Source: Escherichia phage SKA64 | Reading direction: 5' to 3' (one strand) | DNA: 64,000 nt | Sequence record: OM362897.1 | Shown: in pieces, positions 1 to 64,000 of the stretch | Layout of the letters: every line of letters begins with the position of its first letter | Position numbering within the stretch: the first letter of the stretch is position 1 | The notes under the pieces: model-generated | Databases searched by the model: none | Told to the model about the DNA's origin: nothing | What the model saw: the letters and a program-made list of their open reading frames with translations, nothing else | Position numbers and translations under genes: made by a program

Positions 1-95
1 ACAAGGAGATCGCCACCTGGTTGATCTATAAGCTCAACATGCAAGCCGGATGATTCGGCGGTTTTAACGGCGGTTAATACTGTTGCAATACTCAT
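1..95 (-). CDS. hypothetical protein (N-terminal part; continues past window start)
   Basis: ATG at 93-95 (minus) preceded by AGGAAGGG RBS; frame open to window edge. Confidence 0.35.
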   Translation of the reverse strand, partial: MSIATVLTAVKTAESSGLHVELIDQPGGDLL

Positions 96-116
96 AATCT
101 TTTCCCTTCCTGATGT

Positions 117-132
117 GGGGCGTTGCCGCCCC
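117..132 (-). promoter_or_regulatory. PeSL-like 5' leader stem-loop
   Basis: GGGGCG-TTGC-CGCCCC hairpin between promoter-like hexamers and RBS of minus-strand gene; no U-tract. Confidence 0.5.
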
Positions 133-140
133 TTTGTTGA

Positions 141-440
141 TTAGATCGCTGTTTCCAGTAGTTCGGCTAACGTCTTACCGCCTGATAGTTGGTCTAACGT
201 TTGCTCTTCTGGCAAGAAATTAGCGGATATTAAACCGACCTGGTTCCCTTTGTGCCAGTTAGCCTGACGGGTGATTCCATCCTTCAAGGATTTTACCGCC
301 ATTGTGCAACCATCGCCAAATGATTCATTTTTATGGTCCATCACTTCATAAGCGCCCAGCTTGCTGCTGTTAGGCACCATTAACGCAAATACATCACCAA
401 CAACCAGTTTTTCTACGGTAACAATAGCGATAGTTTCCAT
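141..440 (-). CDS. hypothetical protein (99 aa)
   Basis: ORF track; GAGGAAA RBS before ATG; own promoter and leader hairpin upstream. Confidence 0.6.
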   Translation of the reverse strand: METIAIVTVEKLVVGDVFALMVPNSSKLGAYEVMDHKNESFGDGCTMAVKSLKDGITRQANWHKGNQVGLISANFLPEEQTLDQLSGGKTLAELLETAI

Positions 441-458
441 TTTGTTTTCCTCATTATC

Positions 459-476
459 GGCGGCACCATTGCCGCC
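459..476 (-). promoter_or_regulatory. PeSL-like 5' leader stem-loop
   Basis: GGCGGC-ACCATT-GCCGCC hairpin 20 nt upstream of ATG at 440. Confidence 0.55.
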
Positions 477-487
477 CTACGCATTAA

Positions 488-516
488 ATATAAATTATCT
501 AAGAGATTAGATCAAG
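488..516 (-). promoter_or_regulatory. sigma70-like promoter (minus strand)
   Basis: minus-strand TTGATC-N17-TATATT directly upstream of leader hairpin. Confidence 0.5.
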
Positions 517-518
517 GA

Positions 519-710
519 TTATTTTGTAAAGATTACAGCTTCATCAAAATTTTCAACATAGTAAGCAAGTTTTTCATTTGCTGCAACCAGTTGTAAAAGT
601 TGGTCGTAAGATAATCCATTGATCCCCTCTTCGTTGTTTAAAGCCTCGATGATTTCATCAACGGGCGCAAAAAACATGTTATTCGATTCCAGGTAGGTGA
701 TAGTTTTCAT
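519..710 (-). CDS. hypothetical protein (63 aa)
   Basis: ORF track; AAAGG RBS; own promoter-hairpin cassette. Confidence 0.55.
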   Translation of the reverse strand: MKTITYLESNNMFFAPVDEIIEALNNEEGINGLSYDQLLQLVAANEKLAYYVENFDEAVIFTK

Positions 711-732
711 AATGTTTTACCTTTTTCGGGGA

Positions 733-748
733 GCGGCACCATTGCCGC
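733..748 (-). promoter_or_regulatory. PeSL-like 5' leader stem-loop
   Basis: GCGGC-ACCATT-GCCGC hairpin upstream of ATG at 710. Confidence 0.55.
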
Positions 749-760
749 CCTACGTGGTAA

Positions 761-788
761 ATATTAGCACACTGGCGATCTGTGTCAA
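761..788 (-). promoter_or_regulatory. sigma70-like promoter (minus strand)
   Basis: minus-strand TTGACA-N16-TAATAT. Confidence 0.55.
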
Positions 789-794
789 TACTTT

Positions 795-1181
795 TTATTC
801 AATATAAATCAAATTATCTTCACCAATGTAAGCCGACACGTTCGGCATAAACTTAGCTGCATTGGTTAGGCGGTTCGCCGTGTTAGTGGTGTATATTTCA
901 GGGCGATCCCAAAAGCCTACGCCGTGACCGTTACGGGTAAAATGTAAATCATTCCCGATCTGGTTGGCTGTTGCGCCGTCGCTCATTGCCTCAGAGATAG
1001 CGGCAAGATTAGCATTAATAAAGGCTGTTACATCCTGGGCGATCCGTTCGTCCGCGCTAGGAGAAAAATCATAATCGTCTAAGTTATCAATAAAATTACC
1101 TTCATGATCCCTTGCTGATTCAGCAAAAATAAAGGCTTCTTTATAGCCGTTGATGATTTCAATAATGATTTCTGTTTTCAT
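795..1181 (-). CDS. hypothetical protein (128 aa)
   Basis: ORF track; AAAGAGAGA RBS-like sequence before ATG. Confidence 0.6.
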   Translation of the reverse strand: MKTEIIIEIINGYKEAFIFAESARDHEGNFIDNLDDYDFSPSADERIAQDVTAFINANLAAISEAMSDGATANQIGNDLHFTRNGHGVGFWDRPEIYTTNTANRLTNAAKFMPNVSAYIGEDNLIYIE

Positions 1182-1195
1182 GTTGTGTCTCTCTT

Positions 1196-1300
1196 TTAGC
1201 CGATACCGTGGGAAGATAGGATCATGTTAGCCATAGTTGCAACCACTCCAACCGATAACGCCAGGCCCACTACTACGACCGTGAAAATTTTCTCTAACAT
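1196..1300 (-). CDS. small hydrophobic peptide (34 aa, MLEKIFTVVVVGLALSVGVV...)
   Basis: hand-translated; GAGGG RBS 8 nt before ATG; below ORF-track size cutoff. Confidence 0.35.
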   Translation of the reverse strand: MLEKIFTVVVVGLALSVGVVATMANMILSSHGIG

Positions 1301-1318
1301 GATTCTACCCTCATTAAT

Positions 1319-1342
1319 GGGCGTTGCCTTATTGCCCCGCCC
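1319..1342 (-). promoter_or_regulatory. PeSL-like 5' leader stem-loop (variant)
   Basis: GGGCG...CGCCC inverted repeat preceded on minus strand by TTGACA-N16-TAGAAT. Confidence 0.4.
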
Positions 1343-1381
1343 TACGAAATACATTCTACCCGATTTATAATTGTTGTCAAA

Positions 1382-1651
1382 TTATTTTTTCAAGCTTGAC
1401 CACTCAAAACACGGGGCGATCTCGTTAAAACTTGTGCCCTGTAAAGCACATAATTTTTTAGCAATAGCCGCCGTGACCTGGCGCTGTACGCGCGGATCTG
1501 CTACTGATTGGAGAAAGTAGGCGGCTTTATATGTGATCATGCTTTCACCTGTTTCCTTGTTAACATGATGCACTATTTTAGCCTTATCATCTTTTACCAG
1601 GATGTAACCGGATTCGATGGCCTTGATTGCAACGTCTAATGATATTTTCAT
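1382..1651 (-). CDS. hypothetical protein (89 aa)
   Basis: ORF track; AAGAGG RBS. Confidence 0.6.
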   Translation of the reverse strand: MKISLDVAIKAIESGYILVKDDKAKIVHHVNKETGESMITYKAAYFLQSVADPRVQRQVTAAIAKKLCALQGTSFNEIAPCFEWSSLKK

Positions 1652-1670
1652 GATTTACCTCTTTATTGAC

Positions 1671-1691
1671 GGCGGGGAATACTCCCCCGCC
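1671..1691 (-). promoter_or_regulatory. PeSL-like 5' leader stem-loop
   Basis: GGCGGGG-AATACT-CCCCGCC hairpin upstream of ATG at 1651. Confidence 0.5.
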
Positions 1692-1698
1692 TCATTAA

Positions 1699-1869
1699 TT
1701 ATTCTTCATCGTCGCCGTTATAGTATTCAATGCCATTTTCATCGGTTACGGTGATGTTAACGCCACCGATAGCAACACGATCACGGGCAAACGTCATAGC
1801 TTCATTTAAATCTTCAGACCAAAAAATATTGTGACCTTTGCGCGATACATAAAACATAGTCGGGATCAT
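1699..1869 (-). CDS. hypothetical protein (56 aa)
   Basis: track ORF 1699..1953 trimmed to internal ATG (1867-1869) because the 5' extension translates the leader hairpin; AGAAGAGAAA RBS-like. Confidence 0.5.
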   Translation of the reverse strand: MIPTMFYVSRKGHNIFWSEDLNEAMTFARDRVAIGGVNITVTDENGIEYYNGDDEE

Positions 1870-1890
1870 GATTTGTTTCTCTTCTGTTGT

Positions 1891-1914
1891 GAGCGGTGGA
1901 CCATTCCGCCGCTC
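1891..1914 (-). promoter_or_regulatory. PeSL-like 5' leader stem-loop
   Basis: GAGCGGTGG-ACCATT-CCGCCGCTC hairpin. Confidence 0.5.
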
Positions 1915-1954
1915 TATGTAATAAACTTTACTACGTTGTTTGCCTACTGTCAAA

Positions 1955-2239
1955 TTATTTTTTAATGTTTTGCCCTACAAAATTGATCACTTCCTTAAGC
2001 TGTCTCTCTGTCATGATCGTACCTGGTAACTCTTCTTTAATTTCTTCTGGTAAATAGATATTACCGCGCCAGGTTAACAAACAACCGTTTTGATCTTCGC
2101 AGATAGAATAAGAAAACATCCACTCGCAATCATTCTCAAGCTCCCAAAAACACAAAAAGTCTTCTTTCCCTAAGTTTTCAACGGTTAAGCATAATCCGCG
2201 ACGTGCTGCATAATTAGTTAGGCTTTTTGTAATTTTCAT
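1955..2239 (-). CDS. hypothetical protein (94 aa)
   Basis: track ORF trimmed to ATG at 2237-2239 (upstream extension translates hairpin). Confidence 0.5.
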   Translation of the reverse strand: MKITKSLTNYAARRGLCLTVENLGKEDFLCFWELENDCEWMFSYSICEDQNGCLLTWRGNIYLPEEIKEELPGTIMTERQLKEVINFVGQNIKK

Positions 2240-2260
2240 GATTTTTCTCTCTTCTTGTGA

Positions 2261-2276
2261 GCGGCACCATTGCCGC
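2261..2276 (-). promoter_or_regulatory. PeSL-like 5' leader stem-loop
   Basis: GCGGC-ACCATT-GCCGC hairpin. Confidence 0.55.
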
Positions 2277-2288
2277 CCTACAAGATAC

Positions 2289-2316
2289 ATATTATCAGAC
2301 TACGCGGACTTGTCAA
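2289..2316 (-). promoter_or_regulatory. sigma70-like promoter (minus strand)
   Basis: minus-strand TTGACA-N16-TAATAT. Confidence 0.55.
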
Positions 2317-2317
2317 A

Positions 2318-2428
2318 CTATTTTTTCTTTTTCTTTGCTTCCAACCGTCTAAGGTTACGGCTTGACTTATTGCGCAAGGCGCTTAGATCGTCGTACCCTT
2401 TCCATGCTTGCATATCTTTCGGATTCAT
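2318..2428 (-). CDS. small lysine-rich basic peptide (36 aa, ends KKKKK)
   Basis: AAGGGGG RBS 5 nt before ATG; C-terminal part of track ORF 2318..2590. Confidence 0.35.
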   Translation of the reverse strand: MNPKDMQAWKGYDDLSALRNKSSRNLRRLEAKKKKK

Positions 2429-2438
2429 GTTATCCCCC

Positions 2439-2717
2439 TTAACGATTATAAACATTATGGATGGCTTCAAAGGCAAGATGACCATAAGCCGCCAAATCGG
2501 GATTGATCCAAGCGTTATCCAACATCGTTTCAAGGACTGTGGAATCATCGTATAAAGCATCATAGAAATCTGCACGGATGATCGTTTCAATGTCGTCCGG
2601 TGTTAGTTTGTCGTTCAACTTGCACACTGTTTCAACGTCAACACCAATTTTCCAATTTTGTAAATTAGTGGTTAACATTGTTTTCATTTCTTCGGTTGTT
2701 AATTTAACGATGGTCAT
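2439..2717 (-). CDS. hypothetical protein (92 aa)
   Basis: ORF track; AAGAGAGAAA RBS-like; own promoter-hairpin cassette. Confidence 0.6.
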   Translation of the reverse strand: MTIVKLTTEEMKTMLTTNLQNWKIGVDVETVCKLNDKLTPDDIETIIRADFYDALYDDSTVLETMLDNAWINPDLAAYGHLAFEAIHNVYNR

Positions 2718-2738
2718 GATTTTTTCTCTCTTCTGTTA

Positions 2739-2760
2739 GGCGGGGCGCTTGTCGCCCCTA
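2739..2760 (-). promoter_or_regulatory. PeSL-like 5' leader stem-loop
   Basis: GGGGCG-CTTGT-CGCCCC hairpin. Confidence 0.55.
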
Positions 2761-2768
2761 TGTGATAC

Positions 2769-2796
2769 ATCTTATCAGGTTGATTCAGCTTGTCAA
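2769..2796 (-). promoter_or_regulatory. sigma70-like promoter (minus strand)
   Basis: minus-strand TTGACA-N16-TAAGAT. Confidence 0.55.
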
Positions 2797-2797
2797 A

Positions 2798-2959
2798 CTA
2801 TTTGTTAGCCGGATTATATGCCAGGACCGCGCCGCTTGCTTTCACACTTTCCGCTTCATAGTTGCGCAGATCGTTTTCTGTAAGATTGAGCGCGATCACT
2901 TCCTCGACTTCAACGCCAGCGACAAGGGCGATCTCTTTGATAATGTCTGTTATTTTCAT
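2798..2959 (-). CDS. hypothetical protein (53 aa)
   Basis: track ORF trimmed to ATG at 2957-2959 with AAGGTG RBS. Confidence 0.5.
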   Translation of the reverse strand: MKITDIIKEIALVAGVEVEEVIALNLTENDLRNYEAESVKASGAVLAYNPANK

Positions 2960-2969
2960 GGTGTGCACC

Positions 2970-3089
2970 TTATAAGATGATTGATAAGATAGTGACAACG
3001 AAAGCGATTATACTGATGGCAAATGTCATCTTTTTACCTTCGGATACTGCCGGATTCTCTACCGTGTATTCTACTGTGTACTTGCTCAT
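2970..3089 (-). CDS. small membrane peptide (39 aa, ...FAISIIAFVVTILSIIL)
   Basis: hand-translated; GAGAGGA RBS; stop overlaps RBS of next gene; paralogous to 7448..7552. Confidence 0.45.
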   Translation of the reverse strand: MSKYTVEYTVENPAVSEGKKMTFAISIIAFVVTILSIIL

Positions 3090-3112
3090 CGTGTAATCCT
3101 CTCGTTTGCTTT

Positions 3113-3125
3113 GGGAACTATTCCC
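3113..3125 (-). promoter_or_regulatory. PeSL-like 5' leader stem-loop
   Basis: GGGAA-CTA-TTCCC hairpin; minus-strand TTGCAA-N16-TATATT upstream. Confidence 0.45.
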
Positions 3126-3186
3126 GCCGCCCTATGAATTAAATATACACTATCTCAAAATGATTGCAAGCCTTTTTCTAAATTAT

Positions 3187-3471
3187 TTATGCAGTAAACA
3201 AACCATCATTTACAACGGCGGCGATGATCTCCCGTGCCATTGATTCAGGGAAAGGGGCGCTATAGTCCTGGCTTGTCTCATCGGTATCAGTGATCCAATG
3301 ATAAGCTAACGAGTAAAAGCCTTTACTAACTGTTTTCAGTGAGATGATGATCACTCGGTCAAGCTTATTGGTGAATGTTGCCGTTAATGTGTTACCATCC
3401 TGCGTCATGTTGGACAAGTAAGCGGGATCATTAATCAGGGAAAACATTAGCACGGTGTTAGCTTTACTCAT
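3187..3471 (-). CDS. hypothetical protein (94 aa)
   Basis: track ORF 3187..3501 trimmed to ATG at 3469-3471 (GAGGA RBS); extension overlaps hairpin. Confidence 0.5.
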   Translation of the reverse strand: MSKANTVLMFSLINDPAYLSNMTQDGNTLTATFTNKLDRVIIISLKTVSKGFYSLAYHWITDTDETSQDYSAPFPESMAREIIAAVVNDGLFTA

Positions 3472-3490
3472 GATTGCATCCTCAAAGGGG

Positions 3491-3508
3491 CGCGGCACCA
3501 TTGCCGCC
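3491..3508 (-). promoter_or_regulatory. PeSL-like 5' leader stem-loop
   Basis: GCGGC-ACCATT-GCCGC hairpin. Confidence 0.55.
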
Positions 3509-3518
3509 CTACACGATA

Positions 3519-3546
3519 ACTATAACACAATATAAAACAGGATCAA
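3519..3546 (-). promoter_or_regulatory. sigma70-like promoter (minus strand)
   Basis: minus-strand TTGATC-N16-TATAGT. Confidence 0.5.
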
Positions 3547-3749
3547 CCTTTATTTTTCCACGGTGTCAGCTTGTTAATCATTGGTGATAAATAGCGTTTA
3601 CCAACGTAAAACAGCACGCCAACTGATGCAACGGCGGCGATCTCATGCATAGCCGACGGGAAACGGGTATCATAATAAGATCCAATAATAGCAATAGCGG
3701 CAACGGCTGCAACGTCGATAATGATTTTTTCTTGTTTTGCGGTGATCAT
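3543..3749 (-). CDS. small membrane protein (68 aa)
   Basis: track ORF trimmed to ATG at 3747-3749; hydrophobic stretches AAVAAIAIIG and AAVASVGVLFYVG. Confidence 0.5.
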   Translation of the reverse strand: MITAKQEKIIIDVAAVAAIAIIGSYYDTRFPSAMHEIAAVASVGVLFYVGKRYLSPMINKLTPWKNKG

Positions 3750-3771
3750 AATATTTACCTTTTTGTATGGT

Positions 3772-3788
3772 GGGGGAACTATTCCCCG
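3772..3788 (-). promoter_or_regulatory. PeSL-like 5' leader stem-loop
   Basis: GGGGAA-CTA-TTCCCC hairpin. Confidence 0.5.
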
Positions 3789-3835
3789 CCTGATGTAATA
3801 CAGTTTAACAGGTCCGGTTATGGTGTCAACCACTT

Positions 3836-4021
3836 TTAAAGATATTTTATACTGATAACGTTTTCCGGTTTAACCTTGTTGTGATGTGCATCAACATAGA
3901 TCAAACCATCGTCAGAAAAGCCCAGGATCACGCCCTGCGCGATAAAACCGTATTCGTCACGGTAACGCACGGCTATTTTTAATGTTGCGTTGTAGGCTGT
4001 TTTAAGCTCGTTTAAAGTCAT
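3836..4021 (-). CDS. hypothetical protein (61 aa)
   Basis: ORF track; GAGGA RBS. Confidence 0.55.
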   Translation of the reverse strand: MTLNELKTAYNATLKIAVRYRDEYGFIAQGVILGFSDDGLIYVDAHHNKVKPENVISIKYL

Positions 4022-4040
4022 TTTTGTTTATCCTCTACAT

Positions 4041-4069
4041 GTAAAAAGAAAGGGCGCTTGGTGCGCCCT
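4041..4069 (-). terminator. rho-independent terminator candidate (minus strand)
   Basis: AGGGCGC-TTGGT-GCGCCCT hairpin followed on minus strand by TTCTTTTTAC. Confidence 0.45.
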
Positions 4070-4076
4070 TGTTATG

Positions 4077-4223
4077 TTAATTCTCTAAATCCATCCAATT
4101 ATATTTGTCACTCTTCCCGCGCTTTGTTTTATTGCGCTTGTCGCCTTTGCGGATCACTTCCTCATTCCAGGCCTTGCGGATCTTGGAAGATTGAATTTTT
4201 TCTGCACGATTAGATGTATTCAT
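4077..4223 (-). CDS. small basic protein (48 aa, Lys/Arg-rich)
   Basis: hand-translated; AAAGAGGAAA RBS; followed by terminator-like hairpin. Confidence 0.4.
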   Translation of the reverse strand: MNTSNRAEKIQSSKIRKAWNEEVIRKGDKRNKTKRGKSDKYNWMDLEN

Positions 4224-4242
4224 TTTGTTTCCTCTTTATATG

Positions 4243-4260
4243 AGCGGCACCATTGCCGCT
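4243..4260 (-). promoter_or_regulatory. PeSL-like 5' leader stem-loop
   Basis: AGCGGC-ACCATT-GCCGCT hairpin; minus-strand TTGACA upstream at 4291-4296. Confidence 0.5.
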
Positions 4261-4302
4261 ATATTATTAATTTAAACTGTTTTGTAAAATTGTCAAGGTT
4301 TA

Positions 4303-4656
4303 TCATTCATAAGAGCAAGCAAGGATCACGCCTGCAATATAAAGCCAATAATTTTCCCTTTCTCGTTGGATTTTATCATCGCTGCTATTCTCTTTAATGT
4401 ATCCCCAGGATGTTAACAAGCGATCAATTTCCCAATATTCGAAAGCGATATTAATATCTGATGGCAAACCTTGTAACCATGATGCTATTGCTCTGATAAT
4501 GTTATGATCGTAACGTTTTTGGTTATCGGTATACCAATACTCGGATTTAAAACAGCGCATCAATTCCGCGATCTTCTCTTTATCTTCTGTGATGCCATAC
4601 TTGCTATAATCAATTGAGGCCAGAATATAAAGTTTAATTGCATTTTGTGCTTTCAT
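4303..4656 (-). CDS. hypothetical protein (117 aa)
   Basis: ORF track; AGAAGAGAGA RBS-like. Confidence 0.6.
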   Translation of the reverse strand: MKAQNAIKLYILASIDYSKYGITEDKEKIAELMRCFKSEYWYTDNQKRYDHNIIRAIASWLQGLPSDINIAFEYWEIDRLLTSWGYIKENSSDDKIQRERENYWLYIAGVILACSYE

Positions 4657-4677
4657 GGTGTCTCTCTTCTGTTGTTG

Positions 4678-4694
4678 GCGGCACCATTGCCGCC
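4678..4694 (-). promoter_or_regulatory. PeSL-like 5' leader stem-loop
   Basis: GGCGGC-ACCATT-GCCGCC hairpin. Confidence 0.55.
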
Positions 4695-4733
4695 CTACTT
4701 GTTACATCTTACTGGATTTTTAAAACTTGTCAA

Positions 4734-4955
4734 TCATTTTTCTACTATCATTTGATACCCTGTTTCAACGTTAGAAAACACTGTTATCCCGTCCTGGCGT
4801 TCACTCATTAACATACAAGGCGCTAACATCCTTTCTACTGCCTTGCACTCGTTGTAAACGGCGGTTATATCTCCTGCTGCCTTGTCTTCTGTAGTAAATG
4901 TCTCATTTACGTAAACTTGACCAGCGACAACGGCGACAATAGCGAAAGTGATCAT
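4734..4955 (-). CDS. hypothetical protein (73 aa, N-terminus MITFA)
   Basis: ORF track; AAGGAAA RBS; first 18 nt identical to start of 5029..5196. Confidence 0.55.
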   Translation of the reverse strand: MITFAIVAVVAGQVYVNETFTTEDKAAGDITAVYNECKAVERMLAPCMLMSERQDGITVFSNVETGYQMIVEK

Positions 4956-4989
4956 GATGTTTCCTTGTTAGTAGTGGTTTCTCTTCTCT

Positions 4990-5012
4990 ATAGCGCCCAT
5001 TATAGGCGCTAT
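4990..5012 (-). promoter_or_regulatory. leader stem-loop (variant)
   Basis: AGCGCC-CATTAT-AGGCGCT hairpin upstream of 4955. Confidence 0.4.
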
Positions 5013-5028
5013 AACGAAAAGTCAACTA

Positions 5029-5196
5029 TTATTTTTTAAGGCTTAAAGTGCCTAGCTTATCAGCGTGACGCAGACCAGGGAAGATCCATTTTCCTGATTC
5101 ATCTTTCACCGGGGCTTTAAAAGTAGCGCCCAGGTTGGCGGCGTTAACTTTACGTGCAACGTTGCGAGCGGCTTCACGGGTAGCGAAAGTGATCAT
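5029..5196 (-). CDS. hypothetical protein (55 aa, N-terminus MITFATREAA)
   Basis: hand-translated; GAGGAAAA RBS; below ORF-track cutoff. Confidence 0.45.
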   Translation of the reverse strand: MITFATREAARNVARKVNAANLGATFKAPVKDESGKWIFPGLRHADKLGTLSLKK

Positions 5197-5220
5197 GATA
5201 TTTTCCTCTTCTCTTTGTTA

Positions 5221-5242
5221 GGCGGTGGACCATTCCGCCGCC
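5221..5242 (-). promoter_or_regulatory. PeSL-like 5' leader stem-loop
   Basis: GGCGGTGG-ACCATT-CCGCCGCC hairpin. Confidence 0.5.
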
Positions 5243-5288
5243 TTGATGTAATACAGTTTACTTTATTTTTGCAGTATTGCAAGCGGTT

Positions 5289-5504
5289 TTATGAAATAAA
5301 TGTCAAAGTAAAATCATAATCTTTTGACAGTTTATATTGCACCTTGTTACCGTATATGTCACCTTTACGTAAAGATCCACGGATACCGATAACATCCTTC
5401 ACGTCTTTTAAATTTTTCACGCCTGTAATGTCTTTGTTGAAATACTCGTCATCTGAAAATAAAACTTGCTTTGCATTTTTTAACAAGGTGCGGATATTAG
5501 CCAT
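5289..5504 (-). CDS. hypothetical protein (71 aa)
   Basis: track ORF trimmed to ATG at 5502-5504. Confidence 0.5.
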   Translation of the reverse strand: MANIRTLLKNAKQVLFSDDEYFNKDITGVKNLKDVKDVIGIRGSLRKGDIYGNKVQYKLSKDYDFTLTFIS

Positions 5505-5525
5505 TTTGATAATCTCTCTTACTAG

Positions 5526-5545
5526 GGGCGGCAATAGTGCCGCCC
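5526..5545 (-). promoter_or_regulatory. PeSL-like 5' leader stem-loop
   Basis: GGGCGGC-AATAGT-GCCGCCC hairpin. Confidence 0.5.
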
Positions 5546-5591
5546 TATGAATTACATTTTACTAATTTTAGTTGTCTTGTCAATATTATTT

Positions 5592-5819
5592 TTAGTTTAA
5601 TTGATCCAGGCATAACAGACGATCAACGTTGAGATCGGTCAGGCTAATCGTTGGCACCTGGTAGGATTCGATGTACTCAACGCTCGACCATTGCCCAAAG
5701 TTAGCGACCGCCCAGCTATTCAATGAGGAGTGAAGATCATCCCCTTTCTTCTCGGTGATAACTGCTACTACCTGGGAGATTCCAACCGTGCCGGATACGC
5801 GAACAATAACGATAGCCAT
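5592..5819 (-). CDS. hypothetical protein (75 aa)
   Basis: ORF track; AAAGG RBS. Confidence 0.55.
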   Translation of the reverse strand: MAIVIVRVSGTVGISQVVAVITEKKGDDLHSSLNSWAVANFGQWSSVEYIESYQVPTISLTDLNVDRLLCLDQLN

Positions 5820-5841
5820 AATGATAACCTTTCTTTGATTT

Positions 5842-5862
5842 GGCGGGAAACCATTTCCCGCC
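5842..5862 (-). promoter_or_regulatory. PeSL-like 5' leader stem-loop
   Basis: GGCGGGAAA-CCA-TTTCCCGCC hairpin. Confidence 0.5.
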
Positions 5863-5910
5863 CTATGCGATAAACTACACCAGATTAAAAAACGTTGTCA
5901 ACTGCTTTTA

Positions 5911-6150
5911 TTACATTCCTACCATAGCGGCACGGATTGCAGTTTTACTATACTTGAAACCATCAGGTGTATGAGTGATTCCATCCTGTTTTAATCTGTA
6001 GCACATCAGATCCGCCGCTTTATCTTTATTGCCGCACTCATTTATTAAACCTACAGCGTATAAGTATAACGATTCATCATTATTAATCCAAAGGCTTACA
6101 TTCCAATGAGTTTTATTTTTGTGACCGTTGTACATTTTAGATTTAGCCAT
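5911..6150 (-). CDS. hypothetical protein (79 aa)
   Basis: ORF track. Confidence 0.55.
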   Translation of the reverse strand: MAKSKMYNGHKNKTHWNVSLWINNDESLYLYAVGLINECGNKDKAADLMCYRLKQDGITHTPDGFKYSKTAIRAAMVGM

Positions 6151-6171
6151 GATGTTAATCTCTTTTTCAGT

Positions 6172-6193
6172 GAGGCGGGAACTATTCCCGCTC
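6172..6193 (-). promoter_or_regulatory. PeSL-like 5' leader stem-loop
   Basis: GCGGGAA-CTA-TTCCCGC hairpin. Confidence 0.5.
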
Positions 6194-6238
6194 TCGATAT
6201 AAGTATTATATGCTTTTTATTCGTGCTGTCAATGCTTT

Positions 6239-6604
6239 TTATAAATCTTTTTTACGTTTTACATCGCTTGCATGACTGTATACAGCGATCCCATTATCAC
6301 GGCAAAAGCGGGAAAGGTAGGCATAATTTGAAAACTCTTTACCTTCCAGGTTGATAACCTTGCTAAACTCTTCTAGGGCGACGGTATCAAAATGATCACC
6401 ATAGCCATATTGAAACGGAACGTTAACCACCTCGATCAGTTTACCGCCGATCTCAACGTCAACCATTAAAGAAAAATATGTATTACCGTAGGACCGTTGA
6501 AACCAGCGACGGGCGCTAATATGCACCGCCTCAATGCTGGATAATTCAATTTTAGCCGTGTTAGCCAGGGTAGCATAAGCGGAAACATTAATATTAATAG
6601 CCAT
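6239..6604 (-). CDS. hypothetical protein (121 aa)
   Basis: track ORF; start moved to ATG at 6602-6604 which has AAAGG RBS. Confidence 0.5.
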   Translation of the reverse strand: MAININVSAYATLANTAKIELSSIEAVHISARRWFQRSYGNTYFSLMVDVEIGGKLIEVVNVPFQYGYGDHFDTVALEEFSKVINLEGKEFSNYAYLSRFCRDNGIAVYSHASDVKRKKDL

Positions 6605-6626
6605 GATGATAACCTTTTTCATTGTT

Positions 6627-6647
6627 GGCGGGAAACCACTTCCCGCC
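6627..6647 (-). promoter_or_regulatory. PeSL-like 5' leader stem-loop
   Basis: GGCGGGAA-ACCAC-TTCCCGCC hairpin. Confidence 0.5.
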
Positions 6648-6692
6648 CTATGTGGTAAACTATACTAGAATTTTAAACAATGTCAACCGTTT

Positions 6693-7055
6693 TTATTCGT
6701 AAATTTTACCGCTTTCAGCCCATACCATAACGCGGCGCATACTATCCCAAGTGTTTTGATCCAGGTTTAAGCCGTGCAACTCTTCGGTACTTTCCAGACC
6801 AGGTACCGCCTTGTTGTAAGTCGCATATAAGCGCCCTTGATACTCATACGCCAGAGTAAGATCCGTTTGAATCATCTTTTTAAGCATAGCATTAAGCATC
6901 ATATTAGCGGCATGTTGATCACGTTTTAGCGGTAACATATCAATAAAGGCGCGATAAGCTGAAACATGAATATCAACCGTTTCACGTGGTAAATTTTTCA
7001 TGTCATCGCGGAAAGATACCAGATTAAACATGATAGTATTGATTTGCTTGCTCAT
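6693..7055 (-). CDS. hypothetical protein (120 aa)
   Basis: track ORF trimmed to ATG at 7053-7055 with AAAGGG RBS. Confidence 0.5.
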   Translation of the reverse strand: MSKQINTIMFNLVSFRDDMKNLPRETVDIHVSAYRAFIDMLPLKRDQHAANMMLNAMLKKMIQTDLTLAYEYQGRLYATYNKAVPGLESTEELHGLNLDQNTWDSMRRVMVWAESGKIYE

Positions 7056-7076
7056 TGTGTTACCCTTTTTTGTTTT

Positions 7077-7098
7077 GGCGGGGAAGTATTCCACCGCC
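7077..7098 (-). promoter_or_regulatory. PeSL-like 5' leader stem-loop
   Basis: GGCGGGGAA-GTA-TTCCACCGCC hairpin. Confidence 0.5.
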
Positions 7099-7155
7099 CT
7101 ATGTGTTACATCTTATCAGATTAAAAAACGTTGTCAAGAATATTTTTAGATAATT

Positions 7156-7437
7156 TTAACTGTATGATCCACATCGTTCGCAGTAGTGATCATCGTCGTC
7201 ATCAGCTACCTGGCTGATAAAGTGATCTACTTTTGCTTTTAGGTTATTATAATTATTTTCTACTTCCTTTAATCGCTCCTGATAGTATCCCAGGGCTTCA
7301 ATATACGCCGCCTCTTCTGTTTTTTCACGCATGGCTAAATTCATGCCGCGCGTATCATCATACAGCCAAAAACCATCGGTGCACTCACTCATTGAAAGGG
7401 TAGGGCTTAACTCTTTATGATTAATTACCTTGCTCAT
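7156..7437 (-). CDS. hypothetical protein (93 aa, C-terminal CERCGSYS)
   Basis: track ORF trimmed to ATG at 7435-7437 with AAGG RBS. Confidence 0.5.
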   Translation of the reverse strand: MSKVINHKELSPTLSMSECTDGFWLYDDTRGMNLAMREKTEEAAYIEALGYYQERLKEVENNYNNLKAKVDHFISQVADDDDDHYCERCGSYS

Positions 7438-7447
7438 AGTGTGCGCC

Positions 7448-7552
7448 TTATAGAATGATTGAAACAACAATTGCTACAGTGATCCACACTGGAACGGCTA
7501 ACAAAATAGCGTTAATCGTTCCAACCGTCAAACTATTTTCTTTATTAATCAT
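7448..7552 (-). CDS. small membrane peptide (34 aa, ...VWITVAIVVSIIL)
   Basis: hand-translated; AGAGG RBS; paralog of 2970..3089 with the same downstream junction. Confidence 0.45.
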   Translation of the reverse strand: MINKENSLTVGTINAILLAVPVWITVAIVVSIIL

Positions 7553-7579
7553 TGTAAGCCTCTTGCATAATTTCACTAT

Positions 7580-7599
7580 GAGCGGCACCATTGCCGCCC
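7580..7599 (-). promoter_or_regulatory. PeSL-like 5' leader stem-loop
   Basis: GCGGC-ACCATT-GCCGC hairpin. Confidence 0.55.
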
Positions 7600-7634
7600 T
7601 ACGTGGTAAATATTATGCCAGTGGCGGCGATATG

Positions 7635-8192
7635 TCAAAGACTATTTTCAAAGTTTTCTAGTGCGATCCTTTTTTCTTCCTCTGTTGGCTGATAATCAGG
7701 AAAAGCATCAACACACAACAACGGCGGGATCTCTTCGTACTCTTCCTCTTCCGTTGTCTCCTCGTCTTCCTCCTGGGCTATGGCTGCAATTTTGGCTAAT
7801 TTTCTTTCAGCTTGAATCAATTTACCATCAAGTACGTTTTTTGCCATATTGTAAGCGGTCCAGGTTATGCGCTTACTTTCTAATGCTTCCTCAAGCGCCG
7901 CTATCTTGCTGGGGTATTCATCCAGGACACGAAAAGCCGGATCAACTTTGTACAAAGGATTATCTTTCGCGCCGTCGCTCGCATCTTCCGCACTGGATAA
8001 ATCAGCGTTACCATTTGCCAGCCAGCCAGGGCGCACATAACGCGCTTTTACGTTGCCGTTACTACGTGCTAATCTGTTACCTATTTGCTCACCGCTATAT
8101 CCCGTGGATTCATCGATAAGATGATCGGTAATGATGCGCGGATCATCTGCTTCATGTTTTACCCAAGACTGGATCACATATTCGCGGCCCAT
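7635..8192 (-). CDS. hypothetical acidic protein (185 aa)
   Basis: ORF track; start set to ATG at 8190-8192 (AAGGTGG RBS 5 nt upstream); Glu/Asp-rich C-terminal region. Confidence 0.55.
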   Translation of the reverse strand: MGREYVIQSWVKHEADDPRIITDHLIDESTGYSGEQIGNRLARSNGNVKARYVRPGWLANGNADLSSAEDASDGAKDNPLYKVDPAFRVLDEYPSKIAALEEALESKRITWTAYNMAKNVLDGKLIQAERKLAKIAAIAQEEDEETTEEEEYEEIPPLLCVDAFPDYQPTEEEKRIALENFENSL

Positions 8193-8193
8193 A

Positions 8194-8451
8194 TTAACCA
8201 CCTTTTTTCAACAATTGGCATACTTTAAAAAGACTTGCTGAATCCTTGCAAGGGTAGAAAGATGTACGATAGTCACGTACGCCAACCTTGCGGATCTCGA
8301 TGTTCTCGCATGTTGTTTGATCAAAGATATTTATTTCATCATGCCCCCTTATATAAACATAGTGGGGATGTATTAACGCATATTTTGCTAATCTGTAAAA
8401 AGCGTTATCTTTGAACGCGATCACGTGACCTTTTAATTTGATGTAAAACAT
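8194..8451 (-). CDS. hypothetical protein (85 aa)
   Basis: ORF track; AAGGTGG RBS. Confidence 0.6.
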   Translation of the reverse strand: MFYIKLKGHVIAFKDNAFYRLAKYALIHPHYVYIRGHDEINIFDQTTCENIEIRKVGVRDYRTSFYPCKDSASLFKVCQLLKKGG

Positions 8452-8468
8452 TCTACCACCTTACAAAT

Positions 8469-8487
8469 AGCGGGAACTATTCCCGCT
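8469..8487 (-). promoter_or_regulatory. PeSL-like 5' leader stem-loop
   Basis: AGCGGGAA-CTA-TTCCCGCT hairpin. Confidence 0.5.
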
Positions 8488-8527
8488 TTATGTAACATAT
8501 TAACAAATTATTCGTTAATGTCAAGCC

Positions 8528-8800
8528 TTAAAGCAAAAACGCTACATCTTGCGCTTTTAGTGTAGTATCAACCATTTTCGGGCTTTTATAATCAACAAAG
8601 CGCGCGGTTTTTTCAATAGCGAAACCGAGATAATCTTGTTTATTGAATTTACATTCTTTCTTAAATGTTTCCCGCGCCACGGTGATCGCTGCGTCCAGGG
8701 ATAAACGCCCGTCAATGTTGATATTTGCGAAAGATCCGCCACCGCTCATAGGTTTACCAGTGGTGCCAGTTACGATCATTGTTGCGCTATATGATGCCAT
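8528..8800 (-). CDS. hypothetical protein (90 aa)
   Basis: ORF track; AAGAGAGAAA RBS-like. Confidence 0.55.
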   Translation of the reverse strand: MASYSATMIVTGTTGKPMSGGGSFANINIDGRLSLDAAITVARETFKKECKFNKQDYLGFAIEKTARFVDYKSPKMVDTTLKAQDVAFLL

Positions 8801-8821
8801 GATGATTTCTCTCTTCTGTTA

Positions 8822-8842
8822 GGCGGGGCGCTTGTCGCCCCT
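8822..8842 (-). promoter_or_regulatory. PeSL-like 5' leader stem-loop
   Basis: GGGGCG-CTTGT-CGCCCC hairpin, near-identical to copy at 2739-2760. Confidence 0.55.
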
Positions 8843-8884
8843 ATGTGATACATCTTATCAGGTTGTGGCTTGTTGTCAAGACTT

Positions 8885-9082
8885 TTATTCTATTCCTGCA
8901 ATCTGCTTAACGCGCTTGCATTTTGCAGTATGCTGATCTTCTGTAATTACTCCCATTTCTAACAGTGAATCAATGAAAGATAAAACCGTTTCATGATCAT
9001 CTTGGGGATGACTGAACTCAGTAAAACCGTTTACTATTACGTTGATTTGTCCAGCTTTCGCCACAATGTGCAATGTTGCCAT
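8885..9082 (-). CDS. hypothetical protein (65 aa)
   Basis: track ORF trimmed to ATG at 9080-9082 with GGAG RBS. Confidence 0.5.
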   Translation of the reverse strand: MATLHIVAKAGQINVIVNGFTEFSHPQDDHETVLSFIDSLLEMGVITEDQHTAKCKRVKQIAGIE

Positions 9083-9101
9083 GATCTTAACTCCAAATAG
9101 T

Positions 9102-9121
9102 GAGCGGCACCATTGCCGCCC
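9102..9121 (-). promoter_or_regulatory. PeSL-like 5' leader stem-loop
   Basis: GCGGC-ACCATT-GCCGC hairpin; minus-strand TTGACG-N17-TAATAT upstream. Confidence 0.55.
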
Positions 9122-9268
9122 TACGTGGTAAATATTATGCCGCCACCTGGCGAACGTCAACCACTTTTTCAATCTTTTTATTTTCTTTTTGCTTGCTATA
9201 TATAAAGGAAAGGGCTATCATCTTTCTACCGCGCCAACCAGGGCGCACAACAAAGAAAGGGCGACACC

Positions 9269-9535
9269 ATGACAAATACTACATTACACCTTATGCACTC
9301 ATTGGGCTGGCAAGGCGGCACGGTGCACCAGGTAGCAAGCGCAACGGGCTTAAAGGTTGAAACCGTTCTCAACCTATCAGATTATAAGGTCGAGGATAGT
9401 TATCAATTACAAAGTTACACGGGCGGTTTTACCTGGGCGCGTGAAGGTGGGAAAGAAAGCAATATACCACATTGGGGAAAAGGTGATATTCATTTTTGGC
9501 TAGGTGTCCTGACCTGGCAAGAAAACAAAAAATAA
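9269..9535 (+). CDS. hypothetical protein (88 aa)
   Basis: ORF track; AAAGGG 8 nt before ATG; isolated plus-strand gene. Confidence 0.45.
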   Translation: MTNTTLHLMHSLGWQGGTVHQVASATGLKVETVLNLSDYKVEDSYQLQSYTGGFTWAREGGKESNIPHWGKGDIHFWLGVLTWQENKK

Positions 9536-9537
9536 TC

Positions 9538-9566
9538 TTGACAAGCCCAGGGATCGGGCTTATACT
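9538..9566 (+). promoter_or_regulatory. consensus sigma70 promoter
   Basis: TTGACA-N17-TATACT; spacer is a GATC-centred palindrome AGCCCAGGGATCGGGCT. Confidence 0.65.
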
Positions 9567-9573
9567 GTTTTAC

Positions 9574-9790
9574 ATACAGAAGAGGAAGCGCCACCCCACG
9601 GCGTAAAGGCGGGGCTAACATACCAGGGGCACTGGTTGGAAGGTTGATCGCCGGTAGGCTGGGCGCTATATATTTGTAAAGAAATGTAAAGATAAAATAA
9701 TCGCTTGCTTTCCTGGGTGGATCTGTTATTCTTATTACATGGCGAGGGGACACGGGAGCGCGAGACAAACACCGCCCCTGCGCGTCATTC
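9574..9790 (+). ncRNA. candidate structured non-coding transcript (GC-rich leader)
   Basis: starts at consensus promoter; GC-rich islands with local hairpins (ACCAG-GGGCA-CTGGT at 9621-9635) in an AT-rich genome; no RBS-led ORF. Confidence 0.3.
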
Positions 9791-9797
9791 TCTAAAT

Positions 9798-9816
9798 GAG
9801 AATGATTATCATTTAC
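9798..9816. promoter_or_regulatory. Fur-box-like palindrome
   Basis: GAGAATGATTATCATTTAC matches 15 of 19 positions of GATAATGATAATCATTATC. Confidence 0.35.
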
Positions 9817-9855
9817 CTTATCAAATAAGAATCAATCTCATTTATAAACCTAAAT

Positions 9856-9874
9856 GCGAATCATTATCATTTGC
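9856..9874. promoter_or_regulatory. Fur-box-like palindrome (second copy)
   Basis: GCGAATCATTATCATTTGC; AAATGC...GCATTT inverted repeat. Confidence 0.3.
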
Positions 9875-9919
9875 ATTTCCATATGAGAACTCTTCTCATT
9901 CCCATCTGCATAAATTTTT

Positions 9920-9980
9920 GTAAACTTTAAATTTTGCTTTTGTACTTTCATTTTTGTAAAAGCAAAAAAACTTTAAATAC
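9920..9980. repeat. AT-rich direct repeat, copy 1
   Basis: about 58 bp, roughly 80% identical to 10058-10118. Confidence 0.55.
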
Positions 9981-10012
9981 TGTGGGCGCGCAAAATTTTT
10001 AAAATTTTCCTT

Positions 10013-10160
10013 GATTTTTGAGTTTTGTTTTGTATCTGACATTTTAAGATAATTTTCCTAAACTTTAAATTTTGGTTTTCAACTTTCACTTTTGTAAATT
10101 CTTAAAAAGTTTAAATAATTTGAGGGATTTTTGAGATAATAGGTAATGGGAATTTGAGAT
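10013..10160. repeat. iteron-like short repeats (GATTTTTGAG x3)
   Basis: GATTTTTGAG at 10013-10022 and 10126-10135, ATTTGAGAT at 10152-10160. Confidence 0.4.
10058..10118. repeat. AT-rich direct repeat, copy 2
   Basis: second copy of AAACTTTAAATTTTG...TTTTGTAAA...TTTAAATA block. Confidence 0.55.
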
Positions 10161-10246
10161 AACCTTTAATCTTATTGGCAGACCTTCAGGAACCCACTCA
10201 GATCGAATCCTAGTGATGCAAACTGAAAAAGACAAGGGTTTGTATA

Positions 10247-10296
10247 GGACAAAATAATAGGCTCTCTACGGTGCTGTAGGAGCCTTATTTCTGTGC
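10247..10296. terminator. bidirectional rho-independent terminator candidate
   Basis: AGGCTCTCTAC...GTAGGAGCCT hairpin (10259-10285) flanked by A-tract and T-tract; sits after minus-strand gene ending at 10341. Confidence 0.5.
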
Positions 10297-10340
10297 TACA
10301 AAGTGACGCCTTTGTTCTAAAAATGAAAAAAGTTAAAATA

Positions 10341-10883
10341 TCACAAATATCGTCTTTGCGGTATTTTGTCTGGGAAAAGTATTTCGATCAGTTTGTTATG
10401 ATATTTACCTAAAAGATTTTGCCCTTTCCAGTTGACCGGATTTAGCACCCCTGGTTCATACATTCCCATTCCAATACCGTAAACCTTATCGTAAGGACTT
10501 GCTTCAACAAACGTTTTGTATTGGTAAAGGTGTAAGTCTGCATACAAATCTGGATTCTGTACATATTTCAAGCATAAACCTCGCATAACAATACGCTCAC
10601 GGTTCTCTTCCCATACATTGTTATCAAAATCCGACACTGCCCTACCCATACGTTTGTAATAAGCCTGGATCTTCTCATCTTTCCGTATCAAACTATGAGT
10701 CAGAATAGCCTGTGCAGTGTTGTGATCATTAAAAAGCAAAGCTTTACGCCACATCATGTATTGTTCGACACAATTAAATGTCTGATTGTAACCTGGTTCG
10801 GTTTCTGTAAAGGGTGCAATATACCAATTACTAAAAACATCTTTATGTGAAAAGAAGAATACATAATCATCAGTTATTCGCAT
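10341..10883 (-). CDS. NADAR-domain protein (YbiA-like, putative ADP-ribose N-glycosidase)
   Basis: motifs FFFSHKDVFSNWY, EQYMMWRKALLF, YDKVYGIGMG resemble NADAR/YbiA family. Confidence 0.65.
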   Translation of the reverse strand: MRITDDYVFFFSHKDVFSNWYIAPFTETEPGYNQTFNCVEQYMMWRKALLFNDHNTAQAILTHSLIRKDEKIQAYYKRMGRAVSDFDNNVWEENRERIVMRGLCLKYVQNPDLYADLHLYQYKTFVEASPYDKVYGIGMGMYEPGVLNPVNWKGQNLLGKYHNKLIEILFPDKIPQRRYL

Positions 10884-11058
10884 TTTTCATACTCTCCAAA
10901 ATTTCACGTTGCCCTTGCTGATAGGCTTTCATCAGAACTACTTTAAGGTTTGTCTCCAAGAGGTCTTCATTGTAATTATACCGCTCCACAACATATGTCA
11001 ATTCATCATAAAGATCAAGAACGGGGTAGAATACAGGGTTATCTGCTAAACGTGCCAT
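10870..11058 (-). CDS. hypothetical protein (62 aa)
   Basis: track ORF trimmed to ATG with AAAGGAGAAA RBS. Confidence 0.5.
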   Translation of the reverse strand: MARLADNPVFYPVLDLYDELTYVVERYNYNEDLLETNLKVVLMKAYQQGQREILESMKNANN

Positions 11059-11071
11059 AGTTTCTCCTTTG

Positions 11072-11437
11072 TTAATCCATCCACCAGTAGCCATAAACTG
11101 CGTCTGCGTCGATGAGTTTGTGTTTGTTGTTCCGCATGTAGTCTAAGATAAGTAGACGTTTATTGTATCTGGAGAGATTATGACCCTCTTTTCCGCCATA
11201 GTCAAAATATTTTGCAAGATCTTTGCACTCAAACAAAATTAGTTCGGGAGTTTCTTCACACTGGTCTGTCTGGTACACTTGACGAATGATCATGTATACA
11301 TCATCGTCTTCCGCTAAATGCTCTACTGGTCCACATCCAGCAGGAACAAATTCATAGTCCCATCTGATCAGATGTTTCTCTACTGCTTCAAAGAAGTCCA
11401 TTCTTTCGTTGCGCATAATTTGAACGTCAACTAACAT
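11072..11437 (-). CDS. hypothetical protein (121 aa)
   Basis: ORF track; CAGGAGGAAAC RBS; start overlaps upstream stop. Confidence 0.6.
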   Translation of the reverse strand: MLVDVQIMRNERMDFFEAVEKHLIRWDYEFVPAGCGPVEHLAEDDDVYMIIRQVYQTDQCEETPELILFECKDLAKYFDYGGKEGHNLSRYNKRLLILDYMRNNKHKLIDADAVYGYWWMD

Positions 11438-12411
11438 GTTTCCTCCTGTAATATTCCACCATAAAGTTTATAAATGTTTTGTATTGATGCCATGCAAGAT
11501 AACTCTACTGTTTCTGTGTAGCCATCTGGCATAGCATATTTGCTCACTGCTTCCGTATCAAGAATACGCTTACAACGACTCTCTGCATCTTTGCACTGCT
11601 TAACAGTAGGGAAGTGCCACACTTGGTGTTGTTTCATAGTTAACACATTATGGCTATTTTGTTCTTTAATACGCCTATCGCTATCTTTAGTAATGCCAAA
11701 TTTCAAGGCACAGAGAACACCTTGTTCATCATAGACATAGTTAATGTAACATTGCTGTTGATTTTTGTTAGCACAATGCGGACAACCTTGACCCAGGTTT
11801 AATAAGCTATTAGCACTCCCTATATGCTCCCCGTGATCCTTACACCCATATTTAAACTTCCCTATTGATGAGGGTTTACTGATCCACTCTATCCAGATAT
11901 ATCCTTTACTTTCTAAACCTTTTCTCACTTTGTAGGTGATTTGTTCGTCTGTATAATGATAATTTTTAGAACAACGGCAAGGGAGACTCCCTCTTTTAAG
12001 GTTATTCCCTTGTGCATAAAACCTGCCATCACAGACGTGAGCTTGCACATATTCATCATGGGAACATTTAGGACATTCAACCATCCAGATAATACTCTTC
12101 CCTTTACGTTTGCCTGTATTGGTGAAGATAGTTCCAGGCTTAAACTTCCCTGTACTTATGAAATTTTGTATGTGCTGATTGTCTGGAATAGCTTTTGCTT
12201 TACTTATTTTATCATACACACAGGTAGGGCAACCAGTACCCCGTTTAAAGTTATAAAAACAGCATGTATTCCATTCATGACCATGACTACAACGTAGGAT
12301 CATCTTCGTATGCGCACCTTTAAACGGCTCTACGATACCTATAATGGTAATCCCCTTAGTTTCCGCTATTGGTTTACATTCTTCCATGTACTGTTCTAAC
12401 GTCTTTGCCAT
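11431..12411 (-). CDS. Zn-ribbon repeat protein with C-terminal GIY-YIG/T5orf172-like domain
   Basis: three CxxC/CxxH pairs; C-terminal YINYVYDEQG...KFGITKDSDRRIKE resembles GIY-YIG-like nuclease folds. Confidence 0.4.
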   Translation of the reverse strand: MAKTLEQYMEECKPIAETKGITIIGIVEPFKGAHTKMILRCSHGHEWNTCCFYNFKRGTGCPTCVYDKISKAKAIPDNQHIQNFISTGKFKPGTIFTNTGKRKGKSIIWMVECPKCSHDEYVQAHVCDGRFYAQGNNLKRGSLPCRCSKNYHYTDEQITYKVRKGLESKGYIWIEWISKPSSIGKFKYGCKDHGEHIGSANSLLNLGQGCPHCANKNQQQCYINYVYDEQGVLCALKFGITKDSDRRIKEQNSHNVLTMKQHQVWHFPTVKQCKDAESRCKRILDTEAVSKYAMPDGYTETVELSCMASIQNIYKLYGGILQEETC

Positions 12412-12440
12412 CTCTAACGATCCTCTCTCTCTATTAAACT

Positions 12441-12475
12441 AAAATCAATATAACAAAACCCGCCGAAGCGGGTTT
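12441..12475 (-). terminator. rho-independent terminator candidate (minus strand)
   Basis: AAACCCGC-CGAA-GCGGGTTT hairpin followed on minus strand by TGTTATATTGATTTT. Confidence 0.55.
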
Positions 12476-12491
12476 AATAAATCTCAACTTA

Positions 12492-13631
12492 TTAGAACAC
12501 GCTACCTAATGTGGTGGAACGTTGTGTTACAGGCTCCAGCACCACTCGCAGAGTGTTTCCTGGTGTAGTGCTCATCACCAGAATCTTACCACCTTCAATC
12601 AGATCACAAGTTAGACCATCAGCAGTTGCACATAGATCAATATGTGGATCACCATCTTCATCCAGGATAACATAACTGTTGGTTTCCATTGCTTCCACTT
12701 CATCATCTTTCAAACTTTGTAGATAGATGTTCAGGGAACAAGCACCCGACAAAAACTTAGTAGGGGTGAAGTCGTGCCAGTTATTGATCCAATTCACCTT
12801 CAAGGTTTTGCCATTAGCTACGATAGAAGCCACATTCCATTTAGCATCGTTCCCTAAAGAAATACCCATCATTTCAAGACATTCTTTAAAAGTCATTTTT
12901 GGATAGAAATTCAATTCTTCTACAATGCCTTGAATAACATCGAAAGACAACTCTGTGCTAACATCCCATAAACGTTGGAAGTTATCTACGTGCTTTTTAT
13001 TTACCAAGTTCTTATCCAAGTAATCTAACATAGTTTCACTAGACAGTTTATCGTAATTGAAACTGTAGTAGATACGACTAGGACGGTTTACAAAATATTC
13101 CGAGATATAGCCACTATTTTTAGTGAGGATGTAAAGTTTATTTCCACTTCCTGTTCCATCCAACAAGGTCAACAGTGCTTCCTGATCTTCTTTCTTAGCG
13201 TACACTTTATCAAACTCGTCAAATAAAACAACAGCACGATCTGTAATTTTACTCATAAATTCTAAGAATCCAGCGTCTGTGTAAGGCTGTGTCACCAAAA
13301 TGGTTGGAATACCTAAACCTTCTGTGGACATTAGGGACATGCTAATCAGTTTAGCTAACATCGTCTTACCACTGCCCTTTGTCCCTGTCAGTAACACCCC
13401 AGTATTTTTACCTTCTTTACTACGACGAGCAAATGTTTTAATAACATGTGCGGCGCGGTCTTTAGTTTCCCCATAAAGAGTGTTCGGAAGAGAGAAACTT
13501 TCGCCACGCACTAAAGAGTAGTTACCGTGCGGATCGCAGTTGACAACCCAAACTCCAGCAGGAAGTTTATTAGCTTCAACACCATATTCCTTATTTACAA
13601 CAGCCACATCTCCAAAAATAGTGTATTTCAT
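12492..13631 (-). CDS. AAA+ family ATPase
   Basis: Walker A GTKGSGKT, Walker B VVLFDEFDK; 379 aa. Confidence 0.65.
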   Translation of the reverse strand: MKYTIFGDVAVVNKEYGVEANKLPAGVWVVNCDPHGNYSLVRGESFSLPNTLYGETKDRAAHVIKTFARRSKEGKNTGVLLTGTKGSGKTMLAKLISMSLMSTEGLGIPTILVTQPYTDAGFLEFMSKITDRAVVLFDEFDKVYAKKEDQEALLTLLDGTGSGNKLYILTKNSGYISEYFVNRPSRIYYSFNYDKLSSETMLDYLDKNLVNKKHVDNFQRLWDVSTELSFDVIQGIVEELNFYPKMTFKECLEMMGISLGNDAKWNVASIVANGKTLKVNWINNWHDFTPTKFLSGACSLNIYLQSLKDDEVEAMETNSYVILDEDGDPHIDLCATADGLTCDLIEGGKILVMSTTPGNTLRVVLEPVTQRSTTLGSVF

Positions 13632-13987
13632 TAGAACGTTTCTCCTTTTAAAATAATTACTGTAAACTTTGCAGTTTTTTCACTCTTAATATTCTTGATT
13701 AATAAGTACTCTCCTCCAGGTGCATCTTTGTATTGTTTAATAGCTACTATTTCATTTTTGCAAGTAGCTATAATCGAATAAAAAGGACGTTCCGTGTTAT
13801 CTTCTTTTCCTGTATATGCCTCAACATCTTTGCACTCTTCTAGAACACCATTCCCAGGTGTATAGTAAAACTTGTTGCCTGTGATCACAACATCTTTACC
13901 AATATCCGTTTTAACTGCTACAAATTTTTGAGCATAAGTGGTGAAGCTTACGGTAGCCAGCAATGTGGCTAAGATTAATTTTTTCAT
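13631..13987 (-). CDS. secreted/periplasmic protein (118 aa)
   Basis: start set to ATG at 13985-13987 (AGGAGGGAAG RBS); signal peptide MKKLILATLLATVSFTTYAQ. Confidence 0.55.
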   Translation of the reverse strand: MKKLILATLLATVSFTTYAQKFVAVKTDIGKDVVITGNKFYYTPGNGVLEECKDVEAYTGKEDNTERPFYSIIATCKNEIVAIKQYKDAPGGEYLLIKNIKSEKTAKFTVIILKGETF

Positions 13988-13998
13988 AAACTTCCCTC

Positions 13999-14163
13999 CT
14001 ATTCCCACAACATACAAATCGCAGCGACAAACATATTAGCAATAGCCGCACCAAGAACTATAAACATCGCCAGTTCAGAACAATATTCACCAACCAGAGG
14101 GGATACTATTGCACAGAGTAATCCCAATGTCAAACACAAGTTGATGATGAAGTTTAAAATCAT
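13999..14163 (-). CDS. small membrane protein (54 aa)
   Basis: hand-translated; TAAGGAGAGAAT RBS; two hydrophobic segments. Confidence 0.45.
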   Translation of the reverse strand: MILNFIINLCLTLGLLCAIVSPLVGEYCSELAMFIVLGAAIANMFVAAICMLWE

Positions 14164-14172
14164 ATTCTCTCC

Positions 14173-14337
14173 TTACAACCAACCTTTTGCCTGATAGCCT
14201 TTAGAAAATCCATCTTCCCATTCTTCGAATTCCTTTTTGTGTGTCATTGGACAATATGGATTTACTTTATTAAACATACCAAACTTGAACCCTGCGGTAT
14301 ACCCCTTCTTAAAAGCTATTGATTCTAAAGAGATCAT
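14173..14337 (-). CDS. hypothetical protein (54 aa)
   Basis: track ORF trimmed to ATG with AAGAGGAGAAAG RBS. Confidence 0.5.
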   Translation of the reverse strand: MISLESIAFKKGYTAGFKFGMFNKVNPYCPMTHKKEFEEWEDGFSKGYQAKGWL

Positions 14338-14350
14338 ATTCTTTCTCCTC

Positions 14351-14602
14351 TTAGAACTCGACAATGATTTTGTCTAAGTGTTCTGCTTCAACTTGGGATA
14401 ATGTTAACACCTGCACCAAACCTCTGTCAATACCAATTTTAATGACTTGCAAATAATTACCAAAAAGATCTGATAAAGAAATAGCATGTTCCGTAACTAC
14501 AATAACTTCATTACCTTTAGTGTATTCTTTCCACACCCGACCACATTTATAAATGTAATCTTTTTGATCTTCAGTAATCATTTTAGGTTTGATACTTAAC
14601 AT
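14351..14602 (-). CDS. hypothetical protein (83 aa)
   Basis: ORF track; start overlaps upstream stop (TAATG). Confidence 0.55.
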   Translation of the reverse strand: MLSIKPKMITEDQKDYIYKCGRVWKEYTKGNEVIVVTEHAISLSDLFGNYLQVIKIGIDRGLVQVLTLSQVEAEHLDKIIVEF

Positions 14603-14940
14603 TACATACTCCCGTATTCTGGTTCAATATTATGTTTACGACAAATGGTATCCCAACGTTCATTACCAAAACTTCTTCCATGTAGAGCGTTAAATGCGAA
14701 ATGCTCTGCCAACCACAATACTACATCATCAGGATCTGTGTCAAGAGGAATTCTAAACTCTCGATCATAACGCATACGCAGAATAAAATCCTTATCATCT
14801 TCAAGGAGATACATGTGACTTTTAGCCCGTGATGCCAAATCAAAGAAAGGAGGCTCATCTTTCCAAATGTGACGCTCAACTTCAACACCATGATCAACTA
14901 CCAGAGTAGCGATCACCTCTCTCATTTCTTTACTAAACAT
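14602..14940 (-). CDS. hypothetical protein (112 aa)
   Basis: track ORF trimmed to ATG with GGAGG RBS. Confidence 0.55.
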   Translation of the reverse strand: MFSKEMREVIATLVVDHGVEVERHIWKDEPPFFDLASRAKSHMYLLEDDKDFILRMRYDREFRIPLDTDPDDVVLWLAEHFAFNALHGRSFGNERWDTICRKHNIEPEYGSM

Positions 14941-14950
14941 ATTACCTCCA

Positions 14951-15127
14951 TTAACCAATTAGTTCAACCGATTTGCAAATGTAAATCCAAACTGGAGTGA
15001 GCATAAGAGCTATACCGAATACACAATTCCACTTAATTCCCATTTCCTCTATTAGAGACATGATTAAGCCAACAGCACTAATAATCAGATAGATCCCTAA
15101 GAAAGCCATTGTGAAGAATTCAGACAT
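14951..15127 (-). CDS. small membrane protein (58 aa)
   Basis: track ORF trimmed to ATG with GGAG RBS; hydrophobic helices. Confidence 0.5.
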   Translation of the reverse strand: MSEFFTMAFLGIYLIISAVGLIMSLIEEMGIKWNCVFGIALMLTPVWIYICKSVELIG

Positions 15128-15129
15128 AT

Positions 15130-15486
15130 TTAGCTCCAAAGATTATCAAAATAACTAGCGAATAAAAGACGGCCCTCTAATCGTGCCTTCCTTTGATCTT
15201 CAGCATACACGATTTCTGGATTACCACTATCAATAAAAGCATTCTCCATCTTTTCTAAAATATTTAACCACTCTCTTCTACCTGTCTCCTCTTCTTCATC
15301 TGTATACGGCGCACTTCTATTTGGATACAAAACACGCATCAGTTTAGTGGGGATCATGACAAACGTGCTATTGTTTGCCTTCTCACGGAAGGCTTTAATT
15401 CCTGCATAGATTACCTTCCCCAAAGCTGCATCCAAATCCATCAGGTCACTTTCTTCTATTTGAATTTCATCGTGTACAATTTTCAT
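15130..15486 (-). CDS. hypothetical protein (118 aa)
   Basis: ORF track; GGAGAAGG RBS. Confidence 0.6.
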   Translation of the reverse strand: MKIVHDEIQIEESDLMDLDAALGKVIYAGIKAFREKANNSTFVMIPTKLMRVLYPNRSAPYTDEEEETGRREWLNILEKMENAFIDSGNPEIVYAEDQRKARLEGRLLFASYFDNLWS

Positions 15487-15770
15487 CGTGCCTTCTCCCG
15501 ATCTGCATCTAATTTCAACAAGAAAGCTGTATACTCTTCCGAACCTTGGTGTAAAAACATGCGATAAGAGCTTACCAGTTTCTTGGTCGTTGTATAACGT
15601 TCCATTTCCCCAACAACACCTCCACCTAGTGTGTAGAGCACAATACCTTCAACTCCAACATGGGTTACTACTTCAACCAAGTCTGTGTTATCCCAATGAT
15701 AGTTAGGTGACACAATAAGATCGCCAACTGCCAGTTTAATGTTTGCTACTTCATTTTGTGAATAATACAT
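15483..15770 (-). CDS. hypothetical protein (95 aa)
   Basis: track ORF trimmed to ATG with AGAGGAGGA RBS. Confidence 0.5.
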   Translation of the reverse strand: MYYSQNEVANIKLAVGDLIVSPNYHWDNTDLVEVVTHVGVEGIVLYTLGGGVVGEMERYTTTKKLVSSYRMFLHQGSEEYTAFLLKLDADREKAR

Positions 15771-15807
15771 TTGGTCCTCCTCTCTTAATTGATGGAAGTA
15801 GTATACC

Positions 15808-16299
15808 TTACCACATAATCTCGCGCAACTCTTTTTCTTCTTTAAAATTACGTAAGTTTTCCAGTGCACGATTTAGGTCTTCTTCCGTCTCTGCTTTCTG
15901 GACTTTTTCCATCATTTTCGCAACAATATTTTTCTTAACTTGCAAATCTGGAACAGGTATACGTTTTTCCATTTCATAAGCTTCTCGTTTATGACGTTCC
16001 TCCATCTCTGCTTTTTCTTTCACCCAATCCGCCTCGTCCATTGCACCTTTGCAGACACAAGTGTAACCTTTAATAGTATAATCACCATGTTCAATACCAG
16101 GTTGAAGAGCTAAGGCTTCATTACCACAATACGCGCACAACGGACGACCTGGCATTTTCAAAGTTTTGGTAGCCTTAGCGCCACATTGACTATCCCAGCT
16201 TGTTTTATAACTGGAACCGTTGTCTCCGTGAGAACGACCAACCAAGAAGTTACGGAAGAAACCCATAGCACGTTCGTCAATGTAATCAGGGTAAGCCAT
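15808..16299 (-). CDS. Zn-finger protein (163 aa)
   Basis: ORF track; CAYCGN...CVCKG cysteine pairs; AAAGGAGAA RBS. Confidence 0.6.
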   Translation of the reverse strand: MAYPDYIDERAMGFFRNFLVGRSHGDNGSSYKTSWDSQCGAKATKTLKMPGRPLCAYCGNEALALQPGIEHGDYTIKGYTCVCKGAMDEADWVKEKAEMEERHKREAYEMEKRIPVPDLQVKKNIVAKMMEKVQKAETEEDLNRALENLRNFKEEKELREIMW

Positions 16300-16311
16300 T
16301 ATATTCTCCTT

Positions 16312-16605
16312 TCACATTAAGACACGTTTTGTGTCGATGGGTGCATTATCAAACATGTTAAGAACATTGTCAAGCAGTTTTACTAATTCATTTGTAATTT
16401 GTTCTTTTGAACGGGAGGAAGTGAGCACTTTGCTTTCACCAACGATATGCATAACTTTTATAGGAGCGTCTAAAATGATGTTGTGTTGACGATCCTCTTC
16501 AAAAGAAGCCAACCATTTCTCATTGTTACCGTGCAAGGCTACAATCACACCAAAACCGTTAATTGTTTCAGAAATATTCTTAGTTGCTAAAGTAATGTTC
16601 ATCAT
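16312..16605 (-). CDS. hypothetical protein (97 aa), first gene of minus-strand operon
   Basis: ORF track; AGAGAGG RBS; divergent promoter region upstream. Confidence 0.6.
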   Translation of the reverse strand: MMNITLATKNISETINGFGVIVALHGNNEKWLASFEEDRQHNIILDAPIKVMHIVGESKVLTSSRSKEQITNELVKLLDNVLNMFDNAPIDTKRVLM

Positions 16606-16629
16606 CTACCTCTCTTGTTAATGTTCATA

Positions 16630-16657
16630 CATGATACCTGAAAATAATTTCAGATCA
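16630..16657 (-). promoter_or_regulatory. sigma70-like promoter (minus strand, divergent pair)
   Basis: minus-strand TTGATC-N16-TATCAT. Confidence 0.45.
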
Positions 16658-16660
16658 AGT

Positions 16661-16688
16661 GTTGACATGCTTTTTAGTCCTGTTAAGA
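16661..16688 (+). promoter_or_regulatory. sigma70-like promoter (plus strand, divergent pair)
   Basis: TTGACA-N16-TAAGAT, 31 nt before ATG at 16720. Confidence 0.6.
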
Positions 16689-16719
16689 TCAACTCATACA
16701 AAACGAGAGGAGAAAACAA

Positions 16720-17148
16720 ATGCAAAACATGACTTGGACCGAAGCTAAAGAAGCGATGCAGAATGGCAAACGTGTGAAGCACGAATACTTCTGTAGTGAT
16801 GAGTGGTTTGAGATGCAATACGGTGTTATTCTGGATGAGCATGGCTACAATATGTCAAACTGGTTCCGAGGGGAAGCTTGGCAAGAACAGGGTTGGTTTG
16901 TAATTGAAAAAGAAGACAGTAAGGAAGAAGGCGTGTTGTCTAATGTAGAACGCGAGATGAGGGAAACAAAGATACCTGCTTTGGATTTTGTATACCTGGA
17001 AGAACTTGTGGCAGCATCTTTTGTAGCAGGAAACCTTTGGAATACACCTGTTAGCCGACTGGAGAACCAAAATAACCCGTCTGCTCGTAATCACAAGCTT
17101 TATAAGGGTAAAGGTCACAACAAATTAAAGAAAGGAAAGAAGAAATGA
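16720..17148 (+). CDS. DUF2829-like protein (Tad2-like candidate) with basic C-terminal tail
   Basis: N-terminus MTWTEAKEAMQNGKRVKHEYF and GEAWQEQGWFVIEK resemble DUF2829 pattern; ends KLKKGKKK. Confidence 0.4.
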   Translation: MQNMTWTEAKEAMQNGKRVKHEYFCSDEWFEMQYGVILDEHGYNMSNWFRGEAWQEQGWFVIEKEDSKEEGVLSNVEREMRETKIPALDFVYLEELVAASFVAGNLWNTPVSRLENQNNPSARNHKLYKGKGHNKLKKGKKK

Positions 17149-17294
17149 TCTACAAAAACAAGTTCACTGGTTGTCTCCGTAAATTTATCGATAAGAAAGG
17201 GTTTGTTTCTCTTGACAAGGGTGTTACGTGGGTGCAAAATGGCACTTCAGAACAACTGATCAAGGCTTTACCTTACTATGAGGAGGTTTTATGA
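17145..17294 (+). CDS. hypothetical protein (49 aa)
   Basis: hand-translated; AAAGGAAAGAAGAA RBS; ATGA overlaps at both ends. Confidence 0.4.
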   Translation: MIYKNKFTGCLRKFIDKKGFVSLDKGVTWVQNGTSEQLIKALPYYEEVL

Positions 17295-17551
17295 CACTTT
17301 ATCACGTAACTACAGAAGGCGACTGTGAAGGCCGCACTACAAAAGATTTGGGGTATGTTGAAGCAGATTCACCTGAACATGCTATCAAATACCTGCATTC
17401 CATCGGGAAGTATGCGGGTTATGAGTATACTATCTACGAGGTTGAAATTATTAACCTTATACAAGTGGCAACTCCTATGGCAGAGTTGAAACATCTTAAG
17501 GCAAAAGTAAGACCTGGTGTAGTGTCCGATTACAAAGGGGAAGTAAAGTGA
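17291..17551 (+). CDS. hypothetical protein (86 aa)
   Basis: ORF track; GAGGAGG RBS. Confidence 0.6.
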   Translation: MTLYHVTTEGDCEGRTTKDLGYVEADSPEHAIKYLHSIGKYAGYEYTIYEVEIINLIQVATPMAELKHLKAKVRPGVVSDYKGEVK

Positions 17552-17760
17552 GTGGATGGATTAAAGTATCTGGTACCGAGAATGTTCCTATCGGAGAGTG
17601 GCTTGTAATCATGGCAAACGGCAAGAAGGGATTCTGTGAAGTTAACAAAACACGCAATGGCACGATAGCTGTTATCAATGGTCATTTTTATTTTGACTTG
17701 GCACCTGTGATCGCATACCATGCACTACCAACATATGAAGAGGAGATTAACAATGGCTAA
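17548..17760 (+). CDS. hypothetical protein (70 aa)
   Basis: ORF track; start overlaps upstream stop. Confidence 0.55.
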   Translation: MSGWIKVSGTENVPIGEWLVIMANGKKGFCEVNKTRNGTIAVINGHFYFDLAPVIAYHALPTYEEEINNG

Positions 17761-18076
17761 CAAAGAACCACACGTATATACTGCACTGGTAAAGCACTTG
17801 AACAAAGAACGTAACAGGATCATTGCAGATTATCGTAAATTTAAACGTAGTAGTCTAAATCGTAAATACATGCCACATGCAGCTTTTGACGCTACACGTG
17901 CAGTATTTCGTGCAAAGATTGCGGAAATGGATAATCTGCTTAAGCTTGCACGATTATCTATTCAGGCATCCAAAGTAACAGGGGTCACTCACTTCTTTGA
18001 CTTCGATACTAAAGCACTATATGCACCAGAAGCAGGTGAACAATTGATTTATCTACTTACCAAAAATAAGTGTTGA
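17753..18076 (+). CDS. hypothetical protein (107 aa)
   Basis: track ORF trimmed to ATG at 17753 with GAGGAG RBS. Confidence 0.55.
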   Translation: MANKEPHVYTALVKHLNKERNRIIADYRKFKRSSLNRKYMPHAAFDATRAVFRAKIAEMDNLLKLARLSIQASKVTGVTHFFDFDTKALYAPEAGEQLIYLLTKNKC

Positions 18077-18148
18077 CTTTTTTCAAAAAATATGCTACCC
18101 TAACCCCGAAGGGTCGAGCGATAGCGAGTATAGATTATGTAATAGATT

Positions 18149-18228
18149 AATCTCTATCGTTAGATGTTCGAAGAATAGAGATTTAAGTACTTGTTCTTAT
18201 CGGTAGATGATCGTAAGATCAAGAACAA
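18149..18228 (+). promoter_or_regulatory. tandem pair of stem-loops with conserved loop core TAGATG
   Basis: AATCTCTAT-N17-ATAGAGATT (18149-18183) and TTGTTCTT-N22-AAGAACAA (18191-18228). Confidence 0.4.
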
Positions 18229-18245
18229 TAATAGGAGAGTATGTT

Positions 18246-18443
18246 ATGTTAGTCAGTGAAATACTACCTGACTCTAATGGTAATCAGATCACTGTTGATT
18301 GGTTTCCTGGTACTGGTACACTAGATCTAACTGCTGAATGGTCTGGTGATATTTATGGAGAAGGTGTATTATCATTGTCTACAGAACAAATGATCATCCT
18401 TCGTGACTTCTTAATTAGTTTAGATCTAGGAGAAAACAAATGA
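18246..18443 (+). CDS. hypothetical protein (65 aa)
   Basis: track ORF trimmed to ATG at 18246 with AGGAGAG RBS. Confidence 0.5.
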   Translation: MLVSEILPDSNGNQITVDWFPGTGTLDLTAEWSGDIYGEGVLSLSTEQMIILRDFLISLDLGENK

Positions 18444-18709
18444 GTAAAACTTCTGTTGAGTTTATCGAGAAATCCCCTGTTCCAAAGTTATACCGTTTAT
18501 CTGAAATTGAACCTATGTCTGTTTTCTACTACTACGATTCAGAAGTAAGTGAACAAGAACGGGACTACTACTTAGCTACAGATACAGGTGCAGTGTGCTT
18601 AACAGGTTCTCGTGCAGGAGAATACATTGTGACTAGTCGTTTTAATGAAGCAGATTACTGTTGGGCTAAGGTTGAAACTAAGATTGTCATCAACATCACT
18701 AATCATTAA
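18440..18709 (+). CDS. hypothetical protein (89 aa)
   Basis: ORF track; GGAGAAAACAA RBS. Confidence 0.6.
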   Translation: MSKTSVEFIEKSPVPKLYRLSEIEPMSVFYYYDSEVSEQERDYYLATDTGAVCLTGSRAGEYIVTSRFNEADYCWAKVETKIVINITNH

Positions 18710-18731
18710 GACTAATCTGACAAAGAGTTAC

Positions 18732-18761
18732 TTGACATGTGCAAAGCTCTTTGTGTAGAAT
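18732..18761 (+). promoter_or_regulatory. sigma70-like promoter embedded in inverted repeat
   Basis: TTGACA-N18-TAGAAT; ACAAAGAG...CTCTTTGT inverted repeat spans the -35. Confidence 0.55.
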
Positions 18762-18791
18762 AAAGATTCACTTACTAAGGAGATTTTATAA

Positions 18792-18989
18792 ATGGCTACA
18801 AAGAAACAGAAAATGAAATGTCTTACTCTCACTGAACTGGGTCAAGCTTCCAACTGCGTTACTGTTGGTAAGATTTATTCTACAGTTCTTGATAAAGACA
18901 ACAACAGTTTTACTTTCAAAGATGATAACGGAAACCCTCAAGTTGGAATCTACCCTTCCTGTGCTTTTGGTACTTGGGAAAAAGTGTAA
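18792..18989 (+). CDS. hypothetical protein (65 aa)
   Basis: ORF track; TAAGGAG RBS. Confidence 0.6.
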   Translation: MATKKQKMKCLTLTELGQASNCVTVGKIYSTVLDKDNNSFTFKDDNGNPQVGIYPSCAFGTWEKV

Positions 18990-19032
18990 CTAATTAGAGG
19001 GTATACTTGTAAACAAGATTAAGGAGGCATTT

Positions 19033-19206
19033 ATGGGAGATAAACAAAGTAACATCCGTTACGCGCTTTATGGAAGAATGGGTGCAGATTGTGAATGGAT
19101 GCTTCTGTCGCAACGTATACCCTCTTACAAAGAGGCTCTTGAAAAAAGAGACTATTATAAACAAACATGGCGTTTTGTCATTTGTAAACACTATTTGGAG
19201 GCGTGA
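19033..19206 (+). CDS. hypothetical protein (57 aa)
   Basis: hand-translated; TAAGGAGG RBS; preferred over track ORF 19070..19294. Confidence 0.45.
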   Translation: MGDKQSNIRYALYGRMGADCEWMLLSQRIPSYKEALEKRDYYKQTWRFVICKHYLEA

Positions 19207-19514
19207 TGAGTACATTATCATTAGCAGTTACGGTGCACCAGTATTACGAAGAAGCTGTAAAAGATTCAGAAAACCCATCTACATTAGTATTTGAAGATCG
19301 GACTGGTCTTAAATGGGTAGAATATGGGGATGAACTCTACTTTTGGTATCCACAAGGTTGCACAAGTAATTCTAATTTGTATAGTTATGAACTGGAGTAT
19401 CGTGCGCCTGTAGACGAAGATGACAATTACATCATGTATTATGTTAATAATGGTTGCGGTGAAACGTTTAATGTAGTATTCTCTAAAGCCTTGAAGTCCG
19501 ACGAGGAGATGTAA
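19206..19514 (+). CDS. hypothetical protein, paralog A (102 aa)
   Basis: ORF track (ATG at 19206); tandem paralog of next gene (TLSLAV...YEL(E)YRAP..DD.(Y/F)IM). Confidence 0.6.
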   Translation: MSTLSLAVTVHQYYEEAVKDSENPSTLVFEDRTGLKWVEYGDELYFWYPQGCTSNSNLYSYELEYRAPVDEDDNYIMYYVNNGCGETFNVVFSKALKSDEEM

Positions 19515-19819
19515 TGCAGCACAATACGACTTTAAGTTTGGCAGTTGCAGCCCACATGCTGTACAATGATTCTGTGAAGGATGAGTTGTCGCCTGTGAGT
19601 TTAGCTTTCTATCTGATAGACAGGGATTGGATGTTCTCTGGTGAGGATGAAATCTACTACGTAAATTCACGCGGTTTTATTGAAAGTTTTGAACTTGAAC
19701 ATCGTGCACCAACAGCAGAAGATGATCGTTTTATTATGTTTTGTGTAAAAGATGGTTACGGAGAGGTATATGACGTAGTATTCTTCAAAAACCGACAGAA
19801 GACTGAAGAGGAATTCTAA
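19514..19819 (+). CDS. hypothetical protein, paralog B (101 aa)
   Basis: ORF track; AGGAG RBS. Confidence 0.6.
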   Translation: MQHNTTLSLAVAAHMLYNDSVKDELSPVSLAFYLIDRDWMFSGEDEIYYVNSRGFIESFELEHRAPTAEDDRFIMFCVKDGYGEVYDVVFFKNRQKTEEEF

Positions 19820-20182
19820 ATGAAAAGGCTACTTTGTGTCCTGATGTTGATGATTGCCACCAATGCTACAGCCGCCCGTGATGGTTTCAAGATTGGGGTG
19901 GAAGGTAGCCAATTCTTCACTTGGTATGGTGGTGAAGCTGTCTACCAAGTGGATGATAAAAAGTATAACTGCAAGTTTGATCGTATAGATCGTGGAGTGG
20001 ATAATTGGGGTGACGCTTACAAAGCCACAGGTTTCTATTGCACAAAAGATTTATATATTACAGTCAAAGAACCACAAGACAATAGAAAGGTGTTGTTCAT
20101 TGTGGTAAACCCTGCTAAATTTGAAGAACGTAAAGCTTACTATGCAGATATGTTCATTGAATACAAAAAGGAGGAAAAATGA
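19820..20182 (+). CDS. secreted protein (120 aa)
   Basis: ORF track; signal peptide MKRLLCVLMLMIATNATAA. Confidence 0.6.
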   Translation: MKRLLCVLMLMIATNATAARDGFKIGVEGSQFFTWYGGEAVYQVDDKKYNCKFDRIDRGVDNWGDAYKATGFYCTKDLYITVKEPQDNRKVLFIVVNPAKFEERKAYYADMFIEYKKEEK

Positions 20183-20541
20183 GAGAAACAATCGTAGATG
20201 TTGTTATTAATGGTCAACGTTATGTGCCTGTTGTAGAGAAAGCTGAACCAGATGCTTTAGATGTTGTTTTTGAAGACGATGATCTTGGCACTGTTACTGT
20301 ACGTGAATATTTCAGACGACTGCTCTCTACGCTTTGGGAAGAAGAAGATAGTTTCAGTGGAAAACGCCCTTTCGGTAACTCTTGCTGGCAGTTCGATTTG
20401 ATTATTGGTTTGATCGATGCTGGGTACCTGGAAGGTAAAGTTTATCGTGACGAAGATGGTGGTATAGAAGATACCGACTATGATCGTGAAGAAGCAGATA
20501 AGCTCATCCAGGGTCTGATCGCACGTATGTGTTTAGGTTAA
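20179..20541 (+). CDS. hypothetical acidic protein (120 aa)
   Basis: ORF track; AAGGAGGAAAA RBS. Confidence 0.6.
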   Translation: MRETIVDVVINGQRYVPVVEKAEPDALDVVFEDDDLGTVTVREYFRRLLSTLWEEEDSFSGKRPFGNSCWQFDLIIGLIDAGYLEGKVYRDEDGGIEDTDYDREEADKLIQGLIARMCLG

Positions 20542-20542
20542 T

Positions 20543-20911
20543 ATGAAGGTATTAAACTTTTACCATTTAGGCAAAACAATCCCAGAAGGTGCTGTTTATA
20601 TTGGTAGAGCAATGCCACACATGGGGCTAAAAGCCTCCAAGTTTGCAAACCCTTTTAAGTTAAAAGATGATGAACCACGAGGATCAACTATACAAAGGTA
20701 TAAAGAGTGGTTGTGGGAGCAAATTCGTTGTGGTAAGATCACTCTTGAAGATTTATTAGAGTTAGAAGGGAAAGATTTAGTTTGCTTCTGCTCACCTCAA
20801 CCTTGTCATGGAGATGTATTGGTAGCAGCCGTAGCTTGGGCTAGAAAAGAGTGGGACAAAAGGCATCCTACTTATGTAGACAATTATTGGATTTGGGAGG
20901 AGAATTTTTGA
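20543..20911 (+). CDS. DUF4326-like protein (122 aa)
   Basis: ORF track; CFCSPQPCHGDVL motif typical of a conserved phage family of unknown function. Confidence 0.45.
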   Translation: MKVLNFYHLGKTIPEGAVYIGRAMPHMGLKASKFANPFKLKDDEPRGSTIQRYKEWLWEQIRCGKITLEDLLELEGKDLVCFCSPQPCHGDVLVAAVAWARKEWDKRHPTYVDNYWIWEENF

Positions 20912-21261
20912 AAAATATTATTGATGTGGATGTGTTTGGTATCACAACACTACAAGACAAACAAGCAACATTGTATTATCATAAAAAAGAGGACCAAGCT
21001 TACATCTACATCGGGGCAGAAAAGTTTGGTGTCGGAGATATGGTTTTAAATGTTGAAGGAGATCTTCCTTTAGAACAAAAGTTGAAAGTTTTTCGTTTCA
21101 CAGGAGATGTTAAACTAGACGGCGTTATCGCAATCCTACAAGAAGACCATTATTATATGGTAACTTTCGTTACTCCTGCTTTCTCTGGCCTTAATGGAGA
21201 AGAAGCTCTTAATGATGTTATTATCTTAAAGATTGGTAATGCTTTAAACGATGTAAACTAA
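20908..21261 (+). CDS. hypothetical protein (117 aa)
   Basis: start set to TTG at 20908 after GGGAGGAGAA. Confidence 0.5.
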   Translation: MKNIIDVDVFGITTLQDKQATLYYHKKEDQAYIYIGAEKFGVGDMVLNVEGDLPLEQKLKVFRFTGDVKLDGVIAILQEDHYYMVTFVTPAFSGLNGEEALNDVIILKIGNALNDVN

Positions 21262-21275
21262 AGGAGGGAGTGAGT

Positions 21276-21785
21276 ATGTTCTTTGATGCAAATTCTCTTT
21301 TTGTATCTACAGCAGGGCAGTCTGCTGTTAATGCAGAATTTGAGGAAAGAGAAGAATGGATTGATAATCACAACTACGATCCAAGTAATTTAAACTGGTG
21401 CAGTTTGGATGTTGGTAATCTTAGTAGAGATAATGCACTTAGAGCATACTACTCTGTATATACTGTTGACAATCTTTATCAATACTACGTGTTTCGTAGT
21501 CTTATTGTTAATCTTAATTTAGCTGGACGTTTAAAGAACAATAAGGCATTCACATTGGGACATTATATTCCCTTCCGTAAAGGTGGTGTGCATTTCCCAT
21601 GTAATTGGATTATTCAAACACGAAAAGAAAACAGTTTAGCAGGAGACACCATGCCAAGATTTAAAGATAAGTGGACATGGGAAAAACAAATGGGGTACAT
21701 TAATGCACATTTGCCACCTAATCTAAAAGAACCTTACGCCAGCAGAGCTAAGGAAATGATGAGGATTGTCAAGAGTTTTTATTAA
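21276..21785 (+). CDS. HNH-like endonuclease domain protein
   Basis: AAGGAGGGAG RBS; C-terminal GHYIPFRKGGVHFPCNWIIQTRKEN resembles HNH motif. Confidence 0.4.
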   Translation: MFFDANSLFVSTAGQSAVNAEFEEREEWIDNHNYDPSNLNWCSLDVGNLSRDNALRAYYSVYTVDNLYQYYVFRSLIVNLNLAGRLKNNKAFTLGHYIPFRKGGVHFPCNWIIQTRKENSLAGDTMPRFKDKWTWEKQMGYINAHLPPNLKEPYASRAKEMMRIVKSFY

Positions 21786-21799
21786 GAGAGGAGAAATAC

Positions 21800-23392
21800 G
21801 TGTCTACACAATTGAGTTTTACACCTACTGATGAACAATACGCTATTGAAAGCGGGTATAAAGAAAATCGTTTCGTTACAATTCAAGCTAAATCTGGATC
21901 AGGTAAAACGTCAACACTGTATATGTTGGCTAATGGCACAAATGATAGTATTCTATATTTGGCATTTAACAAAAGTATGGCAGAGGAAGCTCGACGTAAA
22001 ATGCCACCCAATGTTATGTGCCGAACGCTACATTCTATCTGTTACCAACGTCTTCCACAAAACCTTCGACACAAATTGTCTCGTCCAGAAGGTCAATATG
22101 TTAACGTAGCTGGAACTGGTAGCGAGATTGCCAAAAAATTCAAGATTCAGAACTTGATTGATAAGAATGGTAAAGTGCTACTGACTCGTGCAATGATCGG
22201 GTTAATGGTAAAACAAACTTTAGCTAAATATGAGTTTTCTGACGATGAACATATTGGACATAAACATTTTCCTAAAGTGCATATGTCAGATCTTAAACGT
22301 AAGAACATCAACGAACAAAAACTTATTAACGAAGTTGTTAAATATGCGAAGCAACTTTGGCGTGAGCGTATCGATCCTAAATCAGAAACCATTATGACTC
22401 ATGACACCTATGTGAAACTCTTTGAATTGAGCAAAGAAGACTTAGGATACGATATTATTTTTGGAGATGAATTCCAAGATGTTAACCCTGCATTCCTGTC
22501 TATCCTTCGCAATGCTAAATCGGCTAAACGTATTGTTGTTGTGGGTGATGAATTTCAGAGTATTTATCAGTTCCGTGGAAGCCAGAACATGATGAAGCAA
22601 ACGGCTACATATGGGGTTGAGTTGCCTCTGACAGCTTGTTTTCGCTTTGGTCCTAAAGTTGCGGACATTGCTAATGCGATCCTTTCTGATCGTTCACCTC
22701 TGAAGCATCCGCTGGTAGGCAAAGGTTATGATACTGTCACTGGAAGTTTTCATTCTGATGTGGTAGATTATAGTAAACCTTACACCATTATTTTCCGTAA
22801 GAATTTGACTCTGTTGCTCGAAGCTATGGACCGAATCGCTAACGGAGAAGAGATTATTATTAACGTAGATACCAAAGATTTCATTTCTATGGTTGATAGT
22901 GTTAATGCTTTACGTAGAGGCGATTTGGACAAAGTTAAGCATGAGACAGTTCTCCCTTACACTTCTTGGGAAGAATTTGTAGAGTGTGCAGAATCAGATC
23001 CTGATGCAAAAAGACTTTTAAACATTGTTGTTTCTGGTAAAGCTAATAATATTGCATACACTTTACGTATGCACCGTAACTCTCCAACAGCTAAAGTTAC
23101 TTTAACTACAGCCCACAAATCAAAAGGTTTGGAGTGGGATCAGGTTATTGTTGCAAATGACTTCCCTTCCAATTATGATAAGAAGGGTGAGTGGGTAGGT
23201 CTTGAAGAATCAGAACGAAATCTTCTGTATGTTGCACATACACGTTGTATTAAATGTCTGCAATGGAACCGGACTGTTCAAGAGATTTTAGACATGCATC
23301 GTTTAGGTAAGAGCACGGCTCCTGTATCCGAAGAAGATAAGCTTATAGCTGCCCTTGCTCGTAAGATTAATCAAATCAGAGAGGATCGTTAA
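21800..23392 (+). CDS. UvrD/Rep-type SF1 DNA helicase
   Basis: GTG start after GAGAGGAG; Walker A AKSGSGKTS, motif II GDEFQD, motif III VVGDEFQSIYQFRG, motif VI TTAHKSKGLEWD. Confidence 0.8.
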   Translation: MSTQLSFTPTDEQYAIESGYKENRFVTIQAKSGSGKTSTLYMLANGTNDSILYLAFNKSMAEEARRKMPPNVMCRTLHSICYQRLPQNLRHKLSRPEGQYVNVAGTGSEIAKKFKIQNLIDKNGKVLLTRAMIGLMVKQTLAKYEFSDDEHIGHKHFPKVHMSDLKRKNINEQKLINEVVKYAKQLWRERIDPKSETIMTHDTYVKLFELSKEDLGYDIIFGDEFQDVNPAFLSILRNAKSAKRIVVVGDEFQSIYQFRGSQNMMKQTATYGVELPLTACFRFGPKVADIANAILSDRSPLKHPLVGKGYDTVTGSFHSDVVDYSKPYTIIFRKNLTLLLEAMDRIANGEEIIINVDTKDFISMVDSVNALRRGDLDKVKHETVLPYTSWEEFVECAESDPDAKRLLNIVVSGKANNIAYTLRMHRNSPTAKVTLTTAHKSKGLEWDQVIVANDFPSNYDKKGEWVGLEESERNLLYVAHTRCIKCLQWNRTVQEILDMHRLGKSTAPVSEEDKLIAALARKINQIREDR

Positions 23393-23644
23393 ATGGCGGG
23401 GTATCACATAACAGACATTAAGAAACAACCTTATGGCAGCATAGAAAAGATTAAAGAGGAAGTAGAAGAACTTTTTGATGCTGTTGAGCAGGATTGCAAA
23501 ATAATGCAACTTGTTGAATTGTCAGATATTATAGGTGCTGTCGAGGGAGTTTTAGAACAACAGTTCCCAGATATGACTTTACAAGATTTAATCATTATGT
23601 CCAACATTACTAAACGTGCGTTTCGCACAGGAGGAAGGTCATGA
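23393..23644 (+). CDS. small acidic protein, MazG-like candidate
   Basis: ORF track; EEVEELFDAVEQD resembles MazG-type EExxE motif; weak. Confidence 0.3.
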   Translation: MAGYHITDIKKQPYGSIEKIKEEVEELFDAVEQDCKIMQLVELSDIIGAVEGVLEQQFPDMTLQDLIIMSNITKRAFRTGGRS

Positions 23645-24198
23645 ATACAGGTGTGATTGCCGAAGCCATCCAGAGTTATGGACGCTTTGCTGAAATGTTA
23701 GATGTTCCTTATTTAGTGGATGCAGATATTTTGGCATTCACACTGCCACCTGGCAAAGAAGATGCTCCTTTGGGGCATCCTAATGGGAAGTTTTATGTTG
23801 CCAGTGCCGAGCAATCATTCTTGCAAATGGAAAAGGATGGCTACGAGTTTATCGCTGGTCATCCCTACATGGCCCTGACACCATGTTACCGCACAGAGGA
23901 AGTGTTGGATGATTTTCACTTCAACATCTTCTTGAAGCTGGAGTTGATTGAGTTCTATCCCAGCTTTGGTGAAGTGAAAGAGTATGCCGAAGAAATGCGA
24001 TACTTCTTCTGGACCTACTACAAAGTCCAAACAAGAATTGTAGAAACAGAAATAGGGCTTGACGTGGAAGACATGAATGGTTTAGAATTAGGGTCATTCG
24101 GAACAAGATTGTCCCCACAAGGTCATCCATATATTTATGCAACAGCCATAGCCGAACCTCGTGCATCTATGGCAATTAACAGGAGGAATCATGATTAA
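23641..24198 (+). CDS. hypothetical protein (185 aa)
   Basis: ORF track; GGAGGAAGG RBS. Confidence 0.6.
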   Translation: MNTGVIAEAIQSYGRFAEMLDVPYLVDADILAFTLPPGKEDAPLGHPNGKFYVASAEQSFLQMEKDGYEFIAGHPYMALTPCYRTEEVLDDFHFNIFLKLELIEFYPSFGEVKEYAEEMRYFFWTYYKVQTRIVETEIGLDVEDMNGLELGSFGTRLSPQGHPYIYATAIAEPRASMAINRRNHD

Positions 24199-25579
24199 TA
24201 AATTTGCCCGTAAACAGGAAGTTGCTGAAGCAGCACGTCGCGCTGGTGTGTATGACAAATTGTGTGAAGGTATTGTGAAGGTGTATGGCTGGGAGGGAGA
24301 AGATGATCCAACCTGTTCAGGTGATTTTGCAATGAACGATATGACCTTCCCATATATTTCCTACAATGCCTCCACTGGTGAAATAAACGGTGTAACCAGC
24401 ACCAGTGTTGATCGTTATCCAGACGCAGAACAAACCACAGGAGGTTACATGTTAGATCTGATTCTTAAGAAATCAGGGTTATTGGGAATCGAAGACGTTT
24501 TCGTAGATGCAGATAGTTTATCATTAGGAGATGTTGTTAAACTACTGGTAGACTTTAGATTTGCAACAGGTAAAAGCTTCTGGAAGCCAGAAGATGCTGA
24601 ACGTTTGAAGACAATCGATCCAAGTATGTATGAACTGCCACAATATAAAGATAAACAATTCCGCAAGGTTATCTTCTTTGATCGTCAAGCAGGCTTAGAT
24701 GCAATGCATATTGAAGTTGGGGATTTACCACGCCCACACTCTGCTGCTACTGGTGATCGCGGCCTTGTAGAAGTCACGGCTCAAGAATTTAAAAATATGT
24801 TTGCTGCGAAATACGATGAAGCTGCGCCTGTGCCAAGTATTGAGGAGCAAGAGGAAGAACAGTTTGTAGCGGAAGATACTGCATTTGAATATCTGCCGAA
24901 CACAGGTGTTATGCCTTCAGAAGATTTCGTGCAGGTTCGCTTCAACAATGGTCAAACAGATGTTGCTAAGGGAACAGTATTCACTTGGAATATCGACAAT
25001 CTGGAAGAGTGGGCGATTAAAGAATACTTCATTCTCCCGCGCACGGCAAAATACAACTATAATAATGGTGGACACCGCCCTTGTGGTGGTCACGTAGAAG
25101 TTCTCTTTCGTGACGGAACTACGGATAGTGGATCGGCTACGCATTTCACTTGGGGTCATGTTGGATATGATCGGGATATTGTTGGTTGGCTTCCAACTAA
25201 CAACCCTAAACCACGTTACCGTAAGCCTCGTAAGAAGCCTCCGGTAGGTAAGAAGAGTGTCGTTCGTGTCCTCTACACTACACAACAGACATACACATTT
25301 AAAAATGTGGTTGATGTGCAAGTAACCGAGGAGCGGGTTTATATTCAATATGATCGTGAAGTTACAGAGGGTATCAAAGAATCGGTTACTACCGAAATTG
25401 AAAATAAGCTTGTTATGGCTATCATTGTGGAAGAAAGTAAAGTAGAGAACGGTAAAGCCTATACTGTTCGTGATAGCTTCTTGCGTAATATCGATGGAAC
25501 TTGGGATTATAATGGACACGATGGGACCGCTGTAAAGAACGGTAAGATCATGGGAAGACAATTCCTCTCCAAACGATAA
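24191..25579 (+). CDS. hypothetical protein (462 aa)
   Basis: start set to ATG at 24191 after AGGAGGAATC. Confidence 0.6.
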   Translation: MINKFARKQEVAEAARRAGVYDKLCEGIVKVYGWEGEDDPTCSGDFAMNDMTFPYISYNASTGEINGVTSTSVDRYPDAEQTTGGYMLDLILKKSGLLGIEDVFVDADSLSLGDVVKLLVDFRFATGKSFWKPEDAERLKTIDPSMYELPQYKDKQFRKVIFFDRQAGLDAMHIEVGDLPRPHSAATGDRGLVEVTAQEFKNMFAAKYDEAAPVPSIEEQEEEQFVAEDTAFEYLPNTGVMPSEDFVQVRFNNGQTDVAKGTVFTWNIDNLEEWAIKEYFILPRTAKYNYNNGGHRPCGGHVEVLFRDGTTDSGSATHFTWGHVGYDRDIVGWLPTNNPKPRYRKPRKKPPVGKKSVVRVLYTTQQTYTFKNVVDVQVTEERVYIQYDREVTEGIKESVTTEIENKLVMAIIVEESKVENGKAYTVRDSFLRNIDGTWDYNGHDGTAVKNGKIMGRQFLSKR

Positions 25580-25585
25580 AACTTA

Positions 25586-25610
25586 AAGGCGCACTTTGCG
25601 CCTTTTTTGA
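25586..25610 (+). terminator. rho-independent terminator
   Basis: AAAGGCGCA-CTT-TGCGCCTTTTTTGA. Confidence 0.7.
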
Positions 25611-25679
25611 TTTTCCTCAAAGCTTTTTTCGGTTGGAAGAGGTAGAATAATAGTTCTACTCACAAAATAAGGATTAATA

Positions 25680-27494
25680 ATGAAAGATTTGTACCAAGAT
25701 GTTTTTTCTTTTTTAGATCGCACTTCAGAAACATACACTAGAGAGAATGCAAACAAACCTTCCCACCTCGTTAACACACATAGGGATCTCTTGGCGGGGA
25801 TTTTAAGCAAACATATGGCAATGACACAGATACTGCCAAAAAACTTGTCAGAATGGCATACAGAAGGTTTTGGACATATTCACGACTTGGATTATCTGCT
25901 CTCTCCTCTTACAAACTGTTGTCTTGTTAATTATCAAGATATGTTAGAAAATGGTTTTAAGATCGGTGCCGCACAAATAGAAAAACCAAAATCTATTGGA
26001 GTAGCTACCACAGTGCTAACTCAAATCATCCAAGCTGTTGCCTCCAGTCAGTATGGAGGTCAGACGTGTGCGCACATTGATAAAGGTCTTAGTCCTTATG
26101 TTGAAGCTAGTTTCCTTAAAAACATGGAGATAACCAAACGTCGCTACGGTTGTTATGCAAGGAAAGAAGCCCTAGAAATGACCGAACAAGATGTATACGA
26201 TGCTATGCAAACTCTCTTGTATCAGGTTAATACTTTAATGAGTGTTAATGGACAATCTCCTTTTATTACAATCAGTATGGGTCTGGATACCTCTGTTTTT
26301 GGCAGAATGATCACAGCTAACTATCTTAAAGTGCATAGTAATGGTCTAGGCAAAGATCATGTAACGCCTGTATTCCCTAAAGTTATTTTCTTTTTACAAG
26401 AAGGTGTTAACATGAAACCTAGTGATCCTAACTATGACCTTAAGCAACAAGCTTTGGCATGTTGTGCTGATCGTATTTATCCAGATTTTATTTCTGTTCC
26501 TTTGAACAAAGAAGTTACGGGATCAGCAGATGGCACTGTTACGAGTATGGGTTGTCGTTCCTTTTTGTCGTACTATGCCACCGAACAAGGAGAAAAATAC
26601 GATGGACGATTCAACCTTGGAGTAGTTTCTATCAACTTACCTCTGATCGCTGCGGAAGCGAGAAGTAAAGGAGAATCTTTCACCGATCTTCTTAATAAAC
26701 ATATGGAGATAGCCTACGATGCTCACATGCTACGTGTAAACCGTATCAGACATACCAAAGCATCTGAAAACCCTATTCTTTTCATGGAAGGGGCTTTAGC
26801 TCGTTTAAATGCCAACGATGAAATTGGTGTTTTGTTTGAAGGTGGTTATGCTTCTATTAGTATTGGTTATGTAGGTCTTGCCGAAGCTTTGGAAATCCTT
26901 TATCCAGAAGAAAAAGATAAAAAGGAACTTGGTAAAAACATTCTGCAACATATGAAAGATGTGTGTGCTGTGTTTAAAGAACGATCTAATTTGGCGTTTA
27001 GTCTCTATGGAACTCCAGCAGAATCTTTGTGCTATAAGTTTGCAACAGCTTTAAATGAAAAATACCCAGGTTTGGTAGAAAGAGACTATCTTACTAACTC
27101 TTTTCATCAACCTGTGTGGTTGGTAACAAACCCTTTTGAAAAATGGGATTATGAAGCAGGTTTTGCACAGATTAGTAATGGTGGTAACATAAGTTATGTC
27201 GAAACACCAAACTTAAAGAATAACTTAGAAGCTTTGGAGACTTTAGTAGACTACGCTTATGAACATATTCACTATTTTGGTATTAATCAGCCCGTGGATC
27301 AATGCTTTAAGTGTGGTTTTCATGGGGAATTTAAGGCAACGGCTAAAGGGTTTGAGTGTCCTGATTGTGGCAACCATGAAGAAGAAACTATTTCTGTAGT
27401 TAGACGTGTGTCAGGGTATCTTTCTGCCCCTAACTCACGCCCTTACAACAAAGGTAAAATGCAGGAAGTTTTGCAAAGGGAGAAACATCTTTGA
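25680..27494 (+). CDS. nrdD: anaerobic (class III) ribonucleoside-triphosphate reductase
   Basis: 604 aa; C-terminal Cys4 ribbon CFKCG...CPDCG and glycyl-radical motif RRVSGYL. Confidence 0.85.
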   Translation: MKDLYQDVFSFLDRTSETYTRENANKPSHLVNTHRDLLAGILSKHMAMTQILPKNLSEWHTEGFGHIHDLDYLLSPLTNCCLVNYQDMLENGFKIGAAQIEKPKSIGVATTVLTQIIQAVASSQYGGQTCAHIDKGLSPYVEASFLKNMEITKRRYGCYARKEALEMTEQDVYDAMQTLLYQVNTLMSVNGQSPFITISMGLDTSVFGRMITANYLKVHSNGLGKDHVTPVFPKVIFFLQEGVNMKPSDPNYDLKQQALACCADRIYPDFISVPLNKEVTGSADGTVTSMGCRSFLSYYATEQGEKYDGRFNLGVVSINLPLIAAEARSKGESFTDLLNKHMEIAYDAHMLRVNRIRHTKASENPILFMEGALARLNANDEIGVLFEGGYASISIGYVGLAEALEILYPEEKDKKELGKNILQHMKDVCAVFKERSNLAFSLYGTPAESLCYKFATALNEKYPGLVERDYLTNSFHQPVWLVTNPFEKWDYEAGFAQISNGGNISYVETPNLKNNLEALETLVDYAYEHIHYFGINQPVDQCFKCGFHGEFKATAKGFECPDCGNHEEETISVVRRVSGYLSAPNSRPYNKGKMQEVLQREKHL

Positions 27495-27961
27495 ATTTTG
27501 CAGGATATGAACCTGTAGATCTTATTAATGGCGAGGGAGTTAGGTGCTCCCTCTGGGTTAGTGGTTGTAGCCACGGTTGTCGTGGCTGTTTTAACCAAAA
27601 AGCCTGGTCTTATTCTTATGGGAAACCGTTCACTCACGAAAATGTAGAGCAAGTTTTAAAAGATTTGTCAAGACCGTTTGTAAAAGGTTTAACAATTTTA
27701 GGAGGAGAGCCATTAGATCCACAGAATATTTACAATGTTAAAAACCTTATAGAAAAGGTTAGAGACGTTTATGGGTCAAGCAAAGATATAATGGTGTATA
27801 CAGGGTATACTTTTGAGGAAGTGCCTTTGTATATTAAAAATCTTGTTGACATTATTGTAGACGGAAAGTATGAAATAAACAATCCAACTACAAAACCTTT
27901 CAGAGGGTCAGATAATCAAAGATTATGGACCAAAACGGCAAGTGGTTGGCAATCAGATTAA
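27491..27961 (+). CDS. nrdG: anaerobic ribonucleotide reductase activating protein (radical SAM)
   Basis: CSHGCRGCFN cluster near N-terminus; TTG start overlapping nrdD stop. Confidence 0.8.
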   Translation: MNFAGYEPVDLINGEGVRCSLWVSGCSHGCRGCFNQKAWSYSYGKPFTHENVEQVLKDLSRPFVKGLTILGGEPLDPQNIYNVKNLIEKVRDVYGSSKDIMVYTGYTFEEVPLYIKNLVDIIVDGKYEINNPTTKPFRGSDNQRLWTKTASGWQSD

Positions 27962-27974
27962 CTTAGGAGGTTTC

Positions 27975-28166
27975 ATGGTTACATATTTTGCTGTAGGAGA
28001 TAGAGTAGGGACGGCAGGAGAACTTTTGAAGAACAGTGATCGGGACGTTAAGGACATTCTTGCAACCCTTGTGGATATTTTACAAAGAAAAGAGTTGCTT
28101 TCTGATCGAGATGTTGCTAAATTACTTGATATCGGAGGAGATGAACTTCAAAGACTTCCATTTTAA
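27975..28166 (+). CDS. hypothetical protein (63 aa)
   Basis: track ORF trimmed to ATG at 27975 after TTAGGAGG. Confidence 0.5.
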   Translation: MVTYFAVGDRVGTAGELLKNSDRDVKDILATLVDILQRKELLSDRDVAKLLDIGGDELQRLPF

Positions 28167-28181
28167 GTGAGGAGATAAGTA

Positions 28182-28787
28182 ATGCAACATAGTGTAGTAG
28201 TCAACATGCCGAATAGTGGGGATAAATCTTTTGGTGTCCCTGCTAAAAAAGTGTGGAAAGCCCATTTTCATCTTACTTTATCTAACGTTAGTTCTGAAGA
28301 GTTGATGAAAGCAGCTAAGATTATTGGTGCCAAATGCACAACAATTGATTTACATCGGGATACAAAGTCTCAACGTGATCGTATGTTAACAAAGTATCAA
28401 AGCGATCTCGACACTACTTTAATGTTGCAGTGTGTAGAAAAACTTGAGAATGCAGGTTTCAATGTTGTTCGTTACAAACTGGAACGAATGTTTAAACATG
28501 TTGCCTGTGTTCTTTTCATGGATCTAAGTAAAGAAAATTACGGAGAAGTTCACATTAAGACTTCAGCAAGTGATCCCGAAGTAGAAACAAACTTCTTCCG
28601 TATTTCTTCTAATGCTGAAGAAATTGATTACCGATTTTATAATGCTCGCTTATATTCCGCAGAAGATAAGTTGCGTTTCAATGAAGCGTATGATATGCTC
28701 TTGAACAGTGGGATACAGATAAAAGGCTACCACATAGAACAAGTGGTAGTGGACAGTAATCTTAACTTAGACGCATGGTGGGCTTAA
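28182..28787 (+). CDS. hypothetical protein (201 aa)
   Basis: ORF track; GAGGAGA RBS; single HLTL motif, no confident family. Confidence 0.55.
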   Translation: MQHSVVVNMPNSGDKSFGVPAKKVWKAHFHLTLSNVSSEELMKAAKIIGAKCTTIDLHRDTKSQRDRMLTKYQSDLDTTLMLQCVEKLENAGFNVVRYKLERMFKHVACVLFMDLSKENYGEVHIKTSASDPEVETNFFRISSNAEEIDYRFYNARLYSAEDKLRFNEAYDMLLNSGIQIKGYHIEQVVVDSNLNLDAWWA

Positions 28788-28788
28788 T

Positions 28789-29445
28789 ATGACTATTAAA
28801 CATATCTCTTTTGATGTATGGAACACACTGATCACAGCAAACTCCAATTACGCAGACATGCGAGCCTGGACTATCGCAAAATATGGAGATATTACGGAAG
28901 TTGAAGCAAGAGCAGCTTATAAAAAGATCAAAAAGGAACTGGATAATGCAGCACTTCAAGGCAAAGCCGAGTGTGCAGCATACGCCTGGGAAAGACTTGG
29001 TTCTGAACTTGGGATAACGCCTTGGAAGTCTGCAAAGCTTCGTTTCGAGTGTGAACAGTGGTTCCTTAAGTTTCCACCACACGTAGCCGTAGATCTGCCG
29101 ATGTACTTGCTGTATCTTTCTGGGCGTTATGATTTGAGTATTAAGAGCAATACCAACTTCATATCAGGGGATATTCTGCGTCGTGCTTGTAAGTTTGATA
29201 GTTGGAATTGTTTTGAGTTCACCCATTTCTCGGATGAAGCTTTACTTTGTAAACCAGATCCGCGATTCTTTGCTCGCACGCTCACGTATTCTCCGATCCC
29301 TCTGTTAGGGCACGAAGTGTTGCACGTAGGCGATAGTGAAGAATATGATGGAAAATGTGTTGACTTAGGGTTTAACTTCTGTCATATTAAGAACCCTAAC
29401 GACTTACTAGAGAAACTTAAAAGAGGAGAAATTGTAAATGCGTAA
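28789..29445 (+). CDS. HAD-superfamily hydrolase-like protein
   Basis: motif I FDVWNTL (dehalogenase-type DxYGT-like), motif IV VGDSEEYDG. Confidence 0.55.
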   Translation: MTIKHISFDVWNTLITANSNYADMRAWTIAKYGDITEVEARAAYKKIKKELDNAALQGKAECAAYAWERLGSELGITPWKSAKLRFECEQWFLKFPPHVAVDLPMYLLYLSGRYDLSIKSNTNFISGDILRRACKFDSWNCFEFTHFSDEALLCKPDPRFFARTLTYSPIPLLGHEVLHVGDSEEYDGKCVDLGFNFCHIKNPNDLLEKLKRGEIVNA

Positions 29446-30265
29446 TCAAACTCAAATTTTTGCAAATAAATTTGATGACCTGGAAACTGCTACTTTTGAT
29501 ATCCAAGATTATTCAAAATTGAAATTTGGTAGTAACCAAGCTGCGCGTCGTATGGGTAAAGAATTGGCACTTCAGTTTTTTGCTCAAGTGGCAATGAAAC
29601 ATATTGGGGAACAATTTGTTATCATTCCTTCTCCTTACAACCATGTGCATAATGCTGCAACAATGATGACAGATCATTTTATTAATTACTTCAATATGTT
29701 GCAAGCACAATATGATCAAGGTCGTTCAGCAGAACTGGACATTATTCATCGTAAAGTTAGCTATATCAACGATTATGGTTTCTTGGATAAAGCTAGTCGT
29801 AAGAAACTTATTGATGGGGATACATTCTACTGTAACAAAGAATTCTGGGGTGATAAGAAGCTTGTGTTTATTGATGATGTAAATATCACTGGAACTCATG
29901 AAGACAAACTGATTGAGATCCTTGATGAAAATCAAGTTAAAAATGATGTTTACTTCTTGTATTTTGCAAAATACGAAGGTAATCAAGCAGATACCGAAGC
30001 TAAACTGAATTTTAATTATATTAATACACCAGAAGCGTTTGTTAAAATGATTAATGAAGAACGTGATGCACAGTGTCTTGTTCGTCCTATTAAGTATCTT
30101 ATGGGCCAAAATCACGAAGACTTCAAAATCATTCTTAGCCAATTACCACACTACTATGTAGAGCAACTTTTCTTCGGATGTTTGGGAGAAGGTTACAACC
30201 GAATTTCAAAGTATGCCGAAAACTTTGAATTCTTGGATCGTTACACAAAACAACACATTCTGTAA
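29438..30265 (+). CDS. phosphoribosyltransferase (type I PRTase fold)
   Basis: PRPP-binding motif KKLVFIDDVNITGT. Confidence 0.6.
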   Translation: MRNQTQIFANKFDDLETATFDIQDYSKLKFGSNQAARRMGKELALQFFAQVAMKHIGEQFVIIPSPYNHVHNAATMMTDHFINYFNMLQAQYDQGRSAELDIIHRKVSYINDYGFLDKASRKKLIDGDTFYCNKEFWGDKKLVFIDDVNITGTHEDKLIEILDENQVKNDVYFLYFAKYEGNQADTEAKLNFNYINTPEAFVKMINEERDAQCLVRPIKYLMGQNHEDFKIILSQLPHYYVEQLFFGCLGEGYNRISKYAENFEFLDRYTKQHIL

Positions 30266-30278
30266 TAAGGAGCTAAAA

Positions 30279-30752
30279 ATGCTTAAAATGAAAACAGGTA
30301 ATCTTATTGATGCCGCTAAAGCAGGTGAAGTAACTGTTATTGCTCATTGTTGCAATTGTATGTGTAATATGGGGGCAGGTATTGCCCCACAAATCAAACG
30401 AGCATTTCCTTACGCATATGCAGCAGACTTAGACACAATGGCTGGTGATCAAAGTAAACTAGGTTGTTTTAGTTTAGGGGTGCCAGACGAACAATCAGAT
30501 CCTTTGGTATATAATCTATACGGGCAGTATCGTTATGGATACAATGCTAAAGGTCGTCAGTTGGACTATGATGCACTTTACGATGCACTAATAGCTATGG
30601 CTAACGATTTGCTTCTCCGTGACCAAAAATGTAAGATCGGCTTACCTATGATTGGCGCTGGATATGCTGGAGGTAATTGGGCTATCATCCAAGTGATGAT
30701 TGAAGAAACTTTAGTAAAAACAGGTCACGATGTGACTATTTATAAACTTTAA
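30279..30752 (+). CDS. macro-domain protein (ADP-ribose binding/processing)
   Basis: start at ATG 30279 after TAAGGAG; N-terminal segment NLIDAAKAGEVTVIAHCCNCMCNMGAGIAPQI and C-terminal LPMIGAGYAGGNW resemble macro-domain signatures. Confidence 0.5.
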   Translation: MLKMKTGNLIDAAKAGEVTVIAHCCNCMCNMGAGIAPQIKRAFPYAYAADLDTMAGDQSKLGCFSLGVPDEQSDPLVYNLYGQYRYGYNAKGRQLDYDALYDALIAMANDLLLRDQKCKIGLPMIGAGYAGGNWAIIQVMIEETLVKTGHDVTIYKL

Positions 30753-30764
30753 GAGGAGATTAGT

Positions 30765-30986
30765 ATGGGTGTTTTTGCAGGTATTGTTGCAGTGGTAAGC
30801 TTTTTTGTTATTGCTTTTATGCTTAGTTTGATTCCAGCTTGGTTACTGTTGCTGGCTTACAACTATGTTGCTGAAGTTATGGGTCATGCAGATATCACTG
30901 TCCCAGTAACCTTCTGGACCGTGGTTTGTGTTTCGTTTATTCTGGCTGTATTACGAGGAATCTTTTCCTCTCATTCAACAAAATAA
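30765..30986 (+). CDS. small membrane protein (73 aa)
   Basis: ORF track; GAGGAGA RBS; two hydrophobic helices. Confidence 0.6.
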   Translation: MGVFAGIVAVVSFFVIAFMLSLIPAWLLLLAYNYVAEVMGHADITVPVTFWTVVCVSFILAVLRGIFSSHSTK

Positions 30987-30989
30987 GTG

Positions 30990-31017
30990 TTGACATAGTT
31001 CTTAAAAAGAGTAAGAT
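30990..31017 (+). promoter_or_regulatory. sigma70-like promoter
   Basis: TTGACA-N16-TAAGAT. Confidence 0.6.
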
Positions 31018-31029
31018 ATATCACATGAA

Positions 31030-31048
31030 GCGGGGAATAGTTCCCCGC
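31030..31048 (+). promoter_or_regulatory. PeSL-like 5' leader stem-loop (only plus-strand copy)
   Basis: GCGGGGAA-TAG-TTCCCCGC between promoter and AGAGGAGAAAAG RBS. Confidence 0.55.
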
Positions 31049-31065
31049 AAAGAGAGGAGAAAAGA

Positions 31066-32040
31066 ATGCAACTTGGTTTCCCCATTATTGATGTAGTTGT
31101 TTTAGTTGGTATTTTAGCATTGTCTATTGGTATCGATTTCTTTGGTCACAAAGAAAATAAAGAAATTTCATTCAAATCCGCAGTTGATTGGTCGATCTTT
31201 TGGATTGGTGTATCATTAGCTTATTATGGTTTTGTATACTTCCAACATGGTGCCGATTTTGCTAACTTGTTTTTAAGTGGATATGTGTTGGAAAAATCTT
31301 TGTCGGTAGATAACTTAGTAGTATTTGTAGCAGTATTCGCAAGTTTTGGTATTAAAAGCACACACTTGCAGCACAAGATTCTACTTTGGGGTATTGCAGG
31401 TGCGATTGTCTTCCGAGGTGTGTTTGTAGCAGTAGGCACTTACTTGTTAAGTTTGGGCTGGTATGTTAATATCTTCTTCGGTGCGGTCATCCTTTTCTGT
31501 GCAGCTAAAATGGTATTTGCTGGAGATAATGACGCAGAAGTTGATTACTCTAAACACTGGGCTACCCGTATTGTTCGTAAACTGTTCCCTGTATCTAATA
31601 AAATGGATGGGGAGAAGTTCTTCACAATCGAAAATGGTGTTCGTGTAGCAACTCCAGCTTTGGTTTGCGTATTCGTGATGGAAATGGTGGATGTAATCTT
31701 TGCAGTAGATTCGGTTCCAGCGGTGATCGCAGTGACACAAGAACCCCTACTTGTATTCTCTTCGATGTTATGTGCAATCTTAGGTCTACGTGCTCTGTTC
31801 TTTGTTCTTAGTGTCGCACTGAAGTATCTGGTTCACTTGGAGAAAGCAGTTATTGTGGTTCTGGTGTTTGTAGGCGTTAAACTGATGTATCACCCGTTTG
31901 CAGAAACATTGCATGAGAAAATGAGTTTCCTGCCAGCACATATTGATCCAACTATTAGTATGTATATCGTGCTTGGTACTTTGGCCCTTGGTGTTATTGC
32001 AAGCTTTATCTTCCCTGAAAAAGAAGAAGCTACTATTTAA
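31066..32040 (+). CDS. TerC/Alx-family integral membrane protein
   Basis: multi-pass membrane protein; LSGYVLEKSLSVDNLVVFVAVF and FGAVILFCAAKMVFAGD blocks resemble TerC/Alx family. Confidence 0.8.
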   Translation: MQLGFPIIDVVVLVGILALSIGIDFFGHKENKEISFKSAVDWSIFWIGVSLAYYGFVYFQHGADFANLFLSGYVLEKSLSVDNLVVFVAVFASFGIKSTHLQHKILLWGIAGAIVFRGVFVAVGTYLLSLGWYVNIFFGAVILFCAAKMVFAGDNDAEVDYSKHWATRIVRKLFPVSNKMDGEKFFTIENGVRVATPALVCVFVMEMVDVIFAVDSVPAVIAVTQEPLLVFSSMLCAILGLRALFFVLSVALKYLVHLEKAVIVVLVFVGVKLMYHPFAETLHEKMSFLPAHIDPTISMYIVLGTLALGVIASFIFPEKEEATI

Positions 32041-32045
32041 TAAAT

Positions 32046-32070
32046 GAGCCTCCTTCGGGAGGCTATTTTA
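32046..32070 (+). terminator. rho-independent terminator
   Basis: AGCCTCC-TTCG-GGAGGCT followed by ATTTTAT. Confidence 0.65.
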
Positions 32071-32082
32071 TAGGAGAGACTT

Positions 32083-32433
32083 ATGAGTAATTTTGATGAA
32101 ATTCAAGAACTTGTTTGGGATTTATCTGGTGATGTGGATTACATTTCAGATTATCTTTCAAAAGTTTACCCTGGGGTAAGCGTTATGATTGTGACCAAAG
32201 ATCCAATTAGTTTGCCTCCCAATGTTGTAGCTTGTTGTGGAAGTGGTTCAGGAGAAGTAGAGCCTGTATCTCGTTGGGAATTAACTAAAGCTGTTTCAAA
32301 ACGAAACGGTGAAGTTTTGAATATTGATATTGAGCAAATATGGACTTCTCCAGCAGCCAAATGGAATGATCCAAATGGTTGGGATTTGTTCTTCTGGGAT
32401 AATGAGACTGATGATGAGGTGTTTTTAAAATGA
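32083..32433 (+). CDS. hypothetical protein (116 aa)
   Basis: ORF track; AGGAGAGA RBS. Confidence 0.6.
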   Translation: MSNFDEIQELVWDLSGDVDYISDYLSKVYPGVSVMIVTKDPISLPPNVVACCGSGSGEVEPVSRWELTKAVSKRNGEVLNIDIEQIWTSPAAKWNDPNGWDLFFWDNETDDEVFLK

Positions 32434-32675
32434 AATACTTGTTGGTTGTGTTTGAAAATATCTGTTTTGCAATAGGGTTGTTTGTTGTAATTTTTGTATT
32501 GACAAGCGTAATCAACGGCAGTAAAGTGAGTTTATACCGAGATGGAGAGCAACTTTATTGCTTCTCTGGAGATTTCAAACACAGATGTATTAATAGCCAA
32601 AACGAGGAAAGCAAATATGAAAAAACTAGCCCTGATTTTAATTGGTTGTATCTTTTTAACAGCTTGCGAGGATGA
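32430..32675 (+). CDS. small membrane protein (81 aa), overlaps next gene
   Basis: ORF track; ATGA start overlap; hydrophobic N-terminus; 3' end overlaps lipoprotein gene by 59 nt. Confidence 0.35.
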   Translation: MKYLLVVFENICFAIGLFVVIFVLTSVINGSKVSLYRDGEQLYCFSGDFKHRCINSQNEESKYEKTSPDFNWLYLFNSLRG

Positions 32676-33054
32676 AACAAATCCTGCACAATACCAACAA
32701 CCTCCTCAACAATACGCTCAACAAGGATCTGACGGAGATACAACTATTATCAACAATGGTGGCGGTTCTAGTAGTAGCGGTGTTGGTGAGTTTGCTACAG
32801 GTATGTTGTTAGGGCATATGATGAGTGGCGGTAGTAATCGTAGCAGTGGGGATTATAACGATAACAGAACGATTATTAATAAGCATTATAATACACCTAA
32901 ACCGAAAACTAATTTTTATGGTAAGCCTAAACAAGAGATAAAAACTTATGAAAAGCCGAGACAAACTTTTAAAACAAATAGTAGCTATACAACTCGTAAA
33001 TCTTACAATAGCCCTTTAAGTAAAAAGAGTTCATCTCGTAGCAAGCGACGTTAA
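32617..33054 (+). CDS. lipoprotein with Gly/Ser-rich linker
   Basis: start ATG 32617 after GAGGAAAG; signal peptide plus lipobox LTAC; GGGSSSSG low-complexity segment. Confidence 0.6.
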   Translation: MKKLALILIGCIFLTACEDETNPAQYQQPPQQYAQQGSDGDTTIINNGGGSSSSGVGEFATGMLLGHMMSGGSNRSSGDYNDNRTIINKHYNTPKPKTNFYGKPKQEIKTYEKPRQTFKTNSSYTTRKSYNSPLSKKSSSRSKRR

Positions 33055-33068
33055 TAAGGAGAAAAACA

Positions 33069-33662
33069 ATGACAATTTCTATTCGTACTTCCATTACAGG
33101 TGTTAAAAGTTTGCCTAATGCTTTGCAAATCACACGTGCTTTGAGGGATACGTTCTCTGCTGTGGATGAGCATAAGATGCTCGATAATCTCTCAAATTGG
33201 CCCTATTTTCATTATTTTAAAAATGAAGACGACGAGTTTATAGACGCTGTTTCTTACGGTTATGATTTCGGTAAGGAGGTTTCCCCTGAAGAATTTGTAG
33301 CTACGGTGTTCCCAAACGGTTTGCCTACTCGCAGTAAACGTAAAAAAGGACCAAAAAACAAGAAACGTGCTACTAATAAAGCTACCATTTTCTTTACTGA
33401 TGGCACACAATATACGATTAAAGACTTTGAAGAGGTATCTTATACAGCAGGTGGGAGTCTTTCTTTCTACACCATCAAAAAACAAAACTATACGTTCAGC
33501 CATGTTTCTAACATGATTGAAATGTTAGTAGAAGATATTGAAAGCGTGGCTGTGTTAGGTATGCATAAAAGCTTTTTAATTACAAATATTTCAGATTTCA
33601 GTGCAAGTTTATCTGGCCCTGATTTTGAAGCCACGACCACGCATTTCGCTTTTAAGGTGTAA
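33069..33662 (+). CDS. hypothetical protein (197 aa)
   Basis: ORF track; TAAGGAGAAAA RBS. Confidence 0.6.
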   Translation: MTISIRTSITGVKSLPNALQITRALRDTFSAVDEHKMLDNLSNWPYFHYFKNEDDEFIDAVSYGYDFGKEVSPEEFVATVFPNGLPTRSKRKKGPKNKKRATNKATIFFTDGTQYTIKDFEEVSYTAGGSLSFYTIKKQNYTFSHVSNMIEMLVEDIESVAVLGMHKSFLITNISDFSASLSGPDFEATTTHFAFKV

Positions 33663-33665
33663 GTT

Positions 33666-34256
33666 ATGCATACCGAGAGAGACTTGCAACTCTTGTGGTG
33701 GGAAGTGATGCAGGAAATAAAAGAAGATTTTCCTGTTTACTACAACATGTTACGTGAAGCAGGATATAAAGCTTGTGTTAGAAACAAAGTGAATAACTCT
33801 TTCGGTTGGTGCAACTACCGAGATAAAATTGTTGTTGTAAATTGGCACTTGCATAAGAACTCCACAAGAGATATGATCGTGGATACAATGAAGCACGAAA
33901 TTGCTCATGCTATTGATGGTTGTATGGGTAAGTTTAGTAGGCACGGTGCTCATTGGCAAAAACTGGCAGCAGAATTAGGGGCTAATCCTAAAGCCACTTC
34001 CAAAGAGCCGTTGAACCACGAATATAAATATGTTCTTGTTCTGGTAGATAGGTTTGCGACAAGATGTGTTAGAGGTTATAATCGTAAACCTAATCGCATG
34101 TACCCAGGTAAGCAACCTAATATGTGGTTGAAATCAGATAAAGAAGGGACCGAAGGAAAATTATGGTTGTATAAATGGGACGATTGGGTTAAAGTAGCTA
34201 AAGAGTACGGTGTTTCACCATATATAAGAGATGCAGAAGAGGAGAATGAAGAATGA
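33666..34256 (+). CDS. SprT-like zinc metalloprotease domain protein
   Basis: HExxH motif in MKHEIAHAIDG followed by HGAHW. Confidence 0.5.
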   Translation: MHTERDLQLLWWEVMQEIKEDFPVYYNMLREAGYKACVRNKVNNSFGWCNYRDKIVVVNWHLHKNSTRDMIVDTMKHEIAHAIDGCMGKFSRHGAHWQKLAAELGANPKATSKEPLNHEYKYVLVLVDRFATRCVRGYNRKPNRMYPGKQPNMWLKSDKEGTEGKLWLYKWDDWVKVAKEYGVSPYIRDAEEENEE

Positions 34257-35365
34257 CAAGTCCATTTTTAAAAGCAGCTACTGGTGGTCAGAAGAAGCCT
34301 GAAATGAGCGTATTTGCTGCAACAACAGATGCAAGTAAATCTGTATTCGCTCCAAGCGTGTTAGATGCCAGTCCTGTTTATGCACCAGCGGCACCGCAAG
34401 AAGTTCCAGTTTTGCCTTCTATGACCCGACAAGAGATTGAAGAGATTGGGGCAGAGGCAGGAACAACCTTGCGTTCCTTGAATGCCGAGGTGTTAAAACA
34501 TCAACGTAGTAATCAAGGCGATCAGATGAGTGAACGACTCACAGCTTTGATTAAACAGGCAAAACAACTTGATCCAAACTCTATTAAACAAAGCAAGGGT
34601 ATTACTAAACTCATTAAAAAAGTTATGGGTATGAAAGAAGACCTGTTCGGGGAGTTTGATAATGTTAATAACCGTATTGAAGAGTTGGTAAAGAACCTTC
34701 AAATGGATATTCGCAAAGAAGAAGATTCCTTGGTATATCTTGAAAAGCTACATCAAGCTATTGGACAATATGCTGCAAGTTTGAACCGAGATATGCAGCT
34801 TCTAACAGCAACCTATGAAAAAGAAGAACAAGCTTTGGCTGCTCTTCCAGAAGATGCAGTAGAACAGCGACAAGTGATCCGAGATACTTTGGATCTTCTG
34901 GAGATTCGTATTGCAGATTTAAAAGCATTGCGCCTACTGTGTGTCCAAATGGGACCGCGTGTACAAGGTATGCAAAAAGTTTCTGCAAGCTTAATGCGAT
35001 CTGCGCGTAACATAGTAAATAATGTTATTCCTGCTTACTCTGCTAACTTCTCAATGTATATCGAGAGCTTACGTCAAATGAAAGCAGCAGAGACGCAGAA
35101 TAACGTTCTTGATGAATTTAACCTGGCAATTAAACTGGGTAGCGATCTTGCCACACAGAATCAGATCGAAGCAGCAGCACTGGCTAACCGTCAAGTGTTG
35201 GATATTGAAACTCTGCGTCACGATCAGGAAAACTTGGTTAAGATGCTGGAAGAAACTAACCGCATCAATACGGAAGCCCGTGCTGCTCGTGTTGATTATA
35301 TTAATGAAGTTCAATCTCTGGAAGACGGGATGGTAGCTGCTGTGAAACGAGGGCTTGGTAAATGA
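34253..35365 (+). CDS. coiled-coil protein, TelA-like candidate
   Basis: 370 aa, largely helical with heptad-like repeats; assignment is contextual (sits in Ter-type cluster). Confidence 0.3.
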   Translation: MTSPFLKAATGGQKKPEMSVFAATTDASKSVFAPSVLDASPVYAPAAPQEVPVLPSMTRQEIEEIGAEAGTTLRSLNAEVLKHQRSNQGDQMSERLTALIKQAKQLDPNSIKQSKGITKLIKKVMGMKEDLFGEFDNVNNRIEELVKNLQMDIRKEEDSLVYLEKLHQAIGQYAASLNRDMQLLTATYEKEEQALAALPEDAVEQRQVIRDTLDLLEIRIADLKALRLLCVQMGPRVQGMQKVSASLMRSARNIVNNVIPAYSANFSMYIESLRQMKAAETQNNVLDEFNLAIKLGSDLATQNQIEAAALANRQVLDIETLRHDQENLVKMLEETNRINTEARAARVDYINEVQSLEDGMVAAVKRGLGK

Positions 35366-35559
35366 GAATCCGTATCTATATAATTGATGAAGACATTGGT
35401 GTCCGTTATGATGACGAAAAACGATTCGCACCGATGGGAGGCATATATCCCCCAAGTGTTCTAGCAGTTTGTCGTGATTGTTATATTTATGAAGGTTGTC
35501 GTAACTTCCGTAAATTCGAACTCCTTGCAGATATTGACTTCAATGAGGAGGAGGAGTAA
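35362..35559 (+). CDS. hypothetical protein (65 aa)
   Basis: ORF track; overlapping start/stop. Confidence 0.5.
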   Translation: MRIRIYIIDEDIGVRYDDEKRFAPMGGIYPPSVLAVCRDCYIYEGCRNFRKFELLADIDFNEEEE

Positions 35560-35732
35560 TGAAAATATTACGAGTGAATATTGAAACTGCTTGGTGTGGA
35601 TGCAATGAGGTTGTGGATATCGAAATTGAAGATGATATGTCTCAAGAGGATATAGAAGATCTTGCACACGAAACCTTTCAGGATTATTGTAATTACGGGT
35701 TCCATATTTTAGAGGAGGAAGAAGATGTATAA
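35559..35732 (+). CDS. hypothetical protein (57 aa)
   Basis: hand-translated; GGAGGAGGAG RBS; start overlaps upstream stop, and stop overlaps the next start. Confidence 0.4.
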   Translation: MKILRVNIETAWCGCNEVVDIEIEDDMSQEDIEDLAHETFQDYCNYGFHILEEEEDV

Positions 35733-36123
35733 TCCAACAGGTATTCTTTTAAAACTTACAGTAACAGACCCTACTCTTTTCATCAAGTTAGCAAGTGGTG
35801 AAGTTTATGAAGTAATGAAAGATGATGACGGTTGGTGTTATCTTTGTGGCTACTTCCTCTGTGATGCAGAAGAGTTAGAATCCATTGTAACTAAAGGTTT
35901 TTATGAAGAACCAGGGTTCCGTGTGGAAACTACGCAGAAACCTGATACCATTACGTTGACTCGACAGGAACTGATCACAATCATTGAAGATGCTTTTATT
36001 GATGGCTGGAATACACAAGATAATGACTGGGGTGGACCCGAAGCTTTTCTGGAACATCATAAAGCTTATGGAGAATTTTGTGAAACCACTGTAGCTCTTG
36101 ATAATCTGAAGGAGGGTTTGTAA
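35725..36123 (+). CDS. hypothetical protein (132 aa)
   Basis: ORF track; GAGGAGGAAGAAG RBS. Confidence 0.6.
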   Translation: MYNPTGILLKLTVTDPTLFIKLASGEVYEVMKDDDGWCYLCGYFLCDAEELESIVTKGFYEEPGFRVETTQKPDTITLTRQELITIIEDAFIDGWNTQDNDWGGPEAFLEHHKAYGEFCETTVALDNLKEGL

Positions 36124-36686
36124 TGGGTTGTTTTAGCTTTTTGTGCAAAGAATCGGGCAAAGCTGCCCTTTCTACTTCTTTCGACGGATCACCTTGCTAC
36201 CTCTTTCTTTTGAAGGACGGTGTTGTTATTGAAGAGATGTATGGCAACTATGATAGTTATGGTTGTGTTTTCTCTGGAAAGGAGGATGAAAATGGTGTTC
36301 GTGAACGATTTGAATGGGCTATGGATTGGAGTAAGGTTTGTGATTTGATGCATTCCTCAAATCCAAGAGACGGTATCGCTATGGTGCTGGAAGAGTACTT
36401 TACAGGTGAAATCCCTACAGAACAATCTGACGGAGATCCTAACCAAGGTTGGGGTGATGGTGAAGAAGATCCAGATTGTTTTTTCAGCACAGAAAAGAAT
36501 AAGTTTAAACGTGTTGACAACCCTTATCACAAAGTGCATAATACTCTCATTGAAACAGAAGATGACAAGATGGAAATTGAAGAAGATGATCCTCTTGTAA
36601 CACTTCCTATAAGTGAGTTACAAAAGATCACTAAGGAAGCTTACGATTTGGGCTTCAAAATTGGTAGAGGAGGTATGCGTGTTTAG
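36123..36686 (+). CDS. hypothetical acidic protein (187 aa)
   Basis: ORF track; GGAGGG RBS. Confidence 0.6.
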   Translation: MGCFSFLCKESGKAALSTSFDGSPCYLFLLKDGVVIEEMYGNYDSYGCVFSGKEDENGVRERFEWAMDWSKVCDLMHSSNPRDGIAMVLEEYFTGEIPTEQSDGDPNQGWGDGEEDPDCFFSTEKNKFKRVDNPYHKVHNTLIETEDDKMEIEEDDPLVTLPISELQKITKEAYDLGFKIGRGGMRV

Positions 36687-36957
36687 ATTCAATATTCAAG
36701 AAGAAAAAAGTCAAGATTTACCTATTGCTTTCGAAGATCTTGACGTAGGGGCAACATTCATGTATTATGATGCCTATGAAGACGCAGGGTTGGATACGTA
36801 CCGTAACTTGGTGTTCATTAAAAATTCCACAAACAGTGCGATTTGTATTAATGGATCACTAGCACAACGAGGCTATACTCATTGCATCCCACCAGATACA
36901 AATATGGTGGAAGTAGATTTAGAAGTTACCAATATTACACTTAAGAAGGAGAAATAA
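36679..36957 (+). CDS. small protein, paralog 1 (92 aa)
   Basis: GTG start after AGAGGAGG; paralog of 37979..38248 (DLDVG.TF.Y...). Confidence 0.5.
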   Translation: MFRFNIQEEKSQDLPIAFEDLDVGATFMYYDAYEDAGLDTYRNLVFIKNSTNSAICINGSLAQRGYTHCIPPDTNMVEVDLEVTNITLKKEK

Positions 36958-36958
36958 T

Positions 36959-37753
36959 ATGTCCGAGAAAATCAGCCTGAAAAAACGTCAAGAAAACCTT
37001 GCTTTCTCTCTGAAAAAGAATAAGAACCTGAATGAAGGTAAGATTGTTCTTCGTGTAGCATGTGCTCTAGATATTTCTGGTAGTATGCATGGTCTATATT
37101 CTAGTGGGGTAGTGAGTGATTTTGTAGGTAAACTGCTTCCTTTTGGTATGTTGTTCGACGATAATCAACAAATTGATATGTGGGCCTTCAATACGAGTTC
37201 CCAAGAGCTTACTCCAGCAACAGCAGACGTTTACGACGACTATGTTGGTAAATGTATGCGTAATGTTCGTATCGGAGGTGGAACAAATTACGCCCCTGTA
37301 ATGGCAGATATCTACGATGAGTATTTTGGCACTGTTACCAAATATATTACCACTAAACAAGTGGTACAAGAGGAGGCTCCAAAGAAAGGCTTCTTTAATC
37401 GTCTGCTTGGTAAAACTGAAACAGTGTCTGTAGAGCGTGAAAAAGTTGTAGCTGTATCAGAACCAGGTGCTGACGTTACCCCTGGTGTTGTATTCTTCCA
37501 GACGGATGGTGAGAATGGTGATCCTAGTGCTGTTCGTCGTCTTATCGAAGAGAATAAGAATAAACCTATTTATTGGTTCATGGTTGGCGTTGGTAATGAG
37601 AAGTTTGGCTTCCTGAAAGAACTGGCAAATGCTTATGATAATGTTGGTTTTATTGGCATTAAAGATTTAGACTTGACAGATTCAGAGCTTTATGACAAAC
37701 TCTTATCTGAAGAGTTCGGAGAGTGGGTTGTTAAAGTAGGTGCTAAAAAATGA
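36959..37753 (+). CDS. von Willebrand factor A domain protein (TerY-like)
   Basis: MIDAS motif DISGSM; N-terminal ISLKK/FSLKK repeat shared with TerD gene. Confidence 0.7.
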   Translation: MSEKISLKKRQENLAFSLKKNKNLNEGKIVLRVACALDISGSMHGLYSSGVVSDFVGKLLPFGMLFDDNQQIDMWAFNTSSQELTPATADVYDDYVGKCMRNVRIGGGTNYAPVMADIYDEYFGTVTKYITTKQVVQEEAPKKGFFNRLLGKTETVSVEREKVVAVSEPGADVTPGVVFFQTDGENGDPSAVRRLIEENKNKPIYWFMVGVGNEKFGFLKELANAYDNVGFIGIKDLDLTDSELYDKLLSEEFGEWVVKVGAKK

Positions 37754-37998
37754 TCGACGAGCTTGCCTCTCAAGTCATAGAAAATTATTGGCGCGAGAGA
37801 GAAGCTTTCATTATGCGCAGTCTCAAAGAGTATTTCATTGGGACTGTGCGAATGGAAGATATTGTAAGTAGAGTGGAGATTCATGTATGGCCCGATTATG
37901 AAGAATGGGTTGACAAAGAAAATGAAAATGCTATAATTCTTCGTATATACAAACCGGAGATAACATTAGGAGGAAGAAGTGTTAAACTTCGAAATTGA
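37750..37998 (+). CDS. hypothetical protein (82 aa)
   Basis: ORF track. Confidence 0.55.
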   Translation: MIDELASQVIENYWREREAFIMRSLKEYFIGTVRMEDIVSRVEIHVWPDYEEWVDKENENAIILRIYKPEITLGGRSVKLRN

Positions 37999-38248
37999 TG
38001 AGCAAAAAGTAAATAAACGATGCCTTACCATTAAAGATTTGGATGTAGGAGATACTTTCGTCTATGAAAATGCATTTGACGAAAATGGTTTAGACCTTAG
38101 TGAAATCATTGTTTATTTAAAAGTAGATGATGGGGAAAATGATTATTCTGCTGTAGAACTAAACCATCATGCACAATTAGTATCAATCCAAAGCACATCT
38201 AAGCTTTTGGAAGTAGAATTGACTGTAACTGGTATTACACTTAAATAA
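37979..38248 (+). CDS. small protein, paralog 2 (89 aa)
   Basis: GTG start after GGAGGAAGAA. Confidence 0.5.
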   Translation: MLNFEIDEQKVNKRCLTIKDLDVGDTFVYENAFDENGLDLSEIIVYLKVDDGENDYSAVELNHHAQLVSIQSTSKLLEVELTVTGITLK

Positions 38249-38263
38249 TAGAGGAGACAAAAG

Positions 38264-38866
38264 ATGACTGATAAAATTTCCCTGAAAAAAGGCTCTAGCG
38301 AAAAAATTTCCCTGAAGAAGGTTGCTCCGGCTCTGAAAGAACTGCGCCTGGAATTCTCTTGGAAGTCTGATTCTAAACTGGATCTGGATGTAAGTGCACT
38401 GGTTTGTCGTCACAATGCCGCTGGCAATCCTGAAATGCTGTCTGCACGTCATCTTGTTTGCTATGCTAACAAGTTTGATCCTGAACGTTCTACCTTCGCT
38501 GGTGACGATGTTCGTGATGGCACTGGCAGCATGGAGCAGATCGATATTACTCTGGCTAAAATCTCTCCTGATGCACAAGAGATTGCCTTTGTTCTGACCA
38601 TTGATGATGATACAGGTCTGAAACGTTTTGGTCATGCTTCTGAAGGTATGCTTAAAATCTTCGACTCCGAGCGCAATGTGGAAATTCTGGATTTTGACTT
38701 CCTGGCTCCTGAAGTAGCTGGCAACACAATCTGCCACGTGGCTTCCTTGGTTCGTGAAGATGGGGAATGGAAGCTGAAAGCATATGGTGTAGGCAAAGCT
38801 GGTCTGGATATTTGTGATGTGGTGATGGCCTTCGGTGGTAAAAAAGAATGGTATGAATGTCCATAA
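38264..38866 (+). CDS. TerD-domain protein
   Basis: ISLKKGSSEKISLKK...LDLDVSALVC N-terminus and GEWKLKAYGVGKAGL C-terminus resemble TerD family. Confidence 0.8.
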   Translation: MTDKISLKKGSSEKISLKKVAPALKELRLEFSWKSDSKLDLDVSALVCRHNAAGNPEMLSARHLVCYANKFDPERSTFAGDDVRDGTGSMEQIDITLAKISPDAQEIAFVLTIDDDTGLKRFGHASEGMLKIFDSERNVEILDFDFLAPEVAGNTICHVASLVREDGEWKLKAYGVGKAGLDICDVVMAFGGKKEWYECP

Positions 38867-38885
38867 TAATTAACAAATGATTTTG

Positions 38886-38912
38886 AGGGGGAGAAATCCC
38901 CCTCTTGCAATA
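38886..38912 (+). terminator. rho-independent terminator candidate
   Basis: GAGGGGG-AGAAAT-CCCCCTC then TTGCAAT. Confidence 0.5.
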
Positions 38913-38933
38913 AAGCCTCTATCGTGTTATACT
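38905..38933 (+). promoter_or_regulatory. sigma70-like promoter
   Basis: TTGCAA-N17-TATACT ahead of lysin gene. Confidence 0.55.
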
Positions 38934-38965
38934 AGAAATTCGTTAACTTAAAAAGGAGGCAAAAT

Positions 38966-39487
38966 TTGCTGATAAAAAACTTTGTAACAGTTGCGTTACT
39001 ATCCTTAACTGCTTTTACATTTACACCTGTTGTGGCGAAAGCCGAAGCTGCAAACGTAAAAACCGCTAAAGTAGTTCACAAATGTACAAAGCAATATAAT
39101 GATAAAATTCTATTAGCTTGTGCAATTTACGCAGAAGGTCGCGGTCTGGGTAAAAAAGGAATGAATGCCGTTGGGAATGTGGTAATCAACAGAAGAAATG
39201 ATACCTACTTCCCTAACACAGTCAGAGGGGTCTTGTTCCAGAAAGGGCAATTCTCATATGCGAAAACTTTTAACGTAACAGAGAAAGATAAGTGGCAGGA
39301 AGCAAAAGCAATAGCGGAGCGTTTACTTTATTTAGAGAAACATTTTCCTGAATTGCGGTCTGTTTTAGATGTTACTAAAGGTGCTCTATACTTCAAGAAA
39401 CGGAATATAAGGACACACTGGGAACGTGATATGCGTCTTGTTTATCGAGATAAAGTGCATGGTTTCTATCTACCAAAGGGGAGTTAA
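38966..39487 (+). CDS. SleB-like cell-wall hydrolase with N-terminal signal/anchor (endolysin candidate)
   Basis: TTG start after AAAGGAGG; hydrophobic N-terminus; AIYAEGRGLGKKGMNAVGNVVINR and VLFQKGQFS resemble SleB-type hydrolase. Confidence 0.65.
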   Translation: MLIKNFVTVALLSLTAFTFTPVVAKAEAANVKTAKVVHKCTKQYNDKILLACAIYAEGRGLGKKGMNAVGNVVINRRNDTYFPNTVRGVLFQKGQFSYAKTFNVTEKDKWQEAKAIAERLLYLEKHFPELRSVLDVTKGALYFKKRNIRTHWERDMRLVYRDKVHGFYLPKGS

Positions 39488-39488
39488 A

Positions 39489-39773
39489 ATGCAAGAAGAT
39501 AATACTGTTGTTGTAGCAAGTTACCTGGTTGTCGGTCTTACTGAAGAGGATGTATACTACACCCGTAAGCATTTAGAAGCATACGCTACTTTGTTTATGG
39601 AAGATGAAAAGGATGTAGATAAATATAGCATTGACATGATCAACGACAGTATTTATCCTTGTATGGTTCTTAAAGTAGATGCTGTGTTGTGGGAGCGTTT
39701 TGCAAGGACTCATGATGCTGTAGAATGCTCCGCAGTAATGTCTCAAAACAACATTTTAGGGGAGATTCATTGA
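39489..39773 (+). CDS. hypothetical protein (94 aa)
   Basis: ATG at 39489 after GGGGAG; C-terminal part of track ORF 39426..39773. Confidence 0.5.
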   Translation: MQEDNTVVVASYLVVGLTEEDVYYTRKHLEAYATLFMEDEKDVDKYSIDMINDSIYPCMVLKVDAVLWERFARTHDAVECSAVMSQNNILGEIH

Positions 39774-40003
39774 TGGGAGAAGTCATTGAAGTCAATTTTC
39801 GCACTAAACAGAAAGTGCAAAAATATGTCGTTATTAAAAACATTTGCGTTGTCTGCTTCAATACAGTAATATACGACTCACGACGCGGAGAAAACGAAAA
39901 TGAACCTTACATTGAAATTTCTAAGAACAAAGGTCAATGTATTTGTAAGAACTGTGCAGTAGCTATTAAGGAGGTTGTAAATGAAAACGCTTGGGACCAA
40001 TGA
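39773..40003 (+). CDS. Zn-ribbon protein (76 aa)
   Basis: ATG at 39773 (TGATG overlap); CVVCF...CKNC. Confidence 0.5.
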   Translation: MGEVIEVNFRTKQKVQKYVVIKNICVVCFNTVIYDSRRGENENEPYIEISKNKGQCICKNCAVAIKEVVNENAWDQ

Positions 40004-40172
40004 AACTGGCGAGATCTCTCTTCAAGAAGTGACAAACGACAAACTGATTAAACTACGGGACGTAGCCCGTGACCATCTCCAAGAATCTTTTAAAGAATAT
40101 ATGGAAGCACGAGATCGTGTGATTCAGATCCAACAAGAAATGATTAAACGTGGGATTGTAGCTGACAGTTAA
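39981..40172 (+). CDS. hypothetical protein (63 aa)
   Basis: ORF track; TAAGGAGG RBS. Confidence 0.55.
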   Translation: MKTLGTNETGEISLQEVTNDKLIKLRDVARDHLQESFKEYMEARDRVIQIQQEMIKRGIVADS

Positions 40173-40188
40173 TATAACGGAGGGGAGA

Positions 40189-40752
40189 ATGATTTATTAT
40201 ATTACTCCCTATCTGACAGGAAATATCGGCAAGGCTATCAATGAAGCCATTGCCGTTCTTCCAGATGATAGTTGGGTGTGTTTAAGAGATACCGATACAA
40301 TGTTCCTCCTACCTGATCAACCATCTATGCTTGAAGAGCTTGTTATGTCAAACCCGCCTTTTGATGTAATAGGTGCAACTTGTAACAGGTTAGGTAGTGG
40401 TTATCAGCTTTTCTCTAACCAAATTAACGATGATCCCGATATTCTAAACCATATAGAATATGCTAAGATTGCAAGAGAATATCATAAAGTGAGTGTTGAA
40501 GAAGTTCCTTTCGGAACACCTCTGGCAGGTTTCTTTTTGCTTTTTAGAAAATCATTGTGGAATGAAATTCCTTTCGAAGAAAAATCTATCCAATTCGACT
40601 TAATTTTCTCTCGCACTTTACATGAAAAAGGAAAGAGGTTAGGATTGATGCGGGGAATGTATCTGTTTCACATTTACAGATTAGGTCAAACAAATCCTCA
40701 ACGGTCTATACATCATTTATTACACTGTCATGATCACAGTAAAACTATTTAG
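40189..40752 (+). CDS. putative glycosyltransferase-like protein
   Basis: ORF track; GGAGGGGAGA RBS; LRDTDTMF possible DxD-like motif; weak. Confidence 0.35.
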   Translation: MIYYITPYLTGNIGKAINEAIAVLPDDSWVCLRDTDTMFLLPDQPSMLEELVMSNPPFDVIGATCNRLGSGYQLFSNQINDDPDILNHIEYAKIAREYHKVSVEEVPFGTPLAGFFLLFRKSLWNEIPFEEKSIQFDLIFSRTLHEKGKRLGLMRGMYLFHIYRLGQTNPQRSIHHLLHCHDHSKTI

Positions 40753-40760
40753 GAGAGAAA

Positions 40761-41444
40761 ATGGAAAATATTAAAATCGGAGTGGGTGTTATCACTGTAG
40801 GTGTCCGTCCACTTAAAGACTACCTTGTAACAGATCCACGTGCAGATTTTCGAGTATTCAACGATCCAGATCGTAAAGGTGTAGCTTATGCCAGGAATGA
40901 ACTTATGCACCAGTTTTATGAAGAAGGTTATGATTATTGGTTTATTTTTGACGATGATTGCTACCCAGTCATGGAGGGATGGGAAACATACTTTGTAGAT
41001 CAAGCTGTCTCTGGAGGATGGGATTTCTTTGGTATGCCGGAGTATTTCAAAGATAAAGTTGTTGGAAGCAAAGGAGAAGTTATTCTCTGGGAACTTGCAA
41101 TGTGTCAATTTGCAATGTATTCTCGTGCCGTTGTTGAGAAGATGGGTTATTTCCGTCCTTACACTCACGGTTATGGTTTTGAAGATGCTGAATGGGGACA
41201 CCGTTTGCAAGCTGCTGGTTTGAATCATGGTATTCAGGCAACACCTTGTCCACTTCGTATCATGGCTTATATCCACCCAGACGATGTTTTTGGAAACAAT
41301 CCTATGCCTTTTGCTAACCTGACAAAAGAAGAGAAAGAGGCTGCTATTGGGATTAACTGGGAAGAATATAAAGCATCTTTAGAGGATATTAAAAATGGGA
41401 AAATCCGAATTTCCTATGAGGAGGCACTAGCACATGTCAAATAA
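40761..41444 (+). CDS. family-2-like glycosyltransferase (GT-A fold)
   Basis: GVAYARNELMHQF, DxD-type FIFDDDCYP, GYGFEDAEWGHRL. Confidence 0.55.
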   Translation: MENIKIGVGVITVGVRPLKDYLVTDPRADFRVFNDPDRKGVAYARNELMHQFYEEGYDYWFIFDDDCYPVMEGWETYFVDQAVSGGWDFFGMPEYFKDKVVGSKGEVILWELAMCQFAMYSRAVVEKMGYFRPYTHGYGFEDAEWGHRLQAAGLNHGIQATPCPLRIMAYIHPDDVFGNNPMPFANLTKEEKEAAIGINWEEYKASLEDIKNGKIRISYEEALAHVK

Positions 41445-42381
41445 AAAATGGTCTAAACTAAAAATTGATGCAAAACCTCACAGCGGTTGTGACTATCATC
41501 GTATTGTTATACCATTTAACAACAATAATATTCAACCTAAGAAAGATGTTGTTGTGTTTAACCGTATCCACTCTAAAGGTGCAGAATACGTTTTATCTTT
41601 GAAACGTCAAGGTGTTAAGGTTGTTGTAGACTTAGATGATTTTTACCAACTTAATCCAGAACATTATTTAGCAAGTCTATACGAGTCAAACACTCATGCT
41701 ATTGTAGCTATGGTTAAGCTTGCTGATGTGGTTATTGTGACTACGGAATATTTGGCATATAAGATCCGTCACTTAAATAGGAATGTTGTTGTGATCCGAA
41801 ATGCACTTCCTTTTGATAGCGGACAATTCACTTTGTCAAATGATCGTTCATCCGGTACCCCTGTTGTATGGGCTGGCGGTGCTAGTCACGAACCAGACTT
41901 ACGACTAGTCTCTAATACTTTCGATGATGAACTTCTTACTATTGCGGGATATGAAGCATCACAAAGCATCACGGGACAAGAGTGGATTAAGATTCGCAGA
42001 AATTTACCAAATGCCAAATATAAAGCCGCTGTAAAAGATTTAGATAATTACATGAGTGTTTACGAAAGTCATGCTATTGCTATAGCTCCTTTGGTAGATA
42101 ATGATTTTAATAATTGTAAAAGTAATCTCAAAATCCTGGAAGCTGGAGCAAAAGGTATTCCAATTGTTTGTTCTAAGGTATTACCTTATTTTAACCCTGT
42201 AGATGCTCGCGCTGTTGCTTACGCAGAGAATAAAGCAGAATGGCATTACGAAATTGTTAAGCTTCTTCGCAATCCAAACTATCGGGAAGATCGTGGCTTG
42301 TTCTTGGCTGAACATGTTCGAACACATTATAATCTGGCAGATGCAAACGAGTTGCGACGCCAGGTTATTGAAAGTTTGTAG
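41434..42381 (+). CDS. putative glycosyltransferase, paralog 1
   Basis: ORF track; shares CD(Y/F)HR(I/V)V(I/L)P, LDD, VWAG, APL(V/I)DN.FNN.KSNLKILEAGAKG with next gene. Confidence 0.4.
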   Translation: MSNKKWSKLKIDAKPHSGCDYHRIVIPFNNNNIQPKKDVVVFNRIHSKGAEYVLSLKRQGVKVVVDLDDFYQLNPEHYLASLYESNTHAIVAMVKLADVVIVTTEYLAYKIRHLNRNVVVIRNALPFDSGQFTLSNDRSSGTPVVWAGGASHEPDLRLVSNTFDDELLTIAGYEASQSITGQEWIKIRRNLPNAKYKAAVKDLDNYMSVYESHAIAIAPLVDNDFNNCKSNLKILEAGAKGIPIVCSKVLPYFNPVDARAVAYAENKAEWHYEIVKLLRNPNYREDRGLFLAEHVRTHYNLADANELRRQVIESL

Positions 42382-42388
42382 GTGAAGT

Positions 42389-43333
42389 ATGGGACAAATA
42401 ATTCTTGACAATCGTAACGGAATCAATTATAGTGTCTGCGATTTCCATAGGGTAGTGCTGCCTTACTCAAGGCAGTTCTCTTCACAACCTAAACACAACG
42501 TTTTCGTTTTTAACGGAGTGCCAACAAAAGGTAAAGAGGGCTTTTTAGCCCTTAAAAACCTAGGCTTTAAAATGGTTATGGATTTGGATGACTCTTTAGT
42601 TATTCCAAAAGGACACATGTTAGAAGGTATTTTTGAATCAGGTATTCGTGAACATTTAAAATGGTTTTTAGAGCACAGCGATCTTGTTACAACTACGACA
42701 CCTGCTTTGCAAGTTGAACTTTCACAATACAATGATAATGTGCACATAATCCCTAATGGTCTTCCTTACGATGAAGGTCAATTTGTGTTGACCCGTGATC
42801 GCTACTCCAAAACTCCATTAGTCTGGGCGGGAAGTGAAACACATAAACAAGATTTGGCTATCTTGCCCGATTTTGGTAAAGATCTTACGATATGTGGTTT
42901 TCGTAGGGATTCTGAAGTTTTAAGTAGTCGTGAATGGTCTGTGATCAGAGAAAATGTAGCACCAACTTGTGTTTATGAAGGTGTAAGACCATATGCCAAC
43001 TACATGGAATCTTACGATGGTCATCAAATCAGTCTTGCGCCATTGATTGATAACGTGTTTAATAATGCAAAAAGCAATCTTAAAATTCTTGAGGCAGGTG
43101 CTAAGGGTTTACCTTTGATCTGTTCTCCTCGTGAGAATTATCATACACAAGAGTTTAAAGATTTGTTATTCTTTGCTGAAACGCCTTCCGAGTGGAAAGA
43201 TATTACGGAATACTTATTAAGTGCTCCCGATGTTTGCATGGAGAAAGGATTAGCATTAGCTAAGTATGTCAGGACTCATTATCACATTGATGTGTTGAAT
43301 GAGCGTCGTAGACTTTTATTTGAGGAGCTATAA
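42389..43333 (+). CDS. putative glycosyltransferase, paralog 2
   Basis: ORF track; tandem paralog of 41434..42381. Confidence 0.4.
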   Translation: MGQIILDNRNGINYSVCDFHRVVLPYSRQFSSQPKHNVFVFNGVPTKGKEGFLALKNLGFKMVMDLDDSLVIPKGHMLEGIFESGIREHLKWFLEHSDLVTTTTPALQVELSQYNDNVHIIPNGLPYDEGQFVLTRDRYSKTPLVWAGSETHKQDLAILPDFGKDLTICGFRRDSEVLSSREWSVIRENVAPTCVYEGVRPYANYMESYDGHQISLAPLIDNVFNNAKSNLKILEAGAKGLPLICSPRENYHTQEFKDLLFFAETPSEWKDITEYLLSAPDVCMEKGLALAKYVRTHYHIDVLNERRRLLFEEL

Positions 43334-43611
43334 TGATTAACACTTTTGATTTTGAATACACCACTCGTAACGGGAAAGCTTTAGTCGTGGAGGTGGATTA
43401 CTATTATGAAGAGCCTAACCCGCTTTCTCGTGAAAGTGATTGGGATTACCACGGAGGGCTTTTAATTGACGGTATTCGTTTTTATGAAGGCTCTACAGAA
43501 GTTTTTGAAAAAGATTTAAATGTGACTGTAGCAGAAATTGCTTTCCAATTTAGAAAGCATATGGAAGAACTAGAAGCAGAATATATGATGGAGACTAACG
43601 AACCATTTTAA
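43333..43611 (+). CDS. hypothetical protein (92 aa)
   Basis: ORF track; GAGGAG RBS. Confidence 0.6.
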   Translation: MINTFDFEYTTRNGKALVVEVDYYYEEPNPLSRESDWDYHGGLLIDGIRFYEGSTEVFEKDLNVTVAEIAFQFRKHMEELEAEYMMETNEPF

Positions 43612-43623
43612 CAGGAGAACAAA

Positions 43624-45402
43624 GTGTCGCACATTATAACTAAATATGGATTTGATGTTGATCTTAGCAAGGAAGGGCATACAGGTTGTCCGCGCTGCAT
43701 GAAAAATGGCAAGGATCGCTCTCGTAATAACCTGATGGTTTATGGATTAGATTCTAATGGAGAGCATAAAGGTGCTAAGTGCTTTGCGTGTGAATACACT
43801 ATTCCTAGCGTAGAATGGTTACGAGAAAATGGTGAAGTTTTAGAAGAAGAGGAGGAGATTGTGGGTTCGGAATTTAATAAACAGATTCATCGTAAAATTG
43901 TTCAAGAAACATCAACCAACCCACGTGGTTATCGAGGCATTAAAGAAAAAGTTTCATCTTTCTATGGTGTTCGTTATGAATACCGTCAGGAAGGGGATCA
44001 GATGGTAGTAGAAAGTTGTTTATATCCAACTACTATCGGTAAAGAGTTGGTTGGTTTTAAGCGTCGTATTCATCCTAAAGATTTCAGTAAACCTATTGGT
44101 CAAGTAGGTAAAGATGTAGATCTTTTTGGACAAATTCGTTTTGCAGACCGTTCTCATACTGTGGTAATTACAGGTGGTGAACACGATGCTCTGGCAGCTT
44201 ATCAAATGCTGTCTGAAAACTTGGACAACAAATATGAACTTCCAGCAGTAGTTAGTGGCACAACTGGTGAAACCAGTATGTATAAACAAGTTCAGGCACA
44301 ATATCCTTTCTTTGAAAAATTTAAGAAGATTATTGTTTGCATGGATAATGACAAAGCAGGTAATGAGGCATTTGAAAATATTGTTAAGGTGCTGCCTCGT
44401 AACAAAGTCTACCGTATGCAGATGGATCTTAAGGATGCCAATCAGTATCTGGAAGAAGGTCGTGCAAAAGATTTCGTAAAAGCTTTTTGGAGTGCTCGTC
44501 TATACACCCCAGCAGGTGTTTATGCTTCTAATGTCTTGTATGAAGCTGCATTAGAATGCTTGGAATCCAAGATGATTACCTTGCCTCCTTTTATGCGTGT
44601 TGCTGCAAATATGCTGGGTGGTGGTTTAGTAGAGGAAGAGATTACAGTCATCCTGGCAAAGACCAGTATCGGTAAAACTTTGATGGTGAATGAGATCACC
44701 AAACATATTATTGTTGCACACCCAGAACATACCCTAGGTATTCTGTCCTTGGAAGCAACTTATAAGAAATATTCTCGTAACCTGTTGTCCTCGTTCCTGC
44801 ATATTCCTCTACACAGGAAAACACCGGAAGAGAAATTTCAAATCTTGGAAGAGAATAAAGAAAAAATCTTAGATTTTTACGAAAGAGAAGATGGATCGCC
44901 ACGTTTTTATGTGTGTGATGATCGTGGAGCAGATGTGGAGTCTATCAAAGAAAAAGTTTTGGAGATGATCATCTATTTTGGAGTAACAATTCTTGTTATC
45001 GACCCTTATTCTGATTTGCTTTCTGGTATGGATGTTCAAGCCCAGGAAGAGTTAGCAACATGGTTGAAGCGCATCATGAAAGAGTATGCTATAACTATTA
45101 TCGTCATCTCACACGTTAAGAAATCGGCTAATGGTGGCAATGAACACTTAACAGAGGACGATGCAATGGGTAGTAGTTTCTTGGCTAAAGGTGCTGGTAT
45201 TACCTTGGCTTTGGAACGAGATAAAGCCGCTGAAGATCCTGTAGAACGTAATACGACTCATTGCTTTATCCTAAAAAACCGTGAGTTCTCGGAAACTGGT
45301 CCGGCAGGGCAGTTTTACTATGACATTAGAACTGCAACTCTGCATGACAAAGAGCAGTATTTCAACAATCCTGCTAATTTGCCTACGGATAGCAACTATT
45401 AA
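43624..45402 (+). CDS. T7 gp4-type bifunctional DNA primase-helicase
   Basis: GTG start; N-terminal Cys4 Zn-ribbon (CPRC...CFAC), TOPRIM acidic motifs (ITGGEHD, CMDNDKAG), helicase P-loop AKTSIGKT. Confidence 0.85.
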   Translation: MSHIITKYGFDVDLSKEGHTGCPRCMKNGKDRSRNNLMVYGLDSNGEHKGAKCFACEYTIPSVEWLRENGEVLEEEEEIVGSEFNKQIHRKIVQETSTNPRGYRGIKEKVSSFYGVRYEYRQEGDQMVVESCLYPTTIGKELVGFKRRIHPKDFSKPIGQVGKDVDLFGQIRFADRSHTVVITGGEHDALAAYQMLSENLDNKYELPAVVSGTTGETSMYKQVQAQYPFFEKFKKIIVCMDNDKAGNEAFENIVKVLPRNKVYRMQMDLKDANQYLEEGRAKDFVKAFWSARLYTPAGVYASNVLYEAALECLESKMITLPPFMRVAANMLGGGLVEEEITVILAKTSIGKTLMVNEITKHIIVAHPEHTLGILSLEATYKKYSRNLLSSFLHIPLHRKTPEEKFQILEENKEKILDFYEREDGSPRFYVCDDRGADVESIKEKVLEMIIYFGVTILVIDPYSDLLSGMDVQAQEELATWLKRIMKEYAITIIVISHVKKSANGGNEHLTEDDAMGSSFLAKGAGITLALERDKAAEDPVERNTTHCFILKNREFSETGPAGQFYYDIRTATLHDKEQYFNNPANLPTDSNY

Positions 45403-45425
45403 GGGCTTCGGCCCTTTTATTAAAA
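45401..45425 (+). terminator. rho-independent terminator
   Basis: AAGGGC-TTCG-GCCCTT then TTATT. Confidence 0.65.
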
Positions 45426-45432
45426 ATACCTG

Positions 45433-45461
45433 TTGACAACTTTACGGAAGGGACTTATACT
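45433..45461 (+). promoter_or_regulatory. consensus sigma70 promoter
   Basis: TTGACA-N17-TATACT. Confidence 0.65.
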
Positions 45462-45494
45462 TGTCTCATCAACCAAACAAGAGGAGAAGTAAAA

Positions 45495-45926
45495 ATGCGT
45501 ATGACAATCGATCTGAATGCAAAAGTTAAAGCTGCTGGTGCTCTGGGTGCTGGTGTTATTAAACACAAACAAGCGTTGGCATTTGCCATCCCACATATGA
45601 TTGTTGAGGATCATCCTGAAGAGTTTGCTGTAAAAGTTGTTGAGAACAATGTCTCTGTTATTGAACATCTTCCAACTGGACGTTCTTACCGTGTTGTTTC
45701 TTCTAAAGGTTTCCGTTTCGATGTAAGCCCTTCTTTCACAAAAGGTGCTGGTCGTAGTAAAGTGGGTATTCTTTCTTACAAATATTATATCGATAAAGTT
45801 GCAGATGGTGTCGCATTCTGTCGTGTAAGTGAAGGTAAAGTAGATATCATCTTTAAAAATACCAAAAACATGGTTATTTCTGACGATGGTAAAGTTGACC
45901 TCACTATTGAGTTCGCTAACAACTAA
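45495..45926 (+). CDS. hypothetical protein (143 aa), likely abundant
   Basis: ORF track; strong promoter and GAGGAGAAG RBS. Confidence 0.6.
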   Translation: MRMTIDLNAKVKAAGALGAGVIKHKQALAFAIPHMIVEDHPEEFAVKVVENNVSVIEHLPTGRSYRVVSSKGFRFDVSPSFTKGAGRSKVGILSYKYYIDKVADGVAFCRVSEGKVDIIFKNTKNMVISDDGKVDLTIEFANN

Positions 45927-45935
45927 GGAGGACTA

Positions 45936-46730
45936 TTGAGCAAGTTGAATACACTTGATCAATATTACACTAACCCCGCTTATGCGGGGTTCTTATGTGA
46001 TAAGATCAAAGAAATTTTTGGAGAGGAAGCTAACTACGTAGAACCATCTGCGGGAGAAGGAGCTTTCTCTTCTTGTTTTAAAAACATAACTTCTTTTGAT
46101 ATTGACCCTAAGTTTGAAGATTGTATTGAGGCAGATTTTTTAGCTCAATCTGTTGAGTCTGTTGGCAGTGTAACTGCTTTTGTCGGTAATCCTCCGTTTG
46201 GAAAAAATGCCAGTCTTGCCATTAAGTTCTTTAACCATTGTGCTGAAATGTTGGATAACGAAGGTGGTATTTGTTTTATCTTGCCTCGCACATTTCAAAA
46301 AATCTTTTTTGCACACAAACTAAATCCCCACATGCATCTTCTTTACGAAGAAGAATGTCCAAAAGGATCTTTTATTCTTCATGGAGAACCTTGGGATGTT
46401 CCTTGTGTATTCCAGATATGGATTAAACGCAACGAGAAGCGTTCTCCCGTTGTTTTAGGAGAGAATCGACTGTTCGTATTAGGTAACAGTAAAGACTACG
46501 ATATAGCCGTTAGGAGAGCGGGAGCAAGTGCAGGTAAAGTGTTATCAGAAGAGGATTCTTTATCTGAAGCATCTACCTATTTTTTAAAAACCTTGACTTC
46601 TGATCTTAAAACGCGTATCATTGAGGCTTACCCGTTACTTAAAGCTGAAGCTAGTAAAACTGCGGGAGTAAGAAGTTTAAGTTTAAAAGAACTTCAGTGG
46701 GTTCTGGAGAACATTAGAAAGGAGGAATAG
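45936..46730 (+). CDS. DNA N6-adenine methyltransferase (orphan)
   Basis: TTG start after AAGGAGG; motif I EPSAGEGAF and motif IV VGNPPFGK. Confidence 0.65.
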   Translation: MSKLNTLDQYYTNPAYAGFLCDKIKEIFGEEANYVEPSAGEGAFSSCFKNITSFDIDPKFEDCIEADFLAQSVESVGSVTAFVGNPPFGKNASLAIKFFNHCAEMLDNEGGICFILPRTFQKIFFAHKLNPHMHLLYEEECPKGSFILHGEPWDVPCVFQIWIKRNEKRSPVVLGENRLFVLGNSKDYDIAVRRAGASAGKVLSEEDSLSEASTYFLKTLTSDLKTRIIEAYPLLKAEASKTAGVRSLSLKELQWVLENIRKEE

Positions 46731-49327
46731 TGAGTAAGTTTACATGGGATATTGAAGCAAACGGATTGTTGAATAATGACACTATTGATTATTTAGCTAG
46801 TCCTTATCGTCTCAAAGACACATTTCAAATGCACTGTATTGTCTTAGAGAACCATGAAACAGGAGAAATAGTAGCTTTCCACGATGGCCCTAAATACATC
46901 TTTGATGGGCGTCCTTATGAAGAGTCAGATGGTAAATACACATATGTTCTTAAAGAGTATGTGGCGCAAGATTACACACATTTTCAACTAAAAGATTTCC
47001 CAGATTTTATTAATCATGAAGGTTATTTTAAAGACAAGCCTGAATATCTGGTTGAAATGGCTGTGGCTCACAACGGTATCAACTACGACTGGTTGGCTAC
47101 AAAACTGTTTTATGGATTAGATTACAGTGTTAAATATAATACGTGGGGCAAAAATAAGGTAAAACTTATTGACTCCTTGATTTTGAGTAAAGTGTTAAAC
47201 CCAGATCGAAAGATTGAGGGCAAATCAGGACATAGCTTGGCAGCACTTTCTCGAAAAGCAGGTGGTGATGTAAAAATAGATTTCCGTAAAGAGATCCCAG
47301 AAGAAGATCGATTTAAGACTTTTGCTGCGGATATGCTTTATTACTGTATCTATGACAACAAAGCCAATACGAGCGTATATAATTACCTTATGGAAGAATG
47401 GGGTGATTATGATAAATGGGAAGGTCCATTTGAACTTGAACAACGGGTAGCAGACATTATTACACGCCAGGAACACCGTGGGTTTGCTTTTAACATGAAA
47501 CAAGCAGAAGAGAACCTTGCTTTTTTGGATGCAGAAATGGAGCGTCTTCGTTTACTCGTTGAGCCTATTTTGCCACCTAAACCAGCAACAAAAGGTTATC
47601 TTAAGGCTTTTATTCCACCTAAGTTGCAAATTAAAAAGAACTTAGAGCCAACTAACCATATGATCAATTTTGCTAAGAAACATGATGGTCATTTGGAAGA
47701 GAGGGATGGCGATTGGTGGTTAGTTATGTTGGGGAAAGAGTGGAAACTGCCAGTTGCAGCAGATGAGCCTCTATGTGATCCTAACATTCCTGCAACATTG
47801 AACGATACAACCCATATTAAAAACTGGCTTGTAGGATTAGGTTGGGTACCGTCTGAATATAAAGATAAAGACTTGACTCTTAAATCTGGCACCAAGATTA
47901 AAAAGAGCGAGGAAGAACTTCAGAAAGGTATTCGAGCTTACGTTGAGCAAACTCTATCTTCTAATTTTTGTCAGGATCGTTGTGATCATCTGGAGTGCAC
48001 ACCGGAAACCCTGGAAAGGAAGATTCAAGAGCGTATAGCAAAAGGTAAAGGTCGCGGTCTTAAAGTATTGACTAACCCATGTTTTACCAAAGGTCAGGAA
48101 AAAGAAATTTGTCCTAACCTGCAAGCTTTGGGTGAGAAGTTTCCTTATGCTACACAGATTGTAGAATACTTAACGTATAAACATCGTAGGAACTCTATTT
48201 TAGGTGGCGGTGCTGATTGGGAAGAAGATGAAGAAGATCAAGAATACGATAAAGGTTTCTTAGCCGCAGTAAGGGCGGATGGGCGTATTCCTACCCCAGC
48301 CGCTACATGTGATGCTGCAACCTCTCGTATGAAGCATAGATCTGTAGCTAATATTCCTCGTGTCACATCTTTGTTTGGATGGGAGATGCGTAACTTGTTT
48401 GGTGTAGAGGTTCCTAAATACTTCCAGATCGGCTACGACTTCGACTCTTTGGAAGCAAAAATTGAATCACACTACTGTTGGCGGTACGAGCCGGAGCCAC
48501 ACGAATATTGTAACGCTCTGTTGTTAGAGAAACCTAACGATGTTCACACAATGATGGCAAAACGTATCACTGAAACTATTGGACGTAAATTTGAACGTAG
48601 TCCTGCTAAATCTGTTAAGTATGGTATTACCTATGGTGCACAAGCCGACAAGGTTGCTAAAACAATTGGTAGCGATAAGTTTACAGGTCAATTAGTGTTT
48701 GATGCTTTCTGGGAAGCTGCATTCCCATTGGCGCGTCTTAAAGAACGTTTAAACGATTTCTGGGTTAAGACTGGTAAACAATATGTTTTGGGTATTGACG
48801 GTCGTAAGGTTCCTACTCGTTCTGCTCACGCGATTCTTAACTCTCTGTTCCAAAGTGGTGGGGTTATCTGTGCTAAACGTGCAATGGTTATTTATGACGA
48901 CATGATCGAAGAAGAAGGACTAAGTGTTGACTTCTTTAAAGATGACTGGAAGAATAAAGACTTCGTGCAACAAATGATTGCATATCACGATGAAGCCCAG
49001 CTTGAAGTTTCTCGTAACCTCGTAGAATTTAAATGGTTTTCACCTGAATCATTAGGTTGGAAGAAAGTAGACGATCCTGAAGAACAAAAGAAAATTGATA
49101 AAGAATGCCTTGCTAAAGTTGAAGAATGGAAGCATAATAAGGAAAAAGAGACGGGACAAATTTGGGCTAACATTCATGAATCTCCCAAAGGTGGATGGTT
49201 TACAGCCTATAGTCGGGCAGGTGAACTTGCTGCCTTAGCTGTTACTAAGGCTGGAGAATTTTACAATCTTAATGTTCAGCTTACTGCCGGATATGATGTG
49301 GGTAATTCCTGGGCATCCTGTCATTGA
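46730..49327 (+). CDS. T7-like family A DNA polymerase
   Basis: 865 aa; 3'-5' exo motif FTWDIEANGLL at N-terminus; GIDGRKVPTRSAHAILNSLFQSGG and C-terminal NSWASCH parallel T7 gp5. Confidence 0.9.
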   Translation: MSKFTWDIEANGLLNNDTIDYLASPYRLKDTFQMHCIVLENHETGEIVAFHDGPKYIFDGRPYEESDGKYTYVLKEYVAQDYTHFQLKDFPDFINHEGYFKDKPEYLVEMAVAHNGINYDWLATKLFYGLDYSVKYNTWGKNKVKLIDSLILSKVLNPDRKIEGKSGHSLAALSRKAGGDVKIDFRKEIPEEDRFKTFAADMLYYCIYDNKANTSVYNYLMEEWGDYDKWEGPFELEQRVADIITRQEHRGFAFNMKQAEENLAFLDAEMERLRLLVEPILPPKPATKGYLKAFIPPKLQIKKNLEPTNHMINFAKKHDGHLEERDGDWWLVMLGKEWKLPVAADEPLCDPNIPATLNDTTHIKNWLVGLGWVPSEYKDKDLTLKSGTKIKKSEEELQKGIRAYVEQTLSSNFCQDRCDHLECTPETLERKIQERIAKGKGRGLKVLTNPCFTKGQEKEICPNLQALGEKFPYATQIVEYLTYKHRRNSILGGGADWEEDEEDQEYDKGFLAAVRADGRIPTPAATCDAATSRMKHRSVANIPRVTSLFGWEMRNLFGVEVPKYFQIGYDFDSLEAKIESHYCWRYEPEPHEYCNALLLEKPNDVHTMMAKRITETIGRKFERSPAKSVKYGITYGAQADKVAKTIGSDKFTGQLVFDAFWEAAFPLARLKERLNDFWVKTGKQYVLGIDGRKVPTRSAHAILNSLFQSGGVICAKRAMVIYDDMIEEEGLSVDFFKDDWKNKDFVQQMIAYHDEAQLEVSRNLVEFKWFSPESLGWKKVDDPEEQKKIDKECLAKVEEWKHNKEKETGQIWANIHESPKGGWFTAYSRAGELAALAVTKAGEFYNLNVQLTAGYDVGNSWASCH

Positions 49328-49345
49328 TCTAACGTATTGTTTTAT

Positions 49346-49368
49346 AAGGGGCTTCTGCCCCTTTATAG
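49346..49368 (+). terminator. rho-independent terminator candidate
   Basis: AAGGGGC-TTCT-GCCCCTT then TATAGG. Confidence 0.5.
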
Positions 49369-49377
49369 GAGAAGATA

Positions 49378-49568
49378 TGAGTTACGATTTAGATTATTTT
49401 GGTATGCCTTACCTACCAGATGAATTTGAAGGTGAAGAAGAACGTGAATGGGACGATGGGGATATCCGTTGTTGGTCTTGTGGTAAAGATATGTCTTATG
49501 AACAACATATGCACAATGATGGTTTCTGTATACATTGTTATAATGAAATTGATCTGGAGGAAGATTAA
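49378..49568 (+). CDS. Zn-ribbon protein (63 aa)
   Basis: ATG after ATAGGAGAAG; CWSCG...CIHC. Confidence 0.5.
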
Positions 49569-49726
49569 TGGGAAATGGTATCATGATTTGCTATAAAATT
49601 GTGCGTATTGTCGGAGACGAAGTTACCACTCGGTATTTTATGATAGAGTCTCAAGCCGATGAGGTTTACAATGACTGGCTTGAAAAGGTGGATACGATTT
49701 TGTATCTAAAGAAACTTTCCGTTTAG
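49568..49726 (+). CDS. hypothetical protein (52 aa)
   Basis: hand-translated; GGAGGAAG RBS; TAATG overlap. Confidence 0.4.
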   Translation: MGNGIMICYKIVRIVGDEVTTRYFMIESQADEVYNDWLEKVDTILYLKKLSV

Positions 49727-49744
49727 AAGTATAAGGAGAAAACA

Positions 49745-49963
49745 ATGCGTAAATTAGTGAGCTTTAATGTTTCAATTCTTGTTGATGAACAAAATGAAGA
49801 TGTTATTAAAGGTCTTGCAAATAAGATTGCAGGTGGAATGACGGAAGCTGAAGTGTGGGAAGAATGCGCTCGACTTTATGAGGAAGGTGTTATTGAGGTC
49901 TTGGGGGATGAGATTAATATGGACGATGTTGTAAAAGTAACTGTGGAGCGTATCAATGACTAA
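49745..49963 (+). CDS. hypothetical protein (72 aa)
   Basis: ORF track; TAAGGAGAAAA RBS. Confidence 0.6.
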   Translation: MRKLVSFNVSILVDEQNEDVIKGLANKIAGGMTEAEVWEECARLYEEGVIEVLGDEINMDDVVKVTVERIND

Positions 49964-50549
49964 ATCAAAACAAATCAATATTGCCAAAGAAATTCTTACC
50001 ATACTAAAGATCGCTGATCCTAATTCTGTCTTGGCTGGCGGTGCTGTTCGTGATTGGCGTATTCTTGATATTGCTGGACGTGATCTGGATTTCTATACAT
50101 CCCTTCCTGCACATCGGACTGAAGAACAAATACAAGGATTAATTGCATCTGCTTTAATGGGAACCAATATTCGTAAACTAGGAAACAAAGAGGCTTCTGA
50201 CAATTATGAAGGTGTTACTGGTCTTAAACACGTTTTTGAGTTTGAACGTGATGGTCAGCTTTGCAACCTTATGATTATGGAACCAAGCGTAATGACAACC
50301 TTTCTAAATGAGTTCGATCTGTCCATCTGCCAGGCTGCATTTGATGGGAAGGACTGTTATTATTCTAAAGATTTTGAAACAACCTTGGAAACAGGGATCT
50401 GCTTCTTGCACAAAGATGTTAGAGAAGATGCCAAACATGTTATTAAAATTGCTACACGTTTCCCATATCTTCGTTTTGTGAAAGAGGTTAAGGTTCCACG
50501 TCCACCTCAAGTAGATACCAGATTGGAAGAAGATGATATTCCTTGGTAA
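49956..50549 (+). CDS. minimal nucleotidyltransferase of the CCA-adding/poly(A) polymerase head-domain type
   Basis: LAGGAVRDWRILDIAGRDLDF matches GGxVRD...DxD signature of tRNA nucleotidyltransferases; only 197 aa. Confidence 0.55.
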   Translation: MTKSKQINIAKEILTILKIADPNSVLAGGAVRDWRILDIAGRDLDFYTSLPAHRTEEQIQGLIASALMGTNIRKLGNKEASDNYEGVTGLKHVFEFERDGQLCNLMIMEPSVMTTFLNEFDLSICQAAFDGKDCYYSKDFETTLETGICFLHKDVREDAKHVIKIATRFPYLRFVKEVKVPRPPQVDTRLEEDDIPW

Positions 50550-50556
50550 TTAAAGC

Positions 50557-50586
50557 TTGACAATATTAAACATTTTATGATAGGAT
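50557..50586 (+). promoter_or_regulatory. sigma70-like promoter candidate (near-leaderless)
   Basis: TTGACA-N18-TAGGAT ending 8 nt before ATG at 50595. Confidence 0.35.
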
Positions 50587-50594
50587 AGCATTCA

Positions 50595-50987
50595 ATGACT
50601 GAACGTTCTAAGATAGCTGTTGAAACTGTTTATGGAAACTATACCAGTTTGACACTAGTTGAGAAAAATGTTGTAGGTCTTGACAACTCTTTTTATTTTC
50701 AAATTTTGGTTATTCAAGGTGGAAACAAGAAGCTAACTGCTCGTGTCGAAACATCTGAAATAATTGAAACCACTGTTACAAACAAAGAATTCATTTCACT
50801 GCAAGATACAATCCGAAACGTTATAGACGAAGAAGGCAAAGCTGCCACAATTAAACTCGGAGGTTTCCCAGTGCAAATAGTTCATTTTCCTAATGGTGAA
50901 ATTGGAGTTGGAATAGGTAAAGGTAAATACCTGTTAGAGCAAGATGATATGGAAAGACTCCGCTCTTTCTGTGCAAAATTAATGTAA
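50595..50987 (+). CDS. hypothetical protein (130 aa)
   Basis: ORF track; weak RBS. Confidence 0.5.
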   Translation: MTERSKIAVETVYGNYTSLTLVEKNVVGLDNSFYFQILVIQGGNKKLTARVETSEIIETTVTNKEFISLQDTIRNVIDEEGKAATIKLGGFPVQIVHFPNGEIGVGIGKGKYLLEQDDMERLRSFCAKLM

Positions 50988-51003
50988 TGTAGAGGAGATA
51001 ATA

Positions 51004-51891
51004 ATGTCCGTAATTAATACTGAAACTGATCGTAAAGGCAAAACCGTAACTTATGCAACTGGTATCGTAGACTACGTTAAACTGGATAAATTCGCTGAAC
51101 CTAAAACCTTCCATTGGGAAGGAAAAACGATTGTTTCAACTCACCGAGCTTCTCTTGTTCTGAAAGAGAAAGGTGCTAAACCAGATGAGAAAGGTGTTTG
51201 GATTTCTCTTGGTGACATTGAACTGAAAGAAGGTTATGAAAACCTGCAAGTCAAAGAAGGTGATAATTGGATCACTATTGAAAAAGGTGTAGAAGTAAGT
51301 ATTGATATTGATCGCGTTGATAATAAAGGCGGTAAAACTTACTACAATACTAAAAAATCTCGTATTACAGTATTGTCTACCGATGGTGTTCAGAAGTCTA
51401 ACAAATCTTCTGGCAATAAAGGTTCCAACGATGCTGCTCCTAAGCAGTCCTATAAAAAACGTGATACCGTAGGTCTGGAAACTGGTCACGCAGTAAATGG
51501 TGCACTGGAACTGATTCGTAATGGTGTTAAAGGCGATGCTTTCGATATCGCTGGGGTTGTTCAATCTGCAACTGTCACGCTGAAATCTGAAATTGCTGAA
51601 TCTCGTGGCGTTGATATTAATGATTATGATCTTGGGGCATCTGTTGGTCACGCTATTCTCAATGCTTGTAAAGACCATACCATTAAGACTGTCTCTGTAG
51701 AAGATCTGATTGATTCTGCTCGTAAAGTTCTGGCTCTGTCTGATAAAGTTGCTGCTGCCATTCGTGGTTCCGCAGAACAACCTAAGAAAGAAGAGAAGAA
51801 AGAAGTTAAGAAACCTGAACCACAACCAGAACCAACTCCAAGCAATCAAGAAGAACCTCCAATGGACTTCGACGATGATATTCCGTTCTGA
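51004..51891 (+). CDS. single-stranded DNA-binding protein candidate
   Basis: C-terminus MDFDDDIPF identical to the acidic tip of bacterial SSB; Pro/Glu-rich linker before it. Confidence 0.55.
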   Translation: MSVINTETDRKGKTVTYATGIVDYVKLDKFAEPKTFHWEGKTIVSTHRASLVLKEKGAKPDEKGVWISLGDIELKEGYENLQVKEGDNWITIEKGVEVSIDIDRVDNKGGKTYYNTKKSRITVLSTDGVQKSNKSSGNKGSNDAAPKQSYKKRDTVGLETGHAVNGALELIRNGVKGDAFDIAGVVQSATVTLKSEIAESRGVDINDYDLGASVGHAILNACKDHTIKTVSVEDLIDSARKVLALSDKVAAAIRGSAEQPKKEEKKEVKKPEPQPEPTPSNQEEPPMDFDDDIPF

Positions 51892-51924
51892 TCTTATTGA
51901 TTTATAAAGAGTTTTTATAAAAGA

Positions 51925-51956
51925 AAAGGGAACCTTTGCTGGTTCCCTTTTTTATT
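51925..51956. terminator. bidirectional rho-independent terminator
   Basis: AAAAGGGAACC-TTTGCT-GGTTCCCTTTTTTATT between convergent genes. Confidence 0.7.
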
Positions 51957-54630
51957 AGTCGTAATATTTCAAACCTGTAATGAACTTCGATCCCCAATCC
52001 GCACTTGCGGCGGTGAACGTCAACATCCAAGTTGTAGCTGTACCAGTGAAGACCTCTCGTTGCACAGTACCATCAGTGTGGTAAATGTCCACGCCAGTAT
52101 GTCCATTCTTAGGAATAGTGAAGGTAACAGCACTGGTAGTGTCTCGTGCATAAGAACAAACAAATGGTGTCCCCGCCCAAACTGGATTTGTCATATCGCC
52201 CATCTCAAGCTGTGGAACCCAAGCAATAAGACCTGCCGTACCATCTCCTGCGAAAGTGTCTGATCCACTTGCATTCAAAGCTATAATCTCATAGGTTATA
52301 GATGCTTGTTTGGCAACTGTCACTTTGTGTAGAATTACACGATACCAACCATTCCCCATATCGATTATGTTTGCATCTGCACCTGTAAATGTTCCAGCTA
52401 CAAGATCATAAGTCCCTTCGTTAATCTCATCTCCTGAAGTCAATTTGAGTTTCACTTTAGTGATCCCATCTGGCTTCAAGAATACGGATGCCGCCCAGTG
52501 CTTACCTGCTGTAATATCAGAAGCTGTATTCACTGCTGATAAAATATGTTGTCCTGAAGTTGTAGAAGGTGTTAACTTGTAAGTGTTAGCTGTAGTTCCA
52601 ACCGGAGAGTTGATTGTTGATGCTGTGACTGTCAAGTTCGTCTTCAACCACGGGGAAGCTGTTGTCAAGTTATTGTTGATAAAGATATGTGTACGGTTGG
52701 CTGCTACAACACGTCTACCTTGTGGAGTTGTACCAACATATTCTAAAGGTGCTACGGGAGCAGAACTCTCTGTAGGTACAAGGATATCTCCAGAAGCCCT
52801 GGCATAACGGTTACTCCTGTTGACCTTTACATCCGCCGGAATAGTTTCTTGCGTCAAATCATAGTCCATCACAATCACCACAGCATTCACTGTGAGATAA
52901 GAACTATCTTCGGCAGTTACCACACCTTGATAAGTTGCTCTACAACCGATACGACAACCTCCATCAGCAACCGCTGTAATAACGCCTGTAACGGGGTCAA
53001 CTGTTGCTACCGTAGGGTCATTAGAGAAATACTCAACAACCATACCAGGTAAGCTTGCTGCTCCTGTTGGCGTTATTTCTGCTACCATTGTTTGTGTTGT
53101 TCCTACATCCATCGCAGATAAGCTAGGAGTGTAAACGCTCAATGTTGAAGCATATCCTCCAGAGGTATCTGATAAAGTTGTTCCTTCGGCGTTTAAGGCT
53201 GTCATACCTGCATCAAAACCACCTTCTGCATGGAAAGTCATTAAACCAGTAGATGATATTGTCATGTTTGCAGGGGCAGAAGAAGTGTATTTAATATTGA
53301 AAAGTTTACCTCCTTCTGGGCTAACAGAATGTGTCAACTGTTTAGTTCCACCTACAATACAAATTCCTAAAGAATCTGTAGTTAAGCCAGTTGCCAGAAT
53401 ATCACCCGTAATCACGGAGCTTGCTATTGGTGTGAATTTATTATAGTTTAGACCGCTATTGAACAGATACGAGGCTTTCCCATCTTTCCAAATACCGGAA
53501 TAATACATATCTCCATTATAAACGAAAAAGGTTCCTTGATAACCTAATTGGTTAGTAACATCCATATTCAGCGTATGAACGCTTGTGAGCTTGTTTATAT
53601 CCCAAGAACCCACTCCTTCAGGTTTAACTGGTTTTCCCACTTGGAGTGGATCTCCGCTCGCAGAATCATACCCCAAACCTAAGTTTGCAGTGTAGTTCTT
53701 ACCAATAGCCCACAAGGAATTATTGATCCCAACGAAAAAAGAGTGGCGGCTTGGTGGAAACTTCCATGTTGAGAAACCTGCTGCAAAGGTATCCAGTTTA
53801 GTGTAGGTTGTTTCTGTATTAGACCTAACATATAAGTAGTTTACTGTACCCGTGCCACCGGAGGTATCTCCTACAACTATTGTCTGGGAAACTGTATTGA
53901 TGTAATCTTTGACATACACTGTTTCAGTAGCGGATATCTTAGCATTGACAAAAGCTGTTGTTGTGTTATTATTACCTGCTAAACCTTTACTAGCTCCACA
54001 AACACGCAAGGTTCCCACATTGTTGACATAAGAGCATTGGTTGTAACCTGCATCAAAAGCAACTGCTGCACTTGTTATCTGACGAGGAGTAGAAACTTCG
54101 TTAGTAGTACTTGCACCTAAACTACCTACTGTGTTTTGACCAGATCCGTAAAGAACACCACTATTCATTAACCAGAGAGTGTTGTTATATCCTCCCTTAA
54201 CCTCTTTAAGATTGGCTAAAGAGATAGTCCCTGTTATTACAGATGGAAAGCTGGTCCAAGTAGTTACACATGCGTCCGTACCACCTGCTGCTATAGATCC
54301 TACCAATCCTGCTGTCAATCCTGAATATTGCCATCCCCCACTGTTAGTTTTAATAACAAAACAACGATCTGCGGTAAACACATCCGCTACTACAGTAGAA
54401 GCTAAGTGGAAATTATTGAATCGTGCACTACGAGTTCCATCTGCAATTTCACCAAAAAGGTTTGCGCCTTGAGTAAACAATCTACCATCATTAAGCAAAA
54501 TTGCTAAACTGCTATTAGAATTACCAGCATTATCTGGGTAATCTAAAGTGATTACTTTTTTAACAATACCCGCTGGCAGAGGAACGACACCAGTGCTGGT
54601 CATAATAGTAAATATTGGAATTGGAAACAT
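51955..54630 (-). CDS. tail fibre / receptor-binding protein (891 aa)
   Basis: ORF track; TATGGAGGG RBS; Gly/Thr/Ser-rich, follows fibre genes. Confidence 0.5.
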   Translation of the reverse strand: MFPIPIFTIMTSTGVVPLPAGIVKKVITLDYPDNAGNSNSSLAILLNDGRLFTQGANLFGEIADGTRSARFNNFHLASTVVADVFTADRCFVIKTNSGGWQYSGLTAGLVGSIAAGGTDACVTTWTSFPSVITGTISLANLKEVKGGYNNTLWLMNSGVLYGSGQNTVGSLGASTTNEVSTPRQITSAAVAFDAGYNQCSYVNNVGTLRVCGASKGLAGNNNTTTAFVNAKISATETVYVKDYINTVSQTIVVGDTSGGTGTVNYLYVRSNTETTYTKLDTFAAGFSTWKFPPSRHSFFVGINNSLWAIGKNYTANLGLGYDSASGDPLQVGKPVKPEGVGSWDINKLTSVHTLNMDVTNQLGYQGTFFVYNGDMYYSGIWKDGKASYLFNSGLNYNKFTPIASSVITGDILATGLTTDSLGICIVGGTKQLTHSVSPEGGKLFNIKYTSSAPANMTISSTGLMTFHAEGGFDAGMTALNAEGTTLSDTSGGYASTLSVYTPSLSAMDVGTTQTMVAEITPTGAASLPGMVVEYFSNDPTVATVDPVTGVITAVADGGCRIGCRATYQGVVTAEDSSYLTVNAVVIVMDYDLTQETIPADVKVNRSNRYARASGDILVPTESSAPVAPLEYVGTTPQGRRVVAANRTHIFINNNLTTASPWLKTNLTVTASTINSPVGTTANTYKLTPSTTSGQHILSAVNTASDITAGKHWAASVFLKPDGITKVKLKLTSGDEINEGTYDLVAGTFTGADANIIDMGNGWYRVILHKVTVAKQASITYEIIALNASGSDTFAGDGTAGLIAWVPQLEMGDMTNPVWAGTPFVCSYARDTTSAVTFTIPKNGHTGVDIYHTDGTVQREVFTGTATTWMLTFTAASADWGSKFITGLKYYD

Positions 54631-54640
54631 TTAAACCCTC

Positions 54641-54669
54641 CATAAAAAGAAAGCCCCTTTCGGGGCTTC
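54641..54669 (-). terminator. rho-independent terminator candidate (minus strand)
   Basis: GAAAGCCCC-TTTC-GGGGCTTC followed on minus strand by TTTTTATG. Confidence 0.45.
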
Positions 54670-54671
54670 TG

Positions 54672-56321
54672 TTATCGTGTTACAACAACCATGTCCACGA
54701 TATCACCCACACCAGGATACGTTAATTGCAAAATTGTTACTGCGTTAGCAGTAGTTGCTATTTCTGTATCATTTAGTGCTCCATAAGACGCATCTAGTGT
54801 AACCGTGTGTCCCGTTGTATCTTGAATCAAATAAATCATTGCTGAAAACGCTTTAGGTTTTGTAGAGCCAGTGACACCAGGCCATGCTCCAACTGTCAGA
54901 GCGTCAGTTACTGTAACAACATACATATTGGAAGTTCCAGAAGGAGTCCAAGATGCTCCAGAGTTGGCAGTAGTTGTTTCAAGTTCCATGAAACCTGCTG
55001 TAACTCTAGTTGGTGTTATAGCTTCCGTAGGATCTGATCCTGATATTTCGATCCAGTTTCCATCAGAACGACCATACGTCAAGCCGTCTTGAGGGGCTTC
55101 TGGTATACTAGGAAGAGTTCCTATAAGTGTCCACGTAGAAGAATCTGTTTTCTTAAACACTGCTCCAGTGGTAGTATTGAAGGCGTAATCATTGATAACA
55201 CCGTCTCCTGCGACTGGATTAGTTGTTGCTACAAACCACTGTGCGCCGTCCTTACCGTTGGTCCCATCAGTACCGTTGGTTCCGTTTGTTCCAGGATCAC
55301 CCTTATCTCCTTTATCCCCTTTTTCACCTTTGTCGCCTTTAATACTTCCCATGTCAACAAAAGATGCGGAATTGGTGTCTTGATCGTAGGTATAGATGTA
55401 AAGATTACTAGTGTCTTCAGTTAAGTAAGCATCACCATAGTTATTGTAAACAGGGAGAGCTTCACTGTTCGGAACATGACCTTTAGCTGTAATTGATGTT
55501 CCTCCGAGACTGCCAACATTCATCCATTCCGTAGCATCTTGGACCCAAACATACAAATCATTATTAATTTTATATGCATCACCTACTTCTCCCGTCGGAG
55601 GAAGTTCAGCTTCGCTGTTCAGAACCCCGATAATCTCTAAGCCTGATCCTGTTGCGCCTACTGGTCCTTGTGGACCTAATTCGCCTTGTGGACCTCGCTC
55701 TCCTTGATCACCCTTGTCTCCTTTTGGACCTTTAAGCGAGGCAATAAAATCTACTTCTGTCCCTTCATTACCAGCATCCAGCCAACTTTGATATGCAGAT
55801 TTCCCTTCATCTCCATCTGTTCCATCTAGACCGTCTTTACCTGCCTCACCTTGTGGACCTTGAGGACCAACAATATTACCCATGTTGACCCAAGCTGTCC
55901 CATTAGAGACATAAAGATTACCACTGATAGAATAAGCTTGGCTTACGTTTTCAGAGTTAGGTTGTGGTAAGTTACTTGTAGAAGGCAAATCTCCACGATA
56001 ATCAAAACCGTTGGCGTTAACACCAGGTGCTCCCTGTGGCCCTGTAGGACCAACATCGCCTTTATCACCTTTTATAGAGGTAAGAAAATCATAAACAGAT
56101 CCTGTATTACCATCTGCCAACCATACCTCGTAAGCTGATTTACCTTCTGGTCCAAGAGAAGAAATAAGTTTCCAAACAGAACCATCCCAAGCGTAGATTA
56201 CATCGCCTACGATATAACCATCCCCTGCAACGTTACCTGTAGATGGTAGTTCACTAGTGCTTGCTAATGATCCTTTAATATTGAGTTGAGCACCAGTATC
56301 CCTTTCAAAGAGGCAAGCCAT
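54672..56321 (-). CDS. collagen-like tail fibre protein (C-terminal portion; frame broken at 5' end)
   Basis: Gly-X-Y runs (GDKGDVGPTGPQGAPG, GPQGPQGEAGKDGLDGTDG, GDKGEKGDKGDKGDPGTNG); ATG lies inside a 77-bp tandem repeat. Confidence 0.55.
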   Translation of the reverse strand: MACLFERDTGAQLNIKGSLASTSELPSTGNVAGDGYIVGDVIYAWDGSVWKLISSLGPEGKSAYEVWLADGNTGSVYDFLTSIKGDKGDVGPTGPQGAPGVNANGFDYRGDLPSTSNLPQPNSENVSQAYSISGNLYVSNGTAWVNMGNIVGPQGPQGEAGKDGLDGTDGDEGKSAYQSWLDAGNEGTEVDFIASLKGPKGDKGDQGERGPQGELGPQGPVGATGSGLEIIGVLNSEAELPPTGEVGDAYKINNDLYVWVQDATEWMNVGSLGGTSITAKGHVPNSEALPVYNNYGDAYLTEDTSNLYIYTYDQDTNSASFVDMGSIKGDKGEKGDKGDKGDPGTNGTNGTDGTNGKDGAQWFVATTNPVAGDGVINDYAFNTTTGAVFKKTDSSTWTLIGTLPSIPEAPQDGLTYGRSDGNWIEISGSDPTEAITPTRVTAGFMELETTTANSGASWTPSGTSNMYVVTVTDALTVGAWPGVTGSTKPKAFSAMIYLIQDTTGHTVTLDASYGALNDTEIATTANAVTILQLTYPGVGDIVDMVVVTR

Positions 56322-56454
56322 TGTGCTTCTGTTCCAACAAAACCATTATCAAGTGCGATCTGATAAGCCGATTTACCCCTTTCAAAGAGGCAAGCCATTG
56401 TGCTTCTGTTCCAACAAAACCATTATCAAGTGCGATCTGATAAGCCGATTTACC
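56301..56454. repeat. perfect 77-bp tandem duplication (2 copies)
   Basis: 56301-56377 identical to 56378-56454; 77 is not a multiple of 3. Confidence 0.9.
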
Positions 56455-56772
56455 AGCTTCAGGTATTGTTTCCGACAGATCATCAATTTGTTGCTGCATT
56501 GCCGTAAACTTGGCATTGATAATTGCTATGTCATCAGCGGTCCCAACACTTTGCCATGCAAGGGAAGAAATACCACCTGTGGTGGCTGGCGTAGAGTTTG
56601 CTGGAACTACTTTAGGAAAAGTTCCTTTCCATTGGTAATAATTCCCTTCTGCTGCTAACAGCAAAACTTCACGGGAATTACGTAATGTAAAACCTGCCTC
56701 AAAGCTGCGACGTTTTCGATAAGTAGCTTCTACCAGATCGGCTATCGCACTATTAGGTCTTGTTAAATTCAT
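56305..56772 (-). CDS. tail fibre N-terminal fragment (155 aa), reads into the 77-bp repeat
   Basis: AGGAGAGATAA RBS; ends in GKSAYQIALDNGFVGTEAQWLASLKG motif that recurs in downstream collagen-like ORF, then out-of-frame tail. Confidence 0.45.
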   Translation of the reverse strand: MNLTRPNSAIADLVEATYRKRRSFEAGFTLRNSREVLLLAAEGNYYQWKGTFPKVVPANSTPATTGGISSLAWQSVGTADDIAIINAKFTAMQQQIDDLSETIPEAGKSAYQIALDNGFVGTEAQWLASLKGVNRLIRSHLIMVLLEQKHNGLPL

Positions 56773-56808
56773 TTATCTCTCCTATCATTAGACCATTCTA
56801 TTGGAAGA

Positions 56809-56827
56809 AGAGGGGAGATTCCCCTCT
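56809..56827 (-). terminator. hairpin, weak terminator candidate
   Basis: AGAGGGGA-GATT-CCCCTCT between tailspike and fibre genes; poor U-tract. Confidence 0.25.
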
Positions 56828-56833
56828 ATTCCA

Positions 56834-59800
56834 TTAGGTTGTTGGCACATCTACTACTGGCGTTGGGCGAATAACCGCAGTATTACCTACAGAAACATTA
56901 CTGGAATCATTAGGTATGGTTTTAATTCTAACTCCAGCACTTGTAGGCGTTACAATTGGATCTGCAATGTCTATTTTAACTGGGTTAGTCCACGTATCAT
57001 TATCTTGATAAGGTGCACGAGTAATAACTGTGTCCAAATCTGCTCCACCTACGCCAGCACCAGGAATACGAATACGTGTCCCTGCTGACAGAGGGTAATG
57101 ATACAACCAAGAAGCATTTGTTGCTGTCCCGTTAGGAGTCAAGTTCTGTGTCAGGAAGGTATCTCCTGCCTGTGTAGCTCGAATACCGAAAGCTGGGATA
57201 TCTGGAATATATGCCCCACTTGTTGTTACAAGGAAGAACGTATTATCCGCCTTGACTATCATATCACCTTTGTCAAACTCTTTCCCTGTTGGGAAATGCA
57301 TTCCATCAATGTTTCGACTAGGATTAGGCTCTAAGTAATAAACTTTGCCCGTTGTCCCTACAATAGCTCCAATACCACCTGCGATATTGGTATACATATT
57401 AGCTTCAACATTACAGTTGACACGATGAATATCCGAGTAACGGCAACGGCTCCACTGTGGACGACCAGTAACCATCGTCTTGCCATCTGGGTAACAGTTT
57501 ACGTTAACCATTTCAAGAACAGATTTTTCTCTACGGAAGAATCCATCATAAAATGTCCCTGGACCAGATTCAGGTTGACCAACACAATCGAAGATATTAC
57601 AGGTGATGTTAGACATTGAAAGCCAAGAAGCTATACCGAACAACTGCAATGCAGCGCAACGAATATTTTCAAAGCTAACTCTGTTTTCATAACCTGGCCC
57701 AGCGGAAACTCCCGCAAAAACACGCCCAGTTTTGGTGTGAATGTTACGAACAGAATAGTTAAAGCATGGGTTTGAAGGTCTACCCTGTGCCGGAACTACC
57801 GGATTACCCTCTTCGTCCAGAACTGCGTTAGTTCCCCACTCCAAATAAATCATACGGATATTACTTGCAAGTGTGCTACCGTCTGTTTTAGGCTCTCCGT
57901 AAACACCGTCAATCGTAAAATCTTTACTTCCATACATTACAACTGCGCCAGTTGCCAAACCTGTCCCAACAGATACGGTCTGGTCTGGATCGCCATGAAT
58001 GTTTTCGATAGAGATATTACGACCAACTTCTACGTGGACAATCTGACGACAACGTTTTGCAAAAACGTTACGAATTGTAATATTCTTACAATATTGATCA
58101 TCAGGGATTCCGTAACCATATGGTCCTTTACCAGCTACACCGATACCGATACCCCAGTTGGACAGAGGAATAGGAGCGTTAGTCCCATCGATATTAGACA
58201 GGTAAATATTCTCAATCACACAACCATCGTCATAATGTTTATTGATGACGTTCAGTTCTATTGCATCACCTTGCATGTCCATGAAGGTAAGGTTACGGAA
58301 GACACCACGTGTTACTGGTTCCCCTGTTCCTTGTTGAAGGATGCCATACAACCCGTTTTTAAAAGTACAGTTATCAATTTCAAAAGTACCTGATATTGGG
58401 TTGCCTTGGAATACCAAGCTACCAACTTGACCTGCGCGAGGAGCACCGTCCCACAAACAATCGAACATGCGCACAGCACCACCCCAATACATAACACGAG
58501 AGTTACGGAAAGTTGTGCCTTCTACTGTAGCATTTTGCACACGATAGTCGCGTTGACCACGGAACACACCCCCACGCAAAGTGATACCTTGAATATCAAA
58601 AGAGCTTGTCGTGAAAGTCATATCGCAACCGTAAGCATCGAGAATCTTGCTTTTCGAAGCTTTTGCTGCTAACAGTGCCGCCTGGAAAGCTGCTTCTGGT
58701 GTGGTATAGGTAGTTGTATTGTTAGCAAATTCTGACAAGTAGACAACATCGAATAAATCGTTGTATGTTCCACCACGAGGGGTTAACAGTCCTTCCGTAT
58801 TAGTTAGAACCCATGCGTTTGGACCTAATCCACCGCTTGTCTCTAATGTGTCAGAGGCCAAAATACTTTTTGGTAAACTTCCAGCCCAACGATAACGACC
58901 AGCACCACGTCCAATCGTCTGATTTTTAGCTGTCAGGGTTACGTTATTACCAAAGCTTGTAGGCAAATGGACAAATTGTCCACGTTCAACAGCCAGTGCG
59001 GAAAGATCTACAGATCCCCCAGAATAAGTCATTACTCCAGAAACAGACAAAGATGTTAAAGTTCCTGTGATGTTAGGAGGTAATGTGTAGGAAGACTGTG
59101 CTACCGGATCATACAGAGCTTTAATCCCTGTTAACGATTGCCCTGCTGTTGCGTAAGCCACCTCATCATCTAACAAACCATATTTACGAGCAATAGTTTG
59201 CAGAGGGACTTTATCCATGCTTTCTGTTAGTTCTTCCGTTTTTGTTTCTAAACTAACAAGACGGTTCTCTAGATTAGGATCTGTATCTGCTGAAGCTACG
59301 ATTTTACCAATATAAGCGAAAAGCTTGTTTGGCAGTCCTGTTGCAGGATCGTGTCCCAAAGGTTCAGATAAGATGATCTTACTATCTTCTATACGGAAAG
59401 CTTCCCCCAGAACCTGAATAACACCATTGATCGTAACAATAGCACTATCAAAGATGTAAGGAGGACTGATTACTGTTTCATAACCAGTTGCACCAGAATA
59501 TACCCAAGGTGTGACTTCTGTTGCCAATTGTTCTGTCTTCAATCCCCACAATACCCAGTTGTTATCTCCTACTGGAGTACCTTGCATAGGGATTGGGTTT
59601 ACCAATGTAGCATTAGGAGCATAATAATAACCGCTCAATACCCCATTCTGAAAATAACGAAGTTGGTTAAAAACTGTTTCGTTTGTGCCTTGCGCCCAAT
59701 CCAATGGGCTTTTAAAGAAAAAGTTGTCAACAAGGGCTTTTCTCAGGGTTGGTATCAACCCTGATTCTGTTTCAATACTCTCTGTAGCACTTCCATTAAT

Positions 59801-59887
59801 AACATCATGGAGTTGGTTAGATGAGAAAATAACCAGGTCTACGCCCTGTTCGAGAGACGTTGCTGGATATGTTGGGAATGTTGCCAT
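56834..59887 (-). CDS. tailspike / tail fibre with beta-helix-like repeats (1017 aa)
   Basis: ORF track; repetitive N/G/T-rich strands (NCTFKNGLYGILQQG, NITIRNVFAKRC) suggestive of parallel beta-helix. Confidence 0.5.
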   Translation of the reverse strand: MATFPTYPATSLEQGVDLVIFSSNQLHDVINGSATESIETESGLIPTLRKALVDNFFFKSPLDWAQGTNETVFNQLRYFQNGVLSGYYYAPNATLVNPIPMQGTPVGDNNWVLWGLKTEQLATEVTPWVYSGATGYETVISPPYIFDSAIVTINGVIQVLGEAFRIEDSKIILSEPLGHDPATGLPNKLFAYIGKIVASADTDPNLENRLVSLETKTEELTESMDKVPLQTIARKYGLLDDEVAYATAGQSLTGIKALYDPVAQSSYTLPPNITGTLTSLSVSGVMTYSGGSVDLSALAVERGQFVHLPTSFGNNVTLTAKNQTIGRGAGRYRWAGSLPKSILASDTLETSGGLGPNAWVLTNTEGLLTPRGGTYNDLFDVVYLSEFANNTTTYTTPEAAFQAALLAAKASKSKILDAYGCDMTFTTSSFDIQGITLRGGVFRGQRDYRVQNATVEGTTFRNSRVMYWGGAVRMFDCLWDGAPRAGQVGSLVFQGNPISGTFEIDNCTFKNGLYGILQQGTGEPVTRGVFRNLTFMDMQGDAIELNVINKHYDDGCVIENIYLSNIDGTNAPIPLSNWGIGIGVAGKGPYGYGIPDDQYCKNITIRNVFAKRCRQIVHVEVGRNISIENIHGDPDQTVSVGTGLATGAVVMYGSKDFTIDGVYGEPKTDGSTLASNIRMIYLEWGTNAVLDEEGNPVVPAQGRPSNPCFNYSVRNIHTKTGRVFAGVSAGPGYENRVSFENIRCAALQLFGIASWLSMSNITCNIFDCVGQPESGPGTFYDGFFRREKSVLEMVNVNCYPDGKTMVTGRPQWSRCRYSDIHRVNCNVEANMYTNIAGGIGAIVGTTGKVYYLEPNPSRNIDGMHFPTGKEFDKGDMIVKADNTFFLVTTSGAYIPDIPAFGIRATQAGDTFLTQNLTPNGTATNASWLYHYPLSAGTRIRIPGAGVGGADLDTVITRAPYQDNDTWTNPVKIDIADPIVTPTSAGVRIKTIPNDSSNVSVGNTAVIRPTPVVDVPTT

Positions 59888-59890
59888 TAA

Positions 59891-60226
59891 TTACCCCTTA
59901 TTCTGTGTACGTTTAACTATGTCATCTAGCATCATTTGGATAGTCGCATTCTTGAGGTCCATAATCTTTTCAATTTTTTGCTCAAGGGTGTTGTTATTTG
60001 CCATTAATGTAGAGTTAATTTGATTTAGCATCTGGGTAAGTTCGGCTTTAGTTGCGTAAGTTGATTCAACAAAGACCAACTTCTTCTCTAGCTCTCGACT
60101 TTTCTCCTCCATTTCCTCAAGATCAGAGCCGAATTTATCCATTTTTTGTTTGAAAAAGAACCAGATGACTCCGATTAAAGGGATTATTGCATCCTTTGCA
60201 AGTCCCCATGCTTCTTGAAATTCCAT
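59891..60226 (-). CDS. membrane-anchored coiled-coil protein (111 aa)
   Basis: ORF track; hydrophobic IIPLIGVIWFFF then helical region. Confidence 0.5.
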   Translation of the reverse strand: MEFQEAWGLAKDAIIPLIGVIWFFFKQKMDKFGSDLEEMEEKSRELEKKLVFVESTYATKAELTQMLNQINSTLMANNNTLEQKIEKIMDLKNATIQMMLDDIVKRTQNKG

Positions 60227-60235
60227 AGTGATCCC

Positions 60236-60781
60236 TTATTCCGTCGGTAATGTAGGCCAATCTATAGTGTAAGGATAATCTTTTTGAAGCGGAACACGAT
60301 TTAGTTTAACCACATAAACTTGAAGATTTTTAAGATAAGCTAATTCTTCTTCAGTAGCCATTTCTAAATCTTTAGCATACTGTAAAGGTGTTATAAGTGC
60401 TACCGCTGTTTCTTGTAAAGAGCGAATTTTTGCACTAGCTTGTGTCATCAACTCTTCACGGGAATACTCTTTATCCTTAAGAGTCAAAGTTTCTAAATCC
60501 AGAACCTTGTTTCTAATATCCTCAAAAGTGTCTATATTAAAGTCCACTTGTGCTATAGAAAGATCTTCAGGGCAAAGTAATGTAGGATCAGTGTTCCAAA
60601 ACACAATACGATTTTGATCGTCAAAAACGACTTTCATTTTATCGTTATTGAATTCTGTGCTACGTAAATCATACCAATCGTAACCTTGATCGCAACGAAG
60701 AAAAAGAATGTTCTCTACTTCTACCAATTCTTTTAGTTCGGGATCTTCGGGAATATATCTTTTAAAATTTGTAAATATCAT
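60236..60781 (-). CDS. tail fibre assembly protein (Tfa family)
   Basis: C-terminus ITPLQYAKDLEMATEEELAYLKNLQVYVVKLNRV...DWPTLP resembles Tfa chaperones. Confidence 0.75.
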   Translation of the reverse strand: MIFTNFKRYIPEDPELKELVEVENILFLRCDQGYDWYDLRSTEFNNDKMKVVFDDQNRIVFWNTDPTLLCPEDLSIAQVDFNIDTFEDIRNKVLDLETLTLKDKEYSREELMTQASAKIRSLQETAVALITPLQYAKDLEMATEEELAYLKNLQVYVVKLNRVPLQKDYPYTIDWPTLPTE

Positions 60782-61843
60782 TTAGCCTCCGATATCGTAC
60801 CAGTTTCCGTTAACGTTGCGCTGGAGGCGTTTGAAATAAACCCCACCGATGTTATCCGCAGAACTACGCCCTGTTTCCTGGACAATAATACCAGAAAGAA
60901 CATAACCAGAAGAACAGATATAAGTCCAAGAAACTTCGTTCCCTGGTGGATAATACACACCTTGGCTAGTGTAACGAATATCTCTTACAAAGGTTCCGTT
61001 AGCATAATTGTAGTTGTTTGTAATCTGACTTTGATGATTACTTTCTACATTGTTTATACGGGAAGAGAGGTTGCTGTTAACACTATTCAGGTTGTTTTGA
61101 ACAGTGTTAATATTCGTCTGCAATGTGTTCTGAAGAGAAGTCAAACGAGAATTCAGATAATCTAAGCGAACTAAAGCATTTCCGTTAGAAGTATCTTGTC
61201 CACTGTTTGATCTTGGACTGTCTATTAGAACATAACCTGCATCATATAAACGAACACCTGCTGATACACTACCTGTGCTAGGATTTCTACGATAAATATA
61301 AAGCTGACCTCCACTTTGGTATTCGGCAGAAATCTCACCATTAGTTTGTCCTGCAAAGTTTTTGAAAAACAGTGTCGCAGGATCTGTTGTGGAAGTACCG
61401 TTAACATAAACATCACCACCATAAATAGCACCACCCGCATCACGTTTTACCAACACGTTTGGTGTTACTGTTGAACTAGTGGCATCTGTAATGTTTGCCG
61501 ACAAGTGATTATGACTGTTATCTTGAACTTGGATAGATAAAGTAACTTCTTTATTACCATTCCAAGTAGCCTCACCAGTAGCATCACCTGCCATTGTAAT
61601 CTTAGTTCCAACTAAAGGCAAGTAAGTATCAGGTAAAGTTGGAAGAAAGTCATCCACCAAATAGCGAATCCATAAACCGATATTATTAAGAATCCAGTTC
61701 ATTTCTTCGCAAGTCATGATTTGACCATAATCCATACCAACTGTGCGGATGGTTTCTTTAGGTCTAATTTTGTTTGTGTTTAAAGTTCCTGGGAGCGTTA
61801 CAGTTTGTGTAGCCCAGTCAGGATAATATATTGGCTTCGCCAT
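60782..61843 (-). CDS. tail fibre protein (353 aa)
   Basis: ORF track; immediately upstream of Tfa gene; N/S/T-rich repeats. Confidence 0.6.
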   Translation of the reverse strand: MAKPIYYPDWATQTVTLPGTLNTNKIRPKETIRTVGMDYGQIMTCEEMNWILNNIGLWIRYLVDDFLPTLPDTYLPLVGTKITMAGDATGEATWNGNKEVTLSIQVQDNSHNHLSANITDATSSTVTPNVLVKRDAGGAIYGGDVYVNGTSTTDPATLFFKNFAGQTNGEISAEYQSGGQLYIYRRNPSTGSVSAGVRLYDAGYVLIDSPRSNSGQDTSNGNALVRLDYLNSRLTSLQNTLQTNINTVQNNLNSVNSNLSSRINNVESNHQSQITNNYNYANGTFVRDIRYTSQGVYYPPGNEVSWTYICSSGYVLSGIIVQETGRSSADNIGGVYFKRLQRNVNGNWYDIGG

Positions 61844-61852
61844 TTAAACTCC

Positions 61853-62482
61853 TTAATCTATTTGCTTGAGAAGCGTACACATGCGTCCTGTTTCATCCCC
61901 AGTAGATTCCATGTACAGGGAACCTAAACCACCAATACCATGAGGCGGTTTGGTAGCATAATAAGAACTAAAACCAAAAGCTGATCCTGCTTTTGCTCCA
62001 AGACGGTAGCTACTAATAATAGGGAAAACACTTAGCAACTGCTCTAAAGCTTGATCAGATTGAAGACACAGGTTGTAGAAAAACACATCAAAGGTTTTAT
62101 TCAAACCTACGTAAGTATTAAGCGTTTCACGCTCTGTTCCTGTGAAACGGGCGAAGATATCAATTATGTCACCACGAGTCCCCGATGAGGCTACGCGGTA
62201 AGCCCTGATTTTTAATATTGTTCTATACTCTTCATCATCAGAGCCATTACGTTCGATCCCCATTTCTTCTCCTAAGATATCTAGGTATTTGCCTGTGGCT
62301 GTGGAGATCAAGCGGTGTTTAGCAAGATAGATCATTGCCTGATCTATCTTTTGCTTTTCACTGGATACGATGTAGAGGAGCTTGACAATGTTAGGAGAAG
62401 ATTTAAAATCTTCAATCAGAAGGTTTTTAACATCTTCATTGATACTGGCCCAAGTTGTTACATGGTCAACACTCACTGCCAT
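61853..62482 (-). CDS. baseplate protein (P2 gpI-like position)
   Basis: ORF track; between J-like and fibre genes as in P2-type J-I-H-G order. Confidence 0.45.
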   Translation of the reverse strand: MAVSVDHVTTWASINEDVKNLLIEDFKSSPNIVKLLYIVSSEKQKIDQAMIYLAKHRLISTATGKYLDILGEEMGIERNGSDDEEYRTILKIRAYRVASSGTRGDIIDIFARFTGTERETLNTYVGLNKTFDVFFYNLCLQSDQALEQLLSVFPIISSYRLGAKAGSAFGFSSYYATKPPHGIGGLGSLYMESTGDETGRMCTLLKQID

Positions 62483-62484
62483 TT

Positions 62485-63972
62485 TTACACTCCATACTCG
62501 TAAGAAATGTTATCAAGGTCAAAAGAAGGGACAACATTATAAGCAGGAACTATATTATTCTCTGTATATTTACTGTCATCCTCAGTATTAAGTTTAACAT
62601 AAACACGAAGAGAAGTCAAGCGTCCAAAAGCAAGTGCTGCATAAATAACACCTTTGATTTGATCGTTCGTTACTGAAGAACCTAACTCAAAGTAAGCTTG
62701 CAGGTTTTGTAAAGCTTCTACGATGTTTTGTTTTTCTGTTCCACTTAAAGTTGTTCCGTTGACAGTTTGATAAACAAGTTTTACGGAATACGTAGCAGAA
62801 GCACCAGGAGAAAAACGAATAATTTCTTGTCCTCCGTCTTCTGTTGTAACAGTTATGTTGGTTGTTCCATGTGTCAAACTGTTGATTGGTTTAGTTTTGT
62901 AAATAACTTCAGCAACTTCTTCAGCACTCCCTCCATAAACTATAGTCTGGAAAGTCATAGCTGGAGCATGTTCTTGATCATGTAACGTAGGGTTATCATA
63001 AATCTTCACCTTAGTAACACCATCTGTAAGTAGCAGAGCTTTCACAATAGCTGCTCGTGTCCCTGCGTTAGCTTCATCAACGTTGTCATTGAAACGAGAG
63101 CGGAATTCTGCGTCTGTCTCAACATCTCGACCAGGAGAAAATGAATAGAAGTTACCACTGTCAAGATAACCTGTAAAGGTAGAAGATATCCCTGTAATAG
63201 ACTCCACACCAACAGGATTGTATCCTTTCTCTGCTGCAACTACCGGAATCTCACTCCACTTGGTTCCAACCGGAACACTAGCATAAAATTTAATGGGAGT
63301 TACCAGTCCCACTGGCGTATCACTGGTTAAAGAAGTAAAACCAACTGATAAGTTACCCGAATCAGAAAATACAAGACTACGATCAGCTTCTGTTAAATTC
63401 GCCTTGATAAAAGTTTCAAGATCTGTTATAAATGTAGAAGAACCAGGTGCAAGTGTTTTACTGTTTAGTCCTCCGTCTACCGCACTTTGTGCATAAAAAG
63501 TAATATTTGGAACACCTGTAGCAGTTGCATTAGCACGAGAGATTTGATAAGCTGCAATCTTAGCATTCAACATAGTTGGTGTGCTAACATAGTAGTTCAT
63601 ATCACTATCAGAGTTGAAGTAAATATCCGTGCCTAACTCATAAGTCCAAGCTGCTTTGTTATTACTCTTAACATAGGCATAACCTGTACTTGCTGCTGCC
63701 CCTGCTCGATAGAAACCGCGTTTAGAAAAGATTTCGTCAAGATAAATACCTTCTGCACCATCCAGTGTTTGAGTATTATAAACCCCTTGCATACCTTCCC
63801 ACAATGTGTAATCTGTGTATGCAATTATTCTAAACAGTTGTCCGATCACAGTATCTTCCGAAGTGGCTGCATCTGCACCAAATGTGTTTTTTACTGCTGT
63901 CATGTAGTTGTTTAAAACATCGTCAAAAGTCGGGATTACAAATCCCGCATCTGTCAAACCATATTCGTCCAT
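62485..63972 (-). CDS. baseplate J-like protein
   Basis: 495 aa; position and size; internal RDVETDAEFRSRF block as expected for baseplate J-like proteins. Confidence 0.55.
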   Translation of the reverse strand: MDEYGLTDAGFVIPTFDDVLNNYMTAVKNTFGADAATSEDTVIGQLFRIIAYTDYTLWEGMQGVYNTQTLDGAEGIYLDEIFSKRGFYRAGAAASTGYAYVKSNNKAAWTYELGTDIYFNSDSDMNYYVSTPTMLNAKIAAYQISRANATATGVPNITFYAQSAVDGGLNSKTLAPGSSTFITDLETFIKANLTEADRSLVFSDSGNLSVGFTSLTSDTPVGLVTPIKFYASVPVGTKWSEIPVVAAEKGYNPVGVESITGISSTFTGYLDSGNFYSFSPGRDVETDAEFRSRFNDNVDEANAGTRAAIVKALLLTDGVTKVKIYDNPTLHDQEHAPAMTFQTIVYGGSAEEVAEVIYKTKPINSLTHGTTNITVTTEDGGQEIIRFSPGASATYSVKLVYQTVNGTTLSGTEKQNIVEALQNLQAYFELGSSVTNDQIKGVIYAALAFGRLTSLRVYVKLNTEDDSKYTENNIVPAYNVVPSFDLDNISYEYGV

Positions 63973-64000
63973 TAGTCATCCTCTTTGGTAGATTGTGATC

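Follow-up and report, generated by a model that had tools for sequence, protein, structure and literature searches.

The TerC gene of Escherichia phage SKA64 is preceded, on the plus strand, by a compact promoter-hairpin cassette with the same architecture as the cassettes that crowd the minus-strand early region of this phage. On balance, we regard this segment (30990-31065) as belonging genuinely, and by vertical descent, to a phage-specific family of expression cassettes. The best overall explanation, which we accept with slightly more confidence than doubt, joins an early-firing inherited cassette to an autonomous TerC transcription unit, with a stabilising hairpin at the 5' end of the mRNA and an early burst of TerC as the outcome. 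The cassette is an ordinary kind of regulatory element, and its association with TerC is a real, conserved and well-supported regulatory detail that offers a testable mechanism rather than opening a long-standing question.

The TerC cassette and the early-block family

The window (the whole stretch of 64,000 nucleotides from sequence record OM362897.1 that was analysed here) contains, at 30000-33000, a region that matches 127 phage records and is 99.1% identical to Escherichia phage tuntematon, a myovirus of about 150 kb (Phapecoctavirus, Stephanstirmvirinae; the phAPEC8/phi92 group), in which window position x corresponds approximately to x+8277. On direct reading, the TerC cassette consists of TTGACA-N16-TAAGAT, 12 nt, an 8-bp hairpin, AGGAG and the start codon, and occupies 30990-31065 of the plus strand with the ATG at 31066, exactly as the first-pass annotation had placed and described it. 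The features considered here are collected in Table 1. The stop codon of an upstream 73-aa ORF (30984-30986) falls inside the A-rich stretch ahead of the -35 element; similar A-rich stretches precede the -35 elements of the early cassettes, and in both settings they are possibly UP-element-like in function.

Table 1. Coordinates of the TerC cassette, the early-block copies and the surrounding module in the window
Feature	Position	Strand	Description
Early block with paralogous cassettes	456..9160	-	20 strong copies, each ahead of a small ORF of unknown function
Strong copies 1-10, low coordinates	456, 729, 1320, 1892, 2257, 2737, 3488, 3769, 4240, 4674	-	
Strong copies 11-20, low coordinates	5221, 5524, 5842, 6172, 6627, 7077, 7578, 8467, 8820, 9100	-	
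HAD-like hydrolase	28789-29445	+	Weak match
PRTase_3	29438-30265	+	Ter-like module neighbour
Macro	30213-30752	+	Ter-like module neighbour
A-rich stretch caacaaaaTAAgtg	30976..30989	+	Upstream of -35; direct reading
Sigma-70-type promoter	30990..31017	+	-35 TTGACA 30990-30995, 16-nt spacer, -10 TAAGAT 31012-31017; 10/12 consensus matches
Initial transcribed region ATATCACATGAA (12 nt)	31018..31029	+	Between -10 and hairpin
Leader hairpin GCGGGGAA-TAG-TTCCCCGC (RNA GCGGGGAA-uag-UUCCCCGC)	31030..31048	+	8 perfect pairs, 3-nt loop
Purine-rich Shine-Dalgarno region GAGAGGAG	31052..31065	+	AGGAG 31055-31059, 6-nt spacer to ATG; direct reading
TerC-family integral membrane protein gene	31066..32040	+	324 aa; Pfam PF03741, E 9.9e-39, 133.3 bits (cut-off 27.8)
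Intrinsic terminator AGCCUCC-uucg-GGAGGCU + AUUUUAU	32047..32071	+	Six nt past TerC stop; terminator scan
SprT-like	33666-34256	+	Ter-like module neighbour
TelA	34253-35365	+	Ter-like module neighbour
vWA-TerF-like	36959-37753	+	Ter-like module neighbour

The early cassettes, on the minus strand within 1-9200, follow a common plan: TTGACA-N16-18-TAnnnT, about 10 nt, a GC-rich hairpin, a purine-rich Shine-Dalgarno (SD) sequence and ATG. The early block is truncated at its left by the edge of the window. A covariance model (R1) was built from 19 aligned minus-strand cassettes, with the TerC copy left out, and searched against the window and the 150 kb of tuntematon. This model recovered the TerC site at full length (30990-31049 on the plus strand, model positions 1-60 of 60) with 41.4 bits and an E-value of about 1e-7, compared with 44-65 bits for the seed copies and at most 17 bits for the background. 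The likeness to the minus-strand cassettes that was originally proposed is thus borne out, and it extends past the generic promoter consensus. One more copy from outside the seed (5221-5282, minus strand) scored 26 bits. The contention that TerC carries the only plus-strand copy also holds, both in the window and across the 150 kb of tuntematon: the next plus-strand match in the window (11.5 bits, E 2.3) covers the promoter part alone and lies 30 bits below the TerC site, and in tuntematon all strong matches fall at 7149-17426 on the minus strand, bar the TerC ortholog, with no strong R1 match in the other small-ORF regions of that genome and no further plus-strand match above 11.5 bits. An independent scan for perfect hairpins combined with promoters likewise found the TerC site as its sole plus-strand case, and an RNAfold-based scan yielded 17 minus-strand sites and one plus-strand site. 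A second plus-strand candidate, with a promoter at 42405 and a hairpin at 42458-42475, has a 24-nt gap between the two, lies within a coding sequence and scores 10.4 bits, and was rejected as a member of the family.

The early block indeed holds many cassettes, but their number is smaller than the roughly 24 initially reported: R1 gives 20 strong copies and a few degenerate or hairpin-only sites (9353-9406, 1671-1691, 117-132 and 4989-5013, the last with the hairpin over the -10 element). A PHROGs search with 20 ORFs returned unknown function throughout, including all 10 early-block ORFs searched, with no Srd-like or other RNA- or RNase-directed factor that might account for a need to protect 5' ends, and labelling the early-block ORFs as host-takeover genes is an assumption. 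The 10 nt that follow the early-copy stems contain, on average, 1.1 T. Most early-copy loops are AUGG, AUAG or GUGG (xUxG), some are unrelated (ACAAG, CUAU, AUAC), and the 5' junction YRUAGGG is conserved. Beyond the window, a search with the early-type cassette hit 553 places in 147 records, including phi92 and phages of about 138 kb that we take, from their names and genome sizes, to be rV5-like.

The TerC copy shares with the early copies the 16-nt spacer, TAAGAT, the sequence ATATCACAT (family form GTATCACAT), a GCGG...AATAG...CCGC hairpin and the purine-rich SD. The gap between the -10 element and the hairpin is 12 nt, compared with mostly 9-11 nt in the early copies, and the hairpin ends 17 nt from the ATG, compared with 13-24 nt. 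Two features common among the early copies are missing, namely, the YRTAGGG junction, which in the TerC copy reads CATGAAG, and the TGn extended -10, where GAG stands ahead of TAAGAT. Identical regulation of TerC and the early genes is therefore not guaranteed.

The -35 element and the TA...T of the -10 element are invariant across eight orthologous TerC leaders, and the site orthologous to the TerC promoter is already annotated as a promoter in GenBank MZ726793. The class TTGACA-N15-18-TAnnnT occurs 35 times in the window, against an expectation of 5.0 +/- 2.3. Other near-consensus sigma-70 promoters on the plus strand (16662, 18732, 37910, 45433 and 50557) have no hairpins, so that early transcription by the host polymerase would not be special to TerC; only the hairpin is. 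From the usual spacing of sigma-70 start sites, the TerC transcript is predicted to start around A31025, 7-8 nt past the -10 element, and a purine occupies the matching position of the family consensus GTATCAC(A/G)TAGG. A leaderless upstream ORF of 23 codons could begin with the AUG at 31025, out of frame with TerC, and is probably due to chance; this ATG is confined to the window/ukendt and L005/ASO2A lineages and is absent in muut, Tr1 and KP2025.

The leader hairpin and its covariation

The hairpin has a predicted stability of about -14.6 kcal/mol. The whole TerC leader folds with a minimum free energy (MFE) of -14.7 (z -2.1), a modest excess of stability given that 9 of 200 shuffled sequences fold equally well. 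Between the hairpin and the ATG, the sequence reads AAAGAGAGGAG (also read as AAAGAGAGGAGAAAAGA). The centroid structure leaves the SD region unpaired, and the MFE structure shows weak pairing of 31056-31059 with the beginning of the ORF. In MZ726793, the orthologous hairpin is labelled a 'rho-independent terminator (WebGeSTer)'. We reject this reading because there is no U-tract after the hairpin (the tail is AAAGAGAGG / AAAGAGAGGA), and an efficient terminator 3' of its own promoter would abort the transcripts of that promoter. The terminator scan did not call the TerC hairpin, and the same scan called the one at 32047-32064. Most likely, the hairpin acts within the 5' leader as an RNA element and not as a terminator; the same is probably true of the 'rho-independent terminators' that annotation pipelines place directly 3' of promoters in these genomes. 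Searches of Rfam gave no matches at the gathering threshold in the whole window and, at a relaxed threshold in 30850-31200, a best match of 19.5 bits (gathering threshold 40) to an unrelated family, which rules out riboswitches and the known leader families. A lambda-type nut site was also rejected: 31018-31065 contains no boxA-like (CGCTCTTA-like) sequence, and the loop is UAG/AAUAGU, not a GNRA-like pentaloop.

Promoter and hairpin precede TerC in all three lineages tested (Phapecoctavirus, Justusliebigvirus, and the Klebsiella/Citrobacter relatives). The ukendt genome encodes 17 early cassettes, with the TerC cassette on the opposite strand; muut (Justusliebigvirus) has 13 early cassettes and one ahead of TerC; and Klebsiella phage KP2025, whose TerC is 69% identical, carries GCGG-type early cassettes on one strand and the TerC cassette, with the hairpin GAGGGAG-auagg-CUCCCUC, on the other. 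The cassette is not universal: a contig with a TerC 60% identical (L010) has neither promoter nor hairpin. Altogether, 82 phage records contain the 86-nt TerC cassette, and in 57 of these the identity is 95% or higher.

A search of IMG/VR with TerC yielded six loci, and the phage GenBank collection was used instead. TerC leaders from eight phages and viral contigs were aligned in register; L003, L004 and L017 were analysed by model search alone. The orthologous stems fall into five types, GCGGGGAA, GCGGGGAG, GCGGAGG, GGGAGAG and GAGGGAG. Across the eight orthologs, 87.5% of the cells on the TerC helix are paired, against 72% in shuffles and 49-64% when the partners are slid; compensatory double changes occur at five of the 7-9 stem pairs, and seven core pairs are never broken. 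The same 7-bp helix was found independently by RNAalifold. None of the eight orthologs departs from U49 or G51 in the loop, and AGGAG is likewise invariant in all aligned sequences (n=8). The gap between the -10 element and the hairpin varies, being 8 nt in Tr1, L008 and KP2025 and 11 nt in L009.

The comparison of the window with ukendt reveals an allele swap. The flanks and the cassette are 97-100% identical (the cassette itself, 100%), whereas the interior of the ORF (approximately 31141-31980) is only 52-88% identical. The junctions of this swap (~31141 and ~31980) are inside the ORF, and a recombination junction at the cassette was accordingly rejected. The TerC cassette has accumulated its differences across genera step by step together with the gene and is therefore not a recent transfer.

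Candidate functions of the hairpin

In the mechanism that we favour, unmodified host RNA polymerase would fire the TerC promoter once the DNA enters the cell, in parallel with the roughly 20 early-block cassettes; the hairpin would keep the 5' end of the transcript structured and slow the attack of RppH and RNase E while leaving the SD free; and the outcome would be a high, early burst of TerC. Early timing is plausible, and it would suit the anti-superinfection role that has been proposed for Ter systems. Stabilisation of the 5' end is the function that we put forward for the hairpin among those considered, tentatively and with somewhat less than even confidence. Both RppH and RNase E require single-stranded 5' termini, and this requirement accounts for the stabilising effect of 5' structures (PMC3997798). 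Given the usual sigma-70 start spacing, the predicted unpaired 5' overhang is about 4-6 nt in the TerC copy of the window and 2-4 nt in most early copies; in the TerC orthologs of Tr1, L008 and KP2025, the 8-nt gap would place the hairpin at the very 5' end, with an overhang of 0-2 nt. In work from the Belasco laboratory, 4-6 unpaired 5' nucleotides are reportedly at or past the limit for 5'-end protection, and the predicted overhang of the TerC copy in the window may be too long to be ideal. Moreover, the invariance of U49 and G51 while the stem turns over points to sequence-specific recognition, not a purely physical block. Read-through from upstream is not blocked, and TerC expression may therefore be supplemented by the cassette rather than set by it.

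If it works as inferred, the cassette packs a promoter, a protective leader and an SD into about 75 bp, a compact and portable unit for strong, immediate expression in E. coli that phages of the phi92/phAPEC8/rV5 group reuse about 20 times. Its lone use outside the early block, ahead of TerC and kept across genera, would then mark TerC as needed at once, and fits the proposal of early-acting phage Ter systems, for example, against superinfection.

The hairpin could, alternatively, be an operator for a trans-acting RNA-binding factor, of phage or host origin, that acts jointly on all mRNAs carrying a cassette, for instance by shutting off or activating their translation at the early-to-middle switch, with TerC as the sole plus-strand gene in the early regulon. 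Protein-bound hairpins such as the MS2 operator and boxB typically combine a conserved loop with a covarying stem, and here U49 and G51 persist even though five stem pairs have changed on both sides; the prevalent early-copy loops and the conserved junction of the early copies are also compatible with a bound factor. However, the likeness of the paralogous loops may stem from common descent, and the family includes members with unrelated loops. The TerC copy itself lacks the UAGGG junction, the TerC stems of KP2025 and Tr1 are of a type unlike those of the early copies, and there is no candidate binding protein among the 20 ORFs scanned in PHROGs. We hold such an operator to be unlikely, if still credible. 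The specific version in which the xUxG leader hairpins are an address tag, by which an RNA-binding protein recognises the roughly 20 early mRNAs and TerC alone among plus-strand genes, appears distinctly unlikely. If true, it would tie a membrane component of the Ter system (superinfection, stress) to the early host-takeover programme through a hairpin-defined early regulon, of which there is no description for the rV5/phi92/phAPEC8 group.

By analogy with the promoter-early stem-loop (PeSL) cassettes of T4-type phages, the hairpin might terminate or attenuate transcription arriving from upstream and so shield TerC from it, and the cassette might mainly serve as a recombination module for gene shuffling. 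PeSL elements consist of an AT-rich region, a sigma-70 promoter, a stem-loop and an SD, and their stem-loops cut reporter expression like a strong terminator (PMC2839356); the WebGeSTer call and the differing cassette content of the early blocks of the window and tuntematon fit this picture. Nevertheless, the position of the hairpin 3' of its own promoter and the missing U-tract speak against termination, the one recombination event detected at TerC (the ukendt swap) left the cassette identical on both sides, and the stepwise divergence of cassette and gene leaves no sign of recent transfer, which makes this explanation quite improbable. It is very improbable that the palindrome works at the DNA level, whether as a cruciform or as an operator, at about +5 to +25, to which a dimeric repressor of early promoters would bind. 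The inverted repeat is perfect and so placed that a protein bound to it would block promoter escape, a DNA palindrome would be just as likely to show compensatory changes, and the sense strand is not enriched in G-U pairs (19 versus 16 in the antisense), a count that does not separate RNA structure from a DNA palindrome. Yet the half-sites vary (GCGGCA, GCGGGAA, GGGGCG, GCGGAGG, GGGAGAG, GAGGGAG) to a degree that a sequence-specific binder would not tolerate, and the arms are separated by anything from 3 to 7 nt, so that a sequence-specific DNA operator seems unlikely judging from the sequences. Furthermore, in 40 of the 52 unique leaders (the copies are not independent), the more stable fold is that of the sense strand, an asymmetry that weakly favours a sense RNA. 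Extremely improbable, finally, is the coincidence of an incidental promoter-like sequence with a chance palindrome, TerC being transcribed only within a long plus-strand operon. Between 28000 and 34000, promoter-like hexamer pairs as a class are indeed no more frequent than expected (14, versus 18.4 +/- 4.1 in shuffled sequence), but the strength of the R1 match, the retention of the promoter and the covarying hairpin down to 69% TerC identity and the dedicated terminator 3' of the gene all weigh against chance.

The TerC unit and related systems

In related phages, the gene is annotated as TerC, integral membrane protein, or alx. A U-tailed hairpin 3' of TerC is kept in all seven related loci examined, including L010, with compensatory changes in the stem, and the terminator is also annotated in MZ726793. 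With its own promoter and its own terminator, TerC is an autonomous promoter-gene-terminator unit. The initial statement that TerC is driven by the cassette promoter is incomplete: the scan found no terminator-like site on the plus strand in 29740-32047, and transcription of the upstream genes reading through into TerC is possible. The unit is embedded in a plus-strand Ter-like module that encodes HAD, PRTase, Macro, TerC, SprT, TelA and vWA-TerF proteins.

This module resembles the phage and plasmid Ter systems described by Iyer et al. 2021 (PMC7824862), with which it shares the HAD-like, PRTase, TerC, TelA and vWA-TerF components; those of phages are proposed to counter superinfecting phages. 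That survey lists jumbo phages and extends the idea, as a possibility, to certain related tailed phages of smaller size, whereas the present phage is one of about 150 kb. No TerD or TerB was detected in the present module, and Macro and SprT-like genes are interleaved. The literature searched contains no description of a dedicated TerC promoter-hairpin, and that searched on Stephanstirmvirinae contains neither a description of the cassette family nor transcript data; the rV5 genome paper lists 33 sigma-70 promoters, and its main text is silent on leader hairpins (PMC3606486).

The closest described analogue of the TerC and early cassettes is the PeSL family (Arbiol et al. 2010, PMC2839356; Comeau et al. 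2014, PMC4122927); the likeness is one of composite architecture, compared with the published description, and we do not claim sequence homology. Both are repeated intergenic units of 60-100 bp or so that combine AT-rich sequence and a consensus sigma-70 early promoter with a GC-rich stem-loop, an SD and a start codon, and both cluster ahead of small ORFans in a variable early region. The PeSL stem-loop, however, usually lies within the promoter core (between the -35 and -10 elements or over the -10 element) or ahead of it and terminates upstream transcription (PMC2839356), in contrast to the present hairpin, which is located 8-13 nt downstream of the -10 element, within the transcript, and has no U-tract. 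The TerC copy differs further in that it resides in a conserved module, not in a hyperplastic region, with no recombination junction at the cassette.

With respect to the arrangement of the leader, a stable hairpin at or near the mRNA 5' end with an accessible SD is also found in the stem-loops of the ompA and papA 5' untranslated regions, where such structures are established to work by hindering RppH and the 5' sensor of RNase E (PMC3997798). The T7 gene 10 leader is another example of a 5'-terminal stabilising stem-loop. Unlike these three stabilisers, the TerC leader has a predicted start with 4-6 unpaired 5' nucleotides, perhaps too many, and belongs to a multi-copy family with a conserved loop. 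The alx gene with its yybP-ykoY leader is, similarly, a TerC-family gene with a structured 5' leader, but the phage leader is only about 40 nt long, has no Rfam match at the gathering threshold and is not a riboswitch. TerC is also reminiscent of morons, in that it lies within a longer array of co-oriented genes and yet has a sigma-70 promoter and an intrinsic terminator to itself. Classical morons, however, are lysogenic-conversion genes of temperate phages, whereas this group of phages has been described as lytic and TerC is functionally part of the Ter module around it. The order of promoter and then hairpin is peculiar to TerC; other plus-strand sites have the terminator first and the promoter after it (38885, 45401).

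TerC and the surrounding genes

An allelic replacement is seen within the TerC ORF when the window is compared with the related phage ukendt (locus L015, about 5760-6600, minus strand). The two genomes are 97-100% identical in the flanks, the promoter-hairpin cassette, and both ends of the TerC gene (~75 nt at its 5' end and ~60 nt at its 3' end), and only 52-88% identical in the gene interior; the TerC proteins share 73% identity. As judged from these alignments, recombination within the conserved gene ends apparently swaps divergent TerC alleles.

TerC belongs to a group of phage-borne Ter-like genes located immediately downstream of NrdD/NrdG, and the gene content of this neighbourhood agrees with the component list of phage Ter systems (PMC7824862). 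A second near-consensus promoter, without a hairpin, lies ~450 nt 3' of the TerC terminator and could restart transcription for the downstream Ter genes. In the TerC leader, an AUG starts at A31025, the predicted start nucleotide of the transcript, and opens a frame of 23 codons that would be leaderless, is out of frame with TerC, and overlaps the TerC start. Because this ATG is common only to the closest lineages (ukendt and L005/ASO2A) and is missing from muut, Tr1, and KP2025, it is probably due to chance.

Features of the window
Feature	Position	Strand	Details
Family-type GC hairpin	117-132	-	GGGGCGgcaaCGCCCC, 5' of SD and ATG
Family-type GC hairpin	1671-1691	-	GGCGGGGgagtattCCCCGCC, 5' of SD and ATG
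PeSL-position promoter	4989-5025	-	TTGACT...TATAGCGCCtataatgGGCGCTATA, -10 inside hairpin loop
PeSL-position promoter	9538-9566	+	TTGACA-AAGCCCagggatcGGGCTT-TATACT, hairpin between -35 and -10
Non-coding stretch	about 9540-10340		~800 bp
GC-rich segment	9580-9790		apparently structured
Fur-box-like sequence	about 9797-9815		gagAATGATtATCATTtac, 15/19 to consensus
Fur-box-like sequence	about 9856-9874		gcgAATcATtATCATTtgc, 13/19 to consensus
AT-rich repeats	9920-10120		'ctttaaat'
NrdD/NrdG	25680-27961
Ter-like genes	28789-37753	+	HAD-like hydrolase, PRTase_3 (ComF-like), Macro, 73-aa membrane ORF, TerC, SprT-like, TelA, vWA-TerF-like
Leader reading frame	31025-31096	+	23 codons
Replaced TerC segment	31141-31980	+	versus ukendt
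Second promoter	32499-32527	+	TTGACA-17-TAAAGT

Hairpins in other arrangements and annotations

At two promoters, the hairpin occupies the classical position of the promoter-early stem-loop (PeSL) cassette. Two further hairpins of the family type have no recognisable promoter in front; therefore, such a hairpin can stand alone between co-transcribed genes.

In the public record of phage ASO2A (MZ726793.1), the leader hairpin at 1346-1374 of locus L018, directly 3' of an annotated promoter, is labelled 'rho-independent terminator predicted by WebGeSTer'. For this phage, 9 promoters versus 55 terminators were reported (PMC10612097). Similar calls may inflate the terminator totals of these genomes.

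A non-coding stretch between minus-strand gene blocks

Two minus-strand gene blocks are separated by a non-coding stretch in which the GC-rich segment is followed by two Fur-box-like sequences and then by the AT-rich repeats. Repeat regions are annotated at the counterpart of this stretch in the related phage tuntematon.

Follow-up and report, generated by a model that had tools for sequence, protein, structure and literature searches.

A conserved gene module of a Phapecoctavirus myovirus, most likely a phage-adapted and shortened form of the bacterial Ter system

INTRODUCTION

The Bacillus subtilis yceCDEFGH locus combines TerD paralogs, TerC/MeeF, YceG, and TelA/YceH. TerC/MeeF of this species metalates secreted enzymes (PMC10550928), and five acidic residues of Escherichia coli Alx are required for Mn2+ export (PMC10197570). 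The terZABCDEF loci (IncHI2 R478, E. coli O157, Klebsiella) are linked to tellurite, colicin, and phage resistance (PMC8386662, PMC12054061); ter loci of bacteria act against both phages and colicins, and deletion of terC in Klebsiella pneumoniae results in larger plaques and in Zn/Mn sensitivity (PMC12054061). A 2021 review by Iyer, Anantharaman, Krishnan, Burroughs, and Aravind dealt with the Ter systems of phages, PRTase and HAD genes included; it surveyed Acinetobacter phage ME3, Caulobacter jumbo phages, and some related smaller tailed phages and proposed superinfection exclusion as a hypothesis (PMC7824862). A Ter cluster was also described for the Klebsiella phage phiKp34 (vB_KpM_FBKp34; DNA Res 2021, PMC8386662). 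The Ter genes of the phage group studied here are thus not new, being already described and also annotated, as the GenBank records of phi92 and of the phAPEC8 group name them.

RESULTS AND DISCUSSION

Content and limits of the module

The window, i.e., the whole stretch of 64,000 nucleotides analyzed here (Escherichia phage SKA64, OM362897.1), shares 99.2% identity with Escherichia phage tuntematon (Phapecoctavirus) and belongs to a phAPEC8-like Phapecoctavirus myovirus of the Stephanstirmvirinae, which we take to be virulent. The original prediction had placed a Ter-type cluster of a lytic phage at 31066-38866. Its coordinates and gene calls were correct, and profile searches with Pfam and NCBIfam at curated cut-offs found such a cluster in this myovirus. 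The boundary was nevertheless too short, as the same strand carries HAD-like, PRTase_3, and macro-domain genes immediately before it. With the HAD-like/PRTase_3 pair included, the module extends over 28789-38866 (+ strand), surrounded by replication and nucleotide-metabolism genes. The features are as follows.

28789..29445, + strand: HAD-fold hydrolase-like protein (Pfam Hydrolase, weak, 4e-4; NCBIfam HAD-IA subfamilies)
29438..30265, + strand: PRTase_3, ComF-like type I phosphoribosyltransferase (Pfam PF15610, 7.7e-42)
30279..30752, + strand: macro-domain protein, DarG macro-like (Pfam Macro 8.9e-5; PADLOC DarG 4e-10; NCBIfam DarG 1e-8)
30765..30986, + strand: small hydrophobic (membrane) protein, 73 aa (ORF and sequence; phrog_16065)
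30990..31017, + strand: predicted sigma-70-like promoter before TerC, TTGACA-16-TAAGAT (consensus match)
31066..32040, + strand: TerC, Alx-subfamily multi-pass membrane protein (Pfam TerC 1e-38, 133 bits; cut-off 27.8)
32047..32064, + strand: terminator-like GC-rich hairpin and T-tract directly 3' of the TerC stop (AGCCTCCTTCGGGAGGCT ATTTTAT)
32083..32433, + strand: 116-aa protein following TerC (phrog_27498)
32430..32675, + strand: 81-aa protein with an N-terminal transmembrane helix (sequence; 49%-identical homolog in phi92)
32617..33054, + strand: lipoprotein (translation; phrog_21570/32479)
33069..33662, + strand: 197-aa protein upstream of TelA (phrog_27550; partial homolog phi92 gp179)
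33666..34256, + strand: SprT-like zinc metallopeptidase, HEIAH motif (Pfam SprT-like 4e-9)
34253..35365, + strand: TelA, toxic anion resistance family (Pfam TelA 3.2e-33, 115.7 bits; cut-off 30)
36123..36686, + strand: 187-aa acidic protein (phrog_14928; 76% identical to phi92 gp175)
36514..36542, + strand: predicted sigma-70-like promoter before paralog a and the vWA gene, TTGACA-17-CATAAT, 11/12 (consensus match)
36679..36957, + strand: small paralog a, 92 aa, GTG start, immediately 5' of the vWA gene (phrog_11278)
36959..37753, + strand: stand-alone TerF-type vWA protein (Pfam vWA-TerF-like 1.6e-37, 130 bits; cut-off 29.4)
37910..37937, + strand: predicted promoter before paralog b and TerD, perfect sigma-70 consensus with extended -10, TTGACA-16-TGcTATAAT (consensus match)
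37979..38248, + strand: small paralog b, 89 aa, GTG start, immediately 5' of TerD (phrog_11278)
38264..38866, + strand: TerD-domain protein (Pfam TerD 3.2e-28, 98.9 bits; cut-off 25.3)
38966..39487, + strand: SleB-type cell-wall hydrolase (phage endolysin) with an N-terminal signal/anchor (Pfam Hydrolase_2 1.9e-17)

The scores listed for TerC, TerD, and the vWA protein confirm these three predicted identities, and that of TelA exceeds its curated cut-off, so that this call no longer rests only on context. The module thus holds an Alx-type TerC, TelA, a TerF-type vWA protein, one TerD, and an overlapping HAD-like/PRTase_3 pair (the HAD-like stop overlaps the PRTase_3 start), with lineage-specific small proteins, two small membrane proteins, and one lipoprotein scattered among the Ter genes. 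The most likely reading of the region is that of a phage-adapted, shortened form of the bacterial Ter stress/defence system.

Comparison with described systems

Among the closest described systems, that of phiKp34 is from the same subfamily and comprises TerC (69% identical to the present one), a TerF-type vWA protein, TerD, TelA with a SleB-type hydrolase next to it, and a HAD-like/ComF-like PRTase pair, but in its own order (TerC..vWA-TerD-TerD-x-TelA-SleB....HAD-PRTase), with two TerD genes instead of one and, by annotation, without the phrog_11278 pair. The phage systems of the 2021 review (PMC7824862) share the components (PRTase, HAD, TerD, TerC, TerF vWA, TelA) and the proposed role in competition with superinfecting phages, whereas the present module has a single PRTase and no detected TerB; the survey features jumbo phages, while the present phage is a 150-kb, non-jumbo phage of E. 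coli. TerC and a TerD-domain protein are shared with terZABCDEF, from which the module differs in the absence of TerB and of the TerA/Z/E/F paralog series (a single TerD, with no further Ter paralog in the window), in the addition of TelA and a stand-alone vWA protein, in the Alx-subfamily TerC, and in predicted promoters of phage early type. As in the B. subtilis yce locus, TerD, TerC, and TelA lie in one transcription block, although yce lacks vWA and PRTase/HAD genes and has three TerD paralogs. The TerY-P triad (TerY vWA, PP2C phosphatase, Ser/Thr kinase) likewise associates a vWA protein with Ter genes. However, the label "TerY-like" originally given to the vWA protein was rejected, as this protein is of the TerF C-terminal type (PF10138), with no TerY-P kinase/phosphatase partner found and no PADLOC match; its score against the generic Pfam VWA family was under the cut-off.

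Proposed function and the metal-handling alternative

We propose, with about even confidence, that the Ter module forms an early inner-membrane complex altering the envelope and divalent-cation state and thereby shielding the infected cell against competing phages and stress. TerC would enter the inner membrane, and TelA, the vWA protein, and TerD would come together below it in a metal-dependent complex, fed or regulated by a ribosylated small molecule that the PRTase/HAD pair would make or process. The resulting change in envelope and cation state could protect the cell until lysis against superinfecting phages, colicin-like agents, and ionic or oxidative stress. The membrane or metal remodelling or superinfection exclusion initially suggested appears a reasonable role and equals the published phage-Ter hypothesis (PMC7824862). 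Counting against our proposal, the literature search found no experiment on any phage-borne Ter set, the PADLOC defence models matched none of the four Ter proteins, and fold searches with TelA returned generic helical bundles only, its AF2 model (pLDDT 74.6) being all-helical, as foreseen for this 370-aa protein.

The phage TerC passes the NCBIfam Alx cut-off (TIGR03718, 318.9 bits versus 246.4) and shares 34% identity with E. coli Alx, of which it retains all five acidic residues (E86/D92/E213/D216/D222), making it a candidate Mn2+/divalent-cation exporter. Unlike alx, it is encoded alongside TelA, vWA, and TerD, with its own predicted sigma-70-like promoter and terminator, and the yybP-ykoY Mn2+ riboswitch leader was not found for it. 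The module might then mainly handle divalent cations for the phage itself, with exclusion as no more than a by-product: TerC/Alx would serve to export Mn2+ or to metalate secreted phage proteins, e.g., the SleB-type endolysin or the lipoprotein, and TerD and the vWA protein would act as cytoplasmic Ca2+/Mg2+ binders. The conserved export residues agree with this, as does the capacity of bacterial TerC proteins to export Mn and metalate exoenzymes (PMC10197570, PMC10550928). Moreover, the secreted hydrolase adjoins Ter genes in three arrangements (here, in phiKp34, and in the 143-kb contig L010), and TerC occurs in Cronobacter, Vibrio, Proteus, Pectobacterium, and Aeromonas phages, for which the TelA search gave no matches, an observation which counts against the proposed complex. 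We still consider metal handling unlikely to be the main role, since it leaves unexplained the joint retention of TelA, vWA, TerD, and PRTase/HAD across rearrangements, and both the missing riboswitch and the putative nature of the metal dependence of the endolysin speak against it.

The HAD-like/PRTase_3 pair

PRTase_3 carries the PRPP-loop motif VFIDDVNITGTHE and an additional C-terminal helical domain. Its AF2 model is confident (pLDDT 92.6, pTM 0.89) and agrees with type I PRTases, the closest PDB folds being HGPRT/HGXPRT, ComF, and PyrR (E about 1e-6). In the HAD-like protein, motifs I-IV are conserved across 8 phage lineages; motif I (SFDVWNTL, D-V-W invariant there) keeps the nucleophile Asp, but Asp+2 is replaced by Trp, and the loss of this second catalytic aspartate, the general acid/base, suggests that it may not be an ordinary phosphatase, which counts against our proposal.

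Also weighing against it, phages of Rhizobium, Xanthomonas, and Caulobacter have the pair with no Ter genes in its vicinity. HAD/PRTase_3 and the macro-domain protein could thus form an unrelated module for nucleotide/NAD/ADP-ribose metabolism or anti-defence, with only TerC, TelA, vWA, and TerD cooperating. Such separation is seen in CcrColossus, XaC1, the T4-like contig L008, and the Rhizobium phages, where genes for DHFR, NMN adenylyltransferase/Nudix, RNA ligase, and tRNA nucleotidyltransferase adjoin the pair; a gap of several genes parts it from the Ter genes in phiKp34 and L010, and the macro domain resembles the DarG antitoxin. On balance, we find this division rather doubtful: in the 197-kb contig L011, TerC and TerD directly flank the pair, all of the about 131 subfamily genomes keep the pair together with the Ter genes, and PRTase and HAD enzymes were described as components of bacterial Ter systems (PMC7824862). 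Membership of the macro-domain gene in the Ter set is uncertain; phi92 gp185 is likewise a Macro protein (2e-7) in the same place 3' of the PRTase gene.

Integrity of the components and conservation of the set

The MIDAS motif predicted for the vWA protein, a metal-binding site, is intact, its five residues (D38/S40/S42/T109/D183) being invariant in five phage lineages. TerD matches the solved TerD structures 2KXT (Klebsiella, 1.5e-15) and 3IBZ (2.9e-14), yet its Ca2+-binding loop has lost three acidic residues relative to the Klebsiella protein, a further point against the proposed complex.

Phages often carry homologs of host immunity components. The phage copies might accordingly be decoys or inhibitors of the host Ter system, or of another envelope-linked abortive-infection response, without forming a working complex; the partly degenerate TerD loop and the antitoxin-like neighbors, i.e., the DarG-like macro domain and a 201-aa protein matching the PADLOC "AbiEi" models, are in line with this. 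We judge it improbable, given that the TerC, vWA, and PRTase catalytic or binding residues are intact and conserved and that a whole multigene set is kept rather than one mimic. In addition, phages of this group plate on E. coli K-12 according to the host fields of their records, and to our knowledge this strain has no ter operon.

At 60% identity or more, TelA, PRTase_3, and TerC were found in 131, 131, and 132 phage records, respectively, against 133 for the subfamily-type DNA polymerase used as a yardstick. The Ter set is thus core, being found in essentially every Stephanstirmvirinae genome. Compared with phAPEC8, HAD, PRTase, vWA, TerD, and TelA together differ by 56 synonymous and 4 nonsynonymous changes (HAD, 10 and 0; vWA, 13 and 2; TerD, 12 and 0; TelA, 5 synonymous at 100% amino acid identity), a pattern indicating purifying selection. 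The Ter families are found together but reordered in phiKp34, L010, L011 (TelA-vWA..TerC-HAD-PRTase-TerD), and phiPsa347, and we count this repeated clustering in varied orders, including in unrelated large phages, as functional linkage in favor of a Ter complex.

Database names such as "tellurite resistance" could suggest a recent host-derived "moron" conferring tellurite resistance on the bacterium. This is very improbable, because the set is core to the subfamily, in a phage presumed virulent, and its proteins group in clades made up of phage sequences alone; among bacterial TerC proteins, the nearest (~50% identical) are from Pasteurellaceae and Moraxella, not E. coli, and searches with TelA and PRTase_3 gave no match with a bacterial name and none on a contig larger than ~350 kb.

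Accessory genes, cassette exchange, and predicted promoters

The 116-aa protein has a 43%-identical homolog also 3' of TerC in the distant contig L010. A lipoprotein had been predicted, and its signal peptide and lipobox MKKLALILIGCIFLTA/C (LTA/C) are real, but its start was corrected to 32617; its gene is overlapped by that of the 81-aa protein, its mature part is long, of low complexity, and Q/S/G/K-rich, and phi92 gp180, with an annotated signal peptide, is 36% identical. The SprT-like gene is probably outside the core because no counterpart was detected in phi92, while the 187-aa acidic protein is kept between TelA and vWA in both genera (phAPEC8-type and phi92); Pfam searches gave no match for it or for the 197-aa protein. 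The paralogy announced for small genes of the block is real but concerns exactly one pair, a and b (34% identical, E 2e-13), of a tiny family confined to this phage lineage.

The TerC allele is of phi92 type (94.8% amino acid identity to phi92, 72.8% to phAPEC8), and the TerC cassette is exchanged between genera. The gene of the 73-aa membrane protein, directly 5' of TerC, lies within the recombinant patch (81.5% nucleotide identity to phAPEC8, with flanks at 98-99%).

Transcription of the module by host RNA polymerase would occur early in infection, in agreement with its promoters and with its setting among replication and nucleotide-metabolism genes. The promoters, predicted as consensus matches and compared across three phages, stand 5' of TerC, of the vWA unit, and of the TerD unit, and their placement is shared between genera. 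The first site is annotated as "putative host dependent promoter" in phAPEC8 (JX561091) and has a positional equivalent in phi92, and the hexamers of the second recur unchanged at the corresponding place in phAPEC8 and phi92. The third lies inside an 82-aa ORF, with the same 12/12 site in phAPEC8.

Composition of the Ter module

The Ter module of Escherichia phage SKA64 spans positions 28789 to 38866 of the window on the plus strand. The original prediction had proposed a phage-borne Ter-type block at 31066-38866; every gene that it named is present at the coordinates it gave, and TerC, TelA, vWA, and TerD each score above the curated cutoff of their profile. The Ter genes do lie in that block, but its limits were too short, as HAD, PRTase_3, and macro-domain genes lie directly upstream on the same strand.

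Genes of the Ter module and the paralogous small genes
28789-29445, plus strand: HAD-fold protein, its stop overlapping the PRTase_3 start
29438-30265, plus strand: PRTase_3, ComF-like phosphoribosyltransferase (E 7.7e-42, 143.9 bits)
30279-30752, plus strand: macro-domain protein, next after PRTase_3
31066-32040, plus strand: TerC
34253-35365, plus strand: TelA
36679-36957, plus strand: small paralog a, upstream of vWA
36959-37753, plus strand: vWA protein
37979-38248, plus strand: small paralog b, upstream of TerD
38264-38866, plus strand: TerD

TerC matches Pfam PF03741 (133.3 bits, over the curated cutoff) and the Alx subfamily model NCBIfam TIGR03718 (318.9 bits; cutoff, 246.4), with the YkoY and YjbE models falling under their cutoffs. 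It shares 34% identity with E. coli Alx, and when three phage TerC alleles are aligned with this Alx, E86, D92, E213, D216, and D222 (Alx numbering) are invariant; mutation of any of these residues in Alx abolishes Mn2+ export (PMC10197570). These matches place TerC in the TerC/Alx Mn2+ exporter subfamily and make it a candidate Mn2+ exporter. A scan of the whole window at Rfam gathering thresholds gave neither a yybP-ykoY Mn2+ riboswitch nor any other Rfam family. Metal handling in the service of phage enzymes, as the function of the whole module, appears rather unlikely to us.

TelA matches PF05816 with 115.7 bits (cutoff, 30) over profile positions 13-327 of 332, and its fold searches returned nothing usable. 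The vWA protein had been called TerY-like; since it matches PF10138 (vWA-TerF-like, 130.1 bits), the family found at the C terminus of TerF, and falls under the cutoff of the generic VWA model PF00092, it should be read as TerF-like. Its MIDAS residues D38, S40, and S42 (DxSxS), T109, and D183 are invariant across five divergent phage lineages. TerD matches PF02342 (98.9 bits; cutoff, 25.3) and the solved TerD structures 2KXT (E 1.5e-15) and 3IBZ (E 2.9e-14); PDB sequences contained no relatives of TelA, the TerF-type vWA, or PRTase_3. The TerD metal loop reads GDD-VRDGTGSME versus GDNRTGEGDGDDE in Klebsiella TerD (2KXT type). Compared with the reference acidic Ca2+-binding loop GDNxTGEGDGDDE, the phage protein retains the DLD motif, G88, and E91, and T, S, and M occupy three acidic positions, so that the loop is, on alignment, conserved in part only. 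TerD is single, with no further Ter paralogs in the 64-kb window, and PADLOC defense models matched none of TerC, TelA, vWA, TerD, PRTase, and HAD.

The HAD/PRTase_3 pair

Pfam support for the HAD-like protein is weak, yet motifs I to IV align. Motif I, SFDVW(N/K)TL, occurs in all eight phage lineages compared, namely, the window, L002 (phi92) to L005 (Xanthomonas phage XaC1), L008 (a T4-like contig), the 143-kb metagenomic contig L010, and the 197-kb contig L011. The nucleophile Asp and motifs II to IV are kept, and the Asp+2 position of the general acid/base is an invariant Trp; with this second catalytic Asp replaced, the protein may not be a conventional phosphatase. The PRTase_3 structure model (pLDDT 92.6, pTM 0.89) has a type I PRTase core, for which the matches are 6-oxopurine PRTases, ComF of H. 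pylori, and PyrR (E ~1e-6, 11 to 16% identity), and carries an additional helical domain at the C terminus; these core matches point to no particular substrate.

In a published survey of Ter systems, PRTase and HAD enzymes make up a branch termed "signal biosynthesis" (PMC7824862), and a linked PRTase and HAD, as in this nucleoside-like metabolite branch, is what the window contains. In L011 the pair directly adjoins TerC and TerD. The same pair also stands with no Ter genes close by in phages of Caulobacter, Xanthomonas, and Rhizobium, as well as in the T4-like contig, which favors a HAD/PRTase unit, with or without the macro-domain gene, functionally apart from the Ter genes; we consider such a separation possible but doubtful.

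In the T4-like contig (9345-12562) and in XaC1 (8333-11527), with no Ter genes within the flanks fetched, the gene next after HAD/PRTase_3 encodes a 530-amino-acid DUF2828/DUF7788 protein. This family may be vWA related; if so, HAD, PRTase, and vWA genes form a trio that is found repeatedly away from Ter clusters. The macro-domain protein is similar to the corresponding domain of the antitoxin DarG (PADLOC, 4e-10; NCBIfam, 1e-8); its gene also follows the PRTase gene directly in phi92 and is found in phiPsa347. It is a candidate for anti-DarT counterdefense (DNA ADP-ribosylation) or for a part of the PRTase/HAD pathway.

Transcription units and the TerC cassette

Putative transcription signals
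30990-31017, plus strand: sigma-70-like promoter of TerC, annotated as host dependent in phAPEC8
32047-32064, plus strand: terminator hairpin directly past the TerC stop
36514-36542, plus strand: sigma-70 promoter (11/12) before paralog a
37910-37937, plus strand: sigma-70 promoter (12/12, extended -10) before paralog b, inside an 82-amino-acid open reading frame (ORF) (37750-37998)

The sites at 36514 and 37910 are two of the top three plus-strand consensus promoter matches between 25000 and 42000. As each precedes a small paralog, each also precedes a Ter gene, giving two alike units of promoter, small paralog, and either vWA or TerD. Both sites are also found in phAPEC8, and in phi92 promoter-like sites lie ahead of the paralog-vWA unit and of TerD. 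Sigma-70-like promoters at the TerC, vWA, and TerD units, identified as consensus matches, argue for early transcription of the Ter genes by the host polymerase.

The "small paralogous genes" of the original prediction are truly paralogous and amount to a single pair (34% identical, E 2e-13, both phrog_11278), no other internal paralogs being found in the window. Both start with GTG after strong ribosome-binding sites. The family is tiny and restricted to this lineage: a profile of the pair searched against 1.84 billion representatives returned 18 matches, 13 of them small proteins of 54 to 93 amino acids and the other five long proteins matched over short stretches only, partly by a repeated short motif. 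This search found no fusion to any Ter domain, and thus no functional clue. Lenient Pfam scans of both paralogs and of the 116-, 132-, 187-, 197-, and 82-amino-acid proteins gave nothing credible. The lipoprotein of the block exists and has a lipobox (MKKLALILIGCIFLTA before C), with its start corrected to 32617.

With its own promoter and terminator, the TerC cassette (30750-32040) is a recombinant patch. Its TerC is 94.8% identical in amino acids (~88% in nucleotides) to that of the phi92 group (Justusliebigvirus) versus 72.8% to phAPEC8 TerC, and the flanking genes are 97 to 100% identical to those of phAPEC8 versus 35 to 81% for phi92. Eight phage records carry the window's allele at at least 99% identity, and those listed are phAPEC8-like phages. 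The nearest bacterial TerC proteins, Alx of Pasteurellaceae and Moraxella, are ~50% identical.

Conservation, linkage, and origin

A subfamily-type DNA polymerase occurs in 133 phage records; at the same threshold of at least 60% identity, TelA and PRTase_3 each occur in 131 records and TerC in 132, which gives the set core status. Synonymous/nonsynonymous changes relative to phAPEC8 number 10/0 for HAD, 16/2 for PRTase, 13/2 for vWA, 12/0 for TerD, and 5/0 for TelA, a pattern indicating that the Ter genes are under purifying selection. The linkage of the Ter families outlasts rearrangement: the order is TerC..vWA-TerD-TerD-x-TelA-hydrolase....HAD-PRTase in Klebsiella phage phiKp34 and L010, TelA-vWA....TerC-HAD-PRTase-TerD in the unrelated 197-kb L011, and TelA-x-vWA-TerC-TerD in Pseudomonas phage phiPsa347.

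The phage Ter proteins form clades of phage members only, and the PRTase_3 and TelA searches gave no bacterial-named match and none on a contig longer than ~350 kb. Together with the distant bacterial TerC, these clades indicate that the set has long been owned by phages and is not a fresh acquisition from E. coli; recent capture from an E. coli host is ruled out on the same grounds. That the module is a host-derived moron conferring tellurite resistance thus seems extremely improbable.

Relation to known Ter systems

A full bacterial Ter system has TerB, ATP-grasp, and TIM-barrel components, none of which had a Pfam match among the ORFs tested in 20543-43333; the phage set is a shortened form of that system. 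The set does not belong to the terZABCDEF operon type, in which TerZ/A/D/E/F paralogs and TerB surround TerC, since it has a single TerD and lacks TerB. Nor does it belong to the TerY-P triad (TerY vWA, PP2C phosphatase, and Ser/Thr kinase), the phage vWA being TerF type and the tested ORFs of the Ter block giving no Pfam match to a kinase or phosphatase. Its composition agrees with the abbreviated Ter system of phages (PMC7824862).

Existing annotations already point to this family: "putative membrane bound tellurium resistance protein," "putative stress / toxic anion resistance protein," and "putative stress protein" in phi92; "integral membrane protein TerC" in phAPEC8; and "TelA-like protein," "VWA domain-containing protein," "general stress protein 16U," and "putative orotate phosphoribosyltransferase" in newer records. 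A cluster of terC, terF-type vWA, two terD, and telA with a possible antiviral function was reported in phiKp34 (PMC8386662), which like the window phage belongs to the Stephanstirmvirinae and has the same families, HAD and PRTase included. PhiPsa374 is another published case, and a 2021 jumbo-phage survey described Ter components and a superinfection hypothesis (PMC7824862). The phage Ter set was thus already known, and the existence of the cluster is in itself no discovery; in the literature, we found no experimental test of Ter genes in any phage.

Proposed role of the module

Ter systems occur widely, in bacteria, on plasmids, and in large phages, and since the 1990s they have been tied to resistance against tellurite, colicins, and phages. 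The compact Ter set described here belongs to the core genes of an entire subfamily and is under purifying selection, and its carriers are virulent phages plating on E. coli K-12, thus offering a practical genetic handle on Ter mechanism. We propose, with about even confidence, that an early-installed Ter complex changes the envelope and cation state and so protects the infected cell. This model joins the observed identities, conservation, linkage, and promoter motifs by steps borrowed from bacterial Ter systems. The phage would place TerC in the inner membrane early in infection, and TelA, vWA, and TerD would form a metal-dependent complex under it, supplied or regulated by the PRTase/HAD product. 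With its envelope and cation state altered, the infected cell would then be shielded against superinfecting phages, colicins, and stress. The phage Ter set is hence a candidate superinfection-exclusion system, of relevance to phage cocktails.

Bacterial ter loci inhibit phages, and in K. pneumoniae deletion of terC enlarges plaques and renders the cells sensitive to Zn/Mn (PMC12054061). Phage Ter copies could conversely act as decoys in counterdefense, which we regard as improbable. A more specific form of the envelope-protection model sees a self-sufficient early envelope-protection or superinfection-exclusion machine that needs a ribosylated small molecule from HAD(D-x-W)/PRTase_3, read by TerD or vWA; this form is speculative, and we judge it unlikely. 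If it were true, inter-genus swaps of the TerC cassette would be a sign of selection acting on the membrane component that arriving phages or colicins encounter. We know of no ter operon in E. coli K-12, so that a module active in this host would then be the cleanest available system for Ter mechanism.

Genomic setting and minor observations

Positions 28000-40000 are 99.2% identical over their full length (12 kb) to Escherichia phage tuntematon and 96 to 99% identical to dozens of phAPEC8-like myoviruses (Phapecoctavirus, Stephanstirmvirinae). The Ter genes sit in a long plus-strand block, preceded by a UvrD-type helicase and the anaerobic ribonucleotide reductase NrdD with its activase and followed by a cell wall hydrolase, four glycosyltransferase-like genes, primase/helicase, methyltransferase, and DNA polymerase I. 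Genes for replication and host takeover occupy this part of the phage genome. GC skew changes sign at ~16 kb and ~52 kb, in agreement with the coding-strand switches at the limits of the long plus-strand early/middle block.

In the window, the UvrD-type helicase (21800-23392) has 530 amino acids, and NrdD (25680-27494, 604 amino acids) is uninterrupted. The phi92 annotation has a 924-amino-acid helicase "with 2 discontinuous domains" and a spliced NrdD assembled from two segments, so that intervening elements differ between the two genera. A 472-amino-acid ORF (24161-25579), named "ribonucleotide reductase" in related records through its PHROG, had no Pfam or NCBIfam match. The 201-amino-acid protein at 28182-28787 (phrog_22504) aligns with almost the entire length of two "AbiEi" antitoxin models of PADLOC (E 5e-13) and could be a phage-borne antitoxin mimic; it had no match in Pfam, NCBIfam, or PDB sequences and no counterpart in phi92. 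A 2H phosphoesterase, hinted at by HLTL/HIKT motifs, received no support from Pfam.

Matches to the window's Ter genes include records with odd hosts, namely, Campylobacter phages B15, A110a, C3, and A145, Acinetobacter phage vB_AbaM_ABPW7, Pseudomonas phage PsgM04F, and Klebsiella phage ZCKP1. Their identities to the window proteins vary from gene to gene, between 64 to 78% (phi92 type) and at least 99%; these levels are typical of E. coli Phapecoctavirus/Justusliebigvirus, and the host labels thus look doubtful. The four successive glycosyltransferase-like genes (40189-43333), which come just after the Ter block and the endolysin gene, have weak Pfam matches, one of them a borderline match to TET-associated glycosyltransferase and two of GT-B type, and their targets could be phage DNA or the host envelope.

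Follow-up and report, generated by a model that had tools for sequence, protein, structure and literature searches.

The SprT-like gene and its surroundings

The window analyzed here is a 64,000-nucleotide stretch of Escherichia phage SKA64 (sequence record OM362897.1), and the gene under study occupies positions 33666–34256. The 8-kb region surrounding this gene shows 99% identity to Escherichia phages ESCO37, REC, tuntematon, and Mt1B1_P17 and ~96% identity to phAPEC8, matches that identify the window as part of a phAPEC8-like Phapecoctavirus (Stephanstirmvirinae). Phapecoctaviruses are virulent myoviruses of ~150 kb. Some near-identical Phapecoctavirus or Justusliebigvirus genomes are filed as Campylobacter, Acinetobacter, or Pseudomonas phages (MG065650.1, MG065689.1, OP562383.1, and OR584014.1), and these host labels are probably mislabels or reflect enrichment-culture contaminants. 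The genes and signals around the SprT-like gene are as follows.

28789–29445: HAD-like hydrolase (weak Pfam match, 21.2 bits, below the cutoff of 26.4)
29438–30265: PRTase_3
30213–30752, + strand: Macro domain protein, between PRTase and TerC (Pfam E 8.9e-5, just above the cutoff)
31066–32040: TerC
32047–32064, + strand: strong, bidirectional terminator-like GC-rich hairpin, AGCCTCC-TTCG-GGAGGCT, immediately 3′ of TerC (7-bp stem, five GC pairs)
32617–33054, + strand: predicted lipoprotein, two genes upstream of the SprT-like gene (translation MKKLALILIGCIFLTAC, lipobox LTAC)
33069–33662, + strand: PHROG 27550 protein of unknown function, 197 aa, directly upstream of the SprT-like gene
33654–33659, + strand: Shine-Dalgarno-like AAGGTG, 6 nt before the ATG of the SprT-like gene and immediately preceding the stop codon of the upstream gene
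33666–34256, + strand: SprT-like zinc metalloprotease gene (196 aa, ATG start, TGA stop, stop codon included)
34253–35365, + strand: TelA-like gene, immediately downstream of the SprT-like gene (Pfam TelA, E 3.2e-33)
36959–37753: vWA-TerF-like gene
38264–38866: TerD

The preliminary description of this DNA had placed the protease gene inside a Ter-type cluster. That cluster is real, with TerC, TelA, vWA-TerF-like, TerD, PRTase_3, and Macro domain genes all found together with the weakly matching HAD-like gene. Small ORFs lie between the hairpin and the lipoprotein gene and again between TelA and the vWA-TerF-like gene; a SleB-type endolysin gene follows TerD. The genes nrdD/nrdG lie upstream of the block, and the replicative helicase gene lies downstream. 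The same description had set the protease gene between the lipoprotein and TelA. TelA does adjoin it, its ATG overlapping the stop codon of the SprT-like gene within the sequence ATGA (34253–34256), but the lipoprotein gene does not, as the PHROG 27550 gene intervenes. The overlap is not conserved: in relatives that are 46–49% identical, from a Klebsiella phage and a Logan contig, it is replaced by a 9-nt gap. The lipoprotein CDS is annotated with the same start in PV191315.1, and a signal peptide is annotated on its phi92 homologue, gp180.

The lipoprotein, PHROG 27550, SprT-like, and TelA genes share one strand, with no strong terminator-like site between them. The terminator scan gave a weaker match at 32164–32181, inside the first gene of this unit, and no terminator-like site on the + strand between 32182 and 36154. 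The hairpin at 32047–32064 is thus likely to be the upstream end of the transcription unit that holds the SprT-like gene and TelA, and it would split the Ter-type genes into at least two units, one comprising HAD, PRTase, Macro, and TerC and the other running from the lipoprotein through TelA.

Two other proteins of the block drew our attention. The Macro domain protein is kept in all Stephanstirmvirinae loci that we examined, and in Pseudomonas phage phiPsa347, a homologue (E 5e-30) is encoded beside a NAMPT gene, ~3 kb away from TelA. Phage Ter blocks may therefore have some connection to ADP-ribose or NAD metabolism. The HAD/PRTase block begins with the gene for a 201-aa protein (28182–28787, + strand) that matches PADLOC “AbiEi” models (E 4.7e-13 and 4.4e-12) and no Pfam or NCBIfam family. 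Its homologue in Klebsiella phage phi1_175008 is annotated as a “MazG-like pyrophosphatase,” and phmmer gave no match to it in phi92-type loci.

For the SprT-like gene itself, we adopted the start at 33666 because of the Shine-Dalgarno-like AAGGTG and the N-terminal homology: PHROG 6445 and homologues at 46–66% identity align from residue 1. The shorter start used in PV191315.1 (Met15, 14 codons downstream) was dropped on the same grounds. An opposite-strand ORF of 69 aa (33750–33959) was set aside as a shadow ORF without support. PV191315.1 labels the gene “SprT-like family protein,” and most other records carry “hypothetical protein”; the naming of the gene as SprT-like is, therefore, already public in at least one GenBank record.

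Protease and C-terminal domains

The protein is made up of two domains and a short tail, with the following features.

33666–33998, + strand, residues 1–111: metalloprotease (zincin) domain, with two N-terminal helices, a three-stranded sheet, the active-site helix, and a helix past the third His
33894–33908, + strand, residues 77–81: HEIAH (H77, E78, H81), carrying two predicted zinc ligands and the predicted catalytic Glu
33942–33956, + strand, residues 93–97: HGAHW, with H93 as predicted third zinc ligand and W97 invariant
33999–34220, + strand, residues 112–185: basic, beta-rich C-terminal domain without cysteine pairs
34221–34253, + strand, residues 186–196: acidic disordered tail ending in EEENEE, not conserved (pI 4.05)

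The preliminary description had assigned the product to the SprT family from HEIAH and HGAHW motifs in an ORF at 33666–34256 and had proposed a profile search. Both motifs are present in that ORF, and the assignment is borne out, with profile, conserved motif, and fold all in agreement. The search placed Pfam PF10263 (SprT-like) on residues 31–107 with E 4.2e-9, at 36.7 bits against a gathering score of 25.6, and the same family is precomputed on all four of four close homologues. PHROG 6445, a family of unknown function, matched from end to end (E 1.5e-63). A word-indexed homologue search returned four close proteins, and the family became visible once 1.84 billion representative proteins were searched exhaustively with a profile, which gave 3,043 relatives at E ≤0.001 and 242 at E ≤1e-10.

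We collected 154 proteins, 150 from the exhaustive search and four from the word-indexed search. The HExxH motif is present in all but one of them (153 of 154), and the extended pattern HExxH-x(5–20)-H[GSAT]xx[WFY] fits 116. Across 50 aligned sequences, whose mean column identity is 28%, the following residues never vary: H77, E78, A80, H81, H93, W97, and G105. By this comparison, the motif match is more than a chance HExxH. A direct sequence search of the PDB returned nothing useful (an HtpX fragment, E 1.3). The AlphaFold2 model (mean pLDDT 85) comprises a zincin-type domain at residues 1–111, a separate beta-rich domain at residues ~120–181, and a disordered acidic tail, and the best solved structural match to its fold is Spartan. 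Human Spartan is itself a member of the SprT family.

A profile score above the cutoff, an HExxH motif followed 11–14 residues downstream by a third His in an HGxx(W/F) context, and a zincin fold thus occur together in one protein, in which reading of the sequence found no signal peptide or membrane segment. The gene product is probably a cytoplasmic, active zinc metalloprotease of the SprT family, and we are highly confident, from the alignments and the model, that it is a functional protease of this family. One could instead suppose an inert or non-proteolytic zincin-fold protein, such as a nucleic-acid-binding protein, a scaffold, or a YbeY-like metal-dependent nuclease. The full signature of HExxH and third His, however, is invariant with the catalytic Glu included, and we consider such a protein highly improbable.

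The C-terminal domain (residues 112–185) is rich in aromatic residues, with a pI of 9.55, conserved Lys, Arg, Tyr, and Trp positions, and a single non-conserved Cys. Its conserved pattern reads KY..Y.RKP..(Y/W)L(K/R)G.K.ET.GKL. The domain is kept in most of the best 150 relatives, with an alignment occupancy of 0.8–0.9 up to about residue 170; occupancy falls to 0.14–0.34 in the tail, where pLDDT is <50 at residues 191–196. We detected no Pfam or PDB counterpart of the domain and no similarity to any solved fold. In 23 of the 154 relatives (~15%), a double-CxxC zinc ribbon stands at this position, right after the conserved KY, and no such CxxC...CxxC ribbon is found in the clade of the SprT-like protein. 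The cysteine-free domain sits where other SprT proteins carry their ribbon and where Spartan carries its zinc-binding subdomain. From this position and from the composition of the domain, we infer that it may descend from the ribbon and may bind nucleic acid. Common to many phage and bacterial relatives, the cysteine-free domain is the only slightly unusual feature of the protein.

Relationship to the Ter-type genes

The order of SprT-like gene followed by TelA is also found in a Klebsiella phage and a Logan contig, whose SprT-like proteins are 49% and 46% identical, and in IMG/VR contigs L005 and L006. This raises the possibility that the protease is a working component of the Ter module that processes or regulates TelA, vWA-TerF, TerD, or the lipoprotein, which would explain its position upstream of TelA and overlapping it. 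Such a role gains from the retention of the gene order in three diverged lineages whose proteins are as little as 46% identical, from the ATGA overlap, which suggests translational coupling, and from the terminator-bounded unit shared with TelA. The loss of the overlap in the 46–49% identical relatives counts against it, as does the distribution of the gene among phages with Ter blocks.

Justusliebigvirus phi92 and contigs L172 and L173 carry a full syntenic Ter block (TelA E 1e-181 to 1e-182, TerC E ~1e-200). No SprT HMM match was found within it, and TelA is the next gene after the PHROG 27550 homologue. Contig L174, of the Klebsiella clade, likewise keeps the Ter block without the SprT-like gene, though its TelA is 87–88% identical to that of the SprT-bearing contigs L002 and L006. 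HAD, PRTase, Macro, TerC, TelA, vWA-TerF, and TerD are all retained in phi92, L172, L173, and L174, so that the block in which the gene is missing is otherwise intact. The absence of the gene both from phi92-type phages and from L174, with its closely similar TelA, implies that the gene was lost or gained independently at least twice at a single slot upstream of TelA.

Unrelated phages with Ter genes give the same picture. No SprT-like ORF lies within 12 kb of TelA in Caulobacter phage CcrBL9, Pseudomonas phage phiPsa347, or Escherichia coli phage PBECO4. PBECO4 has a “putative peptidase” directly downstream of TelA (L088, 13157–13846); this protein has no HExxH motif and no SprT profile match and is therefore a different kind of protein.

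We also examined the surroundings of SprT relatives. Ter genes lie within 10 kb of the relative in 2 of 80 viral loci, both of Stephanstirmvirinae type, and in none of the other 78 viral loci or of 80 bacterial loci (0 of 158 more distant relatives), as judged by single-sequence phmmer searches, which could miss very divergent Ter proteins. Ter genes near an SprT relative thus occur only in the Stephanstirmvirinae-type loci (L001–L006). Nor did any other neighbor recur: with four genes considered on each side, the most frequent neighbor family was present in at most 6 of 102 non-redundant SprT groups obtained by clustering, so no function can be inferred by guilt by association.

Neither cross-lineage co-occurrence with Ter genes nor retention wherever a syntenic Ter block is kept was observed. 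In their survey, Iyer et al. 2021 (PMC7824862) list PRTase/HAD signal synthesis, TerC, TelA, TerF-vWA, and TerD as the parts of phage Ter systems; the SprT-like peptidase is absent from these parts and is treated separately, among probable host-directed proteases. We are confident, from these comparisons of gene content, that the SprT-like gene is not a core Ter component, and a working role within the module appears very unlikely. The preliminary description had called the placement of the gene unexplained. The best explanation is that the gene is a dispensable accessory occupying a single position before TelA, because close relatives keep the Ter block without the gene and distant relatives are never found beside Ter genes. 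The locus is best read as an early/middle gene block with a permissive slot that holds a lineage-specific accessory gene. The negative result is useful in itself, as it argues for leaving the SprT-like gene out when the components of the phage Ter system are listed.

Across the Phapecoctavirus records, the gene appears to be fixed and is nearly invariant. At ≥90% identity, TelA and the SprT-like gene are each found in 70 phage records, and 59 of the 70 SprT-like sequences are ≥99% identical. Against a 94%-identical relative, the gene has a dN/dS of 0.045, alongside 0.036–0.048 for TerC, TelA, and TerD, and by this measure it is under purifying selection. At depth, it has diverged ~2.5 times faster than TelA (dN 0.51 vs. 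0.20). In the comparison with L005, the SprT-like protein and TelA are 93.6% and 90.3% identical, and the PHROG 27550 protein is only 40.7% identical. This hypervariability looks like allele replacement or diversifying selection. The PHROG 27550 protein has no Pfam or NCBIfam match, and its homologues in L005 and phi92 (gp179) measure ~290 aa compared with 197 aa here. In the same comparison, PRTase_3 (79%) and vWA-TerF (73%) are less similar than HAD, TerC, TelA, and TerD (90–94%), a mosaic divergence across the Ter block that suggests internal recombination.

Several of these properties could also fit a host-takeover or counter-defense protease that cleaves specific host proteins, for example in defense or stress response, with the C-terminal domain recognizing the protein target. 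Iyer et al. 2021 (PMC7824862) propose cleavage of host proteins for peptidases of the SprT-like and ArdC-like kinds, whose distribution among jumbo phages is patchy. The present gene is an accessory gene with presence/absence polymorphism; it diverges at depth ~2.5 times faster than TelA, and it adjoins the hypervariable PHROG 27550 gene (41% identity, where the neighbors exceed 90%). Its near-invariance among phage records and its dN/dS of 0.045, however, are unlike an ongoing arms race, and the protein lacks an ArdC N-terminal domain and gave no significant match in PADLOC. (A PADLOC match to SspF was discarded as insignificant, at E 0.006 and 13 bits.) On balance, we regard a counter-defense role as unlikely, if by no means far-fetched.

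Possible function and comparison with known systems

The explanation that we prefer, with moderate confidence in it as a whole, is an accessory SprT-family protease that may be tethered to DNA and acts outside the Ter pathway. In the mechanism that we propose, H77, H81, and H93 would hold Zn2+, and E78 would serve as the general base that activates water. The C-terminal domain would provide targeting, most likely by tethering the enzyme to nucleic acid. The enzyme would then cleave proteins that are stuck to DNA or bind it tightly while the phage replicates, such as trapped topoisomerase complexes. In this it would resemble a pared-down Spartan that needs no ubiquitin, and it would do this work outside the Ter pathway.

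Proteolysis on DNA specifically is the more tentative part of this explanation. The preliminary description had called the motif typical of SprT/Wss1-like proteases that act on DNA–protein crosslinks; the crosslink activity is taken over from eukaryotic Spartan and Wss1, our comparisons do not support it, and for the present protein, a role in crosslink repair would be an analogy. Spartan is the closest solved structure, and a basic aromatic domain stands at the zinc-ribbon position. The wider neighborhood belongs to nucleotide metabolism and replication (nrdD/nrdG and the replicative helicase). Moreover, in the T4-like phages RB43 (Pseudotevenvirus, L169, 5914–6456) and Miro (Slopekvirus, L171, 4923–5477), a gene of the subfamily directly follows the topoisomerase II genes, in the order gp60plus39/gp39 and gp52, then the SprT-subfamily gene, then rIIA/rIIB. 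Covalent protein–DNA complexes classically arise from topoisomerase II. Other observations point away from DNA. The Miro annotation has a terminator between gp52 and the SprT gene, and in KVP40, the SprT gene lies between the DNA ligase region and nrdH, with no topoisomerase adjacency. The C-terminal domain has no similarity to the DNA-binding zinc subdomain of Spartan. In the window, the nearest neighbors are membrane-linked or of Ter type, and the overlap of the stop codon with the TelA start would permit a local functional link. Our literature searches for functional work on phage or bacterial SprT found only papers on eukaryotic SPRTN and descriptive mentions.

A bolder form of the DNA-directed explanation treats the cysteine-free C-terminal domain as a nucleic-acid-binding module of a new kind. 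The large group of phage SprT-like proteins would then be minimal DNA-dependent proteases that clear covalently trapped or clamped proteins off replicating phage DNA. Candidate substrates would be topoisomerase II or gyrase cleavage complexes and host proteins that block replication. We consider this proposal speculative and, on present evidence, unlikely. If true, however, these would be the first DNA–protein-crosslink proteases described for bacterial viruses, working without ubiquitin or SUMO signals, and such DNA-dependent enzymes would offer a very small, genetically tractable model for protease-based crosslink repair. The locus thus provides two leads: a basic C-terminal domain with no Pfam or PDB counterpart, and a subfamily that sits beside topoisomerase II genes in two T4-like genera. 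As it stands, the gene itself matters little, being a routinely recognizable member of a protease family that is very common in viruses and bacteria.

Among known proteins, the viral members of PF10263, which occur in many phages and large DNA viruses, are the most alike. They include gp4 of Klebsiella phage Miro (annotated “contains SprT domain”), RB43 ORF003c, a protein of Vibrio phage nt-1, and SprT-like proteases of mycobacteriophages, and they share with the present protein the profile match, the HExxH-x11-HGxxW site, and the small standalone size of ~150–220 aa. Most of the closest 150 relatives also have the same two-domain layout to about residue 170. What sets the present gene apart from the other viral members is its position inside a Ter-type block, which is unique to part of the Stephanstirmvirinae.

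Human Spartan (SPRTN, PDB ID code 6mdx) differs in the second subdomain, which in Spartan binds zinc and, beside the active site, single-stranded DNA and here lacks zinc ligands. SPRTN also carries regulatory modules, namely a basic DNA-binding region and SHP, PIP, and UBZ motifs. These are absent from the present protein, which ends at residue 196 and has no further Pfam domain at E ≤0.1. E. coli SprT (NCBIfam NF003421, “SprT family zinc-dependent metalloprotease”) belongs to the same superfamily and has the same catalytic motif. The present protein is not its orthologue, since it scores 21.1 bits against an equivalog cutoff of 175, and in place of the C-terminal zinc ribbon of bacterial SprT, it has a longer, cysteine-free beta domain. 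With respect to Wss1/WLM and ArdC, Pfam gave neither a WLM nor an ArdC-N match at E ≤0.1, and structural scores were below that of Spartan; the protein has neither SUMO- or ubiquitin-related modules nor the ssDNA-binding N-domain of ArdC. The SprT-like protein, therefore, lies outside the E. coli SprT equivalog, Spartan, Wss1/WLM, and ArdC groups. The genes that surround it match the parts list of Ter systems (Iyer et al. 2021, PMC7824862), and the SprT-like peptidase falls outside that list. By analogy, the protein may work in a Spartan-like manner in minimal form. It is an ordinary member of a known family, because SprT-like genes are already common in phages and have been noted in both the literature and GenBank.
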